Below are positions 1 through 64,000 of a stretch of DNA of 64,000 nucleotides, piece by piece. The stretch covers positions 41,409,572 to 41,473,571 of the forward strand of contig CP154954.1 in NCBI GenBank assembly GCA_039621445.1. The letters are read 5' to 3'. The notes under the pieces are model-generated. The model had not been told where the DNA came from. It saw only the letters and a program-made list of their open reading frames with translations, and did not search any database. The translations under genes and the position numbers were made by a program. The number at the start of each line of letters is the position of its first letter. Positions within the stretch are counted from its first letter, which is position 1. Origin of the DNA: Euglena gracilis. Taxonomy: Eukaryota.

Positions 1-377
1 CCATGAATGGCCCTCGCCGGAAACTGTCAGGGTCTCGTCAGGGTCCCCGGCACTCACCACCCTGCCGGGTGACAATTTTTTCCGGGGAATTTCCGGGGAG
101 TGCGGGGGGGGGGGGGGGGCAGCGCCCGTGCATGGGACCATTCTCCATCAACTTCTGCCCATGGCCGGATGCCGGGCCAACAAACAGCAGCCTGGCAGCA
201 ACACGAAGCGGCTCTGCCCGGAGGCCCCCTACTTCCGGTTCCGCGCCCCTCGCCAGCAGTACTCCAGCATCGCCACCACCGCCGCCCCCGACCCCGGGGA
301 AGCCACCGCCGCCCCGGCCGTGGGGCAGCCCCACCGGGGAGCTGCGCCCAGAGCGGCGGCAGCCACACGCGCGCGCG

Positions 378-483
<106 letters not shown>

Positions 484-896
484 CGGGGAGAGACAGTGCT
501 GGGTTGAACTGTTGGGCCATGGCGCGGCGTGGGTCAGATCGTTTGAGAAGCTCAGGCAGGTGAAAGTGGGAGGCTGCCACGGCGACGCGCCGCTCTGTCA
601 GCGGCTCCGCCGCCGGCCGCAGGCCGGGACGACAGCCCAAACGCTGCCCGAAAACGAGGAGACGACGGCCAGGAGGACGGGGGGGCTGGGCCACGACGCA
701 CAACCGCAGCCCCCAAAGCCAACGAGGCGGAGGTGTGTGGCTGTCTGCCGGCCACGCCATTGCACTTTGCTTTGCGCCTCAGTGAGCCTCTCCACAACAC
801 GGTGGGCTTTTTTTTTTTGCGTTTTTGCGTCTCAACGTAGTTTCCCCCTTTTTAGCAGCCTTCTTTTTTAAGAGCGCTGGGGGAAGGGGGGTCCAC

Positions 897-1379
897 CAGG
901 GAATTTCTTAAGCCGGAGGGTACCCTACCCCCGGGGGGGGGTCCAGCCAGCCAGCAGCTCAAATCCAGCCAGCAGCCCAAATTTGGGCTGGGAGCCCCCC
1001 CCCCCGGGGGTCAAGTGAAATAAAGTCGGGTCCAGCCCAGCCAGAGGCCGGGCCAGCCGGCCGAAGGCCGGCTGGCCAATTGGGCTACCCAGCTCACCTG
1101 TCACTTCATTTTTCCCCTCATCGCAGCTTCCTCCATCACGGCCCCCCAGCCTTGACCTAGCTCCACCCATCAAAATGTCGAAAATGGCCAAAATGTGTTA
1201 GAAAATTTTGTTTTTCGTCGACCCAGCCCAGCCCAACCCCCTCCAGCCCCGGACCCCCCCCTCCCCCCCACCCCCCGGGGTGGGGGGGGGTCCAGCCAGC
1301 AGCTCAAATCCAGCCAGCAGCCTTTTTGCCAGCCGGAGGCTGGACCCCCCCCCCCGGGGGTTCCTTAAGAAATTCCCTG
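897..1379. mobile_element. hAT-like MITE
   Basis: 16-bp TIRs CAGGGAATTTCTTAAG...CTTAAGAAATTCCCTG and a perfect 8-bp TSD GGGTCCAC (889-896, 1380-1387). Confidence 0.85.
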
Positions 1380-4300
1380 GGGTCCACACTGGGCGGTGCT
1401 AATTGCCCAAAATTATTTTCATTTTTTTGTGTGTTTGGGTTACGCGGGCTTCCGTCTACGATACAACACCGTTTTGGGGGTGATCCTTTTGCAGGTGATG
1501 TTGACAAAATTTTAGGTCATTTTGGGTTTGGTTCAGCATTTTGACAAAAACGGTGCATTTGAAAATTTATGGCCGTTTTGGGGGGCTTTGGGAAACACCC
1601 CCCCCCCCCTGGAAAGTGGAACCCCTTGAGAATTCGAAATTCAAAAAAAAACAGCTGGAGAACACCTGGCCTCCAGACCAGACATTCATTTAGGGTGGTA
1701 CACCAAGGTTGTCATTTCGTGGTTCACTGTAGACACCAAAAAAAATTTTGTGATTCACCTGTGGACACCAAAAAAATTTTTGTGGTTCACCTGTGGACAC
1801 CAAGAAATATTTGTGGTTCATATGTGGACACCAAATATTTGGGTCAAAAAATCGATTTTTATAAAATTTCTCGAAAGTGCTGGGGAGTCAAAGGAAACCT
1901 CCGTCGACCTGAGTTGAAGCCCCTTTGAAGCTCTATCTAACGGTATTTTGATTTCCCCGCAACTCCCCGCCCAGCCCGAGTTACGGCCATTTTTTCGGCC
2001 AATTTGGGCCATTTTGTACGTTTTGGCCTGTTTTGACTTGGCCGTTTTAGGCCATTTTTGGTTTTAAAAAAAATCGAAAAATTCGAGAGAAATGTGAAAA
2101 ATAAAACTTTGCCCGAAACGATGTTTCCCGGACCCGGAAGAACTGTTTTTGAGTCGAAAATGAGCACTTTTCGACCCCCCGCCCCCCCCCCCCGTTTTTG
2201 GCCTGGAACCCATGCATTTGGGTGCAAATTTTTATATTGAGCCTTAAGAGGGTCCTAAAATACCGGGGGGGACTTGTACGGGAAAAAATGTTGTGGGAAA
2301 AATTCTGGACGAAATTTTGTCCAGGATTTTCCCCGCCTTTTTAAGGATCCGTCCAGGATTTTTCCCGGCAGATTTAAGGAAAGTCCAATTTCCTCCAGTG
2401 AATGACCCCCCAAAAAAAAATCTTCGGCGCTGCGCGCCGATTTGCAGCAGGAATATTTAGTTTTCTTGCGGTGCAGCTGAGGTATGGCAGGAAGCACCCA
2501 TCAAAGTCAACCATCCATTTTTGCGGTAACCAGTTGGCAAAGTGTGACAGTATCGGCAAAGTGGGCCGCCCTGGTTTGATGACGCAGTCGGAAACTTGGA
2601 CCCAACTTTATTTCACTCGACCCCCCCCCCCCGGGGGGGCTCCCGACCCCGATTTGGGCTGCTGGCTGGATTTGAGCTGCTGGCTGGCTAGACCTCCCCC
2701 GATGGATGGGGTCCCCTGCCCCCCAATAAAAGCACAATAGAAGCAGGCAAACAGTGCAAACGCACCTCCACCCCCCAGGGCAGAATGGGAAGGCGAGTCG
2801 ACCCCCCCACCCACCACAGCATTTTCACCAATTTCGGGATTTTGGCCAGAAAAATTTTTTTGAAACCTCTGCCTTGCCACCCCCCCCCCGCCAAAAAATG
2901 TCGGTCCACAACCCGGCCATAATATTAAACAGTTTTCCTCTCAATTTTGATGATCCAGCTCAATATTCAAGTCAAGCAGCACCAAAATTATAAAAAAGGG
3001 AAATCGTTAAAAAGGGGTGAGTTGCTGTCCTTCTTTGACACAGTGTATTGTTTCCGCACACCTCATGTCGACGGCACATTCTCGGAACATCAGCATGTTT
3101 GGGACAGGGGGGGGGGGGCGTTGGACAGAGGGGAGGCACCTCCCTGATTTTCATTTGATTCCCCAGTGAGAAGGGCATTTTCATTTGTGACCAGGATCAA
3201 CATAACAAACAATACAATGCTGCTGTACCAAAAAACATTCAAAAGCTTGTGGTGAAGCTTTCCAGAGAACAACATTCCAAAAATCCTCAAAAAAACTTAC
3301 AAAGCCGAAGGGATGTTGGGTCCTGGACAGGGGAGAATGCGGGTGGGGGTGATCACCAAACCAAATTGTGTTCTGTGACGGGACTGGGCATGAGATCAAT
3401 TGGGGGAAAGAGGGAGATGCTGGAAGCTTCACACTGTGGGAGGAGATTGCGCAGAATGACCTGGTGGGGGGGGGGGGAGGTGGAATGGCGGGTGAAACAC
3501 TCAGTCTTCCACCTTGAGGGATGAGTTTGAAGCCAAGCCCTGGGCTCTCAGCAGCCCTGGTGGTGAGGGACGTCGTGCGCCAGAGTCAGGCTGTTAGGAG
3601 GTCAGCTCAGTGGACACATGCAAGAAAAAATGCGGGGCAGAAATGCTGGCAACAGCATTGGCTTGAGGCGAGGAACGGAGACGGCAGGCGGCTTGCCCAC
3701 AAAAACTTGCCATGAAATTGCTTATTGTTTGGATGACTAGCCAAGCCTCAGGAAAAAAAATGTGCAAAATAGGCAAAGAATGCGCATTTTTGGGGGGAAA
3801 TCTGAAAAAAAAAGTGCAAAAATGCGTAAACGTGCGCAAAAATGTGCCGCACAATCCCCCCCGCTACCACTTTAAAAAAAAAAACCTTCCTCAACCTTCC
3901 GAGGTTCATACGGGAAGGGGGGAATGGCAAACAGTAGAGACCAAATTATTATATATCAGTCGCTTCGGACCTGAATCCAAACCAAGACTGCATCGGGGTC
4001 CTGGGACAAAAAATAAGCTCCGAGCAAAAAAAGGGGGGATCAATCAGTAAGCCCTCCCCAAATGAGGAAACCCGAGCGAGCGCAATCGCATGACAATGAG
4101 CCAGAACACTTCGGCCTTGTATCAGCAACAATGCTGCCGCAACTAGGCTGTTTGTGCGTTTCTGATATCTGTTTGATCAGTATGGGGCAAAATCATCAAA
4201 ATCAAAGGAAAGGGCATTTTATTCTTTCCAAGACATGATGTAAAAAAGTGCACTCCAAAAAGTCCCACTAGCGCTGGCAAAGTCCAACCTGGCAAGCACC

Positions 4301-6925
4301 GTTGCCGGGTCGTCCGCCTGGGCTGAGGGTAAAACGGGGGCTGAGAGGCGGTGGGTTGGAACAGGCGTGCAGTGGGCCATGCACTCCAACGAAGTGCGGC
4401 CGTGGCCGAAACAGACTAACGACGGCCAGCGTCGCTGTCTGGCCCAAACTTTATGGCATTGGTGAGTGCAGCTTGTGCAACGTTGTGCGGTTCCTCCCAT
4501 TTCTGTGCTGGCCGAGGCCAACATATGCATCTGTGAAATCCCGTGAATTTCAGTGAATTTTCCATTTTTAAAAAGGTTGAATGCCACATTCCATTCTGCA
4601 CCGCAGCCATTTTCTTTGAAACACAGCCTGGACAACAACTGAAGCCAATTCCGATTGACACCCGAATTTGGCCGGAACTTTCATTGCACCCCCAAAATGT
4701 TTATGATCGTATGCAGGGGTTTTCCCACAAAAAAACCAAAGCAAAAAATCCTTGTTTGCATGCCCAGAGCTGTCAGTCCACTCATCGGTTCCTATCCAAA
4801 CCTGTACGTGAAAATGGAATTCGTTCAAAATGAAGCGAAAAGCACAAAAACAACCTTTTGTCTTCATTTGCTTTTATTGCACACATCAGTGGGGGGGGGG
4901 GGGGCAGTGGGCACCAATTTTTGCAATACCTCCTTGATTGTATTTTTGACTACTGATTTTTGGGTAGTATTTTACACAATGTGGAACTCGTCCACAGCAA
5001 CAGATGCCCAGGCACCAATCATCAAACAACAATCCTGCCCGAAAACCCATTTTCTGCAACGCCTTTAATTTCTTTTCAGCCCTCAGTCTGTTGCTGTCTG
5101 CGGGGTGGCAACAAGGCTGGGCTGGTTCACATCAAAGAAGCGTGGAAGAGCAGCGAAGGCAACAAACACCCAGTGGTCCAAAGGATCAGGGGGCAAGAGA
5201 GCAGCAGCAAGGGCACTGCACAGGCTGCTGGCACGGGAACTGCCGGTGCTCAACATCCAGCGGGGGCGCGATCACGGCCTGCCAGGCTCATGGAATATCG
5301 CTGTACGCGCGCCTTTATTATTATTACGCGCCTTTGTTTTATTTCGAGTGCGTGGTGGCATTTCAGCAGCGAACAGCATGAAATGGAACACTTTTTGGCC
5401 TGGAACAAATTGATTGCCTTTTTGAGATTTTCATTGCATTTGCAGTCCAGGAAACTCCTGATACTCCCCTCTCCAGTCAAAAGGAGGGGACCCCCAACCA
5501 AAATAGTGGCCAAAGTGGACCATTTTCGGTGCTTTGCACTGGGTAGAAAATTTCTTCCCCCCCCCCCCGCCCAAAAATCAACCCGGAATACCATTTTGGG
5601 CACTCTTGGGGGGCAGCAATTCGAAACACAACAGTGAATTCTGACCTCATTGGAGGGGGTCCCGGGTGCCCTGGGAATCGCATTGGACCCCATGGCAGGT
5701 GGGGGGAGGGCGGTCCAGACCCCCCCCTGTGGTCAAGGGGGGGGGGACACCCCTCCCACCCTGACGCACTCCTTAAATTCAACCCTAATTACCCTAATTC
5801 AACCCCTGGGAGGCCACAGCTGCACATACACCACAATATCCACTGGACAGCATGGGGATTATACGCAAACAACGTGGTCAGCAATTCAGATATTTCTTCC
5901 ACGGTGACACCTTGCTGCGCGGGGGGGGGGGGGGGGCAGCATGGCAGCAGCCTCTCTGTGGCAAGGGCGGCAGGTCAGGGGCCACTCCCAGCCCATCCCC
6001 CCCTGTCTGTACAAAGGTTGACGGCATGCTCGACTGCACCAAAGAGGAGGGGTATCGTTCCTGTGGCCTGGTGGGCGGGACTGCGTTTGGCAGGTGGGTG
6101 GCAGCACGGACTCGGTGGCTGGGGCTCAGATGTAATTGGTGGAGGGATGACTGACACACCTACCCCCCCCCAAGTTTACTGTCATCTGACAGGTCGTCCA
6201 GTACTGGGTACCCTGACACTCTCTATGATGAGAGGTTGGCCGGTGATGGAGAAAGGAAAGATTTCCCGGGTGGCTCCCTGACAGGTTCTAAGGCATGGCA
6301 TGTTCTAAAGCAGTTTCTCGGGGGGGAGGTAAGGTATCGTATGCGGAGGAAAGGGGTTGCTTCGCTCATCACCAGATGTACAGGAAATCCAGCATGAGCC
6401 ATTTTTGGTCCGGTTTTTGGACCCCCTGCATGATCCCTGAGGGCTGTTTGCGCCCCCAATCCAACACACTCGCATTCATTCATTTCTTCAAGGACCTGGG
6501 GGGTTGATTGCAGCATCCAGGGGGGGGGGGGCTACCCCTCCCGGCCCATCGGCCTGGGTATGTTGGTCCCAACAGGCCGGGTAAGTTTGACCCCAATGGC
6601 CAAGAGGGGCCAACAAGCCGCCAAGCCAAAATGCCTCTAAAAACGGGGTCCATGCAGGCCCCCACAGACTGGGGGAGGGGGCTTTGGAGGGCCATATTTG
6701 CCCCAACGGCTGGGGGGGGGGGCGATAAGCCAGGGGGGGGGGGGTATTCAGAAGCCCATTTCGAGATGAGCATTTGGTGGCTGCCACTCTGTCAATGGCT
6801 GGCCCTGAGCGTGAAATGCACCCGAGCCAATCCTGGCCGGGGATAGGGGAAGACACTGGGTGTCTGCTTCTAGGGGTGACCAGGGGCAGTGCAGGTCTGT
6901 GGCTTGGGTCAAGCCAGGCTGCAAC

Positions 6926-7159
6926 CAGGGGTTTTTTTAAGACCGGGGTCCCCCTCCCCACCCACCCACCCACCCACCCCCTGGGCCCCCCCCCCCCCCC
7001 GGGGGACCCACTGACTTTTCCTGAACGGCCAAAAAAAATCGCGAAAAAAGCTAAAAATAGCACATTATTCAAAAAACTTTTGGCGCCAAAGGCGCCGAAA
7101 AGTATATCCCACCCTCCCACCCTGCCCCCCCCCGGTCCAAGACTAAAAAAAAGCCCCTG
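6926..7159. mobile_element. hAT-like MITE
   Basis: Termini CAGGGGTTTTTTT...AAAAAAAAGCCCCTG and a perfect 8-bp TSD GCTGCAAC (6918-6925, 7160-7167). Confidence 0.82.
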
Positions 7160-8416
7160 GCTGCAACAGGGCCGCCTGAGGGGGCACCGCCATTGGTGGC
7201 CTGGCTTGCGGCGGGGACGAGGGAACAGTCGCCAGGGGTTGGAGGTCGGTGGGGGCGCCGCAGAGCCCGGAACCCCTGGAACGCTCCCCGCTTTGTCTGC
7301 CAACCAGTTCAAACGCTCAGGCGGCAACAAAAACTGCCAAACCTGCCAAAAGGCGGGTTTGGCAAAAAAAAACAAGAAACCTGCCGAGGGGCGGGCCGGC
7401 CAGGGGGGTTGGGGTTGGGAGCGCCCGGGTGGTACTCCCGACCATACAATTGCTTACCGACCCCCGGGGGGGGGGGAGGGGGGGTCACTCCACTTTTTTT
7501 AAAAACCAGTCAGTCACTCTGAAAAAACCAGTCACCCACCCCCGGGGGGGGGGGTCGGTCAGTGCTTAAGCAATTGCCTGCTCCCAACCCCCCCTGTGTG
7601 CACTGTGGCTGATTGTTTGGTGCCTTTTATCCCTTCTTCCTGCCTGGCACTGTTTTCCGCCTCTGGCCCTTTTTGCCTGTGTACGTGGAGGTGGCTCCGC
7701 CCCAACCCCCCTCGGGGGGGGGGGGGCGGGGGCTGGGGGACCCACTTTTGGGGGTCAATTTTGAGGTCAAAAAAAAGGTCAAAAATGAGGCCGAAAATGG
7801 CCAAAACCCCACCTCCAGCGTGGGACCCACAAGGTCCTTGTGGGTGCCCCCAGGGGGAGGGAGGGGTCCGGCAGACCAACCCTACTCTCCCCCCCAGCGG
7901 TGAAACTGGGCCGGACTGACCGGGGGATCGATCCAGGGAGAAATCTTCAACCACTCAGAAACCTCAAACTCCTCTCCTCTGAATTACCCCCAACCCCGGG
8001 CTCATGCTATCGTCTGAAATGGAGGGAGAGAGTTTCGAAACTTTCGGGGCGGAAACCCTTCATTCATCAATGTGAACGATGGCATGAAACTGCTATGAAT
8101 TCCAAAAATGCCCTCCCCACCAAAAGGGTCGTGGGCTCCATACAGGCTCCGTGGTGGCTGAGGACGATCGTCCATGATACAGGTCACCCATACCACAGCG
8201 TAGAGAAGCCCCCCCTGTTGGGTCGGCATATGTGCAGCAATGGAACAGAGAGAGCGGGAGTGGACAGCCAAATCCCATAATAATTTTATACTTCTGGCTC
8301 AAAAGTATATTATGGATGGGGGGAAAATGATCAACAAAACAAGAGGGATCCCACAACATAGGGGCCTGAATTCCTGGCCAAACTGTTCCAAATAATGACA
8401 GCTGTCCTTTGAAAAT

Positions 8417-8672
8417 CCCCCCCCCCTCTTGTTGAAGACATGCCAATGTTCCAGGAAAGTGGCGGCATTGACACGGGGGCAGGGGGGGGGGGGGAGCATT
8501 CATGGCACATGTTATATCACATGAAAAGACGGTAAAAAAAAAAACTAAAAAAATATGCATAAAAAATTAAAAAAAGTTAAAAATGTAATATGGCCAATAT
8601 CCCCGTTTTCCTGAAATCGGTGAAAATGCTGTGGGTGGGGGGGTCGACCCACCTCCTGCCGGGGGGGGGGGG

Positions 8673-8706
<34 letters not shown>

Positions 8707-9142
8707 CTGTGCTTGCTATGGGCAGGCACACACAGGGGTTGCCAATTCAACAGCTTTCCCCCCTTTCCACCTTTTCCCTGGGGCCCTGAAGAAAACCCTG
8801 ACCACCGGTACTCCTTTGTGAGCAGCGTGCGAGGCTGCTGGCCGGGAGCTGTCTGTTCCTCTCGTGGGTTTGAGTCGCCCTGTGTTGCGGTGAAGGTTTT
8901 CACCTGGCAAGGAGCATCTACATTTTTCGATGGACATTTTTTTGGCACCACTTTTTTGGGGTTCTTTTGCTATTACATTTTTAACTTTTTTTTAATTTTT
9001 TATGCATATTTTTTTAGTTTTTTTTTTTACCGTCTTTTCATGTGATATAAATTGTGCCATGAAAGCTCCCCCCCCCCCCTGCCCCCGTGTCAATGCCGCC
9101 ACTTTCCTGGAACATTGGCATGTCTTCAACAAGAGGGGGGGG
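8417..9142. repeat. Long inverted repeat (foldback-like), ~175-bp arms
   Basis: 8417-8590 is the near-perfect reverse complement of 8971-9142. Confidence 0.85.
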
Positions 9143-9329
9143 GTGAAAAAAAACACAGGTCAAAAAAGTGGACAAAATTTTGGCACAGTCAAATTTTACT
9201 GACATTTTTTCTCGTTGAAATTTTTTGGACTTGGCATTTTTTTTGCTTCAAAAACCTCTCAAAATCAACAAATGTGAAAAAATGGGGTTTTGGGGGGTTT
9301 TTGGGGGACCCCCTAAACGGGTCCCAAAA

Positions 9330-9530
9330 ATGGGTCAAAAAAACACCCGGCGCCGAAGGCACCGGAAAAAAATTTTCGGGTCCAAAAATTGGTGCTCCCA
9401 GAAATACGGGAAGAGGTGGGTGGGGGGTGGTCGACCCCCCCCCCCACCCACCACAGGGGGGGGGGGGGTGGTCGACCCCCCCCACCCACCACCCTGGCTG
9501 TTCGGCCGACTCCCGTTCTGCCCTGCCCCC
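9330..9530. repeat. Dispersed GC-rich repeat (GGTCGACCCCCC family)
   Basis: Similar copy at ~58110-58325; fragments at ~2770-2830 and ~8610-8660. Confidence 0.65.
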
Positions 9531-10624
9531 CCCCGGGGGGGGGGGGTTGCTTCTAGTCCCTGGTGCCTGCTGACCAAGCCAATTTCCCCTTGAAAATGGC
9601 CATTTTTGGGGCCCGAGAGCCGAAGGCGCTGGGGGGGGGGGGTGCCACAACACTACCCACCCCAAACCCTGGCCCCCCGGTCGAAAGTGGGGGGTCGCAC
9701 TTTCTTAAATGGCAGCCGATTGGACCTGGTTGGTGCCCCCGAAACCTGGCGCAAAGGGCCGAAACCTGGCGCAAAAGGCCAAACCCAATTTGGCCGGGAA
9801 AAAGTGGCTGGCTGGATCCCAGGGGTGGGATCCCCTTAGTTGCACTGAGGCTTCTTGTCTGTTTATGGCCGGCGCCAACTTCGCTTCTGGCCCGGTTTGC
9901 TGTGGTAAGTGGATGGGGTCCCCTCCGGCGCAAGACACCCCCTCCGGCGCAAGACGCCCCCTGATCGGCGAGCCAGCAGAAAGCAGGAGACGGGCCACAC
10001 CGCACCGCCAGAGGTCAACGACACAGAGCTTTGCAGTGGTAGGCAAAGGCAGGGGCTTGGCGGTGCTCCGGCGGTCCCCCCCCAGCCTCGTGGGCCGCCA
10101 GGTTTTTCACGCACTTCGGCAAACGTAAAAAAAATCACCTCCCCCCAAATGCTCTTACCCCCCCCTATGTCCAATGACCGGTAACCTCTGTCCTCTGACC
10201 GGGGGGGTGGTCGTTGGACATAGGGTAGTGACCAAAAAGGTGTCCTCTGACCGGGGGGGGGGGGTGGTCGTTGGACATGGGGTCAAAAGAAAGTTGGTGG
10301 GTACCCGGGTCCCTACCCACCCAAAAATGCCCAAATTTTCCCTTCCGGCGCTTCGTGCCGAAAATTTTGGGCAACTTTGACAAATTTTTGTCCAAAAAGT
10401 GTCAAAAATGGCATTTTGGCCAAATTTTTGGCCAATTTTTGGGCAAAATTTTTCGTCCCGGCGCTTCACGCCGGGACCAAAAATTTGGTCAAACCTCTGA
10501 AAAGGTGTCCTCTGACCGGGGGGGGTGGTCATTGGACATAGGGGGGGTCGTTGGACATAGGGGGGGGGGGGTAGGGTCTGGTAGAGGGTCCCGAATGGGA
10601 GGTGGTGGTCCCCAAGGTTTGACC

Positions 10625-11081
10625 CAGGGTTCGATATAAGGACAGGTGGGGGGGGGGGGACCGGACCCCCCCCTGCGGGCGAGGAGGGGGGGGGGGGGCG
10701 GGGGGGGGGACAACCCCCCCACCTGGAAACAGTGGTGCGCGGTCAGGGTGGCCGAATTTTCGGCCCGGCTTTGCGAAGCGCCGGGCCGAAAAAAAAATTT
10801 TGACCCCCCCCCCCAAAACGACCAAAGTGCCATTTTGGGCACTTTGGGGCAAAAATGTGCCAAAAATGCAAAAAAGTTTCGGCGCGAAGCGCCGGAGCAA
10901 AAAATTGACCCTTTTTGAGGGGGGGGCAATTTTTGTCAACGCGGGTCGGTCCGGACCCCCCTTGCAGGTGGGGGGGGGGGGGGGGTCGGGGCAACCCCTG
11001 CGGGCCAGGAGGGGGGGGGGGGGGGGGGGGGGACACCCCCCCCCACCTAAACCATGTACGCCCTCCTTATATCGAACCCTG
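10625..11081. mobile_element. hAT-like MITE
   Basis: 18-bp TIRs CAGGGTTCGATATAAGGA...TCCTTATATCGAACCCTG and a perfect TSD GTTTGACC (10617-10624, 11082-11089); a diverged sibling starts at ~11123. Confidence 0.87.
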
Positions 11082-11524
11082 GTTTGACCCCGAAGGTCCC
11101 CAAGGTAAAGTCACCCCCCAAGCAGGGTTCGATATCAGGGCAGGGGGGGGGGGGTCCCACCCCCCGGTCCAGAAAAGGGGGCTGGGGGGGACAACCCCCT
11201 CTCCTGGGCAGTGGTGCAGTCTAGGTGACCAAAACTTGGCCCGTTGCTTTGCGCCGGGCCGAAAAAAAATTGCCCCCCCCCCAAAAACGGCCAAACGTGT
11301 CATTTTGGGCACCTTTGGGGCAAGAAATGTCAAAAATGCCAAAGGTTGAAGTGCCGGACGGAAAAATTTGACCTCTTGGGGGGTTCCGGGTTCCCCTCCG
11401 GGTCGGTCCAGACCCCCCCTTGGCAGGTTGGAGGGGGGGGGGGGGTAGGGTGGTCCGGACAACCCCTCTGGTCCAGGAGGGGGGGGTCACCCCGCCTCCT
11501 CGATTTCGCAATTTGTGTCCGTGG

Positions 11525-11670
11525 CCCCAAGTCCAATGAACACTAACGTGACAATCCAGACGGTCCGGATGGGGGACGTTCATTGGGCATGGGTTGGATG
11601 GCCATTGTATTGAAAGGGGAAAATCAGATGGTCCGGGCACTGTTCATTGGGCAAGGGGGTTCATCGCATG
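11525..11670. repeat. Dispersed repeat, diverged copy at ~53330-53475
   Basis: Shared CCCAAG(T/C)CCAATGAA...GGTCCGGA...GGGGACGTTCA...TTGGGCAAGGGG. Confidence 0.6.
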
Positions 11671-12680
11671 GGGAGGCCAGTTAGTTGGTCTGTTAGTTGG
11701 TGTGTGCTGTCAACGTCATCGCCAAGGGGAGGGGTCAGGGTATTAAGTGAGCGGGACGAGTGGGGGGGGGGGGGTCTGGACCCCAGACCCCTCCCCTCTG
11801 TGCAAAAAATATTTCCGGCGCAAAATGCTAGGAAATTGAAAACGCCCAAAGGTCGCATGTTCGCACGTTTTTTTGAAAAATCGGCCAAACATACACCAAT
11901 TTTTTTCGGGTTCCAGGGGGGGGGGTGGGGGGGGGGGTCAACCACACCCACCATTGCACCCCGCACAAAGAAAATTCCTTCGGCGTATTCCCCGCCGAAG
12001 GAGATCCTTCACCTACCCGCCCCCCCTTGTCGTACGACCGGGTTCCTGCAACCTGTGACCGGGGACGGGGGGTCGTAACACCCTGCAACCTGCGACCGGG
12101 GGGTGGTTGTAAATGAGGGGGCAGTTGTAGGTAAGGTGGTGTTAAAAGTTATGCAACCTGCAACCTGTGACCGGGGGGGGGGGTCATAACACCTCCATGA
12201 CCTGCAACCTGTGACCGGGGGTGGTCGTAAATGAGGGGTGGTTGTACGACAAGGGGCGGGGGGCGGGTAATTGCGTCCCAGAAACATGGGAAGGCCTGGT
12301 GGGGGGTCTGACCCCCCCGCTCACCAGGATGGGGGTGGGGTCGACCCCAAGCTTGTGCTTAGTCGAGTGCCTACCCTACGCGGAGGGTTCTAGGAGCAGG
12401 CACCCTATATCACCCCATCCGACCCCCCAGGGGGGTCGGTTTTGGGGTGGCCTGCCCACAGCAGGCACCCCCCTCCGACCCCGGCACCGCCACCCCCGAA
12501 ACCCTTCCCCAGGGGGGGGGTCGGCAGGGGTGCTTGCCCCCTGGCACCCCCCCGGGGTGGGGTAGGCACCCGACTAACAAAAGGCCTGACCCGGACCCTC
12601 CCCCAGCCTGAAGAGGGGGGATGGACTGGACCCCCTCTGGACAAAACTAACTCGCAGTTGGCACCCTGGGGAGGTGGGAG

Positions 12681-12983
12681 CAGGCTGTTTTTTACCAACC
12701 CCAGGAGGGGGGAGGGGGGGTCCGGAGTGCCTTGGGGTGCCTGCCCAGGCAGGCACCCCCCCCCCCGGGGTCGGATTTCGGCCTGTGCCCAGGCACATTC
12801 CTTTGAAAATAGGCCATTTTTGGCTCCCTGGTGCCTTCGGCGGCTGGGTCTGTGCTAGGGCACTTTTGGCCGTGTGCCCTACCCCCCCCCCGGGGGGGGT
12901 CGGATTTTTGTGCCTTGGAGTGCCTGCCCAGGCAGGCACCCCCCCCCCGGGTGGGGTCGGCACCACCTTGAAAAAACAGCCTG
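12681..12983. mobile_element. hAT-like MITE with internal duplication
   Basis: TIRs CAGGCTGTTTTTT...AAAAAACAGCCTG; imperfect flanking duplication GGTGGGAG/GTGGGGAG. Confidence 0.65.
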
Positions 12984-13987
12984 GTGGGGAGGGGGTACAG
13001 TGCTAAGCAAAGAAGAGGGTTCAATGGTCGGCAATGCAAAAGGGATGAAAAATTCAGAAAAAATACGACAACGAGGCGGAACATTGACACCTCGGAACAC
13101 TGCCAGGTCGTCACACACAGAGGGGGCGTCGAAAAGAAAGCGGACTCCTACACAAGACAATTTGAAAAGCCGCCGTTCTTGCAAATCTGCATTCCTTCTG
13201 TGGCTTTTTTTTTGAAAGCTGGTGGGTTGGGTTGGGATTGGAGAAGCGCGGGGGGAGGTGGCGTAAGAGCTAAGCTTGCAAACAGAAAAGGCCACCCTTG
13301 ACCCCTCATGCTCTCCCCTTTTGGAAATAAGCCAGGGAATGCGGTCAAAATAAGATGGCAAAGTGGCTCAAAATACCCCTGTGACACAAGTTTCGGCAAA
13401 TTTTTGTCAAGGCCTGTTTTGCAAAGCTTGGCCGTATGAAAAATAGCATTAGGTTTGGGATTTTGCATTCCTGTTGGGTGGATGCACTTCCCAGGCGATG
13501 ATGAGTGCCCTCAAGACACCAAAGCAACAAAGTTGACACCAAGTGGCCAAATTGCACTTTTGGGCTCAGTCAATGGCAACTGTAACTGTGGCACCAAAAA
13601 AGTGGGGGCCTTGCCAAGCCAAGAAAACTGAATAGGGAGGCAGGACGGTCCCCGTGCCTTCCGAGGGGTTGTTTCTACCCCTCCCATTGGCTCATGGGAA
13701 TGGGATGAAAATGCTGGTGGTCAAAACCGACGAGATGGGATCACAGCAAATGAGGGGTCATCGGCCTTCGTAGGCTTCCAAAAAACGGCGGGGCGGGAGG
13801 AAGATGCCAGGGCCGCACAGCTGCTGACCGTCACCTGCGTTTCAGCAAACTTGGGATCTCTGTACAGACTGGCCCTGGGGAGGAGGAGAGGTTCCTGGCA
13901 GAGGGGGTCATGCAATGGTGCCCACCAATGGCAGAACTCTCCACAACCAACCAAAACTGCAGCCAGTGAGCTGGAACCAAAGTTTTC

Positions 13988-14063
<76 letters not shown>
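13988..14063. repeat. (CA)n microsatellite
   Basis: Directly visible. Confidence 0.97.
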
Positions 14064-14067
<4 letters not shown>

Positions 14068-15701
14068 AGGGGGGGGGACCCACTTTGGGGTCGAAATCTC
14101 TTTTGGCGATTCATACCGAAAAACCTTCCCCCTTCCAGGGGGCATCCACTCTGCCTGACCCCAACCTCCTGGGGGGGGGGGGGAGGGCACCCCCTTCCTC
14201 CCCCTCCTTTTGGGTCACCAATGTATATAAAAAAAAAACCTCTCACTACGTAAACCCTGGTGGAAATTCTGGTGTTTGGGGCAGGTCACATCCTCCTGCA
14301 CATTCGCGCATGCAGGAGCTGAACGGCAGCTACTCCACCAAAACCACCCCCTCCACCCCCCCACACCACAATGAACGGAAAGAAAGCAAGGAAGCGAAAG
14401 GGGTGAAAAGCAGCAGAAGCAAAGGAACACATTTACCGGAAAACCAAAGGTCTAGGAAACTGGAGCGGAATTACCCCCCCCCCCGTCCACCGACTGGGTT
14501 TCTACAACCTCCGACAAGGGGGGTTGGTCATACGCACCCTGACCTGCAATTTCCCACGTGGGGAGTGGTCATATGACAGGGAGCTAAAAAAAAAATCTTA
14601 CTTTCTCGGGTCACCTGCATCCCCCGACCAGGAGGGGGGGGGTGTCGTACGCACCCCTGACCCGCAAACCCCAATCAGGGAATTTTCGGTATGTCGGGGT
14701 GGTGGGTGGGTAAGGGGGGGACGGGTAATAGCCCGATTTATTATTTGGGCACAAGAAGTCGGATAATATGGGAAGTTTGGGGGGGGGGGCTACAATTGAA
14801 AGCAACAAGGCTGGACAACATTGTGGCGTGCAAGAGTGCATGCCCCACGCCGGCAATTGCATGATCGATGCCCCCTACGGCATGGGGCGCGGGGCAGCGT
14901 ACGTGCCCACTGCGCCAGTGGCCAAGCCAGCCCCAAAGAGGTTGTTCCGACCCCACTGGGCCATGTGCAGGGGGGGATCGATCGCAGGCTCTTATTCGGG
15001 AGCTCCCACATTTCCTTTCAGACTCCGGTAGCATATGCCAATGAACAAGGCATGTTGGAAAAAAAAAAAAAAAACAACAATCCATTGCGTTTTCATTAGG
15101 CGAAACTGCACGTGTGTGCATTTTTGTATATCTTCATCCGACCCCCCTGGGGGGGGGGGGGTAGTGACTGACTGGCTTTCCGAAAGAAGGTGAGTGGCTG
15201 GTTTTTGGAAGAGTGGAAATGACCTCCTTCCGCCCCCACCGGGGGGGGGGGGGTCGGGGTCGGTAAAACGTTGTATGGCCCCAGTCGGACACAGGTGTTT
15301 TGGGGGAAGTTTGGTCCAACGAACGCCCTGTTCAGACTCCAATGGTTTGCCGCCCGAGTGCTTGTTGGGCATGGGGTGACCTTCAAGTGTTGTTCTTTCA
15401 GCCACTTTGGAATCCAAGGGAAATTTGACCAAAAAAAAAACGTGAAAAATGCCAAAAAAAATCCAGCGTCTTCGGCGACAGGTCACCTTAGTGGTGTTTT
15501 GCGACCACCCCCTGTGTGGACTGTGGCTGTTTGTTTGGTGCTCGATCCCCCCCCCCAGGGAGGGGTCCGGGCCAAAAGCCAGTCAGTCACTTTGAAAAAA
15601 CCAGTCACCCACCCCAGGCCGGGGGGGGGGGGAGGGGTTTTATTTTTGGCCTGGGCACCCACACCCCACCCACCACCCTCCAGGGGCCGTGGGTGGCCCA
15701 C

Positions 15702-15770
15702 TTTACTTTGGGGTTACTTTGGGATTACTTTGGGGTTACTTTGGGGTAACTTTGGGGTTACTTTGGGGTC
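15702..15770. repeat. 11-bp tandem repeat (TTTGGGGTTAC), ~6 copies
   Basis: Directly visible. Confidence 0.85.
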
Positions 15771-15829
15771 AATTTTGGAGTGCAAAATTTTTTCGTGGTT
15801 CGTGCAGTCGGGCAGCGACCAAGTGATTG

Positions 15830-16024
15830 AATGACTGGGGCCGCAGCCTCCGTTCCCGCCCTGGCCGCGGGGTGGCCCTGGTGGGCGGTGCGCATCACCT
15901 TCGGCCGCCTCGCCTGCGCATCGGCAGCCCTGGGGCCGGCCTCCCAGTGGCCGTGGTAGGCGCGGGGGGCCTCCCCGCCGGGGACCCACTTCGGGTACTC
16001 CCCGTTTGGGGCGTAGCGGTGGTC
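15830..16024 (-). CDS. Probable orphan coding exon, parent gene unknown
   Basis: GC3-rich frame DHRYAPNGEYPKWVPGGEAPRAYHGHWEAGP, preceded by CTG-CCGAT|G (nonconventional intron 3' end geometry); 3' end uncertain. Confidence 0.45.
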
Positions 16025-18107
16025 ATCGGCAGGCTTTTGGGGGATTCGGCGGGGGGGGGGGGGCAGGTACACCGACCCCCCCCCGCGGAAAGTGTCACCT
16101 GACAGGTGGGCCGGTGCCGGGGACCCTGACAGTTTCCCGGGTCAGGCATTTCAAGGGAAAATCAATGGAAAATTTAACACGTCTTCCTTTTTTCTCATTT
16201 TGTTCTGAAAAAAAGTCCCCCGAAACCGGTCATTTTTGGCAAATTTTGGGAGGCCAAAAAAAAATTCCACTAGCAGTCAGAATATCCACTATTGACGGGG
16301 AAAAAATTCCACTACGCGGGGCTGCTAGCAGTCCACCAGAAATTCCACTGGCCCATTTTAAAGTAGCCGCAGTCCAGCCTGAAGGGGTACTGCAAATCCT
16401 TAAAAAACGCTCCTCGGCTGGAAAAGGCCTGGTCCCGGCCTGGAGGATACCTTGGGCGCCACTTCTGTGACTGTGCTGCCATGGACTCTACAGGGTGTGC
16501 CATGGGCAGGGCTGTCGCGACCGGGTGAAAAAAACTCTGGGAATGGGCTGGGGTCATGGTGATAATCCACGGTTGTCATTACCTGCCAGGGGTGCGTTGG
16601 CAGGGGGGGGGGGCGAGATCCCAAAAAGTTCTAAAAATAGTACTCCTTGCTGTGCTGTGTTGGGACGGGGGGGGGGGGTCTCAGGGTCTCAAGTGTGCTG
16701 CCAACCACAGGAAGGCCTGGTGGGGGCCTTTTTGTGGGTTAACAGCACAGAACCGGGAGGTGGGCGGGTTAAACCCCTCCCCACCCACACAGCACCCGCA
16801 AAGAAAAATGCCTTCGCCGAAGGCATCAAAGGAGAATTTGGGCCTAAAAATCGGCGACCCCGGAAATGCAACCCCCCCCCAAACAAATGACACCCACCCA
16901 TCAGCGACACCCCCCCCCCTCTTCCAAAAGGGCTAAAATGGGGAAGTTGCCCGATTTCGAAAGTCTGGCAAGCTCCCGAGAAAGCCAGTCCCCTAAAATT
17001 TCTAAAAATGCAACTGCAACCTGAAATAAGGGTCCAATTCCATATCCATCGAAAGTTGGCCAGTTCCGGAGGTGGGGGGGGTTACGAAGGTGGCGTGGTG
17101 ACCCCCACCAGGATGGGGGGGTTGACCCCCCACCCACCACCCACAGGGTTTGGGGGATTCCCGTGCAGCCCTGGGCAGAGGCACCACCTCTCTGACGTCC
17201 ACTGTCGCTTCCTCGCAAACAGGCAAACGTATGGCCAAGATTGGATGCTCTGATGCTTTCTCTCCCCGCCCCCAACAACTTCTTGGGCAGTCACCGATTC
17301 CCTGTGGTTTGCATATGGCACACGGTAAACTCTCCCAATCTCATTTCAGGAGAAAATTTCATGCAAAGAGGCTTCAACTGTTCAAATGGCATTTGTGGAA
17401 ATGATCAAATCAACACTGAAATTTTCCAACCTTGAATCTGTCTACGCCAATGCTGCTCCTATAGAACAGTCGGAATGGGGTTCTGTCAACCGGAGGATTC
17501 GGACCAACTGGGCATCTCTGGGTCTCCCGTGCCGACGCATGAGTGCAAGCCTGGCTTCAGCATGTGCTCCCCTGGGCTCTGGACTCTGAAGCTGCCCCCA
17601 CCTCCACCCTCACCCCCCATCACCATGGGGTGAATGCGCTAAAAAATAAAAAAAAAATGCGCAAAAAATGCGAGCCCCTCCCCCTCATCTCCACTCCAAA
17701 TTGCCAGACGGCTGAATCTAAGTTGACCCCCACCCCCCGGCAGGCAGGCCTCCTCCACATCTGCCTGTTTGTTTCCACATGGAGGATCCTGCTGTCCAGG
17801 AGCCCGGCCCGCACACTGCAGGTACGTGCCCAGGCGGCACTTCTCATCGGTGCTCGCATTGGCGAAGACCCGAGTGAAGCTGCCCAGCATGCGCGTCAAA
17901 GGCGTCGCAGGGGATGTGAGGGTGTCGATGCTATCACATGGCAGGCCCCCTCTGGCCCCATCACAGCGGGTGACCAATATTGCAAATGTAACCCATATTA
18001 AATCTAGAAAATTAGAAATATTCAGATTCATTTTTCTTCATAAAGACATTTCTTGAAAAAATCAATTATCATAAATTATTGTAAATTATTCTTTTTCTCA
18101 TTTGTGA

Positions 18108-18214
18108 CAATGATGATGTTGATGACGATGGTGGTGATGACGATGGTGGTGATGACGATGGTGGTGGTGGTGATGATGATGGTGAGGATGATGATGACGA
18201 CGACGACGACGACG

Positions 18215-18289
<75 letters not shown>

Positions 18290-18336
18290 GCAATGACAAT
18301 GATAATGCTAATGATAATGCTAATGATGATGATAAT
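18108..18336. repeat. (GAT)n/(GGT)n/(GAC)n trinucleotide repeat
   Basis: Directly visible. Confidence 0.95.
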
Positions 18337-19569
18337 GCGAAACATGGAACTGCCTGGGGGAAGTTGTCACCTGAGATGTAGGACTAAATGTTCCTCGAAA
18401 CCGTTTACATATTTCTGCCGTGTTTTGGATGCTCTTGGCATAAATCTTGGTTGAAATATGGAAAGAGTGAGGGATTGAGCCCCGTTAGGGTCACCGAGAA
18501 TTTGCGGTGAAAAAATATTGCGGTGTAAAAACCTCATCGTCAAGTGACCATTGCAAAAAATACACCAAAGACGATGTTTCTCACCACTGGGTGACCGCAA
18601 ATCTGATGCATGGCCCTGATACTGTTGACTCCAAAATCCATAAATAGTGAAAAAAAAAAAAAAAAATAAATGTTGGAAAAAATACAAAAAGGTTGGAAAA
18701 ATCAAATAAAATGAGATATCATTCCAACTTGAGTTTACACACCCACACATTTAACAATTAAAGCAGCAGTGGTTTTTAGGCATTTCTTGTCTTTTGGTTT
18801 ATACTCCACATTCAAGTGAACACACACACACACACACACACACATGATCCTCTACCTCATGCGCAATCACAACAAAAAAATAAAGAAACCTGAATAGTGC
18901 TGAGCAACCCATGGGCCAAGGAACTTGAGGAAGTGTTGCGTCGTATCAAGGAGTTGACACGTACGCCCTCCGTCTGTTGCAGAGCTTCGAGGTTAGGGCA
19001 AAGAGAACAAGCAGAAATTAATGTGTTTTCAATTGCATCTTGTGCTCATTGAAGGCAGTCTCTGTTTTTTTTGTGGAAGAGTGTTGTCAATCAATGTCAA
19101 AATAATACCGCCAATGTTGTCCACCACTGAAGAGGCTTTTGCTTTCAGTCAAATGGCTCAGTGTCCATCTCCACCGAGTTGACACAGGGTGAATTTCACA
19201 GAAGAGGTGTTCACAAAACGTGCCCGATGGTTCTGAGTGTTCGCAAGCTGGTGGAAACCCATTAATGAACGTGAAAAATTGGCAACATGCCCAAGCCGCT
19301 CCCGGATCACGCAGACAATCCAATCAGAATGCAATTTCACCAAACGACATTGAATCCATTTGAACCACAGCACGATATGATCTGGCGAGAACTCAATGAG
19401 GAAATGCTGCTGGGCAGGGGTTTTCTTAAGGTGCTTTCATAGCCCAAACCTGGGCCACCAAAAGGTTGTTCCACTGCTGCCACAGCCCTGAAAAAAAAAC
19501 AAAACAATAAAACAATGCCTGGTTTGTGGGGGTTCCAGAGTCCGCACATGACGGTGCCGCACGTTGGTG

Positions 19570-19846
19570 CTTGTGGTATGGTGGACAGTGGTCATTGTCT
19601 GCAACAGAACCCTGGCTGGGGGGGGCACCTGGAAAAAGGTGCTCGCTGGACCCCACCCCACCACCATCACGGCCACTGGAAACTCTGGGCAAATCCCAAA
19701 CCATGCCAAGTTCGTTCGACAGGGTCAGCGATTGATCACTCAGGCCAACAAGGGGCATGAACTCCACCTTCTTGCCCTCGCCAGACGGAGCAGGTGGGGG
19801 TGCGTCGAGGGTGTCCATCAGAAGGTCCATAACCACCGCGTTGGCC
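19570..19846 (-). CDS. Possible downstream exon of the CCCH gene (low-complexity C-terminal region)
   Basis: Open frame ANAVVMDLLMDTLDAPPP... after CTG-CAACC|G; I could not establish its junction with the upstream exon. Confidence 0.35.
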
Positions 19847-20535
19847 GGTTGCAGGCAATGATGAGTCGGGGCATTGGGATGCCCGCAAACCAGAAGAAAT
19901 TAAAGCAATCAAAGGAAGAAATTAATAGACAAGTTAAAAACATTTGGGCACAGGGAATTGTCAAAAACAGATGCCTCATTCGGAATGATTCGGGAAAAAA
20001 GTGTCATTCAAATTGTCTCCCCCCCAAAAAAAACATGGAAGAGAATGCAGACGCAGACATCTCGCATTGAAGACATTGCATTCATTTCATACAGGAGGAT
20101 GCAGAGAAGAGCGTTAAAAAACACTTTCCTCCCTTGATTCAAAGACATTCCTCCTTGCACTGCCTCCCAAATAAAATAAAAAAATGCAAAGAAATTCTTT
20201 TAAGAAAGTCAAGCCTGGCCTCCATTTCCATATGCTTGTCGCTGTCTCTGTCCAGGAATGATTGGTCAAATGCAGGGGGGCGCCGTTTGCCCCAGAACGA
20301 AAGCTAAGGGAAAAAGAGAGAATCACTGAATATCGGAAAAGTGTAACTTGGAGAATGTCTCCAAATTCACAACCCGGAGCTCCATGGCTGTGATACTGGC
20401 ACTCCACTTGCACAACCGGGGTGGCAAAGACTCCACTCTTGATGGTGTTTTGCAAAAAAAAAGTGTGTGATGAACGCCGGCCCTGTCTGGCAAACTCGGG
20501 CGGTGAAGAAGCCCCACTCAATCCGTGCGATTCCG

Positions 20536-20629
20536 TGTCATCCCCGCAGTACGCTTGCCAGATCTCGCGGCAGATGTGCACGTTGCGGCAATCCACCCCA
20601 TAGCGGCACTCGTTCTGCTGGTGGAGGTT
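20536..20629 (-). CDS. CCCH zinc-finger gene exon 4 (3' end uncertain)
   Basis: NLHQQNECRYGVDCRNVHICREIW completes C-x7-C-x5-C-x3-H when joined to exon 3 ending ...TRIC. Confidence 0.85.
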
Positions 20630-21568
20630 GGTGGCAGAGCCCTTGTTCATTGAGGCTGAATGTGAGGAACTTCAGGATGATGGGCTCCTTGGGGCTCGCA
20701 CCCACACCATTGCTTGCTGACACTCCAGGGGGGGGGAGGGGCGTCAGGTTCCACTTTTGAAAAACAGTCGCTTGCGAGTTCCCACCACATTGGAGGAGGG
20801 CACCTGGGCCAGGCATTTGCTAAGACCCTGGGGGGGGGGGTACTGGCTAGCCAATCGGCTAGACACTGGAAAAAATGGACTAGCTAGACCCCCCCTCCCC
20901 CGGGGGGGGGGTCCGGGGGTCCCCCGAACTGGAAAAATGAGGTTTTTAATTGGTTGAAATCAGCCAAAACCCTATTGAAAACCTCATTTTTCCATTTCCG
21001 CCGGTCACTGGAAAAAAAATTCCACTAGCTAGCCCTGCTAGAAATCCCACTAGCCAAATTTGGACTAGCTGCAGTCCAGCCCCCCCCCCCCCCGGGGGGT
21101 ACTGCAATCCCTTAAGCAAATGCCTGCTCTGGGCACTTGAACCAAAATGGCTCTAAGCGCAAGAGTTTGGCTACTTTTCAGAAAAGCGTTCCAGCAACAG
21201 GTGGCCTCGCCGCTTTCATCCAATTCTGGCAGACTCCACCTGGGGGGTCTCCGAGCCAAAAACCAAATCAGTCAACATCTGGGGGGTGGGGGGGGGGGCA
21301 GAAACCTCATGCAATACGGCATGCCCCCATCCCCTGGCCACACCACGATGCTTAATAATACCCCCCCCCGGGAATGTGAAACTAAAATTTGCCTTTTCAA
21401 AACGTGCACGGGGGGGGGGGCACAGCTGGGAAAAGGTGCTGCTGGTTTTTTTGAAAGTGCCCCCTTCAGAGAGGTGCGCCGGGGAGGATGGGCTTGGGGG
21501 TTGAGAATGATTGGCGACTCCTGAATCCACTTGAAAGAAAGTGGCAAAGCTGGAGGAAAGCTCTGGCC
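20630..21568 (-). other. Euglenid nonconventional intron
   Basis: 5' GGC-CAGAGC and 3' GCTCTG-CCACC; CAG at +4..6, CTG at -8..-6, Y|R at both junctions; removal restores the zinc finger in frame. Confidence 0.85.
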
Positions 21569-21738
21569 GCAAATGCGGGTGCTGGGAACTGTGATGGTTG
21601 TTGCTGGCAGGCAGGTGATCAAGCATCGCTCCCAGTGATTGGTGATTGCAATGTGGTTGGGCGGGATGGGAACGACAGTCCCATCGGCCAACTTCACTTC
21701 CACTTGATGCTCCAACAAAAATGTCCGGATGTCCTGAC
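21569..21738 (-). CDS. CCCH zinc-finger gene exon 3
   Basis: 170 nt, QDIRTFLLEHQVEVKLADGTVVPIPPNHIAIT...VPSTRIC; phases match both neighbours. Confidence 0.85.
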
Positions 21739-22394
21739 ATGGGCATGGCTTGTTGCAAATTGTTGCAAAGAAAAAAAGACAGGGAGGGGTGCTCCACTCC
21801 ACCCTTGCAGTTAGTGCGCTGCAGCGTAAATTTTCTTCCACGGCGATCACGGCACAAACAAATTTTTTTTGCCATGGGGTCACAGCGTAAAGCACTACAA
21901 GGAATCTGACGCAGTGCAGCCGGTAACAAAAAATATTGCAGAAGAAAAAAAAACAAATTTTCTGGTTACACTGTGCTTCATTCATGCTGCCAGATGCTCC
22001 AGTTACACCTAGCGTCTGAAATGTTTGTCCACAAAGGGCAACTGTACCCGATCCAAGTGCAAAAATTCTCGGAACGGAGGCAAATATTTTTTGGGATAAG
22101 TGCAAACAAATTGTTTGCATGTAAGCAAAAAAAATTGACCGGAAGTGCAAAAATATACGGTGTGAAGTGCGAAAATTTCAGGCGTTAGGTGTAGCTCAAC
22201 ATTCAATGTTGCGGAATAATAAATGAAAAAGGATTTTTTTTTTCAAAAGCAGGATGATGCAACAGTTGCTTTCTGTTGCATCATCTTCTTTTTGAAGATG
22301 ATGATATACTGGCAATAATGATGCTAAACACACTTTTTTTTTTTTGAAATGGAGAACCTTTATTTCAGTCCAAACAACACAACAAGCCCTGACT
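21739..22394 (-). other. Euglenid nonconventional intron
   Basis: 5' AGT-CAGGGCTTGTTG pairs with 3' CAACAAGCCATG-CCCAT (11 of 12 bp); removal gives in-frame HGDLGAGRQDIR. Confidence 0.82.
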
Positions 22395-22537
22395 GGCCGG
22401 CACCGAGGTCACCATGTTCTACACAGCAGTTGGTGACTTGTTGGGCATAGATAGCCTTGTGAAGGTTCTTCATATGAGAGCGCTTCACATGGATTTGGTT
22501 GCACTTTGCCCCAGCATTGCAACGCCCCTCCTGATAC
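22395..22537 (-). CDS. CCCH zinc-finger gene exon 2
   Basis: 143 nt, YQEGRCNAGAKCNQIHV...NCCVEHGD. Confidence 0.87.
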
Positions 22538-22745
22538 GCCAACAGATCTCATTCAAGATTCTGGACGAATAGGCAAGCAAAAGTTGATCAGGTGTGGGCA
22601 AACTGATTAATCAACTGGACTTTCGGTTGACTGATTAACTGATCTCCGAAAACTTGGAAAACTTTCACCCGAATTAGGAATATCATCAAATCAGGATTTC
22701 AGCCCCAAATGAGAAACCTCAACCCCAAATTTAGCATTCTATATA

Positions 22746-22845
22746 TAAATCAACAGACACTAACGATTTCAGCAGGGGCGCCGGGCCGTGCGAGCGAAGC
22801 GAGGGCCCGGCGCCCCTGCTGAAATCGTTAGTGTCTGTTGATTTA
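22746..22845. repeat. Perfect hairpin with 42-bp arms and a 16-nt loop containing GCGAAGC
   Basis: 22746-22787 is the exact reverse complement of 22804-22845. Confidence 0.95.
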
Positions 22846-22950
22846 CTAAAACCTATTTCGTCTGGGCCCGCACGCCTGTCTTGAAAATTCATTCGACCGA
22901 TGCACCTGGCTTGAGTTTTGGCCGGTTTTGTCGTTTTTTCAAGAAAACGT

Positions 22951-23202
22951 ACGCCGTCTTGGAAATCGTTTTACACTAACACATCCCTGTCTTGGAAATC
23001 GTTTTACACTAACGGATCCCTGTCTTGGAAATCGTTTTACACTAACGGATCCCTGTCTTGGAAATCGTTTTACACTAACGGTCGCCTGTCTTGGAAATCG
23101 TTTTACACTAACAAACGCCTGTCTTGGAAATTGTTTTACACTAACAAACGCCTGTCTTGGAAATCGTTTTACACTAACAAACGCCTGTCTTGGAAATCGT
23201 TT
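22951..23202 (+). repeat. 33-bp tandem array, ~7.5 units
   Basis: Unit CGCCTGTCTTGGAAATCGTTTTACACTAACAAA. Confidence 0.97.
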
Positions 23203-23252
23203 GCTCTTTGATGATGGTGATATGTTCTTCTTGTCCTCAGTTTTTGTTCTTA

Positions 23253-24270
23253 ATGGCTAAACGGGCGAACCTTGTGGCGTTGGCCGGACTGAAACCTCCG
23301 CCCCCCCTGAGGAATTTGTTGCTGCGATCCGCAAAATTTCTGAGGGCGGTAAGCAGGAGGCAGATGACCCGGTGAACGGCCCCTTGTTTGCTAAGAAAGA
23401 AACCAAGAGACTTTCCGGAGCGCAAGGCGTCCAACGATCCGGCATCCTACATTTTCTGACTTTTGTCGATTTTTGTGCGGATAACGGGTTAAAGTATGAC
23501 TCGTTGGACGAATATTTGCGAGGTTGGGCTCGTCGCACCATTTTTCCGGTGTATTTGTTTGACGATGAGGCTGACGTGGAAAGTTGCAAACAACAGCGGG
23601 CCACACAGAACTTCCCACTAAAGAACTTTCTGCAGACTCCTGGCGAAGTTATGTGAACGGCATGATGAGGGCGTACAATGCAACGGCCCCAAAAATTGCC
23701 TTGGCTGCCTTCGTGGATCGTCAATTTCCGTTGCTGAATGAATTTGCTGCCCCGGTGCTCAAACGTGAAAGAGGGGTGCGTGCCATGGAAGCAGCTCAAC
23801 GAACGACACCAGGGATTTTGACAGAGGAGGAACTTCTGTCCCTCCGAACGCGTTTTGACGCAAACAACGTTCTGCAGATGCAGCGGTGGAATTTGCTGAT
23901 TTTTGGATTCAGGACGGGTTTGCGTGCCGAGGTTTTGAGTCGGCTGACCACAAAATCCCTGTTGTTGAGCCAAGTTGATGGGCAAAAAACTCTGTCGTTT
24001 GTTGTGGGCTCTATGAAAAACATGCCCGCCGACATGGCCCACGATGCCCACTTGTTCCGCCAAGTTATTGCCCCCTCCCCAGACCCCTCCATTTGCGCCA
24101 TTGCGGCGTTTGAAAGGCAGTGCGAGCTTTTGCGTGGAACCGCCAGTTCCGCCTCAGGCGAGAACGATTTTTGTTCCGCACTGTGACTCTGTTTTCAAAG
24201 GCGCTTGGCAGCGGGCCAATTGGCGACGGGGTTTTTCGGGGAGTGGCCGACTGGGTCTCCAAATGTTTTG
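23253..24270 (+). pseudogene. Tyrosine recombinase, frameshifted and C-terminally truncated
   Basis: Box I LLIFGFRTGLRAEVLSRL, then a K in SMKN, SICAIAAF (CPVxAF-like) and DFLFR; frameshifts near 23305, 23590 and 24170; no HxxR or catalytic Tyr before the array begins. Confidence 0.75.
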
Positions 24271-24313
24271 CAACGCAAGGTCACTTTCAAACGCAAGGTC
24301 ACTTCACTTTGGT

Positions 24314-25760
24314 CTGTCTTGGAAATCGTTTTACACTAACGATCGCCTGTCTTGGAAATCGTTTTACACTAACGGTCGCCTGTCTTGGAAATCGTTTTAC
24401 ACTAACAAACGCCTGTCTTGGAAATTGTTTTACACTAACAAACGCCTGTCTTGGAAATCGTTTTACACTAACAAACGCCTGTCTTGGAAATTGTTTTACA
24501 CTAACAAACGCCTGTCTTGGAAATTGTTTTACACTAACAAACGCCTGTCTTGGAAATCGTTTTACACTAACAAACGCCTGTCTTGGAAATCGTTTTACAC
24601 TGACGGTCGCCTGTCTTGGAAATCGTTTTACACTAACAAACGCCTGTCTTGGAAATCGTTTTACACTAACAAATGCCTGTCTTGGAAATCGTTTTACACT
24701 AACAAACGCCTGTCTTGGAAATTGTTTTACACTAACAAACGCCTGTCTTGGAAATCGTTTTACACTAACGATCGCCTGTCTTGGAAATCGTTTTACACTA
24801 ACAAACGCCTGTCTTGGAAATCGTTTTACACTAACAAACGCCTGTCTTGGAAATCGTTTTACACTAACAAACGCCTGTCTTGGAAATTGTTTTACACTAA
24901 CAAACGCCTGTCTTGGAAATTGTTTTACACTAACAAACGCCTGTCTTGGAAATTGTTTTACACTAACAAACGCCTGTCTTGGAAATCGTTTTACACTAAC
25001 AAACGCCTGTCTTGGAAATCGTTTTACACTAACGATCGCCTGTCTTGGAAATCGTTTTACACTAACGATCGCCTGTCTTGGAAATCGTTTTACACTAACG
25101 ATCGCCTGTCTTGGAAATCGTTTTACACTAACAAACGCCTGTCTTGGAAATTGTTTTACACTAACAAACGCCTGTCTTGGAAATCGTTTTACACTAACAA
25201 ACGCCTGTCTTGGAAATTGTTTTACACTAACAAACGCCTGTCTTGGAAATTGTTTTACACTAACAAACGCCTGTCTTGGAAATCGTTTTACACTAACAAA
25301 CGCCTGTCTTGGAAATCGTTTTACACTAACGGTCGCCTGTCTTGGAAATCGTTTTACACTAACAAACGCCTGTCTTGGAAATCGTTTTACACTAACAAAT
25401 GCCTGTCTTGGAAATTGTTTTACACTAACAAACGCCTGTCTTGGAAATTGTTTTACACTAACGATCGCCTGTCTTGGAAATCGTTTTACACTAACGATCG
25501 CCTGTCTTGGAAATCGTTTTACACTAACGATCGCCTGTCTTGGAAATCGTTTTACACTAACGGTCGCCTGTCTTGGAAATCGTTTTACACTAACAAACGC
25601 CTGTCTTGGAAATTGTTTTACACTAACAAACGCCTGTCTTGGAAATCGTTTTACACTAACGGTCGCCTGTCTTGGAAATCGTTTTACACTAACAAACGCC
25701 TGTCTTGGAAATCGTTTTACACTAACAAATGCCTGTCTTGGAAATCGTTTTACGCTAACG
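24314..25760 (+). repeat. 33-bp tandem array, ~44 units
   Basis: Same unit as 22951-23202 with AAA/GAT/GGT and C/T variants. Confidence 0.98.
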
Positions 25761-26341
25761 GATTCAGCCTGAAATCTGCTACTGTCTGTAGAAATTCAAG
25801 ACAGGCGTCGGGCCCAGGAAATAGGTTTTAAGTCTCAGAATTAACAATTAACTGTCGGAAATCCCCCCCCCTCCACGGCTAGTTGATTAGTGGTGGTCGT
25901 AGTTAATTTGCTGACGTTGGTTTGCCAAACAACCCTGCAAAAGAGCTGAAAATAGGCCTCTTGTGTGAGATTGCGTGTGGCATCACACTTCAACATTAGG
26001 CGTGCTGTTTGTCAAAGGTCCTCCCCCCAACCCCAAATTCCCCCAAAACAGTTGGATTGATTTTGCCACTCCAAATTGTTCAACATTGTTCACCCCCCCC
26101 TTCCCTGGTGGTAAGCTTTGCTCTGATCTCTGAAGCGACCCCAACTCGACCTCCACTGTAATACCTCCACTGCAATGCCGCCCCTTTTTTGAGATTTAAG
26201 CCCCCCCTCCAAAATTCAATTTCTCTGAATTCTCTGAATTCGGTTCAAAATACAAACAAATCCGGGCGTTCCTGAAACGCCAAAAAATGTCCCATACTTG
26301 AAAATGCTGGTTTCTGTAGGAAACACCCGCACGGCGCAAGG

Positions 26342-27993
26342 CGGTAGACTGGGGGGGGGGGGTAGTGGGTAGTCGGCCGACTAGTCGGCCGACTACCCAA
26401 TTGGTCCACCGACTAGGCCTAGTCGGTAGCTAGTCGGCGAGACAGGGGGGGGGTAGTGGGTAGTCGGCCAACTAGTCGGCCGACTACCCACTCTAATGTA
26501 CTAACGGGTCAAAACCGCCGACTTTTAAGCCCCCCCCCCCCATGAACAAAATCCAATGGAAACTAGTCGGTGGCTAGTCGGCGGTCATAAAAATGGTCTG
26601 TGGCGGGCCCAAATCACCCGGAAATGGTCCGGATGGGTCCAAATAAGTGTCTTACGCCTAAATAAACACCCCCAGATGGAAATCTTTGGTCAGTGGGGGG
26701 TCGGTGGGCCCTTGATGGGGGTCCGGAGGGGTAAAAAACCAATGATGAAAAAGGGATTACATTAAAATCCTTTAGAAATGCAATCTGCAATCTGCGTTCT
26801 GCATCACGAGAGGCAGAAAACTCCCCCCTCCACCCCAATCCGAGACTCAAATAACAAAATCCCTTCTGTGTTGGCAACATACCACCTCCCCCCCCAACAT
26901 ACCAACCCCCCTCCCTCCCCCCTCATTGACCGTGGGACCTCTCCACGGGACCCCCCTTTTGGTCAATTAGGGGGGGGGTTCAATTAGGGGGGGTCACCGT
27001 AAATTTGTGGGGGGGTACCATCAATTAGGGGGTGCTTCAGCACGGAATCCCCCGGGTAGTCAATTACTTTGGCATAGGCGGGGGGGGGCTCCGCCCCCCC
27101 CGCACCCCCCCCCTCAAATAACAAAATCCCTTCTGTGTTGGCAACATACTCCGGGGTAAGTCGTTTTTGTGGCTCACTTTGGCATAGGCGGGGAGGGCTC
27201 CGCCCCCCCCCGCACCCCCCCCTCAAATAACAAAATCCCTTCTGTGTTGGCAACATACTCGGGGGCTAAGTCGTTTTTGTGGCTCACTTTGGCATAGGCG
27301 GGGGGGGCTCCGCCCCCCCCCCGCACCCCCCCCCCCTCAAATAACAAAATCCCTTCTGTGTTGGCAACATACTCGGGGGCTAAGTCGTTTTTGTGGCTCA
27401 CTTTGGCATAGGCGGGGGGGGCTCCGCCCCCCCCGCACCCCCCCCCCTCAAATAACAAAATCCCTTCTGTGTTGGCAACATACTCGGGGGCTAAGTCGTT
27501 TTTGTGGCTTACTTTGGCATAGGCGGGGGGGGCTCCGCCCCCCCCGCCCACCCCCCCTCAAATAACAAAATCCCTTCTATGTTGGCAATAGACTTGGAGG
27601 GATAAGACCCTTTTTTTGTGCAAATTTTGACTTATATTGAAAATTCAATGGGGAGAGGTGTACTTTTGTCAAAAGTGGCCCAAAATGGACATTTTCCCCC
27701 AATTTTTTTGCATATTCACCCCCGATTGGGGGGTTCTGGAGCCATTTGGGTGGGTATTGAACGGCGTTGAGGTGATTTAGACAAAAATTTTTTCCCAGGG
27801 GGGGGCTTAAAAGTCGGCGGTTTTGACCCGTTAGTACATTAGAGTGGGTAGTCGGCCGACCAGTCGGCCGCCTACGCCATCCCCCCCCGCCGACTAGCTA
27901 CCGACCACTTAGTCGGCCGACTAGTCGGCCGACCAATTGGGTAGTCGGCCGACTAGTCGGCCGACTACCCACTCCCCCCCCCCCAGTCTACCG
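26342..27993. mobile_element. Non-autonomous element with ~200-bp TIRs rich in the AGTCGGCCGACT palindrome and an internal ~120-bp tandem array
   Basis: 26342-26540 is inverted at ~27797-27993; 4-5 units containing CTCAAATAACAAAATCCCTTCTGTGTTGGCAAC at 27065-27590; no TSD seen. Confidence 0.8.
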
Positions 27994-28048
27994 TTTGGCA
28001 CTGGAAACACCCCCAAGGGGGAAACGTCAATGGGAAAAAGACCTGCAC

Positions 28049-28269
28049 AGGAGGCACAGTGAGGGAGGATGCGGGTGGTTTGTCTGGTATCGAGCCAAGC
28101 CATACGTCTTGATGATTTTGCGCAGGTCAATCCAGAAGCGCCCGAGGTGCTTCAGCTCAGGGTCAATCACAGGGAGAGCACAGTCCCGGGGCCGGAAAAG
28201 GGAAGCCAGCAACGGACTGGCACAGATTGAAGGGACAGAGGAGTCCGCAGTCACATCTTCCATTGTCAT
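28049..28269 (-). CDS. CCCH zinc-finger (putative RNA-binding) protein, first coding exon
   Basis: MTMEDVTADSS...VIDPELK...TYGLARYQTNHPHPPSLCL; a pyrimidine tract and CAG acceptor lie 11 nt upstream of the ATG. Confidence 0.85.
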
Positions 28270-28280
28270 TGTGGTGATTT

Positions 28281-28312
28281 CTGCAAAAAAAACAACACAA
28301 CAAAACAACAAA
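28281..28312 (-). promoter_or_regulatory. Polypyrimidine tract and AG acceptor (cis-splice or spliced-leader trans-splice site)
   Basis: TTGTGTTGTTTTTTTTGCAG| just upstream of the start codon. Confidence 0.55.
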
Positions 28313-29031
28313 GTCACATCCAATTTCAATGTTTGAAAGTTCGCCAGCTTCAGGTCGGGGGTGGCAATACAGCAAGAAGTTCCAAAATGCGAATAAAAAT
28401 GGACCTCACACCCCCTGCCAAAGCTCATGGGGTTTTTGACGTGATTTTTTGGTGTTTTCTGTGGGGGAGCACGCCGTCGGCCAGATGTGTGCGTCAATTT
28501 CCCTTCAACGTCATGTTCATGGTTCGTGGAGGCTGCAATTTTGCCCATTTTTCCACCATCTTTTGTCAATTTTGCCAATTATGGAATTTTTTTTAGACCA
28601 ATTCTGACCAATTTGGCATATTTTTGGGTCATTCTGTGGTCATCGTGAAGGATTTTCATCTAAAAAGCATTCAAATGACCCAAATTTGCTGAAATGGTGT
28701 CCCATTTTCAATGAACTGGCAAAATTTACCATCCCCCCCCCCCCCGGAGCTATTCCCGTCCCCGGGAACAACGGGAACAGTACCCGAGCTATTCCCATAC
28801 CCGAGCCACAGGCAACCCAAAAGGGGTCATTTTTGGCAACTTTTTGGATGTTCGTAAAAAAAATGGTCAATTTCCAGCACATTTGCCAAAAAGTAATTTT
28901 TGAAAACGTCCAAATTAGGCAATTCATAATTCATAATTTTGAGGAGCAAACTCCTGCTTTCATGTGTAAATCTAATTTTGAGTGGCAAATGTGTGAAATA
29001 CTGAAATTTGAGCGATAATACCTCAAATTTC

Positions 29032-29479
29032 GGTACTTGTCTGTTATCGCACGACGCACCCCCCCCCTTTTGGTTATCGCACGACGCCTTCCTTTCCTCT
29101 TCCGGTGACTGTATTGGGTTATTGGGAGGAATGGGGTTAGGGTTAGGACCTGTCGTTGTGAACTTTTCGCCCCGTTTCGAGTTCGGCCAAATTTAGGCAA
29201 ATGTCCTTGTTTCTCCATGTTCTTTCAGGGATGGCAAATCCCCCTTCCGGGCCAAACGGTCGGCGGCCTTTATCTTTCTTTTTCCCTGCTGGTCTGCCGC
29301 CTTTGGGTTTCCCTTGTGTGTGCCAAGGGGTACGGCAGGGCCTCTCCCTTCAAAATAACCACAAAAACCACCCAAAACGGTTGAAAGAGACCCCAAGGGA
29401 AAGCATTCTGGCCGTTCCAAGGGCGTCGTGCGATAACCAAAAGGGGGGGGGGTGCGTCGTGCGATAACAGACAAGTACC
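29032..29479. mobile_element. MITE with ~57-bp TIRs, Merlin-like
   Basis: TIRs begin GGTACTTGTCTGTTATCGCACGACGC; perfect 8-bp TSD CAAATTTC (29024-29031, 29480-29487). Confidence 0.85.
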
Positions 29480-29619
29480 CAAATTTCAAACCTCAGGACA
29501 TGGTAATACCTAATTGAGTGTATCAATGCCCAAGTTTGAGTGGCAAATTTCTAATTAATGAAAATGAAACGTTTTTTGATTTGAGGGCACAGTAAATATG
29601 TGAATTTGCCTGTCAAAAT

Positions 29620-30045
29620 TCATAGCTGGCACACCAAATTGGGCATTTGCAACTCAAAATTCACTCAAAATACGGAATTTATTTGTCAAATCAGGCATTT
29701 TGCTTCTTGAAATCAGGAAGTTGCACACCAAATTAGGCATTCGACACTAAAAATGAAGATTTTGCACACCAAATCAGGCATTTGCCACTCAAACTTAGGA
29801 GTTTGCACCTAAATTAGGCATTTCCCCCTCAAATTTGGACCAAATTAGGAATTTTTCATCCGAAATTTGAAACTTGCACACCAAATTAGGCATTTACCAC
29901 TCGAAAATTAAGGATTTGCACACAAGATTAGGCATTTGCTACTCAAAAATTAGGAATTTGCACCTGAAATTTGCACTAAATTAAGAAATTTCCATCCAAA
30001 ATTTGGAACTTGCACACCAAATTAGGCATTTGCCACTCAAAATTA
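29620..30045. repeat. Degenerate ~40-bp minisatellite
   Basis: Recurrent GCACACCAAATTAGGCATTTGCCACTCAAA. Confidence 0.8.
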
Positions 30046-30949
30046 GCTGGACAACGTGGCTTCCCTCACGCCGTCGGCCAGCCGTGTGCTCCCCCTGTTA
30101 TTTTTAGAGGTAGGGATCGGGGTACGATTGTCGTTAATTAAGGAAGGGATTGGGGGGAGGGTTGGGCCAAAGTCAGGAGATGAGGCAGAATTCGGGTGTA
30201 AAATTAATATCAAACCAAGAACAGTGTTTTGGGCCAAGTTTTAGGGGGGCCAGGGGGCAACCATGGCACCTTCGGCGCTGCGGTCCTGTCCCCAGGCTCC
30301 CCCTAACGCTTGGCCCAAACACAGTTCTTGTCACATATCCTGGTTGGGAGAAAGCAAAAGCACCCAAAAAGCTGCTGCACAGGGGTCCCGAGACCCCCCC
30401 CCTTCCCATCTCTGCCTTATTTTCAATGGCCAGGTATACGTCAGGACATTCAAGAAAAAAAGGGTCAAAGGCTGATTTTTTTTTTCAACGCAATCCAGTT
30501 GGGTTTTTTTCTTATCCACCCGCCCCCCTACACATGGCCATTTTCGGGACCCCCCAACCCCCGTGATGCCAACCGGGATAAGGAACCGGGATAAGGATAA
30601 AGTTCACCAGGGGTCCACAATCCAGTCTTGTGGCTGGAAATTTTTTCCAGGCCTTTTGGGGCCAAAAATTGCGATCTTCAGTGTAAAAATTCTGTCTGTC
30701 TCAGGGGGTGAGCTTGAAACATCACAAAATGCCGTTCAAATTTGGAAAAAATCATTGTCCTTTTATTCCTGTCGGGGGGAAAAGACAAACAGGACAATTT
30801 GCGAAAAATTTGGTGGTTGTCCATGGTTAACGCTCAAACTCTGGTTAAGGGTTGGTAAGTAATGTGAATGATGAAGTGATTTCAAGGCCCCAAGGAATGC
30901 GGCTTGTCAATCCGCGAACCACGTAAGAAAACGCGCAAAATTTCTGATT

Positions 30950-31600
30950 CCTAACTAAAATCGGAAAGCTCTTCTGGATGCGGTCCGTTCAATTGAAAGC
31001 CTGGGCTCGCTTGTCTTATGCGTCACACTCCGTCTTGTATTCTCAATGCCACAAACTCACCAGTAAGGAAGGAGAGCAAGGTGACCCTTGGGGCCGCTCT
31101 TCTCCGCCTTAACATGGAAAGATAACGATGGTCGCAAGCATTTCCATGTCATTGTCTACATGATCCCAAAACTTTGTCGGCCCAACGTCGTACCGTACTG
31201 GCACACAAAAGGACCCGCATAATACAAAGGAGGTTAGGCAGGGGTGGGGGGGGCTCCACCCCTAAAGGAATTTCATGGAGAAACTTCACGGTGAAGTTCA
31301 CCGGTGAAGTTCGTCCATGTATTTCCAATGAAGAGGGGGGGTCCCGCCCGAAAAACCCAAAGTTCACCGCCTGATTATCTCCAAACTTCAAAACAACAAG
31401 GAGTGCAAAAAGCCGCTCGAAAGAAGCAAATGACACAACCACCAATTTTAAATTTTACTTGAGGCATTTGCTTTGCACGTGGCCACTGCAGGGCAAGGCC
31501 ATACTTAGCATAGATTTCGGCGCATATCTCAGAGCTAAATCCAATTACCGCACGCACCACTCTCTCATTTCCATGCACTCGCTGTCCCCACCAAGCGACG
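30950..31600 (-). pseudogene. Possible relic of an ISL2EU/Harbinger-like DDE transposase
   Basis: Colinear fragments VRAVIGFSSEICAEIY, RLFALLVVLK, GPTKFWDHVDNDMEMLA and NGPHPEELSDF resemble that family's motifs; heavily disrupted. Confidence 0.3.
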
Positions 31601-32424
31601 TTTTTGGGAGGTAGTCGAAAAGGAAGGCACTCTGCCGAGGGACTCCTGAGGTACTTGGACCAGGGGACGGACTTCGAGTTGTGTTCAGGGGTTTTCCATC
31701 TGCAAAATGCACAGAAAAGGATTGAAAACCCACCAGCCAGCATTGTGTTCCCGCCCGTGGGCGCCCGAATTGTTTCAAAACGGCTTTCCGGCTTTTCGAC
31801 CGCTGCGAGCGGCGAAAAAGCCGTGGAAAACGGCTGAAAAGCCGTGTTGAACGGCGAAGATGCCGTTTCTCCGTGCCCTTTTGGCGGAAAAGCCGTTTGG
31901 CCGGCGGCACTGGCGCAAAAGCCGGCTTTTTGTACTCCGTCGCGGAAAACCGACAAGGAAGGAAGGGACACCGCGGGCGAAGCACAAAGGCCTTGGGAAA
32001 CCGAGGCCCCCCCTTCTCTCTCCGCCGGCCCACGACGCAAAAAAAAAGCCCATTTCCTTTGCTGTGGCCTTTTTTTTAACATGGCTGGCTTTCCCCGTTT
32101 GTTTCGACAACATATTTGCCAACCCCTCAACTAACAAGGAAAAGCAACTCTCATCGCAAAGTGTTCGGGACAAAGTGCGGGACAAAACTGTTCTGGAGTT
32201 CTGGGACAAAAGTGCGGGACATCTCAAAAGAAGGGTTGCTGTCACTGCTGTGCCTCCGCCACTTTGTTCTGCAACGAGTGCAGTATAAGCTCTTGAAAAG
32301 CAGAAGCGTATATCGGGCCGAATTGCACCATTTCTCGTTCAGCTGTCGGGCAGGGAAAAAAATTCCTCTACGAAAAAGAGGGGTCCAAAATGAGGCTCAC
32401 AACCAGAACAAAACATGCATTGCA

Positions 32425-32740
32425 CACATGGTGGCCATCATGGGGCATGATGGCAGATGGCCATCCTGGGTTGTGATGGCCATCAAGGGTCATGATGGAC
32501 ATCAAGGGTCATGATGGCCATCACAGGTCATGATGGCCATCAGGGCCATCAGGGGTCATCATGGCCATCATGGATATTGATGGGCATCAAGGGTCATGTT
32601 GGCCATCATGGGTCATGATGGCCATATGGGTCAGGATGGCCATCATGGGTCATTATGGCCATCGTGTCATGAATATGGGTCAAGATGGGCATCATGGATC
32701 TTGATGGCCATGGGTTGTGATGCACCTCATGACAACCATG
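32425..32740. repeat. Degenerate tandem repeat (CATGATGGCCATCA-type)
   Basis: Directly visible. Confidence 0.85.
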
Positions 32741-32883
32741 GACAGAAAAATGGCCCTAAAGTGCTAAGTGGGGGGCGAAAAAAACAAAAAAAGCAAATGT
32801 CCCCAAACTGGAAAAACCAAATCCAACAGAAACATTTTTTTTCAAGAGCTTTGATGGAAGGAATTGAACAAACTCTTTACAAT

Positions 32884-33232
32884 CAGGGGTTTTTTCAGAC
32901 GGGGGGGGAGGGGATCGGCAGACAACCACCAAAATGGCCAAAAATGCATGAAATTGCACCTCTTTCAAAATTTTCGAGGCCAGAAAAGATACACCCACCA
33001 GCCCGTACCCCACCCCCCCAGTGGTGGGGGGCAGGGGGTCCAAGGGCCACCAAAATTGGCCAAAAATGCATGAAATTGCACCTCTTTCAAAATTTTCGAG
33101 GCCAGAAAAGATATACCCACCAGCCCGTACCCCACCCCCCCAGTGGGGGGGGGGGGCAGGGGGTCCAAGGGACCCACCCACCCCACCCCGTCCCCCCCGG
33201 GGAGGTGTCCAAGGCTTAAAAAAAAACCCCTG
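32884..33232. mobile_element. hAT-like MITE with an internal ~120-bp direct duplication
   Basis: Termini CAGGGGTTTTTTT...AAAAAAACCCCTG; TSD TTTACAAT/TTTCCAAT (7 of 8); same end type as 6926-7159. Confidence 0.75.
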
Positions 33233-34774
33233 TTTCCAATCTCCTACGTTCATGGGGGAACCCATGGTCAGGGACCATAGGCCACTGTAGAACGGCTGGT
33301 TCAACATCAGGCTTTTGCTCAAGGACCTGGGGGGGGGGGGTAATCGGCTGGACTCTGGAAAAAAAACGGACTTGCTAGACCCTCCCCCTCCACCCCCCGG
33401 TCCGGGGGTCCCCCCAACTGGAAAAAAAATTTTCCTCCGAGGTGGAAATGAGGTTTTTAATCGGTCTTTGGCTGATTTTGTTCCAAAAATTCCCCAAATT
33501 GGACTAGCTGCAGTCCAGCAGTGTACGTCCAAAGCTTTCCCTTTTCCCCTTTTTGGGACTTTCTGTAAAAGCCTTTCGCTTTCGCCTTGGTGCGCAGCCT
33601 ACTTATGGTAGGGAAAAGTCTTTGGAGTAACGAAAAGTGGTTTTCCCCTTTTCTTCCCAATTCCCCAAGAAGCAAAGCACAACGCAAAGACTCAGAAGTT
33701 TCTTCTGAGATCAAGTTCGACTGTTCCGAGGGTTTTTCCCTCTGACAAAACCAATGGTCAAACTTGGAAGTGATGACAGTGAAGAATACCACCTGTGGGG
33801 GAAGGAGAGAAAAGTGCTGACGTGTCCAGGGGCAGATCCCAGAAGGGTCTGCCACGATCTTACCAGCTGTGGTTTTCCACAGTGGTGCGACCGTCACAGA
33901 ACCCACTCTGCAGATATCCTACAGAGCTGGGACGTGCCTGGTACACATCCCCCTCCCAGGGCTACGCCCGATTTCCTTCTTGGACCAGGGTTTCCCAGTC
34001 CAGTCAGGATATCTGACGCTGCCCCAGGTGGGGTTCACTTCTCCATTCGGTGTCTCTCCTTTCCGCACAGTGGCATCCACCCAAAGCCCAAAAACGCGCA
34101 AAAGGTTAGCCGCGTTTCGCGGTTACCTATTAGCCGTTTCGGCTTAGGTGGGGTGTGAAAAAGCCCACTGTGGGAAACGGGGCTTGGCAGGTTTCCTGAC
34201 AAAGTGTCCCATCCACCCACTTTGGGTGTGCCAAAGGCACGCGGGGTTGGTCAAGCGATTCGCTGAAAACCCGAGGGGAGAGGTGTGGAAGGCAGGGCAG
34301 GCTCCTATCCTGGTCATACCCGGATAGGGCTCCTAGGCGGTCATATCCGCACTAGGAAACAAAAGCCTACTTACAAAACCGACTGCCGGCGACAGCTTTG
34401 CTGGGGTGGGGGGAAAGTAGGGAGACGAGGGGGGCTGGCTTAGGCCAGAACAGAATTTCTGCTGTCTGGCAGCCTTAAGCGGCCTTATTGGCCGAAAAGT
34501 GACAAGTTGGCCTATTATTACGGCGTGTGCGCTGTGTGCTGTGTATCACTTAGCGGCTTGCAGGTTTCCCGGCTGCCAAGGTCTTCACAGCAGTAGCTCC
34601 TTCACGACGCAATAAGAGGCGATTACCTCTTGCAGACAGTTTCCGTCCGCGTGGCCATTGATAGGGGGGTGTGGGCGGTGGGGGGAGGGGCTCTTGGATG
34701 CTTCCATCCAGAGCGCAGAGTGTGTGACACAGACCCAGGTTCATCCCAGGGCTGAGCGTTTCCGCCAGTGTACA

Positions 34775-35436
<662 letters not shown>

Positions 35437-35587
35437 ATGGATGTCCCGGCTCCATGAAGGCACTTACCTTACATGAGCCTGGTAATGCCGTTTCGGCATT
35501 ACATCCGTTCCAGCCGCCAATAATCATGGCGGGAGTCCAAGGGATCTTCCACAAGGACCATCTGGAATTGTGGTGGTGGTGGCCTAT

Positions 35588-38500
35588 CTACGAGCCAGGT
35601 TTCTGGCGATTCGTATTCGAAATCAGGTGCCACCCAGTCCCGAACCCATCCTTCGGGGACTGTGTGCTTGGTTGCACTCGCTCTTTCCGCGAGGAACCAT
35701 TGCAGCTTCTCCCAGAATTTCCTGGGCAGAGTGCTGGCCAGATGAAGTAGTTCATCCTTGGGTGATTGGCTGACACCTGCGGGGCATTCCCCGGGTGGAA
35801 GTCAATCGGCATGTGATAGGCGCATTCCGCCCGGACTGTATGGGGTCGTAATACGGCCCCAAGCCAGTCTTTCCAGGTCATCCCGTGTTTTTCGGGTGGC
35901 CATTGTGGCAAGCACCAGCGACCGTTTCGGTCCTGGTTTTGGAACAGGCGGAAAAGTATCTTTTCCCTGTCTGCTGTCTCCCAGAGGTAAGGTAATCTTA
36001 CCCCTGCCTCCTCAGCAGCGAGGCGTATCGCCCCACTGTCGATCTGCCACCCACGGGCCATTCCCGTGTGGCGGTAGTCGTCGAGCTTGAGGTTGGCATA
36101 CTTGAAAAAGTCCTTGAACTTTTTGTTCAAGGTGGAGTATTCCTCCAGTGGCTTCTCGGCACTTGGCACGATTGTGCGTACTGCGCCTTCCGCAGTGTGC
36201 CAGAAGGTACCTCGAAGGCAGTTGACGCAGAGAACTGGTACATTCGTACCGTCTCGGTCTGTGTAGCTGAAATTGTGCTTGTGGGTCCAACTGTCCACGC
36301 ACTTGGCGCATACCAAGGCGGCACAGTTAGGGATGTATACATCCTTGTGGAACGATTTCCGATCCACAGGGTTGCACACATGGACGAGGGGTAATCCCAG
36401 GTCAAGTGCACTGTTGTACATCTTGTGGCATACAGTGCAAAGCCACACAAAACGGTTTTCCGTTGTTTTGTCGATGAGGAATTCCTCACCGAAGAATTGG
36501 GCCAAAACACGGGGGGATCTGGAATTGTAATAATTCCAGGTCACATTCTGATCAAAGGACCATTTCCGTCCCTGACAGAACAGTGGCTCAATCCACCGGT
36601 TAAGGCATTGCTGTGTCCTCAATTTATGTGCAATCATCATGTACCTGTTTTTCAGGTCATGAATGTCAGGGTCATCCTGATTGATCGCGTTCCAGTCGAG
36701 GACAACTTCGTCTTCTGAAGGTGTCTCGGCTGTCGAGGCGCGGGATTTTCCCTGCCCCTTTGTCGGAGGTTTCGGCTGTGAGGTTTTCCCATAGCCGGAT
36801 GACGTGACATGCGTGAATCCTTGTCCCGAGGTTAATCCCCGAGAAGAGGATGCAGCACTCTGGCCGCCAGCACCACCACCGCCTTTCGGTGGGGGCTGAT
36901 CACCAGATTTCGGTGTGGGTTTGCAAGGTGTGGCGCCCGGTTTACTTTTCGCCGGGGCCTTCGGGCTTCCGGTTTCCGGAGTCTCCGAGGGTCGGCGTCT
37001 CGTTTGCTTGCCCACGTGCGTGGTGACGCTTGGGACGGGGGTCTTTTCCCCGACGCCGAACGTCGATGACCTTCAGCAGGGGTTTCCCGAGCTGATGGTC
37101 GTCCTACACGCTCCTTCGCGGCTCCCGAAGGTTTCCCAGGGGTAGCCGTGGGGGATGGTGTTGGTGTAGGCCTAGCCTGTGCACTTCGCGCTGGCTGAGC
37201 CTGTGGTGGAGGCATGGACGCCCGCTCGGCCTGTTTTTCAGGCGCCGGTGTCCGTGTGCCTTGACGCTTCTCTGCCGTGACTGTGGCTGTACCATGAGAT
37301 ACGGGTTCATCCCGTGCCTCCGGTGGTACCGCCGGTGTCGATACAGGTTCATCCTGTACTGACACGGCTGGTGTTGTCTCCACAGTCATTGCCGTCTGTT
37401 CGCCTTCCGTCCGTGTCGCTTCCGACACTGGCGGTGGCGCTGCCGTTGGGGACGGTCCCTACTCCACCATGGCTGCAGTGTCAGCTGTGTCTTCCGTCAG
37501 CTGGGCAGTTTCCGCCGCAGCTGTGGAAGAACTGGCCGCAGTGCCACGTGGAGTGACTACTGCGATCAGTGACCGTAAACCACCGAGTACGCGTCCGCCC
37601 AGCGAGGTGCGTCTCTCCTCACCTGAAGTGGGCTCCTCGGCTGGCTCCTCTGTTAACGGGGTTTCCCCGGAAACAGGGAGCTTGAGGCGTAATACCTCAG
37701 GCGTGTGGGGTACCGTTTCCGGCGGGTTTTCCCGCGGAGGGGTTGGTACACCCGCTGTACCCAGTGAGGCTGGTGATAGAGGGACAGGTGTCATTTCACC
37801 TGCTTGTGATCCTGGGTGTTGGGCGGTTTCTGCCACAGTATCCAGCATCACGACGGATGGGCTACGTGTTTCCCGTGCCGGAGGTTCCGCTGGCTGAGGT
37901 TGATCCTCGGCCATTGGGACCACTTCCTCCTCCTCCTCCTCCGCTTCCGGAGAGAATTCGGCTGCGTGTAGCTGTGCTGCAGAACGCGGGTCTTTCCCGC
38001 TCCTGTAGCACCCTTGTGCGTTTGACAGGCGGAAAAAGCTAATACTTTCACTCCTGTCAGAGTTGGGGTATGGGGGTAGGCCACGTCGCTCTCCCCCAGC
38101 TTTCGGGTGGAGGCTGTGGTTGATCATCGTCGATCAAGCAAAGGTCTTCCCACTGCCGTCGACAATGGTCAGTCACGCCAAACTCTCCTGTTTCTTCCAG
38201 GAATGCTGGCAGTGGCAACGCGTAACGAGGGACTTCCCCTTCGTGCGCCGCGAAAAACATCTGAAAATCCTCCCATATCAGGATATTCCCGAATTGGGTA
38301 TCCAGGTGTTCCTGGAGACCGATTTCGGCCTCTTCCCAGTCTGGTCGCAGGTTCATCCTGCGCTGGTCTGGGTCATTGGGTCTGGCGTTCACCTCCATAT
38401 ATCCCCGAGGCAACCACTTTCTGTGGATTTCCACATCGGCGGTCATATATTCCAGGAAATATATGTAGACCTCCAGGACGTAGGTAATCCACGCCCTGTG

Positions 38501-40940
38501 CCAGTACTGCTGCAGCAGAAATATTTTCTGCCGGTGCTGTTTCAGCACCTTTCGGTCTTGCGTTCCGATCTGGGGATTCCGGCACTGATGCAGGAGGAAT
38601 CTCCTGGTCGGCTGGCTGCCGGCATTCTCGGCAGACGGAGGCGGTTTTCCGCGTTCTCCGAAACCCCAGAAGTCAACGATGTGGACTTCCTTGCAAAACT
38701 GGCATTCCAGTTTGTACCGCTGGGGGTACGCGAGGTCCACGTCCAGTACCTTGAACAGCATGCCATACATGCTGTCCAAGAAGACTTGGAGGTTGTTCGT
38801 GAACATTACCGCAGCCTGCGCCTGGAGTTTCTCCGGCAGGGGGTAATACTTCCACTGGATTCCCAGTGCGCTGACTGAAAACATGTGGTTGAAGATTTCC
38901 TTCAACTGTGCGACGAACGTTTCGCCGTCTTCACAGGTATTCAGGCAATCGATATACGTCAGACCGTTTCGGTCGGTAAAAATGCCGAAATTCTGGCAGG
39001 GGTATCCCAACCAGAACCACAGTTCCCAGAAACCAGGCATCTGGTCCAGGACAACTTCATTCGAATGAGGGTATCCCTCGAACGCATGAAGTTCGGCACT
39101 GTAGAAAAAACGTTTGCAGTGATCGTTCATACGATTCTGCACCACTTCGAGCACCGCATCCGGTGGTCGGTGGATCACGTTGCCTGCCCTTGTGAACTTT
39201 TGGAGATCCTCGTCGATTTTCGGCCAGATCTCCTCCAGGTACTTGAACACTGAGGCAACGTCATAATCCTTCGTTTTCGAAGGTTCGGCGGCTTTCCCGC
39301 CCTTGCCTGCTGGGGCTCCGGCAGATTTTCCGCCTTTGCCTGGAGCTGGCCAGGCGGCTTTTCCGCCTTTGCCAGCTGAGGCTTTCCCACCTTTCTCCTT
39401 GCCTTTTCGTTTCCCCTTACCCTTGCCCTTTACCCTTCACCTTACCCTTTGTGTTAGACAGCCATTCAAAGGTCGCCCGGTATGGGTCAAAGTATTCCCA
39501 GTATTCTGGGTCTTCTGGTGTAAACACGGGGTAAGTCACGGATTCCGTGCTTGGTGTTCGAGCAAATTCCTGCTCAGCGTCACCACGATTCGAGTAAACC
39601 GGTGCGACTGGGGATGGTCGGGTTTCCCGACGTGCCCGTTCTGCCGTCACGTCTGGCGCTGGCGGAGCTTCCTCCTCAGCGTCGACGTGCATCGCCGCGG
39701 GCGGATTTTCCGACCTCGGCGAGCGGCGCTGTGGCTGCGGCGTCAGATTTTCCGGGCCGCGGTCACGCTTGCCGGCGGCAGAGCTTGTGGGCCGTGCTGG
39801 AGGCGCTTCCGCCACAGCAACGTCCTGCTGTCGCGCTGGTTGACTTGATCGTGATGGAGCTGGGACTCCTGTGAGAGCCGACACAGCAGCATCATACTGC
39901 TGGCGCTCTTCCCGTGTCATTTCCGCCCGGGCAGGGTATCCCTGGCCAGCGGAAACAGGGGGGCGACGTGCGATTTGTCGTTGGATCGTCACAGCATATT
40001 CATACTGTTGACGCTCCTCCTCAGTCTCAAACGGCCGGCCAGTCCACGGGTTAACGGGTTCATCCCGTACCGGGGGAACTGGTGCCGCACGAGGCGCTGC
40101 CGCGGCTTCCCGCGGACGAGCGCTTCGGGCAGAGTCAGACGTCGGGGGAGGATTTCCCTCCGCAGGACGTCGTGGGATAGGGTCAGGTATGGTTGGGTGG
40201 GGTTGAGGTGGATATACGTACTGATCCCGTGGCATTGGCGCCTCCTGGGGGTAATCCCCAGAGACGGTATACTGAGACACAGGCTCCTGCGCAGGATAAT
40301 CCCGCCGGGGCATGCGCTCAGGGGATCGAAAAATACTTTCTTTCACACGTGGGTGTTCACTCCGGACAGGTGCTTCCACTGTCTCTTCCTCGGGTAATCC
40401 GGGGGAGTGAGCACGAAAATGTGCAGTGTAAGTGCCAACTGGTGGTACCTGCCGTGCGACCTGTGGCGGGACTTCCACGCCCAGGTCACGCATGGTAATG
40501 TCTGCCGCGAATCCCGACGCGTCCGGGTCGGTGTAATACACCAGACCGGTCATCGTCGCCTGGGCGCACATACACCACAGGGCTGGAGGGGTATTCGCGA
40601 TGGTTAAAATTTTACGGCAGTGGTCATCCCACAATGCCTGCGTGAGGTGGTCTGGTGCCGGGTTTGCGCTCATACGCATAACCCGGTTCATCGTCTTCGC
40701 CGTGCGGTGGATCATCACACCCGCATACGGTGGGAGGCGACGAGAGCCTGATGGCTGAGATGGCCGCGCTTCCGCGGGCATCTGGGTCATCCTGCTACTG
40801 CTGCTGGCTTCAGGGTTTCCCTGAGCCGCAGTCCGTGCAGGTGGCTGCGTACCGTATCGGTACGCATACTGGTCAGGTTGAGGGTGAGTGGTGGGGTGGT
40901 AAGGCGGTCCTCCGCCTGGCTCCCTTCCACCGGGCAGCAT
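35588..40940 (-). pseudogene. Large unknown ORF (~1,780 codons) downstream of pol, split into five pieces
   Basis: ORFs 39417-40940, 38057-39250 (frame open up to ~39428), 37459-38127, 36832-37428 and 35588-37015 join through three frameshifts and one in-frame TAG; two Trp/Cys-rich globular regions with CxxC motifs. Confidence 0.7.
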
Positions 40941-41103
40941 GATACAGCCCGGGGTCGGTACGGTGGGATGTTGGGGTTGTTGGTTGTAAGGTGTGTGAGG
41001 GTAACCGCTTGAGTATTATTTGGTAAAATGTCTGCGGAAAGAAATAATGATAAGAATCAATGATAAAAAGAAAAAGAAAACAACATGGGTTTCCCATGCG
41101 TTC

Positions 41104-42420
41104 TCAAAAACTTGTCATGGAAACATTAATATTATGCTTCTTGTTCCACAGCTTCCAATCCTGTTGGACATACCCAACAAAACTGGTTGCTGGCTCCCAA
41201 GTGTCCTCCTCGGGCCCATACCCTCTCCAGCGGACCTTCCAAAGGTGCATACCTTTGTCGATTTTGTGATCGATAATTTTATCGACTACAAAGTCGTCCG
41301 TCTCAGGTAATCTGGAACGGGGTTTGAAGTGCAAACACGGGATGGGTTTCCCATCCGGTGGCGACAGGTATGGTTTGAAGTCGTCCATATGAACGTCCTC
41401 AACACCATTCGGTAATGCAACCTTGTAACGCCCGCTGGTACCTAGTCTTTCTAGGATTTCACAGGGGCCGAGCCAGAGGGGGTCCAGATTGGAAGACTGC
41501 ATGCGAGTGCGGCTATTCCGCACCCACACACGGTCACCGGGGCTATACACAGGTGACTTGAAATTCTGCCAAAACGGTTTCCGTTTGGTTGCATGAATAT
41601 CAGTGACGCGCTTCTGGACTGCAGAACGTAGATTTTCTACTTCCGCAAACCAGGTCTCGCAACTGACACTCGTTCGGGCGGGTCTCTCCGAAGGGACATC
41701 CCCTATGGCCGGAGGGTCCCGTCCGAAAACTAATTTATAAGGGGAGTGAGGTAAAACCAACCCTGGTAGGGTATTGATATAAAACAAAGACCATGGTAGA
41801 ACTGATATCCAGTTGCTGCGCGAGTCAGCCAGTGAAAGGCGAAGCATATTCACGACGGATTTCATGGCTGCCTCGGCTCTACCATTGCCTTTGGGTCGGT
41901 ATATAATGAAAAAATGTTGCTCGATTCCGAGTAAACCACACAAAGTGGTGAAAAACCTTGAAGAAATCAAATGGTCTTGATCACTCACGATTTCATTCGG
42001 TAAACCCATTAAGCAAATGCATTTCTCCAAAAATATAGTTGCCAAACTTTGGGCAGTCAACCCTGACTTCTGGCATGGAATGGCTACAATGTACCCACTC
42101 AGCCTGCAGACGACAACAAAAACGTAATCGTAAATTTTGTCGTCCGTTCCTTTGCACGGTTCTAATTCCAGAAAATCCATGCAGAGGGATGTAAAAATGT
42201 CAGGGGGTACGGGGAAAAAGTCCATCGTACCGGGGGGGGGGTACCTCTGCGGGGTTTTACAGCTTGACAAATTTGACACCGTTGCGCTATTCGCAAACAG
42301 CGTGAGTAAAGCTCTTTCTCGCTCAGGGTTGTGCAATACCTGCGGCCCACCAACGAAAGAAGTTTGGGGGCCCCAGGGTGACCATGGTTGTGATAACACA
42401 AAATCACATCATCAACCAGG
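41104..42420 (-). pseudogene. pol: pol: integrase (HHCC, DDE core, GPY/F-like motif) and C-terminal chromodomain
   Basis: HNHGHPG...CQIC; SLCMDFL, IVSDQD, NGRAE; WLGPCEI; FVVDKIIDHK...KVRWRGYGPEEDTWEP; frameshift in the G-run at 42232-42241. Confidence 0.95.
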
Positions 42421-42789
42421 TCCTGGGGAATACAATATTTGTAACCCGATTCATTGCGAAAAACCAACCGTAAAGGTGAAAGAGTGTAATTGTCCAGCAC
42501 TTCGCCATTACGAAGTCTGGTGACAATGGTGTCATACACCGGATCACGACTATAATCCCATTCGCGAAAGAACAGTGGGGAAGGGGACTCCGTGCGCGTA
42601 ATACGCCGGGGTCCGGACGTGCTTCCACGTCGGCGCCTTCCGCGCACTGGTGCGACCAGGAATAGTTGTGAAACGGGAAAAGAATCCAAAAGATTATCCG
42701 CAGCGTCGTTTCGACGTGCGTATTCGTCAGCTTCCTGACTTCCATGAAAAGTCGCGTCTCCCTCATCCGGGTTCCCAGGGTAATACCAA

Positions 42790-44100
42790 GGGGCCCGACT
42801 GAGCGGATCCGCTACTTTTTGTGTGTGACCAGGGGTATAAATAACCACAAGGTTGAATTGACTCAAGAACTCATGCCATCTGCATCGCCTTCCGACCGAT
42901 GACATGGCCTTGTTCAAATCCTCGGTGTACCAGTGTTGGAGACTCTCATGGTCGGTCTTGACGAGGATCTGGACGAGGCTGCTGGCTACCCAGCTTCGGA
43001 ATTTCTGGAGTATAAGCACGATTGCGTAGGTTTCCTTCTCGCGTATACTCCATTTGACTTGACCTTTTCCATCGTCGCCCTGTAACTTTCTGCTGAAGAA
43101 AGCCACAGGTCGGAGCTCATTCGCCGCATTATGCTGGCTAAGAACTCCGCCAACAGCGTAATCGCTGCTGTCGACTTCCAACACGTATGGTTTGTAGGGG
43201 TCCGCGATTTCGAGGACAACATTCTCCAAAAGCAAAACCTTGATTTTCTCAAGGGCCTCGCGCATTTGGTCATCCCAAATGACTTTGGTGTTGTCAACAG
43301 CCCGGTTTTTGAGCTGTTTGGTGAGGGGCACCGCGATTTTCGCGAAGTCCTTCATATAAATCGCGTAGTATTGGGCTAATCCCAAAAATCCTTTGAGGTG
43401 TGTAATCGTTTTGATTACCTCAGGGGTCCATTTCTTAATGGCTTCGAGTTTACTCGGAGCGGCTTTCCGCTGTCCATTGCTGAGGATGTGACCGCAAAAT
43501 TTTATGAGAATCCGAAACAAATGCATTTTCGCGCCTTTCGCGAAAAGCACATGTTTTTGAAAGGCGGCTAATACCGCGCAAACATGGTGGAAGTGTGTGA
43601 CGAGGATATGGCAAACGGTAAATCGCGTAGAACCCATTGTATCATGCGCTGAAACATGGCTGGGCCATTCTTAACACCCATGGGGAGTACCGTCCATTGG
43701 TACACACCCTTGGATGTCACGAATGCCGAGTATGGTTGTGAGTCAGGGTAGGGTGCAAGTGCATTTGGTGAAAACCGTCCTCCAGATCGAAAATTGACCA
43801 CAACCGGTTTTCCGATTGTTTGGTGATCAAATCCTCGATCAGGGGGAGCGGGAAGGGATCATCCCTTGTTTGGGAGTTCAGGTACCGGTAATCCAGCACC
43901 ATTCTCCATTTCTTCTGACCGGAGGGGTCTGGGGGTTTAGGAACAACAAATGCCTGGGATTTCCACTCGCTTTTCGAGGGTACAATCCACTTGCGCTGAA
44001 TAAGCTTCTCAATCATTTCATTGAGAGCTTGTTCGCGTTCTCCCGAACAACGAAAAAAATTCCGGTGCATTGGTTTGGCTCCATCCTTAAGCTCGATCTT
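42790..44100 (-). pseudogene. pol: pol: reverse transcriptase and RNase H
   Basis: KWRMVLDYRYLN, FDLEDGFHQ, LPMGVKNGPAMFQR, FLGLAQYY, VDSSDYAVGGVLSQ, EKETYAI, TDHESL, VADPLSR; 5-bp duplication frameshift at ~43750 and YxDD missing at ~43605. Confidence 0.95.
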
Positions 44101-44309
44101 ACAAACACCGAACGGACCGCGTATCGCGGGGTCGATGTCGCACGCGTATACTGGATTTTCCAGCACACCGTGAAATTCGCGGGTGATCCGCGAACAGAAT
44201 TCGGCTGACTTAGGATGCTGACCTGCACTCTCGATGACTGCGGAAACCACCAGGGTATCCCTGGGGCTACCGAGCTTCCTCGGCACCGCGAATTCGGACA
44301 TTCCGAATG

Positions 44310-44715
44310 CATCGAAGAAACATACGCGAAAAATGATTTCTTGCAAGGGTGGTAATATTTTACCACAAAAATCCTCAAAAATCGGTACATTAGTGGGTAA
44401 ATCCCACCAATAAAAACATACATACGATAGTTGGGTGAACCATTCCGCTTCCGGAATGATGGGTATGAGAATAACTCCACGGGCTTCATCCCGCAGAATT
44501 TTCTCAACCGCACATTCGATAAGTTTTGGGGGAGGGTGCATCCATAACACCGTATCACCCCAAAATTTATCAAATGCGTTGGAGTGTTGTGACCAATGAC
44601 GTGGCAAACGGGCATGTGCATTGGATGAAAAGGCATCGATTTCCAATGCCAAATCAAAAGAATCAGCCAATGTCGCGATTTTGGAAAACCATCGTTCCAA
44701 AATGCGATATTGACC
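44310..44715 (-). CDS. pol: Dam/DIRS-type N6-adenine DNA methyltransferase-like domain
   Basis: IDAFSSNAHARLPRHW...NAFDKFW...LWMHPPPKLI...VEKI...GVILIP...EWF follows the DxFA...DAF...W...[N/F]PP...K...ILIxP...WF motif order of DIRS/phage Dam-like MTases. Confidence 0.75.
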
Positions 44716-45519
44716 AAAATTGAAAGCATTCCATACGCGTTTCGCGTATTCATGCACCCGATTTCCGGGTTGGAGTGAAGAAACACAATGAATGGATCCA
44801 CAAACATGCGGGTTGTCTTCCACTACCTCAAGGGATAATCCCAAGGGAGTTTGGACAAGTTGGGGTTTTCCCCATTCCGCATCAAATTCATACCAAGTGT
44901 ACTCGGGATGGTGATTAGGCATGACGCTTTTCGCGTTTCCGAACAACGAGGCTAATCCGCGTTGTTGGAGAACTCGGTGTATCTCCGTGCACTGCGGGCT
45001 ACAACTAAGTGTATCCTGGGGTGTGGATTCCGCTTTCAGAATGGCGATTAGTGTCGGATTTTGAACTAAACATCCACAATCGAAATCCGATTGGGTGGAA
45101 ATTCTCCTGCAGTGCACACATTGGAAGGAAGTGTGTTGGTGTGACAGGTGTGCGTGTAAGTGGGTGTCGATGGCATTAGCCGGTGAGTCTTGTACAGGTG
45201 TGCCTGGATTCGGCACAACTGGTGGGAAACGGAGTGGTGGTGTAGCTGGGCGACTACTCGACACCGTAATTTCTTCAGGCCTTTGGGCTTTCGTCTTGTA
45301 ACCCAGTGAAACGGCGGGGGTACCGCTACTGGCTTGCCCTGCCTCATGTGGAACGCATGTTGGTGTGTCGTTGGGCAGGGGGGAGGCTTTCTCCGTACCC
45401 CGGGTGTGGAAAACGGTTGTTGGTGTGGTGGTCATCATGGCGGATGTCAACGGTGATGGTGGTTTGGGTGTCAATGAAGTGGTGGGTGCTGTGCGCAAAC
45501 CGTGGGAGTGGCAATCCAC

Positions 45520-46059
45520 AACCAATCGGTACTGGCGTAAAAATGGGTATCCCAAAATTACGTCAGACCCGTGAATTCCGGACTCGTAACCCCAAATATT
45601 GGTGAAATGTTGTAATTGTGGGGGTTGTGAGTGATGCTTCGGAATGATGGGCAAGAGTATCTCGAGGACACATCCCAAATCACCACCACACATGAGGGTG
45701 TTATCCGCGGTTGTAATTTTGATCGGTTTCTTGGCGCTTACCAAGAGCGGGGTCGGTATCAACCCCAACCGAAAGAGCAGTGCAATGCGACAACCAGTGT
45801 CAATGAGAATTTTAACTTTCGCGGAGAAATTTTGGATGCGGATTTCCGCTTGGACAAGTAATTCCATTGGTGGTACGCAAAGTGAAGGGTCTGGCGGAAA
45901 TACGTTTGCATGCCAGCTCTCCCATGAACCCTTTCCTACTTTGCTCAGCATTCCGAGCGGAAATGTGGAGTGGGGGGTAGGGGACCCGAAATAATTCCGG
46001 GTACTGACCGTGAAGGCGGATGGGCAGGGGGGGCAAGGTTGATCAGGTCTTACCTCCAT
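45520..46059 (-). CDS. pol: pol: aspartic protease region
   Basis: ILIDTGC active-site motif and a downstream DVILGYPFL. Confidence 0.9.
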
Positions 46060-46068
46060 CTGTTCATC

Positions 46069-46107
46069 AGCCCAGAGGTCCGTGCCCTCGGACCTCGGGC
46101 TCCCCTA
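46069..46107 (-). promoter_or_regulatory. Putative gag-pol stop-codon readthrough signal (UAG-GGG plus stem-loop)
   Basis: The gag TAG (46107-46105) is in frame with pol; AGCCCGAGGTCCG pairs with CGGACCTC(T)GGGCT starting 3 nt later. Confidence 0.7.
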
Positions 46108-47559
46108 CTCCAAGTCCGAACCGGCCGCATAGCCGGCAACGGACTTTTTGGTGGAATAGATGGAATTCAATGAGCGCACCGCCATTCGGGCCTCATTAAA
46201 TTCCCCGTCCGAGGTCTCATCCCCCTCCCTGCCCGAAGCCGGAGGGTCCTCCTCCAAACAAGATATCTTGAAACCGACCTTTTGCCGGTTGGAGGAGTAA
46301 CCACGGTCATCGCGGCGCTTACCGCGATTTCCGTAGCCGGGCCGGGGGGAACGAGATCTGGGACATTTGGATGCGTGGTGATCTTTGGAACCGCAAAGTG
46401 AACAACGGGATTTGTGGCGGGATTCCGCATAACGGGGGGAACGGTATTCCGTTCTTCCGTCGAACCGTCGTGGTGAACGGGTTTCCCGTCGACCATGACC
46501 GGTGTACCGGGGTTTCCCCGGTGACTCCCGCGAAGAGGATGATCCACTTCGCGAACGAGATCGTGAAGAGTCGCGATTGAAATCCCGTTTTCGGGTAGGG
46601 GGTCCAGGTGACCGACCGCGAGAAGGACGGGTTTCCCGACCATCACGCGATGGTGACTTGGGCCTACTACCGCTAAAGCGGTTCTCCGAAGAACGTGAAA
46701 CTCCCGATTGACGTGAAAACGCCGAGGAACCCGATCCCCGTGAGGAGGTCGAGCCCCTTGGGCTTCCAATACGCTTTCGCGCATCGGGATTCGGGCATTC
46801 CCGAGACATGTGACCAGATTTGTTGCACAAAAAGCACAGTTTATCCGTGCCTTGGTCCGAAGAACGCTGATTCCGCGTTTTCGATCCCGTGGTGGGTGAT
46901 CTTGGTGACATGGGTGATTTTTGCAACGCATTAACCGCACCCGCAGGGATTCCCGCGGTGGGATGCGTTTGGAAAGCGGACTGTATTTGTCCCAAAACTT
47001 GTGTGAGCTTGAGTTGCTTTGACACATAATTCCAACGTTGGGCAAGAGTCATCTCATGCCCTGCCAACTCCTCGCGATGGATATCCTTCACGAGGGATGG
47101 TGTGAAATGCAACAAAACCGCATCGAATTGTTCGCGCATTTGCTTCTCGCTAAGTTCATCAACTTCGGAAGCAAGTGCTAACCATTTGGCATACCAAAGG
47201 TCAATGGATTTCCATTTGCGATCCGATGGCGCGAATTGTCGCCATTTCTTCTCCAGGGTAATCCTGGTGACCAAACTTGAGTTAGTTGAAGCGTATTGCT
47301 CAACCAGGTTATCGAATGATACACCATTACGTAGCACCAAATTGCGTGCGCGTTCTCGCTCCTCCCTCGGTAGGCAATCGATAAATTCCATCTTGACTAC
47401 CTCGGGATTCGGGTCTTGGGTGGGTCCCTTTAGTGCCCAGTAATACTCCCAGTCCGGAAAAAATTGTCTCCATGTGGTTCGCTGACGTCTTGTCTTGGTT
47501 CGCCTTCGTTCTAGACTCTGTTCCTGTCTTCTGGGTTGTCGAAGGTCAAATTTTTCGAA
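46105..47559 (-). CDS. gag: Gag with two CCHC zinc knuckles and an Arg/Ser-rich nucleocapsid region (true start unclear)
   Basis: CFLCNKSGHMSREC and CSLCGSKDHHASKC; the frame stays open upstream of the 47391 ATG (WRQFFPDWEYYW) to 47559. Confidence 0.9.
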   Translation of the reverse strand, partial: FEKFDLRQPRRQEQSLERRRTKTRRQRTTWRQFFPDWEYYWALKGPTQDPNPEVVKMEFIDCLPREERERARNLVLRNGVSFDNLVEQYASTNSSLVTRITLEKKWRQFAPSDRKWKSIDLWYAKWLALASEVDELSEKQMREQFDAVLLHFTPSLVKDIHREELAGHEMTLAQRWNYVSKQLKLTQVLGQIQSAFQTHPTAGIPAGAVNALQKSPMSPRSPTTGSKTRNQRSSDQGTDKLCFLCNKSGHMSRECPNPDARKRIGSPRGSTSSRGSGSSAFSRQSGVSRSSENRFSGSRPKSPSRDGRETRPSRGRSPGPPTRKRDFNRDSSRSRSRSGSSSSRESPGKPRYTGHGRRETRSPRRFDGRTEYRSPRYAESRHKSRCSLCGSKDHHASKCPRSRSPRPGYGNRGKRRDDRGYSSNRQKVGFKISCLEEDPPASGREGDETSDGEFNEARMAVRSLNSIYSTKKSVAGYAAGSDLE

Positions 47560-50056
47560 TCAACAAACTTCGGCGAAAAAGGCACTGAGCAGCAACGCCT
47601 TTCCCAGCGCCTCAAAACAATCCAAGCAACACCGCCGGCTCACAAGGGAAAAGTGCGGAGCCCGAGGCGTGTGTCCCTCCCTCCCTTGTCGGTTTTTCCT
47701 CGAGGGAGTGCGGCAATTGGTGGGCTTCCCCGGAAAAGGGGGGGGGGTCCTCCGGTCTGGATGGGTGGTAAGACCCTGGCCCTTAAAAAAAGGTGCATGT
47801 TGCTGCCTTTCCTAGCTCAAGTTCTTAAGAGGGTTCGTAAAGGGATTGCAATGACGAAATCGCAAGAAAGCAAACAGCCAGTGGTGCACATAAATGGTTC
47901 AAGGAAACTTGGGTAAGAATTTCCCCACACGGGATTCCTCTGTAACATAAACAAACACACTCAGGCACAAATGTGTGTTGTGAGTTTTGTGCATGCATGT
48001 GGGGTTGCGTGGGTGTGTGCAGCGCGCGCATATAAGGCGTGCATATGAGAGTGCTTCCATGAATGCGTGCATATATGTGCGTTTATGTGTGCTGGTTTTG
48101 TTGTTGTTTTTTGTGTTCTCTGATGACTGCTGGAATAACTTCAATTTATGTTGCGTCATCATGTCAAGGCGGCAGAGCGGAGGGTGGATGGATGGATGGG
48201 TGGGCAGAGGTTATCAGGAGAAGCAAAGAATATGAGGACAAATGACACACCATGCAGACAGCGGCAGGGGCCATGTGCACAATCTGGACAAATATGGACA
48301 AGCTGTGGCCACACATCGAGCCGCTGCCCCGAAAAAATAATAGGAAGACTGAAGCGGCTGGCAGCGGCACAGCGGGCAAATGAACAGACACCATTTGTGG
48401 TGGGTGAGAGTGAAGGGCATGGTCAACTGACGGACAGCAGCTCTCACCTCCAGGCGGGGGTTTCTTCATGTTGCCACTGAGGTCTCTCTGTGGGTCCTGG
48501 AAAGAACCAGGCAAATATCTACGAGAACCTCTGGGCTGCTGCCGCAATACCCTAGTGCGTTGGTATGTGGCTGGAAACTGTTTTTTTGGGGCAAGTTGGG
48601 ATCAGTTTATGACAAAGAACGGTAGAAAATGCACACCAATTATGGCAGATAATGCCCCCAAAATTGCCCTAAAACGGCCCACTCGACCACTCCTTCCTGT
48701 AAATCAAATTCACACACCAATTCATACTTTTTTTTTATTATACCAAAAATAGCGAAAAATGGCCCCAAAAAGGGAGGAAAGGCCCCAAAACAGATTCAGA
48801 TGGCCCAAACTTGACCATGCAGTCGAAACGTGCGGGAATGGGCAATTATACTGCGCCAAACTCCTGCAGAACCTCGAAATATGCGCTAAATATGCGAAAT
48901 ATGCACAAATATGCGATTCTTGGACAAAAAAAGTGAAATATGCACTAAATGTGCGAAATATGCGCAAAATATGCACTCTGCATATTCCCTCCCCCCTGTC
49001 TGATGGGCTACTGGTATCCTAATCTGCACAGGCGCAGGCACAGCCACCTTACAGGGGACCCGAGTGTCCCCGCAGCCAAGCCATCGCACCCATCAGCCGC
49101 CCATAGGGGCCGGAGCCCTGCCTTGTCAGCAGGGCTGTCCAGGGAGTCCTGGTCGGGGGTCGACCCCCCCCAGAAGGTGTGGATTAGACAACCCTCCCTC
49201 CCAAATAACTTTGCAGTGTCCTAAAGTTTTGTGTGCCTGAAGAACTTTGCAGGGGGGAAAGCGTAAAAAGATCGGTCCAAATAACTTTGCCCCCCTCCCT
49301 TTTCAAGGAAAAACCGTGAAAAATGATGCATCTTTTTGGGAAATCAGGAGGTGGCAAGGACAAAAAATCATCTGAAATGCCATAATAATCTATTATTAGA
49401 TGAATATAAATATTAAATAATATCACAAATATTAGTGAAACAAATTTCTTTTAAGAAGCGTGGTGAATCAATCCATCAATGGTTTTGGGTACTGCCCAAA
49501 TAAATTTGCAGGGGATTGGGGCCAAAAAGATCGGTCCTAACGTTGCAGGGGGCAAAATTATTTGGGGGGGGGTTACCACCGAGGGTTCCTGGTTCCCGGT
49601 CAGCCCTGCTTGTTGGGGATGGGGCGGAGGCTGGCCTGGCCAATGGTTCTGCCGGCGCCATTTCCGCAGATGATGCCCTGAGGCAAGACGGGTGCATGGC
49701 CTACACCGCGGCAGCCCCAGTGCAACGTCCAGACTTCTTTTTTTATCAACCCCTGGTGGGAGTGCCTTGTGCCGTGGGGTGCCTGTCCATAGCAGGCAAA
49801 CCGTCCCAAGAGTGGTCAGTTTTGGGCTCGGCTGCCTGCCGACCCAGACAAATTATCCTTGTGGGCCATTTTCGCGCCCCCAGCACATTGGCGCTGGGGG
49901 TGGAAGGGTGTGCTACAGCAGCCCCCGACCCCTCCTGCCTGCATCCACCCTCCGGGGGGGGGGTGCGAACTTCCTGATAAAAAGCCCAGCAACAACCTTC
50001 TCGGTGGGAGACACAAAGAAAATGGGCCAGCCGGCCAGCGGCAGCACGGGGCGCAC

Positions 50057-50230
50057 CGCTGCGGGGGCGGCAGCGGCGGGCGGTCGCCGGCGAACCGCGG
50101 GGGGAACGACGTGGCCCCGTCGAAGATGCAGAGCCGGCGCGGGCCCTCTGCCTCCGGGGGCGAGGGAGGGGCGGGGGGTGGGGGGAGGGGGGCGGTGGGC
50201 GACGGCTCTGCCCGGCCGGGGGGCGGACCC
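50057..50230 (-). CDS. FDGA-repeat protein exon (174 nt, phase 2-2)
   Basis: CCACAG acceptor, GTGCGC donor; encodes RRLCIFDGATSFPPRF. Confidence 0.8.
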
Positions 50231-50724
50231 CTGTGGAGGATGGGACGGGCGGTGGGAGGGGGGGGGGGGGGGGGGGGGGCTGGGGTTGAAATGGGAGGTG
50301 TCAGAGAGGGCCATGTGTGATGTGCACGTTTGTGGATAGGGTTCAACACTTGGGGCAACTCTGGTGCGAAGCAACAGAGGCAGAAACATCTGCAGAAAGA
50401 CATTTGAGTTGGATGAAAACAAAATGCGAATTCCTGTGGTTTTCTAGAATGATTTCTCAAGGGGATATCAGCTTTTAGGTTTGAAAATTATTTTTCTTTT
50501 GCTCATCCAATCTCCTCGATTTCAACTTTCTAAAAATTTGATCTTTTCTTCAAATATGCCTTGATGCAAAAAAAAAACTGCCAGATGAAATAGAACCACA
50601 TGGTCACATGACACCTGTGCCCAAAGGCATTGCCATTATATATTACCACAAATCCTGAGTGCAAAATAAAAAAATGCGTTATGAACTTGTGGGTCCAGAG
50701 ATGCGCAAATGGACAGGCCACGCA

Positions 50725-52681
50725 CAGGCACCTATAGTCAAGCCAAAAATTTCCTCATTTTAGGCCATTTTAGGCCATTTTAGGCCATTTAAGGCCATTT
50801 TAGGCCATTTTAGGCCATTTTAAGGTATAGGTGGGGGTTCTGAAATCATATTTTTTCGTTATTTTTGTCCCGAAAACTGTATCATAACGTGTGCAAACCT
50901 TCTCTTATTCAGTTATAACAAAAGTACATCCAAAAAGCATGCAAAATTCATGAACACTGGATCAAAACCATGGAAGCTCAACAAATCTTAATTCATTCCC
51001 ATAGAGGAATTCTGAACAGCAAGAATTTGCGGCAGTGAAATTTTTTCAGAAAATTTTTCTGAACAAATATTAAAAGTTTTATTTGCACTACCAGAAGGGC
51101 TCAGCTTTTTGTATTTTGGGGAAACATAATGCTGAATAAAAAACCCTCTGAACAAGTTATAAATGGGAGAGAATAATACACTAACCACACCCAAACACCA
51201 TAATATATATCGTTTGATATAGCCAATTCATAAAAAAAAAGCTTCTATAAATAATGAAAATATATTATTATCTTTCATAAAAATCATAATATCATAATAT
51301 CAAATCATAGTATCATTATAGTTAGCACCATTATAAAAAATTTGTTGTACATCATTCATTTCTTTATGATGATAAATATTTAATTGTAAGAATATATAAT
51401 AATAATTACTAAGATCCATAATACAAACAAAAAAATAAACTCCCAAAAACAATAAAAGGTGAAATATGTGAACCTAATCCTGTACCTATATACCAATAAA
51501 ATATTTCACATTCTATCATATTTTTTTATCATATTCAATTTTATCATATTCATATATTTTATCATACTCAATTTTATTAATAATATGCTTTAAAATGGTC
51601 ATAATAGTTATTATTAACAATTACATATTATATCAATACTATTTTACTTAATATATATTTATTAATTTCTATTTCTAAACGTCATTAGAAAATATATATT
51701 AATAAAATTGATAATAATCAGGGCGGTCCTTAAGCAAATAAAAAAAAAAACTCCGCTGTCCCAGCACACTCAGTGAAAAATATACAGGAAAATGGGCAAG
51801 AAATTTTTGGCATTTTTCAGGTCGACATCAGGAAAAAAATTGATTCCTGGCACCCTTGGACCATCGTCTATCCACCCAAATCATCAAAAACTGTGTTTTC
51901 CGACTGTTAAATTTTTGCCCCCGTTCAAATCCCAGTCTCTGGTCAGAGTCTGGCCCTTGGCCGGCCCTTTGGCCGAAAGGGGGGGCGGTCCTTAAGGAAA
52001 TAAAAAAAAAAACTATCCTGTCCCTTAAAGACCGCCCTGATAATAATAAAATACCCATATTCAATATCCATACTAAACATATAAAATTTGTATCATAATA
52101 AAATGTCCATTCATAAAAAAATATTAAATTTCCTTAGAAAATTTATTGTTAAATTTATAAATTTATAATAATACTTGTATTTTATATTTCAATTGAGATT
52201 TTCCAACATCTTTTACGTTTTTTTTCTGTCTTTTTCCCCGTGCTTCAAAACTTGCACTGTTTCATTATTTGTGAAACAGACATTGTTCCGCACCGAAGGA
52301 AAAAAAATGGGAGTAAGAAAAATAATTCTGTCCAAACCTTCAAAGTTCAGCTACCAAAAGGTTGTGGACTGTGGATTTGGGGACTGATGCTATTATTAAT
52401 AGGGATAAAAACATGGCCTTGTGGGGCTGTGCTCCTCCACCAAATCCACTGTTCGCCGTCCACATTAACAAAAGACACCGAAAGTCATTGCCTGAATGGA
52501 TTCAGTTGTTCACAAAAAAAAATTTGTGCAACAGAATTTTTCCCATTTTAGGCCATTTTAGGCCATTTTAGGCCATTTTAGGGACCCCCACCTATAGGGA
52601 GTCAAAAAGTCATTTTAGGCCATTTTAGGCCATTTTAGGCCATTTTAGGCCATTTTAGGCCATTTTAGCTATAGGTGCCTG
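50725..52681. mobile_element. Non-autonomous hAT-like transposon with AT-rich interior
   Basis: 13-bp TIRs CAGGCACCTATAG, perfect TSD GCCACGCA (50717-50724, 52682-52689), subterminal (TTTTAGGCCA)n arrays at both ends. Confidence 0.9.
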
Positions 52682-52893
52682 GCCACGCATTCACATTCCA
52701 CAAAAACACTCCACGTGCACGCTTGGCCATCGCCCTTTTTCCAGTTCCTTGTGATTAACTGGAACTGGAACTGGAATGTGGAAAAAAAACATGCCGACCA
52801 GGGGAACCGCACCCAACCGGCACCGGGTGCAGATTGGTTGGCTGTTTGCATTGGCGTCTCCATCGATCGGCCCTGCAGGGCCCAGCGGCACAC

Positions 52894-53031
52894 CGTGGCC
52901 CGCACGCGGCGGGCTCCGCAGCAAACCGCGGCTCAAACGACGTTGCGCCGTCAAAGATGGCGAAGCGCTTGGGCCCGGCGGCCGCCCCGGCGACCGGCCC
53001 CGCGGAGGACCCCGCGTCAGCCCCATGCCCC
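52894..53031 (-). CDS. FDGA-repeat protein exon (138 nt, phase 2-2)
   Basis: TTCTCAG acceptor, GTGTGC donor; encodes KRFAIFDGATSFEPRF. Confidence 0.8.
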
Positions 53032-54330
53032 CTGAGAAGTGGGCCGGGCCGTCAGATGCTCATTGATTTCCAAGCTGCATTTTGCAGGTCATTTTTGGGG
53101 CAATTGTCCAGCGTGTCCAGTGTGTCCAGCCTGGCCCAATAGGTGTTCATCCCCCCACCCCCCCCCGGGGGGGACTAGCTGGCCAGCACAAATAAATAGC
53201 CAGCCCAAAATTTTAGCCCTAGCTCAACAACTCCCCCGAGGCCTTAAAACGCCGCTGGGAGCGTTGGTTCCGCCACCCTCCCGACCACAGGGACAATCGA
53301 AGGGTTGATTTCAGAAACAGTACCCCCCTCCCCAAGCCCAATGAATACCAAGGCGACAGTCGACATGGTCCGGACAGGGGACGTTCAGGTTGTATGGGCA
53401 TTTGCATCGTTGTGAAAGGCAACAAATGACTTGACGGTCCGGACACCCACTGTTTGTTGGGCAAGGGGTCCATTTTGACATGGGGGGAGGTACCTTTCAG
53501 GCACAATTCAGAATCCCTCGGCGGGGTGGGGGTGCAATTCGCTCTCCCAGGACCCCCAAAAAGCTCAAATTCAAAAATTCGAATTCAAAAATAAAAACAC
53601 ATTTTGCCGGGATCAAGCCAGAGAGAGCAAAACCCGAGCCAGCTCCAATGTGTGCCCGGGGGGGGATTGGTTCACCCCAGGTCTTTGCTCTATTCGGAAG
53701 AGGGGAGTCGCTACGACCCAAGCCAACTTTAACCCAGCGGGGATCAACTTTAACTGGCAATCCAATAAAGTAGGGGGGGGACTCCCCTCCCTCCATGGGT
53801 TCCTTTTTTTGACGCTGGTTCACACGCGAATGGCAACAGATGTGCTCATGAGAATAAAAGTTTTTGGGGAACTCCAAGTGGGTGCCCATTGGGCTTTTTT
53901 TACGTTTAGGCTCAAATATTTGAAGGACGTCATCCCCTTGAAAACATGAAGAGAATTTGCAGATGATTTTTTTGGTGTTCAATGCATTATACACCTGCTT
54001 GCGTTCCCAGTCCAATTGGCAAGTGGAGTGCACATGATCCTGGGGGTGGGGGGCACCCCCAGGTCTGTGCGCGACCCCCCAGAGAGGACGGGGACAAAAA
54101 TGTCTATCGAATACCAATAGCATACAACAGAAGCAAACAACCTTTTTTTAATGTGATTTGAATGATTTTTATGTGATTTATGTGATTGGGCAAATCATCG
54201 AATGTGAGAGGGGAAAAAAGCGTTAAATCTCAACGGTGCCTCCAGGTTTTCAGGACATTTGTGAAAAATAATGGAGTGGGTCGGTGGGTGGGTGGATGGG
54301 TGGCAGAAAGCGGCCACAGGTGGCACACAC

Positions 54331-54474
54331 CCAAGCGGCGGGTGAGGAAGGTCTGCAGCGAAATGAGGTGCGTAGGAGGTTGCGCCGTCGAAGATCGCGA
54401 AGGCCGGAAGACGGCGGACGCCGCCGGTGATCAGGGGGCCGGCGGAGGGAGAGCGGGCTGAGGTGGGGCCGCTG
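54331..54474 (-). CDS. FDGA-repeat protein exon (144 nt, phase 2-2)
   Basis: CCGTCAG acceptor, GTGTGT donor; encodes PAFAIFDGATSYAPHF. Confidence 0.78.
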
Positions 54475-54804
54475 CTGACGGGGGAGGAGAGGGGCGACCG
54501 AGGCCAGGGCCCATGAGCCCATTTTATTTTTCACAACGTGCAGGGGCTGCCCGCAGCACAGGCTGGAGAAGCAGTGTGGAATGCGGCCCTGGTTGGGGCG
54601 GGTGGGATGGTGGGGCCACTGCCGGAGGGGAAGGGGGGCGGCCGGCGGGACCCTCGGCGGACCCCCTGAGTCGGAGCAGACGCATGTTGCCGGACCGTCT
54701 GGATTGTCGTCGACGGTACTGTCAGACAATGCGTGTGCCATGGATTGGAAAGAACCGGAAACAGGCAGGCACGCCGGGCAAGCCAGAGGCTGCACGGGGC
54801 GCAC

Positions 54805-54978
54805 CGCTGCGGGGGCGGCAGTGGCGGGCGGTCGCCGGCGAACCGCGGGGGGAACGACGTGGCCCCGTCGAAGATACAGAGCCGGCGCGGGCCCTCTGCC
54901 TCTGGGGGCGAGGGAGGGGCGGGGTGTGGGGGGAGGGGGGCGGTGGGCGACGGCTCTGCCCGGCCGGGGGGTGGACCC
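54805..54978 (-). CDS. FDGA-repeat protein exon (174 nt, phase 2-2)
   Basis: Near-identical to 50057-50230, with AG/GT ends. Confidence 0.8.
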
Positions 54979-57317
54979 CTGTGGAGGATGGGATGGGCGG
55001 GGGGGGGGGGTGATGGGAGGCAGAAAGGGAGATCAGAGAAGGGGTTACTGTCACTGTCACTGTCGCAGAAACAACACGCAACGCAACAAGGCACGGCTGA
55101 ACTTCCAAAAACTCACAGGAAGAGGGATTGTCATCTTGAACTCTGCTCAAGGCGGGGGGGGGGGCAGGCCGGCCTCGAAAACAATCGCTAAAATGTGCAA
55201 AAATGTGCAAAAATGCGCATTTTGGTGAAAAAATGCACAAAGTTGTGCAAAATTGTGCAAAATGTGTGGGTGAGAGAAATGAAAATCATAAAAATACAAA
55301 ACCAAAAACATGCAAAAATGGCTCCAAACTCAACAGAAATTAAATGGAATTGTGCACTTACTATACTTTATACTGGAACAATTTTGGAACTCTCTCCAAA
55401 GAAAAAACACAGGGTTTACTCCCAAACTGGTGAAGGGGAGACCAAAGCATTTCTTTTGTTTTATTTGAGCATATTTTGCGATCAGCAGTTTTCAAAAATT
55501 AGAAAAACCATCTTTTCTGCTTTTTTTGGGTTAAAAATGCATGAAATAAGACTTGCACCTTTTGTTTGTTTATATTTATATGTTTGCATGTTTTTGAGGG
55601 TCTACATTACGCCCCCCCCCCCCCCCCGAAACGACTCCTAATTTGAGGTTTGACCTCCAAATTTGGATTCTGAAATTCGCCCACGACTTATTTACACTTC
55701 AATCTTTTTGCCATCCCCATTGCCCGACCCTGGGAGAGTGGGATGGCATGGCAGTTCCTTTCTGTCTAGTCTAGTCTGTCAACCAACAGCAAGAGGGGCA
55801 TCTCACTCCTCTACAAAAGTAGGCAATTCCATAGCAGGGGGAAATCTCATCCAGTGTTGAATTTTGAAATCCAAGTTGTTCCATAATTATGTGAGTTATT
55901 GCTCCAAGGGGTATGGGATTTCATGGAACTCTGCCAAAAATTCTCATCAGAGCAAATCCTTGTCACAGGCCCCACGGGAAATTTTTGTTCTCGAGAATAT
56001 GCCAGGGTCCCTGGTAAGCCAACCTGTTGTTAAACGAAATTTTCAGGGTCCCAGGCGTCGACCGGTCAGCTGACAGTCTTCCTGGGGTTGGGGGAGGAGA
56101 AACTTCCGGAAATGGCATGCATCTGTCCTTGAAGGGGGGGGGACGGCTTTTTTGCGTTCTTTTTTGCATTTTTTTTTATTTTGGCAAGATTTATGCTTTT
56201 GTGTGTGTCCTTCTGTTTTTTTTTTGCACCCATTTTACCCTTACGCCAAAATTTTTGTCATTTTTGTCATTTTTCCATTTTTGGTCAACAAATTGCAACA
56301 TTTTATGCAAAGCGAAAATTTTCCTCACTGTATGTGAAGAATTTTTAAATATTTCGCACTTTTTCCACATTTAACACACTGGGAAGACCCAAAATTCCTG
56401 AGATACAACAAAACCTTTTTTCACAGCACCGTTTCATGATTTTGACATTACACTTTTTCATGATACTTGCTATTCTGACTCTTCCGTGAAATTTTGGGGG
56501 AAACTCAAAAAGTCAAAAAATAAGCACACAAAAAAAACCAATTGGTTGGATTTTTCAAAAAAAATCAACAAAACAACAAACTTGAAGAATGCAAAATGAA
56601 ACAGATATTCTATGAACTTGAAACAACAAACATAAAAAAATAATCACAAAATACAAAAACATGCTTGCGGGTTAAAAAACTAAGTTGCGTTAAAAACCCG
56701 CCAGAAGGAAAAAAAATAAAAAGAAAAGAAAGCAGAAAGAAAAGAAAGACTGCAATTCTCTTGGAAGAACTACTTCTGAATTGAAAACACACATTTGTCC
56801 TCCTCTCTCCCTTGTTCTCGCTTTTGAGGGAAAAAAACCCTCAATTTTGGATGCATTTGAATTGGGGCATTCTAATTCTTTAATGCATGGGTAAACTGTG
56901 GGCCCTGGTCGGCCCTGGTTGGCAAATGGTCGGCCGCAGGTGGGGGTCAGCATATGTCACGACCGTACAATACACTTTGAAACACATTTGCCCACTTTTC
57001 TTACTTTTACCCATTTACCCAATTTCGACCTCTTTTGCCCGTTTTTTTTGGGGGGGGGGCAGCTTTTTGGCCAATTTTAGCCATTTAAGCCAATTTTGGG
57101 TGCTCTATTTTTTCTTGGGCCACTTTGTGCACCATTGGCAACGTTTAGGCAACTTTTGGTCCTTTTGGCCAATTTGGCATTTTTGATGGCTTCTGTGCTT
57201 TTTTGCCCACTTTTGGCCACTTTTGGCCACTTTTACCGACTTTTGGCCTTATGGCCACTTCGGCCACTTTCAGGCTGCTTTTCCTGCTTTTACCACTTTT
57301 GGACACTTCGTTGCCAC

Positions 57318-57668
57318 CAGGCATTATTTTTTTAAGGAGCCTGAAAAAACCTGAAAACCCCTTTAAAAAAAGTGGTTCTGGAATTTTTCGAATTTTGAGC
57401 GAAACAGAAGTCTCAAAATATTGGCAAAAACAGGCCAACTCCAGGGGAAAAAATGATGATTTCTTGCATCACTGAACATTGTCCATCCACCCAAAACTCA
57501 AAAAAAAATGTGTTTGATTTTCAACCTGGACCGACGTTGGTTCGATGCCCGGATGGCTTTTTGACCGTCCATGAAATATAGGCGCCTTAAAGATTCTTAA
57601 TACCCTAAAAAACCCTTAAAAAACCTTCAAAAATCTTGAAAAATTTGCCTTAAAAATAACAATGCCTG
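57318..57668. mobile_element. hAT-like MITE
   Basis: Termini CAGGCATT...AATGCCTG and a perfect TSD GTTGCCAC (57310-57317, 57669-57676). Confidence 0.82.
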
Positions 57669-59088
57669 GTTGCCACTTTTTTGCTGCTTTTTTTGACTGC
57701 TTTTGGCCACCTTTTGCTGCTTTGGCCACTTTTGTCTCTTTTGCCTCTTTTGCACACCTTTTACCATTTTTTTTTTACCCACCTTTGCCACCTTTAGGCC
57801 ACTTTGGGCTTCTTTTTGTTGTGTTTGAAGTCAAAAAAGCAGCAACAAGTGGCCACAAATCAACAAAAGTGCCAAAAGCAATCGAAAGCAGTGACTGAAT
57901 AATGACCAAACATCAGGAAATGGGTCAAAACAACAGCAAAAAACGAACAAGATTTGGCAAGGGTGGCCAAGAGCGGTCAAAAGACAGCAAAAAGTGGCCA
58001 GAAGTCGGCACAAAAAAAAACAGTCAAAAGCAACAAAAAATGATAAAATGGCCTAAAAGCGGCCAAGATGGTAAAAATGGCCAAAAGTGAGCAAAGGAGC
58101 ACAGGGCTGTACGGGAAGGCCTGGTGGGGGGGGGTCGACCCCCCCACCACAGCATTTTCACAAAAATTTTGGGTCGAAAATTGGTGCTCCGGGAAATACG
58201 GGAGGAGCTGGTGGGGGGTGGGGGTGGTCGACTCCCCCCACCCACCACACAGGGGTTGGGGTGGGGTGGTCGACCCCTCCCAACCACCACCCTGGCTGTT
58301 TGGCCGATTCCCGCACTGCCCTGGCCCAAAGCTGGCCAAAAGCAGTCAACAGCAGCAAAGGGTGGCCAGACGAAGCCAGAAATGGAACATGACAGGCCAA
58401 GCAGGTACAACTGGGTAAGACTTCCGTGTTTCCCAAATACTGCCGCTGCGGCTGACAAACTGTGAAGTCGGCCCTGGTCGCCCCTGGTCGGAACCCCACT
58501 GATGGTGGCCTTGAAAATGACCCAGCCTGGGTCGCACCTGGTCAGCCCTGGTCAGCCCTGGTCGGCTGTAGGTGCCTGGTGGTCAACAAAAACTGATAAA
58601 AGGATGGAAATAAACAAAGTTGAAAGACAGAAGAATTTTTGTTACAAATTATACTTCATGTTAGCAAAACTCTTCCTCCTCGTTTAGACTTTGTGGGGGA
58701 AAAAACCCTCTGGGATCTTGTGCACCAACCCATAGAGGACACAAAGAAAATTGTGAGGCACAAATAAACTGACAAATATGCAAATAATGATAAAACCCAA
58801 AAAAATACTCAAAAAAGCGAAAAGGCATGAAAGACAGCGAGCAAATAGGCGAATGTCTCTGAGGCGCAGCATCGAAAGAAAAACTTCCGTGGTTTCGGCC
58901 AAAAGAGGGCCGGGGGTGGGTCTGGAGTCCCCATACGACTTCCCCCCCCGAGGGTGCTCTGGACCCCACAGGCGACCTACCTCAAAACCGAAGGCTTCCC
59001 ATTCATCCCTGTCCACCCCACAAGGGAACAAGGAGAACCGCAGCAAAGAGAGATGGGCCAGCCGGCCAGCGGCACTATTGGGGCGTAC

Positions 59089-59262
59089 CGCTGCGGGGGC
59101 GGCGGCGGCGGGCGGTCGCTGGCAAACCGCGGGGGGAACGACGTGGCCCCGTCGAAGATGCAGAGCCGGCGTGGGCCGTCCGCCTCCGGGGGCGAGGGAG
59201 GGGCGGGGGGTGGGGGGAGGGGGGCGGCGGGCGACGGCTCCGCCCGGCCGGGGGGCGGACCC
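59089..59262 (-). CDS. FDGA-repeat protein exon (174 nt, phase 2-2)
   Basis: Third copy of the 174-nt exon; CCACAG acceptor, GTACGC donor. Confidence 0.8.
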
Positions 59263-59456
59263 CTGTGGAGGAAGGGGCGGGCGCGGGTGGGGGGCGGGGG
59301 GGGGGTGCCTGTGGTTGGCTGTCCTGGGCCATAGCAGAGCACGTTATCTGCCCAATGTATCCGCCAGCAAGGCTTGAGACCCGCCACCAGGCGTGGGGGT
59401 GGCGGGCCGCTGGGTGCACTGCTGACCCACGCGATGTGTTGCTGACCCCGGCGCAC

Positions 59457-59594
59457 CGGCGGGCAGAGGGGGGGCGGAGCTGGCGGAGGGCGACGTCATC
59501 GACGAAGCGGCTGGGGAACGTGCACGCCCCGTCGTACACCACGAAGCGACGGCGGCCGGGCGACGGGGTTGGTCGCCCAGGCGCCGGTGGTCGG
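59457..59594 (-). CDS. FDGA-repeat protein exon (acceptor uncertain)
   Basis: Encodes RRFVVYDGACTFPSRF; phase-2 GTGCGC donor. Confidence 0.68.
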
Positions 59595-59612
59595 CTCAAC
59601 GCCCCCCCCGTC

Positions 59613-59647
<35 letters not shown>

Positions 59648-59687
59648 GCATACTACTGTACTACTGTACTAAAGTTCACCCCACGAT

Positions 59688-60052
59688 GGCCACCCAAAAT
59701 TTTTCTTGTCTCCGTCCGCGGCGATCGCAGGTTTTTTTGGGGTTCTTCGGCAGGACACGCGCGACGCGCGAAGGCCCAAAGGCGGCAGAGACAACTGCCT
59801 GGCTTTTGACCGCCGGGCGATTTCCCAGAACCGGCCCCTTTGTGGTCCACCCCGGGGACCCGGAGGGCCAAATCCCCCTGTGGGAACCGACCGTTCAGCG
59901 GGCGTTATCTTTCTTCCTCCCTGCCTGTCCGCCGCCATTGGGAATCGCGCGGCTTTGGTTCGGCAGGATGCGCGTTGTGCGCATCCTGCCCAAGAACCCC
60001 GAAAAAACCTGCGATCGCCGCAGACGGGGACAAGAAAATTTTTTGGGTGGCC
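59688..60052. mobile_element. MITE-like element with ~75-bp imperfect TIRs
   Basis: GGCCACCCAAAATTTTTCTTGTC...GCGATCGCAGG is inverted at 59980-60052. Confidence 0.75.
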
Positions 60053-61014
60053 CCGGGGGGGGGGGGATTATATTTCTCACCTGCCGTATATGTATACCTA
60101 CCCCCCCGGGAAACTGTCATGCCCGAGAACCTGTCAGGGTCCCGCCCGGGAAACCGTCAGGGTCCTCAGTACCGGCCAACACACATACACATACACATAC
60201 ACACGGCAGCTCCCAGCTATATGCCCCCCCAGGGGGGCCATATAGTAGGATCAGGGGTGGGGTTGCATGGTGTGACCCAGGTCTGACGTTCCGACTTTTC
60301 GGTCCCGCGGCGCTGGGGAACCGTGCGGTTTCCGGGCAATGGCCAGCGGATCCGGGAAGGGTTCCACTTAATTTTCGAAATAGGGTTAGGGTTAGGATTG
60401 GTGGGCCTTTTTAGTAGGAAAGTTAGGCCGGAAGTTAGGTCCCCGTTTCGGGAAGGTTTTGGAAAACGCACTCTGTCCCAAAATAGCCCGAATTCGGCCT
60501 AAATTTTGAAATTCTGGAAATCGTCCGGAATGCCGAACTTAGGCGGCTCATCTTAAGCTGTTTTCTTTGTCGATGTGACCAATTGCGCAATCAACACTTT
60601 TTTTATATACAGAATTCTTGAACCGCCAAATGCACCTGGGAAAATAGCAAGATATAAAATTCACACCTCACAGCACAGGTTAGGAAACACAAAATCTCAA
60701 ACTACCATCCTAACGAGCTTTCTGATACACCTGGAGTGACAGATTGGTGTTGTCGTCTGTGAAACAGGTGGTTTGTACACCCTTGCTGTTGCGCCCCTCC
60801 GGCTCCGGGAGCAGGAGGGGTAATGCGTTGGACACACAGGCCAGCCTTGCGTAGTGTGATGGGTGTGTTGGGGTGTGGTAGGGGGGCGTGTTGTGCATGG
60901 TGTGGCGTGGCGTGGAGTGGTGTGGAGTGGAGTGGAGAGGTGTGGTGTGGTGCGGCGAGGTGATATGGTCGTTCGCTTAAGGGCCCCAATTCCCCCTCCC
61001 CCTCCCTTTCAACC

Positions 61015-61150
61015 ACGGTGGCGGCCCGGGGGCGGGGATGGGCTGTGGGGCAGACTGCCGTCGGGGACGAAGCGCGGGGCAAAGGTGCAGGCGCCGTCGA
61101 ACACCGCAAAGCGGGGGACGGCGGGGGTGGCCGCTGGCAACCCCGACGGG
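61015..61150 (-). CDS. FDGA-repeat protein exon (donor uncertain)
   Basis: GGCCAG acceptor in phase 2; encodes PRFAVFDGACTFAPRF. Confidence 0.68.
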
Positions 61151-61459
61151 CTGGCCAGGGAGAGTTTGGGGGTGCAACCCCAACAGCAGGGTACTAAGTG
61201 AAGGGCGGACGGGGTTCGACCCCCGGGGGGAGGGGGGGGGGCGCTGGAGATATTATTTTGTGTCAGAAAAACAAATGCCTCAAAAATCTTGCTTTTCGAC
61301 ACCTTTCGGAAAAAATTAATAAAACCACCTCAGACTGAAAACAGATGCTCATATGGGTGCACCCATCCTAGCTTCTCCTCTGCCAAGGATGCTGGCTTCT
61401 CCACACCCCCACCCCCCCACGTCGGCCACAGCTGGGCCGGCCCTTCAGGGGCCACTTGC

Positions 61460-61654
61460 CCGCTGTCTGCTGGGCTGGAACGGCGGCGGTGGGCGGCGAA
61501 GCGCTGGGGGAAGCTGCACGCCCCGTCGAAGACCACGAACGTCTTCAGCTGCCGCGGGTCGGGCGGGGGCTGGGATGGGCGCCCCCCCCCCCCCCCGGGC
61601 ATTCGCTTTCGCCGGGCCGCGCTGGGGGTTGGGGGAGGGCCCAATGGTCCGCGG
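61460..61654 (-). CDS. FDGA-repeat protein exon (195 nt, phase 2-2, GC donor)
   Basis: ATCCAG acceptor, GCAAGT donor; encodes KTFVVFDGACSFPQRF. Confidence 0.7.
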
Positions 61655-62460
61655 CTGGATGGACAGCCCGCCACCTCTCCATCAAGGCGGAATACAGAAC
61701 AGTGGTGTATGTGTTGGCACTAGTGGCGCGTGACCCTGACATCCCCGAGAAGTTTGGCCACCGACCCCGACAGCTTGCTGGGGCAAAGGCCACAACCCCG
61801 GAATGTGTGTGACTCCGTTCGGGGGCCGAATTGCGGATGACTGCGTACCCAATGAACCACTTGGTTTACCTTTTCGGAGGCTGGTTGCTCATCGGCTGTG
61901 AACTTGTGGACACCATTCTGCAGAAATGGCATCCCCTCCATCACTTTGCTTTGAATGGGCCGTTGGTGCGCCATGAGTATGCTTGCTGCCTGGGACTAAC
62001 TTCGAGGACAGGGCTCCCCATCCCATCCCCATCAATGCCAGGGGGCGACGTGGGCCAGGCAGCAGCCGCACACCCAACACGATGCCTGCGAAGAAGAAGG
62101 CACCGCTGGCCAATACAGTGGCGTTCCCAAGACACAGCGGTGGGACTGGCTCCCTAGAAAGCCATTCAATGCAGCCCATTTTCAGGGGAAAGTTTTTTTC
62201 ACAAAGTGCAGAGATCCATTTTTCTCAGCAGCTTCAGCAAACCAGTCCCTTGAAGGTGCAATACAATTACACGACCAATCATGGTTCACCTACCTCCCCT
62301 GGGTACGAACAGCAAATGCAAGTGAATGCAGGTTTGAGAGTGCCATAATATTACCAAGGTTGGTGTGCATTTGTCTTTTGTGTGTGTTTGCGCCTTTGCC
62401 GTGAATGTGCATGTGAATGCCGGGGGGGTGTGGGTGGGTGGGTCTTGTGGATGGCTCATT

Positions 62461-63526
62461 GCGGGAAATTGGCCATGGGACTTTTGGTGGTCGCTCGGGA
62501 CCGGTAGCTAGCGACCGGTCGCTAGCGACCGTTGGTCATGGTCGACCGACCATTGGTGGTCGCTAGCGACCGGTCGCTAGCGACCGGTCGCTACCACCAA
62601 TATTTCGACCACCCCCCCCCCTTCAGAAAATTTTTCACCCCCCCCCCCCCAATAGGATTTTATTGCAAAACCCCCAAGTTGTACTGCAAAACGATGCTAC
62701 CAGGGCCAGGCGCGGATGTAATGCCACGCGCAGTCCTAAGGCGCCTTTGGTCGTCTGACGGGGGGGGTGGTGGGGGGGTGCGGGGGGGGGCCTGCCGCCC
62801 CCCCAAGCACCCCCCGGCCCCCCCCCCCCGCCCTCCAATAACAAAATCCCTTCCGGGGGGTAACCGACCCAGGGCCATGCGCGCATGTAGTGCCACGCGC
62901 ACGGTAAACAAAACAGTCCTAAGGCGCCTTCGGCGCCCTTGGTCGTCTAGCGGGGGGGGGGGCTGCCGCCCCCCCCCCCCCGCACCCCCCCCCCCGCCCT
63001 CCAATAACAAAATCCCTTCCGGGGGGTAACCGACCCAGGGCCATGCGCGCATGTAGTGCCACGCGCACGGTAAACAAAACAGTCCTAAGGCGCCTTCGGC
63101 GCCCTTGGTCGTCTAGCGGGGGGGGGGGGCTGCCGCCCCCCCCCCCCCCCCCCCCCCCCCCGCCCTCCAATAACAAAATCCCTTCCGGGGGTAACCGACC
63201 CAGGGCCATGCGCGCATGTAATGCCACGCGCACCGTAAACAAAACAGTCCTAAGGCGCCTTCGTGCAAGATCCTAAAAGCAGAAAAAGGAATTTTTGATA
63301 TAAAATTTCATGTTTTTCTCTGAGGGAAATTTTTCCTTCACAGGGGGGGGGGGCTTAAAAATCTTCTGAGGGGGGGGGGGTCGAATTATTGGTGGTCGCT
63401 ACCGACCCGCCGCTCCCACCACCACCGGTCGCTAGCGACCGGTCGCCAGAATTCGGTCGCTAGCGACCATGGTCGCTAGCGACCGGTCGCTAGCGACCAC
63501 CAAAAGTCACATGGCCAATCTCCCGC
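62461..63526. mobile_element. Non-autonomous TIR element rich in the GGTCGCTAGCGACC palindrome, with internal ~180-bp tandem repeats
   Basis: GCGGGAAATTGGCCATGGGACTTTTGGTGGTCGCT is inverted at 63490-63526; ~3 internal units containing CCAATAACAAAATCCCTTCC. Confidence 0.8.
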
Positions 63527-63590
63527 TCGGAGCCGATGCCTTTGATAGCATGAAATGTTGGCAGGCTCGCACTCCAGGCAAGGCGCATAC

Positions 63591-63685
63591 AATTCATCCT
63601 CGTCTGCGGGGGACACCAGCAACGTGGGCAGCGCCACCGGCTGGGGCGAGGGGTCCCCGGAGACCCGCCCGGGCAGGCAGCCCAT
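63591..63685 (-). CDS. Probable first exon of the FDGA-repeat gene, N-terminus MGC (possible acylation)
   Basis: MGCLPGRVSGDPSPQPVALPTLLVSPADEDE; 95 nt ending in phase 2 at a GTATGC donor, matching the downstream exon phases. Confidence 0.6.
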
Positions 63686-64000
63686 GGATGGAGGTGGAGA
63701 CACGGCAACGCCCCCAAATAACATAATGCAGCACCACGCCCAACTCTATGGAGATTTTGTGCCTGTTATTTTGGGGGGGCGCCCAAAAGAAAGCCTGGGA
63801 GGGGAACATTTGAACAAAATTATCCAAACTTAAAAATCACCACAAAATGCTTCACCAATTCCTCCAGATCTTATTTTTTTTTGCAATATTCAAACCTAAC
63901 GGGGTTTGGAACTTGTAAAAGCTCAATGTCATCCATTTCTGTGTTTTTTGATTTATCCCGTGATTTTTCCACCCGGTTCCCTTTGTCTGCACCATAGTGT

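Follow-up and report, generated by a model that had tools for sequence, protein, structure and literature searches.

The question raised by this locus is what a reading region of 1,784 codons represents when it stands directly behind the pol gene of a retrotransposon, a position in which an envelope gene could be looked for. The region, here called ORF3, is located on the minus strand of the window (the whole 64-kb stretch of DNA analysed) and extends from an ATG at 40940 to its end at 35588. A sequence-only reading had described it as a co-oriented open reading frame, beginning about 160 bp past the pol stop and repairable to about 1,780 amino acids (aa). Both statements were confirmed by the counts, ORF3 being on the same strand as pol and separated from its stop (41104-41106) by a spacer of 163 nt.

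The gag-pol region upstream of ORF3 (41107..47559, minus strand) was delimited by Pfam matches and translations, and contains a CCHC gag, a protease, a weak Dam-like segment (about 44431-44670), a reverse transcriptase (RT), an RNase H and an integrase. The RT is represented by its N-terminal part only, part of the RT core being missing, and the integrase comprises the zinc domain, the core, the SH3 domain and the chromodomain. Pfam families appear in the order RVT_1 (partial), RT_RNaseH, Integrase_H2C2, rve, SH3_Tf2-1 and Chromo (E 2e-10), which is the order of RT, RNase H, integrase and C-terminal chromodomain of Ty3/gypsy chromoviruses. By this domain order, the carrier is a chromodomain Ty3/gypsy retrotransposon that may carry a Dam-like domain. 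It must be noted that the methyltransferase call derives only from a sub-threshold Pfam Dam match (PF05869, E 9.3e-4, 19.3 bits versus a cut-off of 28.1, profile positions 22-105 of 169), and that no sequence match to this segment was found in the PDB. The DAM-LTR elements described in a preprint have a conserved Asn-Pro-Pro catalytic triplet (10.64898/2026.05.21.726589), whose likely equivalent, located by eye in the unaligned translation, reads His-Pro-Pro-Pro in this damaged copy. The damage is general: ORF3 has three frame changes, gag-pol has further ones near 43700 and 42300, the RT core is incomplete and no long terminal repeats (LTRs) are recognisable, with pol and ORF3 showing a similar degree of decay. 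In blastn comparisons down to word size 7, no direct repeat pair was found flanking 35.5-48 kb. Since no LTRs delimit the element, its boundaries do not prove that ORF3 is included in it.

The spacer that separates ORF3 from pol (40941..41103, minus strand) was analysed by sequence and three-frame translation. A hairpin stands directly behind the pol stop; next come a long tract rich in T, with CAG at its end, and one stop in the ORF3 frame. The fold of 41019-41106 had a z of -3.07, and 4 of 200 shuffles were as stable. By its sequence, the T-rich tract with its CAG could be proposed as a candidate splice acceptor. At the other end, about 130 nt past the ORF3 stop, the sense strand of the element carries a long polypurine microsatellite, (GA)n (35050..35450, minus strand), followed by (TA)n. 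The (GA)n microsatellite may be an expanded polypurine tract, and no 3' LTR could be recognised.

The minus-strand interval 41015-35588 is tiled by five co-oriented stop-free pieces, namely A (39417-41015, 532 aa), B (38057-39436, 459 aa), C (37459-38133, 224 aa), D (36832-37458, 208 aa) and E (35588-37072, 494 aa), and in this copy they can be joined only across one in-frame TAG (37459-37461) and three frame changes. The longest run without a stop had 532 codons, whereas in 200 shuffles the mean was 185 and the maximum 349. The segments and frame changes described below are all on the minus strand. Translated from the ATG, segment A (39420..40940, 507 aa) has a start rich in Pro, Gln and Tyr. 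AGVMIHR...DHCRK belongs to the small region with Cys and His that comes next (about 40620-40724), and a long linker rich in Pro, Ala, Arg and Glu then leads to the aromatic motif EDPEYWEYFDPY and to the beginning of a Lys-Gly repeat; no Pfam family was assigned to segment A at threshold. The first frame change (A to B, 39417..39436) falls within this Lys-Gly (AAGGGN-like) simple repeat, where two open frames overlap. Segment B (38060..39436) is made up of the Lys-Gly repeat (about 55 aa) and a Trp-rich globular domain (about 390 aa). The second frame change (B to C, 38057..38080) is a one-base indel in a C-rich stretch of Pro codons. Segment C (37462..38133) is an acidic linker rich in Pro, Glu, Ala and Thr, and segment D (36835..37458), in the frame of C, is a basic one rich in Pro, Ala, Thr and Arg. 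The third frame change (D to E, 36832..37072) is placed only to the 240-nt overlap of two open frames. Finally, segment E (35591..37072, with its terminal TAG at 35588-35590) consists of a basic Ser/Thr-Pro-Lys-rich tail (about 115 aa) and a Cys/His/Trp-rich globular region (about 340 aa) holding 15 Cys, 17 His and 15 Trp, with the cluster CTVC...HVC...CAKC...CVNC at about 36197-36439.

The motif positions given by the sequence-only reading were borne out. CQFC...HQC is in segment B; CTVC, CAKC and CVNC are in segment E; and AGxxIHR occurs at residue 98 of A (about 40724) and at residue 84 of B (about 39187), followed in each case by DHC[RK]. The local alignment of the AGxxIHR...DHC pair, with a score of 33 that was matched by 27 of 500 shuffles, weakly supports a true duplication.

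ORF3 is a real coding sequence. The search of all 1.84 billion representatives returned six proteins at E<=1e-3, half of them fragments of closer copies and the other half intact-looking relatives with 27-29% identity. For segment B, the best E values were 2.7e-25 among the fragments and 3.2e-8 for one protein of 27% identity. P0001 (319 aa), a fragment from another data set, has the same residue at 238 of 247 positions (96%) over the end of B and runs in one frame from B into C, across the second frame change; it also confirms the first 94 residues of segment C as coding, with 64 of 77 aligned columns identical. When P0002, P0003 and P0005 were compared with the window by tblastn, P0003 and P0005 each matched it in two frames and are therefore decayed copies themselves. 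P0004, P0006 and P0007 have 332-470 aa and come from contigs of 2.0-2.5 kb; no transposable element (TE) domain was seen within the proteins themselves, and in P0007 a Lys-Gly-rich stretch also precedes the domain. The relatives found lie on contigs of 0.9-2.5 kb, scans for further loci yielded no other copy together with its flanking sequence, and the central-domain family has so far been found only in environmental assemblies. No relatives of segment E were found by protein searches, so there is no sign of selection on this segment. In attention to these data, the idea that the open frames are chance products of a GC-rich, skewed sequence encoding nothing can practically be dismissed. Much of the region is indeed of low complexity, and long antisense open frames of 180-289 aa are also present in it, but the relatives of segment B, the fragment bridging B and C, and the periodicity of codon-position GC (0.69/0.57/0.54 in C and, in the same phase, 0.73/0.66/0.51 in D) all speak against it. 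For B and C, it is ruled out by the protein relatives and the bridging fragment.

The Trp-rich domain of segment B defines a small unannotated family, whose other members are P0001-P0007. YPQ, CxxC and FWG are invariant in the alignments of segment B with its relatives, and those at 27-29% identity share YPQ, CxxC, FWG and HxC with it. The putative zinc site is C245-x2-C248...H283-x-C285 (38582-38704). As CxxC...HxC is kept at such levels of identity, zinc binding by the central domain is plausible, and the site is probably zinc-ribbon-like. No match for ORF3 was obtained in Pfam, PHROG, NCBIfam or the PDB; with regard to the known zinc-finger families (RING, PHD, zinc ribbon and others), the only matches were sub-threshold, namely that of segment E to Zn_ribbon_10 (Pfam, E 0.084), those of the relative P0006 to Lar/primase zinc-ribbon-type profiles (E 0.04-0.19) and one to the RNF141 RING (E 2.8). 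DUF6604 (PF20253), suggested by the protein atlas, was rejected: its score was only 0.77, in the range reached by shuffled proteins, and Pfam profiles gave no match to PF20253 for B at E<=0.1 nor for its relatives at E<=1. The AlphaFold models of the globular parts were poor (pLDDT of 44.9 and, for segment E, 31.5), and hence no fold supports any function. The sequence-only reading had proposed an accessory zinc-binding protein, perhaps anti-silencing or a partner of the methyltransferase; a real, co-oriented, non-env ORF behind pol is what stands of this proposal, zinc binding is plausible from the conservation of CxxC...HxC, and the anti-silencing role and the partnership with the methyltransferase are conjectural.

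With regard to the origin of ORF3, its place downstream of pol is common to retroviral and errantiviral env genes and, together with the acceptor-like T-rich tract plus CAG upstream of its ATG, would fit an env-like gene for cell-to-cell transfer. In this respect, the MuLV env is translated from a spliced mRNA (PMC5778647). However, ORF3 has neither a signal peptide nor a transmembrane anchor: in none of the five pieces did the 19-residue Kyte-Doolittle mean exceed 1.16, and the N-terminus MLPGGREPGGGPPYHP is not hydrophobic. Foldseek against viral models, run with a poor query model, did not give any match at E<=0.001 either. ORF3 is thus not a typical env, as had been anticipated from the sequence, and we consider an envelope function very improbable. 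It is less extreme, yet still unlikely, that ORF3 simply lies beside a truncated gypsy copy, either as a host gene, captured or neighbouring, or as a piece of a different mobile element. No LTRs were found, third-position GC is 0.587 in ORF3 versus 0.517 in gag-pol (z 4.5) and AT skew shifts at the pol/ORF3 border, at about 40 kb; these two differences in composition would fit a separate origin. In addition, P0004, P0006 and P0007 (330-470 aa) look like stand-alone proteins lacking TE domains. Against this, ORF3 is on the same strand and only 163 nt behind the pol stop, a polypurine tract follows its stop, and decayed, diverged copies exist in other data (the frameshifted P0003 and P0005), as expected of a repeat. 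Moreover, ORF3 has in common with gag/pol a 10-nt stop context that has no further occurrence in the window. If the gene had first been captured and then been incorporated into the element, this would agree with the explanation that we prefer, in which ORF3 belongs to the retrotransposon.

This stop context is the new observation made here. The in-frame TAG of ORF3 (37459-37461) is contained in the word TGGAGTAGGG (37457..37466, minus strand), which it shares with the gag/pol TAG, and is a candidate programmed read-through site. Frame arithmetic and folding of the gag/pol region (46020..46112, minus strand) indicated that the PR piece is in the frame of gag, from which it is separated by a TAG (46105-46107) followed by GGG and then by a 13-bp hairpin (fold z -2.98, 1 of 200 shuffles as stable); this arrangement is likely a read-through signal for Gag-Pol. 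In the 64 kb, considering both strands, the 10-mer, which was picked after both TAG sites had been seen, has two matches, at these two TAGs only and both on the minus strand, whereas 0.08 were expected and none of 100 shuffles had two or more. The shared context ties ORF3 to the element and suggests programmed read-through. C and D share one frame with one TAG between them, and both composition and the phase of codon-position GC carry on across it. Downstream contexts are UAG GGA in ORF3 and UAG GGG A in gag/pol, and in ORF3 a hairpin, not a striking one, is located 22 nt past the stop (z -1.83, 10 of 200 shuffles as stable, in a pseudoknot-free fold). We infer from this that read-through of the ORF3 UAG may yield a short and a long product. 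The gammaretroviral gag UAG likewise combines an in-frame UAG, a G-rich purine stretch, a downstream RNA structure and a minor extended product (PMC4178896, PMC13517186), and in MoMLV the purine spacer behind the gag UAG, rich in G, matters for function (PMC13517186). The gammaretroviral signal differs in its 8-nt spacer, the gag/pol hairpin starting here about 3 nt after the stop, and in that the present element repeats the context within an accessory ORF. No report of a UAG context reused in this way was found, in literature not searched specifically for it.

The ORF3 TAG could also be one more inactivating mutation, the intact gene being one uninterrupted ORF or two separate ORFs, a possibility that we regard as doubtful but worthy of attention. 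An example would be a TGG codon turned into TAG by the G-to-A editing of cDNA deaminases, for which GG is the context; GG does follow the ORF3 TAG. Furthermore, this copy is already disrupted, with a defective RT and with frame changes both in ORF3 (three) and in pol, and the fold after the TAG reaches only the z given above. Nevertheless, a random or edited stop must still share five more upstream bases with the gag/pol site, the expectation for the full 10-mer in the window is very low, and this is the sole in-frame TAG in about 1,780 codons, falling in the linker between modules.

Taking all the above into account, the explanation that we consider on balance probable is that ORF3 is a genuine non-env ORF3 of a chromodomain Ty3/gypsy element, with a putative leaky UAG, encoding an accessory protein predicted to bind zinc and to be nuclear or nucleic-acid-binding. 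Of the roughly 1,780 residues of the product, over half would lie in low-complexity linkers (Pro/Ala/Glu/Arg-rich stretches, the Lys-Gly repeat and Ser/Thr-Pro-Lys-like basic tails). These linkers would join three compact parts: a small N-terminal Cys/His part, the central Trp-rich one (about 390 residues) and the C-terminal Cys/His/Trp-rich one (about 340 residues). Translation would most likely start at ATG 40940, from a genomic or subgenomic mRNA. With the leaky UAG (37459-37461), the short product A-B-C (about 1,160 aa) would be abundant, and read-through would add the C-terminal zinc-rich domain in a rarer one, as in Gag versus Gag-Pol. Because of its composition, we infer that the ORF3 protein would more likely be a nuclear accessory factor that binds nucleic acids or chromatin than an enzyme of a known type. 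More speculatively, and with little probability, ORF3 might be a second Gag/Gag-Pol-style unit, in which the UAG signal of gag/pol also sets the ratio of an abundant disordered scaffold (A-B-C, with its new domain family bearing a zinc ribbon) to a rare extended form with an orphan Cys/His-rich domain, and which, with the chromodomain and the Dam-like methyltransferase, would form a chromatin toolkit marking or protecting new insertions.

Extra genes in LTR retrotransposons, which show how these elements gain new functions, are mostly env or recognisable enzymes. In bdelloid rotifers, LTR retrotransposon ORF3s encode a GDSL esterase/lipase, a DEDDy exonuclease or an env-like product (Rodriguez, Kenefick and Arkhipova 2017, PMC5408684). 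These gypsy-type elements likewise carry an extra co-oriented non-env ORF after pol, illustrating the modular capture of accessory genes, whereas the ORF3 reported here has about 1,780 aa, is mostly disordered, matches no known family and may hold a leaky stop. In the plant Retand elements, TRP28 ORFs are located between pol and the 3' LTR (Vicient 2025, PMC11963269). Retand resembles our element in its multi-kb post-pol region with additional ORFs, for which DNA binding is predicted and in which tandem repeats are frequent (PMC11963269), but its ORFs are antisense, its elements are non-chromovirus and its domain is TRP28, in contrast to a sense ORF with no Pfam match. DAM-carrying chromovirus-like LTR elements (DAM-LTR or 'EpiLTR') have in common with this one the Ty3/gypsy backbone, the chromodomain and possibly a Dam-like domain in pol (10.64898/2026.05.21.726589). 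Some EpiLTRs have an extra module at the 3' end of pol, a cytosine methyltransferase inside the pol ORF, unlike the separate ORF found here, which has no methyltransferase similarity and accompanies a Dam match below the Pfam threshold. A word search of the main text of that preprint gave no mention of such a post-pol ORF.

ORF3 is a 5.4-kb gene of unannotated domains on a chromovirus with a possible Dam-like domain, that is, on a type of element recently proposed to manipulate host chromatin. Its central domain provides a way into a protein family not yet characterised. Should the duplicated UAG context be functional, a retroelement would reuse its Gag-Pol stoichiometry device for an accessory gene, by means of a short and directly testable RNA signal.

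The coding region that follows pol on the minus strand, here named ORF3, starts at the ATG at 40940, 163 nt from the pol stop (TGA at 41104-41106, minus strand), and extends over 1,784 codons to a TAG at 35588-35590, which agrees with the sequence-only reading of a region of ~1,780 aa beginning ~160 bp after pol. In the present copy, three changes of frame and an in-frame TAG (37459-37461, minus strand) interrupt it, and stop-to-stop frames divide it into five pieces on this strand, designated A (39420-40940), B (38060-39436), C (37462-38133), D (36835-37458) and E (35591-37072). The longest open run spans 532 codons, whereas the longest in any of 200 shuffles was 349. Codon-position GC was periodic in all pieces, with the phase kept over the C|D stop. 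ORF3 codes for protein, at least in B and C. A leaf-litter metatranscriptome run contained 23% of the sampled words of the region; rows with small shares in the RNA data are no sign of expression or habitat. Directly after the pol TGA there is a hairpin (41019-41106, minus strand; z -3.07, 4 of 200 shuffles equally stable), and a T-rich tract of ~45 nt ending in CAG near 40985 lies between it and the start of ORF3.

The retrotransposon copy carried by the minus strand of the window is of the Ty3/gypsy type, as revealed by stop-to-stop frames and Pfam. On this strand, the gag with its CCHC knuckles occupies 46108-47559. The next piece (43720-46104) combines a protease motif with a weak Dam-like match and the beginning of the RT. 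RNase H then shares a piece with the zinc domain of the integrase (42165-43670), whose core precedes SH3 and the chromodomain in the last one (41107-42408; Pfam, Chromo E 2e-10). The match to Dam-type adenine methyltransferases, located between protease and RT at ~44431-44670 (minus strand), was below the gathering score (PF05869, E 9.3e-4), and a PDB sequence search with this segment gave no significant match. The position described as Asn-Pro-Pro in the literature seems to be His-Pro-Pro-Pro in the present copy. With respect to the RT, Pfam matched positions 2-88 of the 205 of RVT_1 alone, no YxDD was visible in the translation of 42160-43720 (minus strand), and the RT core appears to be partly deleted in this stretch. 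Given this apparent deletion and the changes of the pol frame near 43700 and 42300, the copy is not autonomous.

In the window, Rfam gave nothing at gathering scores, and Pfam found no match in 20 other long open frames. A 33-bp minisatellite forms two arrays (22822-23352 and 24182-25770), the larger of ~1.6 kb with 93-98% identity between units. A repeat of 239 nt is present three times (50034-50272, 54782-55020 and 59066-59304) with a spacing of ~4.3-4.7 kb and 88-94% identity. Possible readings are a larger tandem unit and LTRs belonging to other elements. A 94-nt repeat with many C and G runs (9436-9529), overlapping a predicted tRNA-His (9413-9490, minus strand), recurs 48.8 kb away at 58234-58327 with 83% identity and may be a tRNA-derived short repeat. 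The tandem repeats at 27080-27557 and 62810-63306, with units of ~110 bp and ~166 bp, respectively, have short similar stretches in common.

That ORF3 is part of the element is favored by its location on the same strand as pol after a spacer of that length, and by the comparable decay of pol and ORF3. It is also favored by a long sense-strand stretch of polypurine (GA)n, which starts ~130 nt past the ORF3 stop, where the polypurine tract would be expected. The stop word that ORF3 has in common with the gag|pol boundary and the several diverged, decayed copies elsewhere also suggest that it belongs there. Against this, ORF3 would not be integral to the element if weight is given to the lack of an LTR pair at any sensitivity tried, to the third-position GC of 0.587 in ORF3 vs. 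0.517 in gag-pol (z 4.5) together with a shift of the AT skew at ~40 kb, and to the distant relatives, found on short contigs, which resemble stand-alone proteins. The 3' end of ORF3 is abutted by a compound microsatellite (34800-35460), which on the plus strand reads (TA)n and then (CT)n, the latter being the sense-strand (GA)n. A strong splice-donor-like sequence, AAGGTAAGT, is found at 35450-35480 (minus strand), ~100 nt past the ORF3 stop.

The stop between C and D has the context GTGGAG TAG GGA, and the gag|pol boundary consists of a single in-frame TAG (46105-46107, minus strand) in the context CTTGGAG TAG GGG. With both strands counted, the 10-mer TGGAGTAGGG occurs exactly twice in the 64-kb window, at these two TAGs, with 0.08 occurrences expected and none of 100 shuffles containing two, this 10-mer having been picked after both sites had been seen; the 8-mer GAGTAGGG is found at one other place in the window besides both sites. 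At gag|pol, the TAG is followed by GGG and then by a 13-bp hairpin (46020-46112, minus strand; z -2.98, 1 of 200 shuffles equally stable), and a weaker structure lies 22 nt downstream of the ORF3 TAG (z -1.83, 10 of 200 shuffles equally stable). Gammaretroviruses have a UAG that is read through between gag and pol, which are in frame with each other (PMC4178896), and a G-rich purine spacer 3' of this UAG is reported as functionally important (PMC13517186). In attention to the likeness of the two contexts, the hairpin and this precedent, the gag|pol TAG looks like a programmed leaky stop in the style of MuLV in a Ty3/gypsy element, and the ORF3 TAG is probably a second use of the same signal, with the caveat that the present copy is damaged anyway. 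Reassignment of TAG to a sense codon was ruled out, since only two in-frame TAGs are present in ~4,100 codons of stop-to-stop frames. Editing of G to A in a GG context could have turned a TGG into the ORF3 TAG, giving TAG-GG, but it would leave the five identical upstream bases unexplained.

The word-indexed protein search with segment B gave P0001 (319 aa, JGI, on a contig of 1,013 bp) as sole match in the length classes covered. Over the last part of B, 238 of 247 positions are identical in P0001, which runs unbroken into C (64 of 77 columns), so the break between B and C is private to the present copy or to the assembly. An exhaustive HMMER search with B over 1.84 billion representatives revealed six proteins at E<=1e-3. 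P0002, P0003 and P0005 are short fragments with 50-65% identity, and the matches of P0003 and P0005 to the window DNA are split over two different frames, which indicates that these two are themselves decayed copies. The more distant P0004, P0006 and P0007 (470, 332 and 419 aa, respectively), from ENA metagenome contigs of 2.0-2.5 kb, have 27-29% identity to B over 140-180 residues. In the alignments of B with its relatives (A2 and A4), the invariant or near-invariant positions were G.D..P.FW...F, N, D, GI, YPQ, C-x2-C, FWG and R. An H-x-C is placed slightly past C-x2-C in these three proteins, the window having HQC after a longer insert, and a Lys-Gly-rich stretch precedes the domain in P0007 as it does in the window. 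The word-indexed search with A2 as profile, in which 8,000 candidates were scored, gave nothing beyond its own member P0004. No loci were confirmed for segment B or for the A2 profile among the viral and metagenome contigs scanned, for the A4 profile among the prokaryote genome contigs scanned, or for E and the integrase piece among the viral contigs scanned.

More than half of the ORF3 protein is low-complexity sequence. Piece A has a Pro/Gln/Tyr-rich start, after which come ~260 residues with a high content of Pro, Ala, Arg and Glu, and a Lys-Gly repeat straddles its junction with B. Further on, an acidic C is followed by D, which is basic and Pro/Ala/Thr-rich, and E begins with a basic stretch of ~115 residues that includes Ser/Thr-Pro-Lys-like motifs. 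Three parts are compact: a small region in A with AGVMIHR...DHCRK and CMC, the core of B (~390 residues, 15 Trp, 9 Cys) and the core of E (~340 residues; 15 Cys, 17 His, 15 Trp), the latter with CTVC-x16-HVC, CAKC and CVNC. The AGxxIHR...DHC[RK] motif was found at both places where the sequence-only reading had reported it; as an internal duplication the pair was not significant (27 of 500 shuffles score equally), and of the copy in B only the first part, G..[DI].RPP, has a counterpart in the distant relatives in A2. Neither a membrane segment (maximum hydropathy 1.16) nor a signal peptide was found in the ORF3 protein. ORF3 is therefore not a typical env, as had been proposed; the wider proposal of an accessory zinc-binding protein distinct from env was supported in part.

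Neither A, B and E nor the relatives had a match at threshold in Pfam, PHROGs or NCBIfam. The recurring sub-threshold matches were to models of the zinc-ribbon type (Lar, primase zinc finger, GpA), at the CxxC...HxC of P0006 (E 0.04-0.19). Among PDB sequences, neither A2 nor E had a significant match. The best protein atlas scores, 0.77 for B (with DUF6604) and 0.76 for E, both lay within noise, and DUF6604 was rejected. No relatives of E were found in the word-indexed protein search (length range 271-865 aa), the protein atlas or the viral-contig scan, and hhalign detected no relationship between the B family and E or A. The comparison by AlphaFold and Foldseek suggested beforehand yielded models of both cores, but these were poor: pLDDT was 44.9 for B with a 9-row alignment (~90 residues near the YPQ-CxxC strands reached 65-85) and 31.5 for E as a single sequence. 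The wide fold search in VIA gave generic long-helix matches alone for the B model (Z<=5.1), and Foldseek found no match to it in PDB and viral structures at E<=0.001; given the poor quality of the model, these searches are uninformative on the fold either way.

Lys-Gly repeats, basic tails with Ser/Thr-Pro-Lys-like motifs and Cys/His clusters are typical of proteins that bind nucleic acids or chromatin. The T-rich tract and CAG before ORF3 may be an acceptor site at which a subgenomic mRNA is spliced, as happens in retroviral env. If translated from the ATG at 40940, ORF3 would yield an A-B-C product of ~1,160 aa and, when its TAG is read through, a minor A-B-C-D-E form. Together with the pol chromodomain and the Dam-like segment, the ORF3 protein might act as a nuclear accessory factor on the nucleic acid of the element or on the chromatin of its insertion site, which is, from its composition and motifs, our most economical guess for its function.

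ORF3 adds another accessory ORF to those already described. Chromovirus-like LTR elements carrying DAM have been described, some of which extend the 3' end of pol by a cytosine methyltransferase, and a word search of the main text of that preprint gave no mention of an ORF like ORF3 (10.64898/2026.05.21.726589). Non-env ORF3s are reported in rotifer LTR elements (PMC5408684). Plant Retand elements have a long stretch after pol whose ORFs, of unknown function and with predicted DNA binding, are described as antisense (PMC11963269), whereas ORF3 is on the sense strand. It is set apart from the known accessory ORFs by its size, its unannotated domains and its duplicated stop context, and the shared read-through context is the most testable new point.

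Follow-up and report, generated by a model that had tools for sequence, protein, structure and literature searches.

Within the 64,000-nucleotide stretch of Euglena gracilis DNA analyzed here (the window), the minus strand carries a retroelement pol in which several hundred residues separate the protease (PR) from the reverse transcriptase (RT), and the question that this locus raises is what the inserted segment is and what it contributes to the element. The first-pass annotation described the locus as a Ty3/gypsy chromovirus that had captured an adenine methyltransferase domain resembling that of DIRS retrotransposons, with an atypical HPPP in place of the catalytic motif, and proposed that this domain is a 6mA writer paired with a chromodomain reader. 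The two parts of this proposal, identity and role, fare differently.

Anatomy and state of the element

The peptide on which the annotation was based (...IDAFSSNAHARLPRHWSQHSNAFDKFWGDTVLWMHPPPKLIECAVEKILRDEARGVILIPIIPEAEWF...) is the exact minus-strand translation of positions 44310-44715 and is nested in a stop-free frame of 795 codons (43717-46104, minus strand), that is, within pol as annotated. In this frame, the protease signature LIDTGC corresponds to residues 100-105 (45790-45807) and HPPP to residues 523-526 (44527-44538), and the first Pfam RVT_1 match begins at residue 722, such that PR and RT are spaced by about 500 residues, in line with the insert of about 470 amino acids originally reported. 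The features of the element are as follows.

46105..47559, minus strand: gag frame, 484 codons stop to stop (Pfam zf-CCHC, E=8.2e-7)
46795-46836 and 46363-46404, minus strand: two CCHC zinc knuckles of gag, one of them recognized only as a CX2CX4HX4C motif in the sequence
45505..45852, minus strand: aspartic protease region, with LIDTGC at 45790-45807, aligning with the xLxDTGC blocks of seven relatives
45070..45126, minus strand: Cys motif FQCxHCRRISTQxDFDCGC, inside the insert, about 110 residues upstream of the methyltransferase-like domain
44299..44769, minus strand: Dam/DIRS-MT-like domain with a predicted minimal Rossmann methyltransferase fold, residues about 446-602 of the 795-aa frame
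44527..44538, minus strand: motif IV position, HPPP instead of NPP[F/Y], directly after predicted strand beta-4
43281..44139, minus strand: reverse transcriptase, broken twice (Pfam RVT_1; tblastn with P0157)
42855..43277, minus strand: RNase H (Pfam RT_RNaseH_2, E=2.4e-24; RT_RNaseH, E=1.7e-23)
42249-42431, minus strand: integrase H2C2 zinc domain (Pfam Integrase_H2C2, E=2.2e-6)
41893-42186, minus strand: integrase DDE core (Pfam rve, E=1.6e-9)
41383-41538, minus strand: integrase C-terminal SH3 (Pfam SH3_Tf2-1, E=6.3e-6)
41185-41292, minus strand: chromodomain, following rve and SH3_Tf2-1 (Pfam Chromo, E=2e-10)
35588..41015, minus strand: long open frames of 532, 459, 224, 208 and 494 codons downstream of the chromodomain, with no recognized domain

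The order PR - RT - RNase H - DDE integrase, which is that of Ty3/gypsy elements, is colinear with the polyprotein P0157, the closest intact relative (1208 aa). Together with the CCHC knuckles of gag, the H2C2 and SH3 domains of the integrase and the chromodomain, this domain complement marks the element, in all appearance, as a Ty3/gypsy-type chromovirus, and the Pfam matches bear out the annotated DDE integrase and chromodomain. Membership in DIRS was considered and ruled out, given that rve, Integrase_H2C2 and a protease motif are present and that there is no Phage_integrase match. The gag frame ends in TAG (46105-46107), which is the sole stop between gag and pol, the two being in the same frame. 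For the protease of the window copy, there is no Pfam match at E<=0.1; a Pfam protease match is found upstream of Dam in three relatives, and the RVP matches in P0029 and P0048 are weak.

Among the frames downstream of the chromodomain, those of 459, 224, 208 and 494 codons contain no Pfam family at E<=0.01, and the sole match of the 532-codon frame is weak (2C_adapt, E=0.059). A likeness to DUF6604 for one 3' open reading frame (P0158) was dropped, its score of 0.76 in the protein-cluster search being below the useful level. By summed contig depth, 36000-41015 is as highly repeated as pol, and the frames in 35588..41015 may belong to the element as its 3' part or may be a repeat next to it. 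A repeat search and self-blastn detected no direct repeat pair that would correspond to LTRs around 35.5-47.7 kb, and reading the termini gave no clear LTR ends either; this copy may be truncated or rearranged. The repeats that did turn up are microsatellites, short repeats of no relation to the element and, at 22.9-25.8 kb, a satellite. Outside the element, six open reading frames match no Pfam family, the remaining ones look non-coding, no Rfam families were found in the window, and there is one tRNA-His.

A tblastn search with P0157 reveals three frame breaks in the window copy: one in RT, near 43745-43750; a deletion at 43607, with which the counterpart of P0157 residues 659-678, including the YIDD motif of RT, is gone; and one in the integrase, at about 42234-42252. 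With these three breaks, among them the loss of the YIDD stretch, the window copy is to be regarded as dead. The family to which it belongs is extremely repeated in one organism: summed contig depth, which is not a copy number and, being drawn from contigs of public runs only, is uninformative on the ends or levels of transcripts, is about 1e6 over 36000-47747 compared with about 230-390 in 47748-48815, and the repeated block ends near 47745. In a share of the other copies, 5 nt are missing at 43745 and 2 nt at 42233, positions that coincide with two of the three frame breaks.

Identity and conservation of the inserted domain

Homologs of the distal part of the insert are numerous. A phmmer search with residues 400-680 against 1.84 billion representative proteins returned 356 matches at E<=1e-3, of which 104 are at <=1e-10 and 13 at <=1e-30, with the best E-values down to 1e-65; an earlier word-index protein search by region had recovered P0157 only, among 161 candidates, and the exhaustive phmmer search identifies this as a limit of the index. 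The Pfam Dam profile (PF05869) matches the window polyprotein with 19.3 bits (E=9.3e-4) and the domain alone with 22.6 bits (E=9.1e-5), both scores falling under the curated cut-off of 28.1 bits, and the match covers the central half of the profile alone (positions 22-105 of 169). The relatives are more telling: in a Pfam scan of 19 of them, whose matches to the domain of the window reach E-values as low as 1e-33, Dam was detected at E<=0.01 in 18 and above the curated cut-off in 10, and PF05869 is found at E<=1e-3 in 33 of 44 aligned relatives, with no other methyltransferase family. Because the relatives match PF05869, the distal insert can be taken, notwithstanding its own sub-threshold score, as a homolog of Pfam Dam, the "MT" domain of DIRS, by the criterion of sequence similarity. 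A protein-cluster search with the domain, taken as a lead only, gave scores of 0.91-0.93 for eukaryotic clusters; a further cluster, in which 11% of the members have PF05869, scored 0.85.

Structure prediction leads to the same identification. The AF2 model of the domain, for which the alignment of relatives was used as the input, is confident (pLDDT 89.4, pTM 0.82) and consists of alternating strands and helices, with HPPP located directly after a strand, as is motif IV in class I methyltransferases. A search of BFVD with this model yielded 23 matches at E<=1e-3, led by phage DNA N-6-adenine methyltransferases of 130-250 aa (E 2e-9 to 1e-6, TMq 0.55-0.63; TMq 0.61 for the match with E 2e-9), with an rmsd of 2.4-3.2 Å over 130-155 columns in 7 of the top 11 rows. 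These small phage enzymes, the best structural matches overall, are stand-alone proteins, unlike the domain in Pol. Among solved structures, all six Foldseek matches at E<=1e-3 in the PDB are PCIF1/CAPAM (best E 5e-5), and VIA-align gives Z-scores of 10.6 for PCIF1, 8.8 for METTL5, 8.7 for KsgA, 8.0 for M.BseCI, 7.8 for T4 Dam and 7.5 for both M.TaqI and E. coli Dam, the KsgA/DIMT1 group being among the matches. The superposition with PCIF1 (PDB 6irw, 6irx) has an rmsd of 2.7 Å over 127 residues at 11-13% identity; PCIF1 is a large host cap-specific RNA adenosine N6-methyltransferase that, unlike the window domain, contains extra helical and WW domains, and its motif IV is NPPF. A profile search of PDB sequences with the alignment of relatives detected no chain at E<=10. 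Taken as a prediction, the model identifies the distal insert as a minimal class I Rossmann methyltransferase fold of about 150 aa. The annotated Dam/DIRS-MT likeness therefore stands at the level of both the Pfam family and the modeled fold.

When the Cys motif was modeled along with the domain, it appeared as short hairpins (pLDDT about 70-74) connected to the domain by a disordered linker, and no confident packing of one against the other was predicted. The Cys motif may be a small module that would bind zinc.

The domain recurs in related elements, and the alternative that had been considered, a one-off insertion in this copy, finds no support. It is present in 28 of the 42 RT-RNase H-integrase relatives (E<=1e-30, 880-2510 aa) and absent in 13, and the remaining one starts downstream of the domain position; in several of these relatives, PF05869 is co-annotated with rve or Chromo in precomputed annotations. 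Seven of the eight scanned proteins with both Dam and RVT_1 have Dam upstream of RT, by 230-270 residues, so that the placement between PR and RT, which differs from that in DIRS, is common to sibling elements; in the exception, P0147, Dam lies between RNase H and the integrase. The eight closest polyproteins align with the window in three blocks, namely PR, a CxxCxR...D(F/Y)DCGC motif and the Dam-like domain, separated by linkers that are unalignable. All 15 aligned sequences have the same C, C, R, D and C in the Cys motif, and many columns of the domain are invariant across 15 family members. Compared with the sibling P0157, the domain is identical at 110 of 145 positions (75.9%) without gaps, and the N-terminus of RT at 125 of 142, whereas the flanking linkers are 23-49% identical and gapped. 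On this evidence, the domain appears to be a fixed, conserved part of the family rather than a local insertion and, as far as protein-level conservation goes, to be under constraint. Many of the relatives are metagenome gene calls and may include decayed copies. Searches for sibling DNA found no related locus in metagenome contigs, with the domain and P0157 as queries, or in viral contigs, with P0157.

Motif IV in the clade

In canonical N6-adenine methyltransferases, the first residue of motif IV is responsible for hydrogen bonding and the fourth for aromatic stacking, and methyltransferases lose most of their activity when either of these residues is changed. Histidine could in principle replace asparagine as the hydrogen-bond partner; to our knowledge, there is no test of such a replacement. 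The HPPP of the window departs from the canonical (D/N)PP(Y/F/W) that follows beta-4, and the departure is not confined to this copy. Over 117 aligned stretches of the domain, position 1 is Asn in 79, His in 23 and Cys in 9; out of 118 stretches, 103 and 108 retain the two prolines, respectively, and 61 have Phe at position 4. Among the nine closest family members, five have His and four have Asn at position 1, and position 4 is occupied by P, L, I, L, A, L, A, S and I, none of them aromatic. The atypical motif that was annotated extends to the clade, in which [N/H]PP is followed by I, L, A, S or P.

In a tree of the 82 more complete rows, constructed with the column for motif IV position 1 excluded, the distribution of His requires seven changes by parsimony; well-supported branches make at least two of them necessary. 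Eleven rows, all with His, form a set inside a clade with SH-aLRT support of 99, and support is 96 for the Cys-bearing group and 96 for the pair formed by the window and P0157. Among the nine closest members, three of those with His are polyproteins of 1662-1769 aa that run without interruption. The remainder of the domain is retained along with His: in His-bearing rows, W515, K535, G543 and P548 are kept in 19 of 19; of the putative cofactor-side residues, D490 is present in 14 of these rows, and position 509 is Asp or Asn in 15 of them. Across the domain alignment, the PP core and the D490 and N509-A-F511 positions are conserved, and no Gly-rich motif I is evident among the conserved columns.

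Given that close relatives with intact frames have either Asn or His and that the rest of the domain is conserved, HPPP is a lineage trait rather than a product of decay of the window copy, and the HPPP state seems to have been carried by active elements. Judging from the alignment, the clade of the window maintains neither of the two residues on which hydrogen bonding and aromatic stacking depend in canonical N6-adenine methyltransferases.

Relation to DAM-LTR elements and candidate functions

DAM domains in Ty3/gypsy-like LTR elements, including chromovirus-like ones, are described in a preprint of 22 May 2026 (Fernandez-Moreno et al., bioRxiv 10.64898/2026.05.21.726589), according to the text of which chromodomain-bearing LTR elements comprise 30.9% of the DAM-TEs and at least four independent captures from DIRS gave rise to five named lineages. 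The window family fits the definition of DAM-LTR elements, with DAM in the same polyprotein as RT and the DDE integrase and recurring in siblings. It shares with them, and with the "Chlorophyta DAM-chromovirus-like" lineage in particular, a Ty3/gypsy-type polyprotein with RT, DDE integrase, chromodomain and a PF05869-like DAM, and it resembles them in that the DAM is held to derive from DIRS and in the highly uneven, sometimes very large copy numbers that the preprint text reports. The interpretation given in the first-pass annotation is, as far as the preprint text goes, essentially the thesis of that work, so that its claim to novelty was overstated. Two differences emerge from the text of the preprint: the Asn-Pro-Pro triplet is reported in "almost all" sampled DAMs, whereas the window family has His or Asn followed by a fourth residue that is never aromatic; and one lineage is described with DAM between the integrase and RT, whereas the PR-DAM-RT position of the window family is not stated there. 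The window family may have been missed by the preprint's screen, because that screen used hmmsearch at E<=1e-5 and the E-values of the window polyprotein (9.3e-4) and of four of seven close relatives scanned (P0008, P0009, P0011 and P0014; 4.1e-5 to 4.2e-3) are worse than this threshold; the figures or supplements of the preprint may already include the PR-DAM-RT form or this host. Full-text searches for other literature on DAM-LTR elements or on chromodomain LTR retrotransposons with an adenine methyltransferase returned nothing further of relevance.

The relationship to PF05869 has long been established for the DIRS "MT" domain (PMC3783388, in the portion of its text covered here), which has the domain family and the motif order, DAF ... 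DAF ... W ... NPP-type ... K ... P ... W, in common with the window domain. DIRS elements as described there encode a tyrosine recombinase, lack PR and a DDE integrase, and have MT after RT-RNase H, in contrast to the window element, with its DDE integrase and the domain between PR and RT.

Through this class of elements, which has only just been described, retrotransposons are connected with both adenine methylation and the reading of chromatin; what the window family adds is a very abundant family in which the domain is conserved and the supposed catalytic motif is not maintained. The explanation that we favor, and consider on balance probable as a whole, combines the above identity of the domain with a role as a binding or recruiting module rather than a canonical 6mA writer. 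The element is a dead member of a Ty3/gypsy chromovirus family of very high copy number, the Pol of which includes, between PR and RT, the small Cys motif and then the methyltransferase-fold domain of about 150 residues, probably descended from the phage-Dam-like (PF05869) "MT" domain of DIRS retrotransposons. Being translated within Pol, the domain would be delivered together with RT, carried into the particle beside it. The alternation of Asn and His and the absence of any aromatic residue, in a domain that is otherwise conserved, make it probable that canonical methyl transfer is not needed, and the retained function would be independent of canonical adenine-N6 methylation. The domain would most likely be a pseudoenzyme or a weakened enzyme that serves as a module for recruitment or for binding a cofactor or nucleic acid, with the element's own replication intermediates or new insertions as the targets; an efficient stand-alone 6mA writer is a less likely role. 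Against this assignment of function, the cofactor-side residues are conserved even when His is present, which suits a working enzyme equally well. The non-catalytic MT-A70 partners of the METTL14 / MTA9 type, in which the fold is under selection and the canonical motif IV residues are lost, resemble such a retained pseudo-enzyme by analogy alone, MT-A70 being a different family, and we know of no partner for a retrotransposon Dam-like domain.

More tentatively, and short of what we would call probable, the whole chromovirus clade could keep a Dam-derived pseudo-methyltransferase whose selected role in retrotransposition requires no methyl transfer; it might, for instance, bind the replication intermediate or recruit the 6mA machinery of the host. 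In that case, the model of a TE-encoded 6mA writer would fail for at least part of the DAM-TEs, and the persistence of the domain in DIRS of hosts without 6mA would be explained; DAM-bearing DIRS are, according to the text of the preprint (10.64898/2026.05.21.726589), common in lineages that lack 6mA.

The most serious competitor, which we nevertheless deem rather unlikely, is an active DNA adenine-N6 methyltransferase that would deposit 6mA on the cDNA or the RNA:DNA intermediate and so place new insertions in permissive chromatin, alongside the chromodomain. The fold and its nearest structures are those of N6-adenine methyltransferases, the PP core and the D490 and N509-A-F511 positions are conserved, and the domain appears constrained at the protein level, which favors a functional writer; but the motif is HPPP here, the nine closest members mix Asn and His and lack the aromatic residue, changes at residue 1 or 4 of motif IV cost most of the activity, and the conserved columns show no evident Gly-rich motif I. 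The available text of the preprint (10.64898/2026.05.21.726589) offers direct 6mA deposition as one model and reports that, in Euglena and two ichthyosporeans, DAM-LTR copies have more 6mA than other LTR elements do, but also that DAM domains of other elements conferred no 6mA gain in Dam-deficient E. coli. With this negative assay and the non-canonical motif IV of the clade, a canonical 6mA-writer role, as put forward in the first-pass annotation, looks doubtful. The motif could instead reflect a new specificity, the enzyme having shifted to another substrate, such as RNA adenosine, or another acceptor. The top solved structures (PCIF1, METTL5 and KsgA) are RNA adenine methyltransferases, the domain travels with an RNA-templated replication machinery, and RNA-DNA hybrids are raised as substrates in the preprint text; but the best matches overall are the small phage DNA Dam proteins, and structural rank among Rossmann methyltransferases is uninformative on the substrate, so that we hold this shift to be improbable.

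That the domain is a functionless relic decaying in the clade of the window is less credible still, and indeed very unlikely. The canonical catalytic residues are not maintained and the window copy is dead, as decay would have it; nevertheless, the gapless identity to P0157 stands far above that of the gapped linkers, many columns are invariant across the 15 members, the signature residues are kept in the His-bearing rows, and polyproteins of 1600-1800 aa without interruption contain the domain. The idea that the likeness to methyltransferases arose by chance or from the composition of a dead open frame, to which the sub-threshold Pfam Dam score of the window might point, merits next to no credence and is refuted by the 356 homologs, the PF05869 matches in relatives, the confident AF2 model and the concordant methyltransferase matches in three structure searches.

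The natural Asn-bearing and His-bearing siblings offer a concrete test of whether such domains write 6mA or have another function in the life cycle of the retrotransposon. There is also a weak hint, from contigs of RNA libraries, that members of the family are expressed: an RNA-Seq leaf-litter metatranscriptome and another run, which was guessed to be RNA, both have contigs that cover the element, including the domain, and one such contig spans 44186-44812 with six differences from the window.

Cysteine motif in the insert and other domain arrangements

The insert that separates the protease (PR) from the reverse transcriptase (RT) in the Pol of the element, a dead copy of a very high-copy Ty3/gypsy chromovirus family, carries the Dam-like methyltransferase-fold domain in its distal part and, about 110 residues upstream of this domain, a cysteine motif:

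45070-45126, minus strand: Cys motif CxxCxR...D(F/Y)DCGC, within the PR-RT insert

The key positions of this motif are invariant in the sequence alignment (15 of the 15 family members). The motif may form a small zinc-binding unit accompanying the captured Dam-like domain.

Among the relatives, the Dam domain of a gypsy-type polyprotein of 1905 aa (P0147) follows RNase H and precedes integrase (residues 1209-1303, 49.2 bits), which is a second insertion position for this domain. Another protein, an RT-RNase H relative (P0198, 1366 aa), has precomputed matches to PF05869 (Dam) and also to PF00145 (C5 cytosine DNA methylase), a dual pairing of the 'EpiLTR'-like kind that the preprint on DAM-LTR retrotransposons describes (bioRxiv 10.64898/2026.05.21.726589).

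Expression of Pol and the frame-broken variant

The gag and pol regions share the same frame and are divided by one TAG codon (46105-46107, minus strand). This arrangement suggests that ribosomes would reach pol by reading through the stop codon and not by frameshifting, provided that the TAG is not a mutation private to this copy.

The frame of this copy is broken by an extra 5 nt at 43745, in RT, and an extra 2 nt at 42233, in the integrase. By summed contig depth, these extra nucleotides are missing from only about one-third or fewer of the DNA contigs, and therefore the frame-broken variant itself seems to be multi-copy.

Open frames downstream of the chromodomain and other repeats

Downstream of the chromodomain, the following features were delineated:

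35588-41015, minus strand: run of long open frames, about 5.4 kb
34830-35450: microsatellites, long tracts of (TA)n and of (CT)n

Parts that are rich in Cys and Trp and look globular occur in this run (P0158 and P0159), and Pro- and Lys-rich stretches are present as well. A Pfam search of these frames yielded no family, apart from a weak 2C_adapt match (E=0.059) in a 532-codon frame (P0006). In the contig depth analysis, which covered the run from 36000 on, the repetition of 36000-41015 matches the high level of pol. These frames may be additional genes of the element or a neighbouring repeat. Of the long minus-strand open frames after the element, the last (35588-37072) has the microsatellite tracts directly downstream of it.

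The window encompasses other repeats:

50014-50274, 54782-55010 and 59044-59305: three-copy repeat, about 230-260 bp each
22946-25761 and 27066-27614: tandem satellite arrays

The three-copy repeat (91-96% identity between copies) has no relation to the coding part of the element. Within the satellite arrays, self-matches at 24.3-25.8 kb are shifted by multiples of 33 bp, and those at 27.1-27.6 kb by about 110 bp.

Follow-up and report, generated by a model that had tools for sequence, protein, structure and literature searches.

Disordered multi-motif scaffolds include the FAM21 tail with its LFa repeats, Eps15/epsin with DPW/NPF repeats and GW182 with GW repeats, and genes built from symmetric duplicated exons include those for the salivary proline-rich proteins, the titin PEVK region and the collagens. 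The locus described here, which lies in a 64-kb stretch of Euglena gracilis nuclear DNA (referred to as the window), has likenesses to both. With the scaffolds it has in common a low-complexity, Pro-rich protein without predicted fold that carries eight spaced motif copies, although the motif is unlike theirs and no sequence kinship to them emerged in the searches. With the second group it shares one repeat per exon, exon lengths divisible by three and a single phase, and differs from them in its euglenid mixture of GT-AG and nonconventional introns. The eight motif-bearing segments belong as exons to a single nuclear gene on the minus strand, which is real, spliced and transcribed and extends from approximately 63.7 to 47.9 kb of the window.

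A six-frame scan of the window with the expression [FL]x[IV][FY]DGA[TC][ST][FY]xx[RH]F returned eight matches of 14 residues, all on the minus strand and one per motif exon (Table 1), and none on the plus strand or beyond 50092-61539. The same expression gave no match in 600 randomised windows (300 block shuffles and 300 second-order Markov simulations). The eight segments noticed in a first, sequence-only reading of this DNA were all recovered. That reading had also claimed that the peptide is kept despite synonymous change, which agrees with the variety of codons used for Gly (GGG/GGC), Ala (GCG/GCC/GCA), Phe (TTC/TTT) and Arg (CGC/CGG), and for Ser, which is encoded by both codon families (AGC and TCG/TCC). 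Differences within the motif at codon positions 1, 2 and 3 numbered 51, 54 and 109 (15 pairs from six non-duplicate units); counted in this way, the motif is under codon-level constraint. The five older units are 37-53% identical to unit C over a 30-residue core, with D5, G6, A7 and F14 invariant and F or Y at positions 4 and 10, and hydrophobic residues alternate on either side of the invariant Asp-Gly. Successive motifs are 33-57 residues apart, and the linkers between them are Pro-rich and variable.

RNA evidence was obtained from Logan contigs of three runs (X2, X5 and X7), each from a different study, and from raw reads of one on-record RNA-seq run (X12), of which about 5% was read. Eight exon-exon joints were detected in contigs of two or three of the three runs, and seven of the eight also in 1-5 raw reads. 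The segments that had been assigned to one spliced gene are thus joined by spliced joints in contigs as well as in raw reads. The resulting model comprises 13 exons between 63685 and 47891 with a frame of 471 codons (485 if an upstream ATG serves as the start) and a coding GC3 of 0.83. This frame remains open through 12 exons, and in the spliced model it is stop-free for 491 codons compared with at most 201 in the other two sense frames. The proposed common phase and lengths divisible by three hold throughout, as all coding introns lie after codon base 2 and each of the ten internal coding exons has a length divisible by three; the candidate first exon (MGC...) ends in this phase at 63591, as fixed by an RNA joint. 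Expression is low, with a raw-read depth in exon bins mostly below 7 in the approximately 5% of one run. Ten runs labelled 'RNA?' from seven studies each contained 5-7% of the words sampled from 52700-62300, about the exon share.

Table 1: Exons, motif copies (regex matches) and nested intron of the gene model, in window coordinates.
Feature	Length (nt)	Position	Strand	Motif	Motif position	Evidence and borders
Exon 1, coding part	95	63591..63685	-			ATG 63685 (MGC...); ends after codon base 2, then GT-AG intron; joint to exon 2 (62084/62082 to 63590) in contigs X7, X5, X2 and 2 raw reads of X12
Exon 2, without motif	54	62032..62085	-			Joints to 63590 and 61558: three contig runs, 2-3 raw reads
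Exon 3	105	61454..61558	-	FVVFDGACSFPQRF	61539-61498	Contig pieces X2, X5, X7; joined to exon 2 (61558 to 62032) and exon 4 (61135 to 61454), 3 raw reads each; nonconventional introns on both sides
Exon 4	102	61034..61135	-	FAVFDGACTFAPRF	61110-61069	Contig pieces X2, X5 (X7: 61027-61135); nonconventional introns on both sides; joint to exon 5 (59570 to 61034) in X5, X2 and 1 raw read
Exon 5	114	59457..59570	-	FVVYDGACTFPSRF	59545-59504	5' end by RNA joint, at most 86 colinear letters; 3' end 59457 inferred from GTGCGCC donor in correct phase
Exon 6 (C)	174	59089..59262	-	LCIFDGATSFPPRF, Pro-rich linker	59165-59124	Inferred from conserved CAG acceptor, GTACGCC donor and repeat identity (88% to copy A, limited to exon and splice signals); X2 contig piece ends at 59088, continuation unlike next exon
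Exon 7 (B)	174	54805..54978	-	LCIFDGATSFPPRF	54881-54840	Donor by joint to exon 11 (three contig runs, side of 29); acceptor inferred
Nested nonconventional intron	95	54500..54594	-			Seen as joint 54499 to 54595 in contigs of X7 and X2
Exon 8	144	54331..54474	-	FAIFDGATSYAPHF	54401-54360	X5 contig piece 54330-54473; joint to exon 9 (53030 to 54330, GT-AG) in X5, X2 and 1 raw read
Exon 9	138	52894..53031	-	FAIFDGATSFEPRF	52964-52923	Contig pieces 52893-53030 in X2 and X5, contigs continuing beyond
Exon 10 (A)	174	50057..50230	-	LCIFDGATSFPPRF	50133-50092	Inferred from splice signals and repeat; position 50128 covered by RNA contigs of X2; depth of bin 9.67 (X2), 3.47 (X5), 0.49 (X7); no joint among the joints listed
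Exon 11, without motif	69	49609..49677	-			Joined to exon 7 (49676 to 54804) and exon 12 (49121 to 49609) in contigs of three runs; the joint with exon 12 nonconventional, slidable by 5
Exon 12	74	49048..49121	-			Stop codon 49051-49049; joints to exons 11 and 13, the latter (48495 to 49047, GT-AG) in contigs of three runs and in 5 raw reads
Exon 13, 3' untranslated region to contig limit		47891..48496	-			Contig pieces 47891-48495 (775-nt records, X2 and X5) and 47922-48495 (747-nt record, X7)

Several details of the sequence-only reading had to be revised. Among its six exon lengths, 144 and 138 nt were fixed exactly by RNA joints and the three of 174 nt are well supported, whereas the supposed 195-nt exon is the 105-nt exon 3 with borders other than GT/AG. 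The two exons that it had left open correspond to exon 4, bounded by RNA, and exon 5, whose 3' end is placed by its splice signal. Its segments do lie within 50057-63685, but the gene runs past 50057 to 47891, and three 3' exons as well as the 54-nt exon had been missed. Five borders of the model (the donor of exon 5, the acceptors of C and B and both ends of A) were placed by splice signals, with no joint at these positions among the joints listed; the sole RNA sign of the C donor is the end of a contig piece. In X2, several contigs agree with an exon up to its end but continue into unlike sequence, which suggests paralogues or other isoforms, and some RNA words may therefore stem from outside the locus.

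The RNA contigs also bear on a very improbable alternative, which we disfavour, namely that what look like exons are transposon fragments or members of a dispersed high-copy repeat. Introns show RNA-contig depths in the thousands over two stretches (50335-53069 and 59634-60180), and a Ty3/gypsy-type element adjoins the locus. However, contig depth over the motif exons is low (approximately 0.5-35), unlike that of the repeat bins, and RNA joints connect these exons with each other; moreover, all eight share one strand and one frame series, and their copies show the third-position bias counted above. A dispersed repeat without codon-position bias, which the earlier reading had named as speaking against a gene, is disfavoured by these observations.

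The introns of the model are of different types: seven fit GT-AG, three of them seen as RNA joints, four are nonconventional and one is of unsettled type. Those called GT-AG have GTG[CT]G or GTA[CT]G donors and acceptors with a C-rich tract and CAG, and E. gracilis splice sites are described alike in PMC11170887. Ends other than GT/AG were observed at the joints 61558 to 62032, 61135 to 61454, 59570 to 61034, 49121 to 49609 and 54499 to 54595, the last representing a 95-nt intron nested in the conventional one that separates exons 7 and 8. End-to-end duplexes of -40.5, -31.7, -30.7 and -26.6 kcal/mol were calculated for the model's four non-GT/AG introns, compared to -23.6 +/- 4.5, -23.7 +/- 3.7, -23.7 +/- 4.0 and -15.5 +/- 3.4, in the same order, for shuffled controls; the ends of the nested intron pair at -23.3 versus -12.5 +/- 2.8 kcal/mol. 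Pairing is hence 1.8 to 3.8 SD below the shuffles in five out of five nonconventional introns, and in the seven introns called GT-AG and in I12 none was found beyond about 1 SD below them. The euglenid nonconventional signature 5'-N3CDG ... CH'GN5-6|R, as given in PMC12501133, fits two of these five, the exon 11-12 intron once it is slid by 3 and the nested intron, which carries N3-CAG...CTG-N5|R. The presence of GT-AG introns together with nonconventional ones whose ends pair suggests a gene of euglenid type. Exons 3-5, which are older units, are located between nonconventional introns, and the younger units between introns called GT-AG.

The units A, B and C are 239-nt direct repeats with identities of 100, 94 and 88%, respectively. 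Their similarity reaches about 40 nt back from the AG and some 20-25 nt past the GT, and the intron flanks are unalignable while the exons are still 88-94% identical. Recent tandem exon duplication has taken the splice signals along. Synonymous and nonsynonymous codon differences amount to 4/1 for A-B, 4/4 for A-C and 8/5 for B-C, the A-C count pointing to only mild constraint outside the motif. As the exons are symmetric, that is, multiples of three that start with codon base 3 and end with codon base 2, duplication or skipping leaves the frame intact; the number of putative docking sites can therefore change in evolution, possibly by alternative splicing. Exon skipping, for which the sequence-only reading had put forward the motif exons, is only hinted at, by a joint from 54805 to 49677, which omits three motif exons and is present in contigs of all three runs. 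Nevertheless, the upstream side of this joint comprises only 29 letters, over which a single base distinguishes A from B, and the joint was found in none of the raw reads of X12 (about 5% of the run).

The product consists of 23% Pro, 14% Ala and 10% Gly and is basic. AlphaFold2 modelling of a 57-residue unit with an eight-row alignment yielded neither helices nor strands (pTM 0.20, mean pLDDT 74). The protein is thus proline-rich and probably unfolded, in agreement with the disorder anticipated earlier. Hydrophobic residues alternating around an invariant Asp-Gly, with Pro-rich spacers of extensin-like composition between the motifs, might also be expected of a structural element, for example a small Asp-Gly hairpin packing with other copies in a self-assembling cytoskeletal, pellicle or matrix protein. 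We consider this unlikely, as AlphaFold2 gave no strands for the unit, the N-terminal exon has no signal peptide or transmembrane stretch evident by eye, and motif distances of 33-57 residues with variable linkers are unlike a regular structural repeat.

Acylation of the N-terminus had been suggested as well. Src-family kinases, G-alpha subunits and kinetoplastid HASPB are dually acylated Met-Gly-Cys proteins, with which the gene shares MGC at its ATG 63685; the residues following this ATG match the PROSITE-type myristoylation pattern, G-{EDRKHPFYW}-x(2)-[STAGCN]-{P}. It differs from them in a possible start 14 codons upstream: an in-frame ATG at 63727, 42 nt before 63685 with neither stop nor AG in between, renders acylation doubtful, because the Gly would be internal and not myristoylatable if this ATG were the real start. 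Both ATGs lie downstream of the best outron-like acceptor, a C-rich tract with CAG near 63795. The GC3 of 13 extension codons is 6/13 compared to 0.83 for coding sequence (binomial P 0.003), which mildly favours ATG 63685. Membrane anchoring through MGC is possible only with ATG 63685 as the start.

Pfam, which presumably contains a PAM2 model, returned no family for any of six exon peptides at E values up to 10, a search in which the HMMER filters drop most weak matches. An HMM search of 1.84 billion proteins matched only three, among them P0003, which matches PF03382 (DUF285) at 5.2e-72. DUF285 repeats are folded and are found in bacteria and archaea. The DUF285/BspA-type repeats of P0003 (MFDGATSFNQ..) have FDGA[TS][SA]F in common with the motif; they are however about 24 residues long, tightly packed, and have neither Pro-rich linkers nor R-F after the motif. 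Since the exon peptides have no PF03382 match and their motifs are 33-57 residues apart instead of about 24, we read this as a chance likeness of seven residues. Relatives were found neither in the 1.84-billion-protein search nor in the PDB, metagenome contigs, the ESM Atlas or paper text. For the motif, which the sequence-only reading had not recognised, these searches yielded neither a related family nor a binding partner, and the gene could be a young orphan.

It might accordingly be a young, fast-evolving orphan or a transcribed repeat without specific function, in which the identity of A, B and C results from duplication or gene conversion. The lack of relatives in the libraries searched, the low expression and the equal A-C counts fit such an origin; D5, G6, A7 and F14, which stay invariant in diverged units through different codons, the frame kept open over 12 exons and the recent copies whose flanks have become unalignable around similar exons do not, and we give this explanation little credence.

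The spacing of the motif further resembles that of PAM2, for which LNxxAxEFxP is given as the canonical consensus in PMC7356810, with Leu 3 and Phe 10 as anchors, Ala 7 and Pro 12, and with a beta-turn between two anchor pockets that is stabilised by Asn 4. I/V at position 3, Ala at 7 and Phe/Tyr at 10 (each 8/8) and Pro at 12 (6/8) fit this spacing, and the turn-prone Asp-Gly falls on the beta-turn positions. Asn 4, however, is replaced by F/Y and Glu 9 by S/T in all eight copies, and the most conserved residues here (F4, D5, G6, R13, F14) are outside the consensus as given there. The empty Pfam result likewise argues against a PAM2-like peptide. Known PAM2 proteins carry one or two motif copies compared to eight here, the spacing of the hydrophobic, Ala, aromatic and Pro residues at 3, 7, 10 and 12 being common to both. 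We therefore regard multivalent binding to MLLE, a domain of poly(A)-binding protein, as quite improbable for this protein; it would be a special case of a docking scaffold.

The explanation that we favour, at slightly better than an even chance, is one expressed gene whose disordered eight-motif protein serves as a multivalent docking scaffold, docking being read from the architecture alone. Each motif copy would be bound by one common folded domain, the Pro-rich linkers would act as spacers or as secondary sites of SH3, WW or profilin type, and the number of docking sites would be tuned by exon duplication or skipping in constant phase. A more speculative version, which we hold to be unlikely, is a euglenid-specific membrane-tethered adaptor with docking sites set by spliced-in 2-2 phase exons, each contributing one copy of a linear motif not described before, a new peptide-domain pair, perhaps of divergent MLLE/PAM2 type, and motif exons duplicated with either type of intron signal.

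Whichever reading applies, the gene as it stands has no bearing on a long-standing open question. For studies of euglenid splicing it provides a compact and natural test case, combining introns that fit GT-AG, nonconventional introns and a nested one with duplicated exons in one gene. As a young orphan, it would show one-phase exon duplication quickly building a repeat protein. Should the motif truly serve for docking, it would define a peptide-domain pair new to science in a protist group with a little-explored cell biology, and the gene would provide a clean case of valency encoded exon by exon.

The gene frame, 471 codons in a 13-exon minus-strand model, very probably belongs to a real, expressed protein-coding gene, as supported by mapping onto 47600-64000 the Logan-contig runs X7, X5 and X2, which derive from three different studies, together with raw reads (~5% of the run) of the on-record RNA-seq run X12. 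Ten Logan-contig runs of one coded organism, originating from seven studies, were considered; their RNA nature was guessed ('RNA?') and is not on record, and the run list was extended, by species label, with five on-record RNA-seq runs. Of the words sampled from 52700-62300, each of the ten 'RNA?' runs contained 5-7%, approximately the exon share, and one run carried 58%. Eight joints are given in the table from among the joints listed, with 65 further joints beyond them. The joints represent splicing products, given that the assembled DNA lacks the joined forms and that the on-record RNA library X12 contains seven of the eight. Fifteen raw X12 reads also joined 61596 to 62969, the shorter side spanning just 20 letters next to homopolymer runs; rather than an intron, this is probably an artefact of mapping C/G runs.

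Exons of the 13-exon model and the eight mapped joints (joints in plus coordinates)
Feature	Position	Strand	Size or splice type	Content or support
E1	63685-63591	minus	95 nt	counted from ATG
E2	62085-62032	minus	54 nt	without motif
E3	61558-61454	minus	105 nt	motif
E4	61135-61034	minus	102 nt	motif
E5	59570-59457	minus	114 nt	motif; 3' end inferred
C	59262-59089	minus	174 nt	motif; direct-repeat family member
B	54978-54805	minus	174 nt	motif; direct-repeat family member
E8	54474-54331	minus	144 nt	motif
E9	53031-52894	minus	138 nt	motif
A	50230-50057	minus	174 nt	motif; direct-repeat family member
E11	49677-49609	minus	69 nt	without motif
E12	49121-49048	minus	74 nt	stop 49051-49049
E13	48496-47891	minus	606 nt	3' UTR
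Joint	62084/62082 to 63590		GT-AG on minus strand	3 contig runs, 2 X12 reads
Joint	61558 to 62032		non-GT/AG	3 contig runs, 3 X12 reads
Joint	61135 to 61454		non-GT/AG	3 contig runs, 3 X12 reads
Joint	59570 to 61034		non-GT/AG	2 contig runs, 1 X12 read
Joint	53030 to 54330		GT-AG	2 contig runs, 1 X12 read
Joint	49676 to 54804		GT-AG	3 contig runs, 0 X12 reads
Joint	49121 to 49609		non-GT/AG, slidable by 5	3 contig runs, 1 X12 read
Joint	48495 to 49047		GT-AG	3 contig runs, 5 X12 reads

The borders at the E5 donor, the acceptors of exons C and B and both ends of exon A were placed by inference only. For the exon C donor at 59089 there is some RNA support, an X2 contig piece ending at 59088 and then continuing into sequence other than exon B. 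X2 contigs (depth 14-73) matched the ends of motif exons at 59088-59115, 59551-59568 and 50061-50083, followed by unlike sequence or by 14-39 replaced letters, which suggests expressed paralogues or alleles at other places in the genome, or other isoforms. The sequence-only reading had predicted exons of 138 and 144 nt, which proved exact, three exons of 174 nt, which are supported with some borders inferred, and an MGC-encoding first exon, confirmed together with its phase. Its '195-nt' exon was wrong, RNA giving 61558-61454 (105 nt) between nonconventional introns. Two exons that it had left unresolved measure 102 and 114 nt, and it had overlooked exon 2 (54 nt) as well as three 3' exons that lie below 50057.

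Each of the ten internal coding exons has a length divisible by three, and every coding intron follows codon base 2. Frame preservation alone therefore cannot choose the frame, and the stop count does so: the spliced model runs for 491 codons without a stop in the motif frame, and for no more than 201 in either of the other sense frames. Coding GC3 is 0.83. The codon split after E5, C, B, E9 and A encodes Arg, whichever of these exons comes next, and the one following E8 encodes Gly. As to the acylation put forward as possible beforehand, the residues following ATG 63685 fit a myristoylation pattern; on the other hand, a second ATG in the same frame comes before it at 63727, neither a stop nor an AG separates the two, and the best outron-type acceptor is found upstream of both ATGs. 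GC3 in the 13 extra codons is low (6/13, P 0.003), which mildly favours the start at 63685.

A regular expression for the 14-residue motif [FL]x[IV][FY]DGA[TC][ST][FY]xx[RH]F, in agreement with the pattern given by the sequence-only reading, applied in six frames to the whole 64-kb window, yielded eight matches, all on the minus strand from 61539 to 50092, and none elsewhere on either strand. The pattern was absent from 300 block shuffles and 300 second-order Markov simulations of the window. Asp5, Gly6, Ala7 and Phe14 are invariant among the eight copies, and the codons of the conserved residues vary, as had been noted from the sequence: Gly is written GGG or GGC, Ala GCG, GCC or GCA, Phe TTC or TTT, Arg CGC or CGG, and Ser by both codon families, AGC and TCG/TCC. 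Over the 15 pairs of six non-duplicate units, codon positions 1, 2 and 3 differed 51, 54 and 109 times, respectively.

Exons A, B and C form a direct-repeat family of 239 nt (100/94/88% identity; spacing 4748 and 4284 nt). When they were aligned with 600 nt of context, the similarity started ~40 nt upstream of the C-rich tract and CAG and stopped ~20-25 nt past the GTGCGCC or GTACGCC donor, and the flanks outside the repeat could not be aligned. Over 171 in-frame bases, A and B differ by four synonymous and one non-synonymous change (four of five at third positions), A and C by four and four (five of eight), and B and C by eight and five (nine of 13). Exon skipping, also suggested beforehand, is hinted at in three contig runs by a joint from exon B to E11 that leaves out E8, E9 and A, but it covers 29 letters with one base different from exon A and was found in none of the X12 raw reads (~5% of the run).

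Three features of the introns speak for a euglenid. The conventional introns of the gene have 5' sites reading GTG[CT]G or GTA[CT]G and 3' sites with a C-rich tract and CAG, matching the E. gracilis consensus reported in PMC11170887 (GTGTG, C-rich polypyrimidine tract, CAG). The four introns without GT-AG have ends that pair with each other, at -40.5, -31.7, -30.7 and -26.6 kcal/mol compared to -23.6 +/- 4.5, -23.7 +/- 3.7, -23.7 +/- 4.0 and -15.5 +/- 3.4 kcal/mol in shuffles, whereas the introns called GT-AG did not differ from their own shuffles in end pairing. The same end-to-end pairing is described for euglenid nonconventional introns in PMC6221363 and PMC3935182. The published signature N3CDG...CH'GN5-6|R (PMC12501133) was found in two of the five nonconventional introns of the gene. 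The older units E3-E5 lie between nonconventional introns, and the younger units between introns called GT-AG.

A 95-nt nonconventional intron (54500-54594, minus) is nested within the conventional GT-AG intron 54804-54475. It is absent from X2 and X7 contigs that keep part of the outer intron, fits the published N3-CAG...CTG-N5|R (PMC12501133) and has an end pairing of -23.3 kcal/mol against -12.5 +/- 2.8 in shuffles. Retention of the outer intron would shift the frame.

Within intron 1, the stretch 62500-63500 contains a 166-nt unit with long C/G homopolymer runs (x2.9, 62782-63263). A palindromic 14-nt unit is clustered on its flanks, as arrays of ACCGGTCGCTAGCG at 63424-63499 and comparable arrays around 62500-62620. 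In this zone RNA depth was very high, reaching 1418 in X2, and poly-C loose ends occurred on many raw reads. The intron stretches 50335-53069, 56899-58539 and 59634-60180 showed RNA-contig depths of hundreds to thousands (X7, X5), far above the exons; presumably they represent repeats that are either high-copy or strongly transcribed. A 10-nt unit, CATTTTAGGC, forms arrays at 50756-50822 and 52543-52668. Directly downstream of the gene's 3' end lies a Ty3/gypsy-type retrotransposon (41107-47559, minus) with Pfam matches to zinc knuckle, RVT_1 (weak), RT_RNaseH, Integrase_H2C2, rve and a C-terminal chromodomain. Adjoining it at 35591-41015 (minus) are three long open frames of 494, 459 and 532 codons, for which Pfam at E 0.001 gave nothing; they may belong to another mobile element or to an unknown gene. 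At 24017-25831 lies a long tandem array, probably a 33-nt satellite, in which three frames are open and the period is 11 residues (one of the frames reads ..SWKSFYTNKRL..).

The encoded protein is composed of 23% Pro, 14% Ala, 10% Gly and 10% Arg, with motif copies 33-57 residues apart. AlphaFold2 with an eight-row alignment predicted neither helix nor strand for the 57-residue unit of exon C (pTM 0.20, mean pLDDT 74). From these predictions we read the product as an intrinsically disordered protein showing eight copies of a short linear motif, which would serve as docking sites. Such a multivalent docking scaffold is the best-supported reading, towards which we lean slightly. Modelling four copies of the 57-residue unit for self-association gave a score of 0.01, which speaks neither for nor against it.

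Tankyrase RxxxDG, AP-2/GGA ear motifs, FGDF, SHP box, LIR and SIM, 14-3-3 modes and Homer PPxxF were rejected as the identity of the motif on spacing, and RF-amide precursor sites because a signal peptide and a Gly-dibasic site are lacking. PAM2, with the consensus LNxxAxEFxP and peptides that make a turn (PMC7356810), shares with the motif its spacing of hydrophobic 3, Ala 7, aromatic 10 and Pro 12, and Asp-Gly is placed where PAM2 peptides turn; nevertheless, the motif is without Asn4 and Glu9 of that consensus and has invariant residues of its own, and a PAM2-like identity appears improbable.

Searches for relatives of this putative scaffold gave no matches in Rfam (window), in Pfam (six exon peptides, E up to 10) or among PDB chains (E up to 10), and no usable match in the ESM Atlas; the motif strings were absent from the text of the literature searched. 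In word-indexed protein searches, none of 8000 candidates among longer proteins, where Pro-rich words crowd out relatives, and none of 461 at near lengths passed with the eight-unit alignment, and exon 9 alone gave 345 candidates among longer proteins, of which none reached E 1. When 1.84 billion representatives were searched with a profile of the 30-residue core, three proteins matched at E up to 0.001, one of them a DUF285 protein whose repeats read MFDGATSFNQ and the other two bacterial repeat proteins. Inspection and Pfam identified all three as unrelated bacterial or archaeal repeat proteins, and we take them to be chance matches. Among metagenome contigs, the peptide pattern matched 63 times with none confirmed by tblastn, a step that a single 14-residue motif could not pass; a degenerate DNA pattern matched four times, in single copy each and three with stops within or beside the motif, which we likewise read as chance. 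Euglenid proteins may be scarce in these libraries, and one 14-residue motif on its own cannot become significant in them; the blank therefore tells us no more than that the libraries searched contain no multi-copy relative.

The gene is modular and expressed, the motif that it repeats is unrecognised, and the libraries searched yielded no relatives. Disordered repeat proteins built from symmetric exons are a known kind, of which this gene is a variant; it would be of more interest if a partner domain or a valency tuned by splicing were shown.
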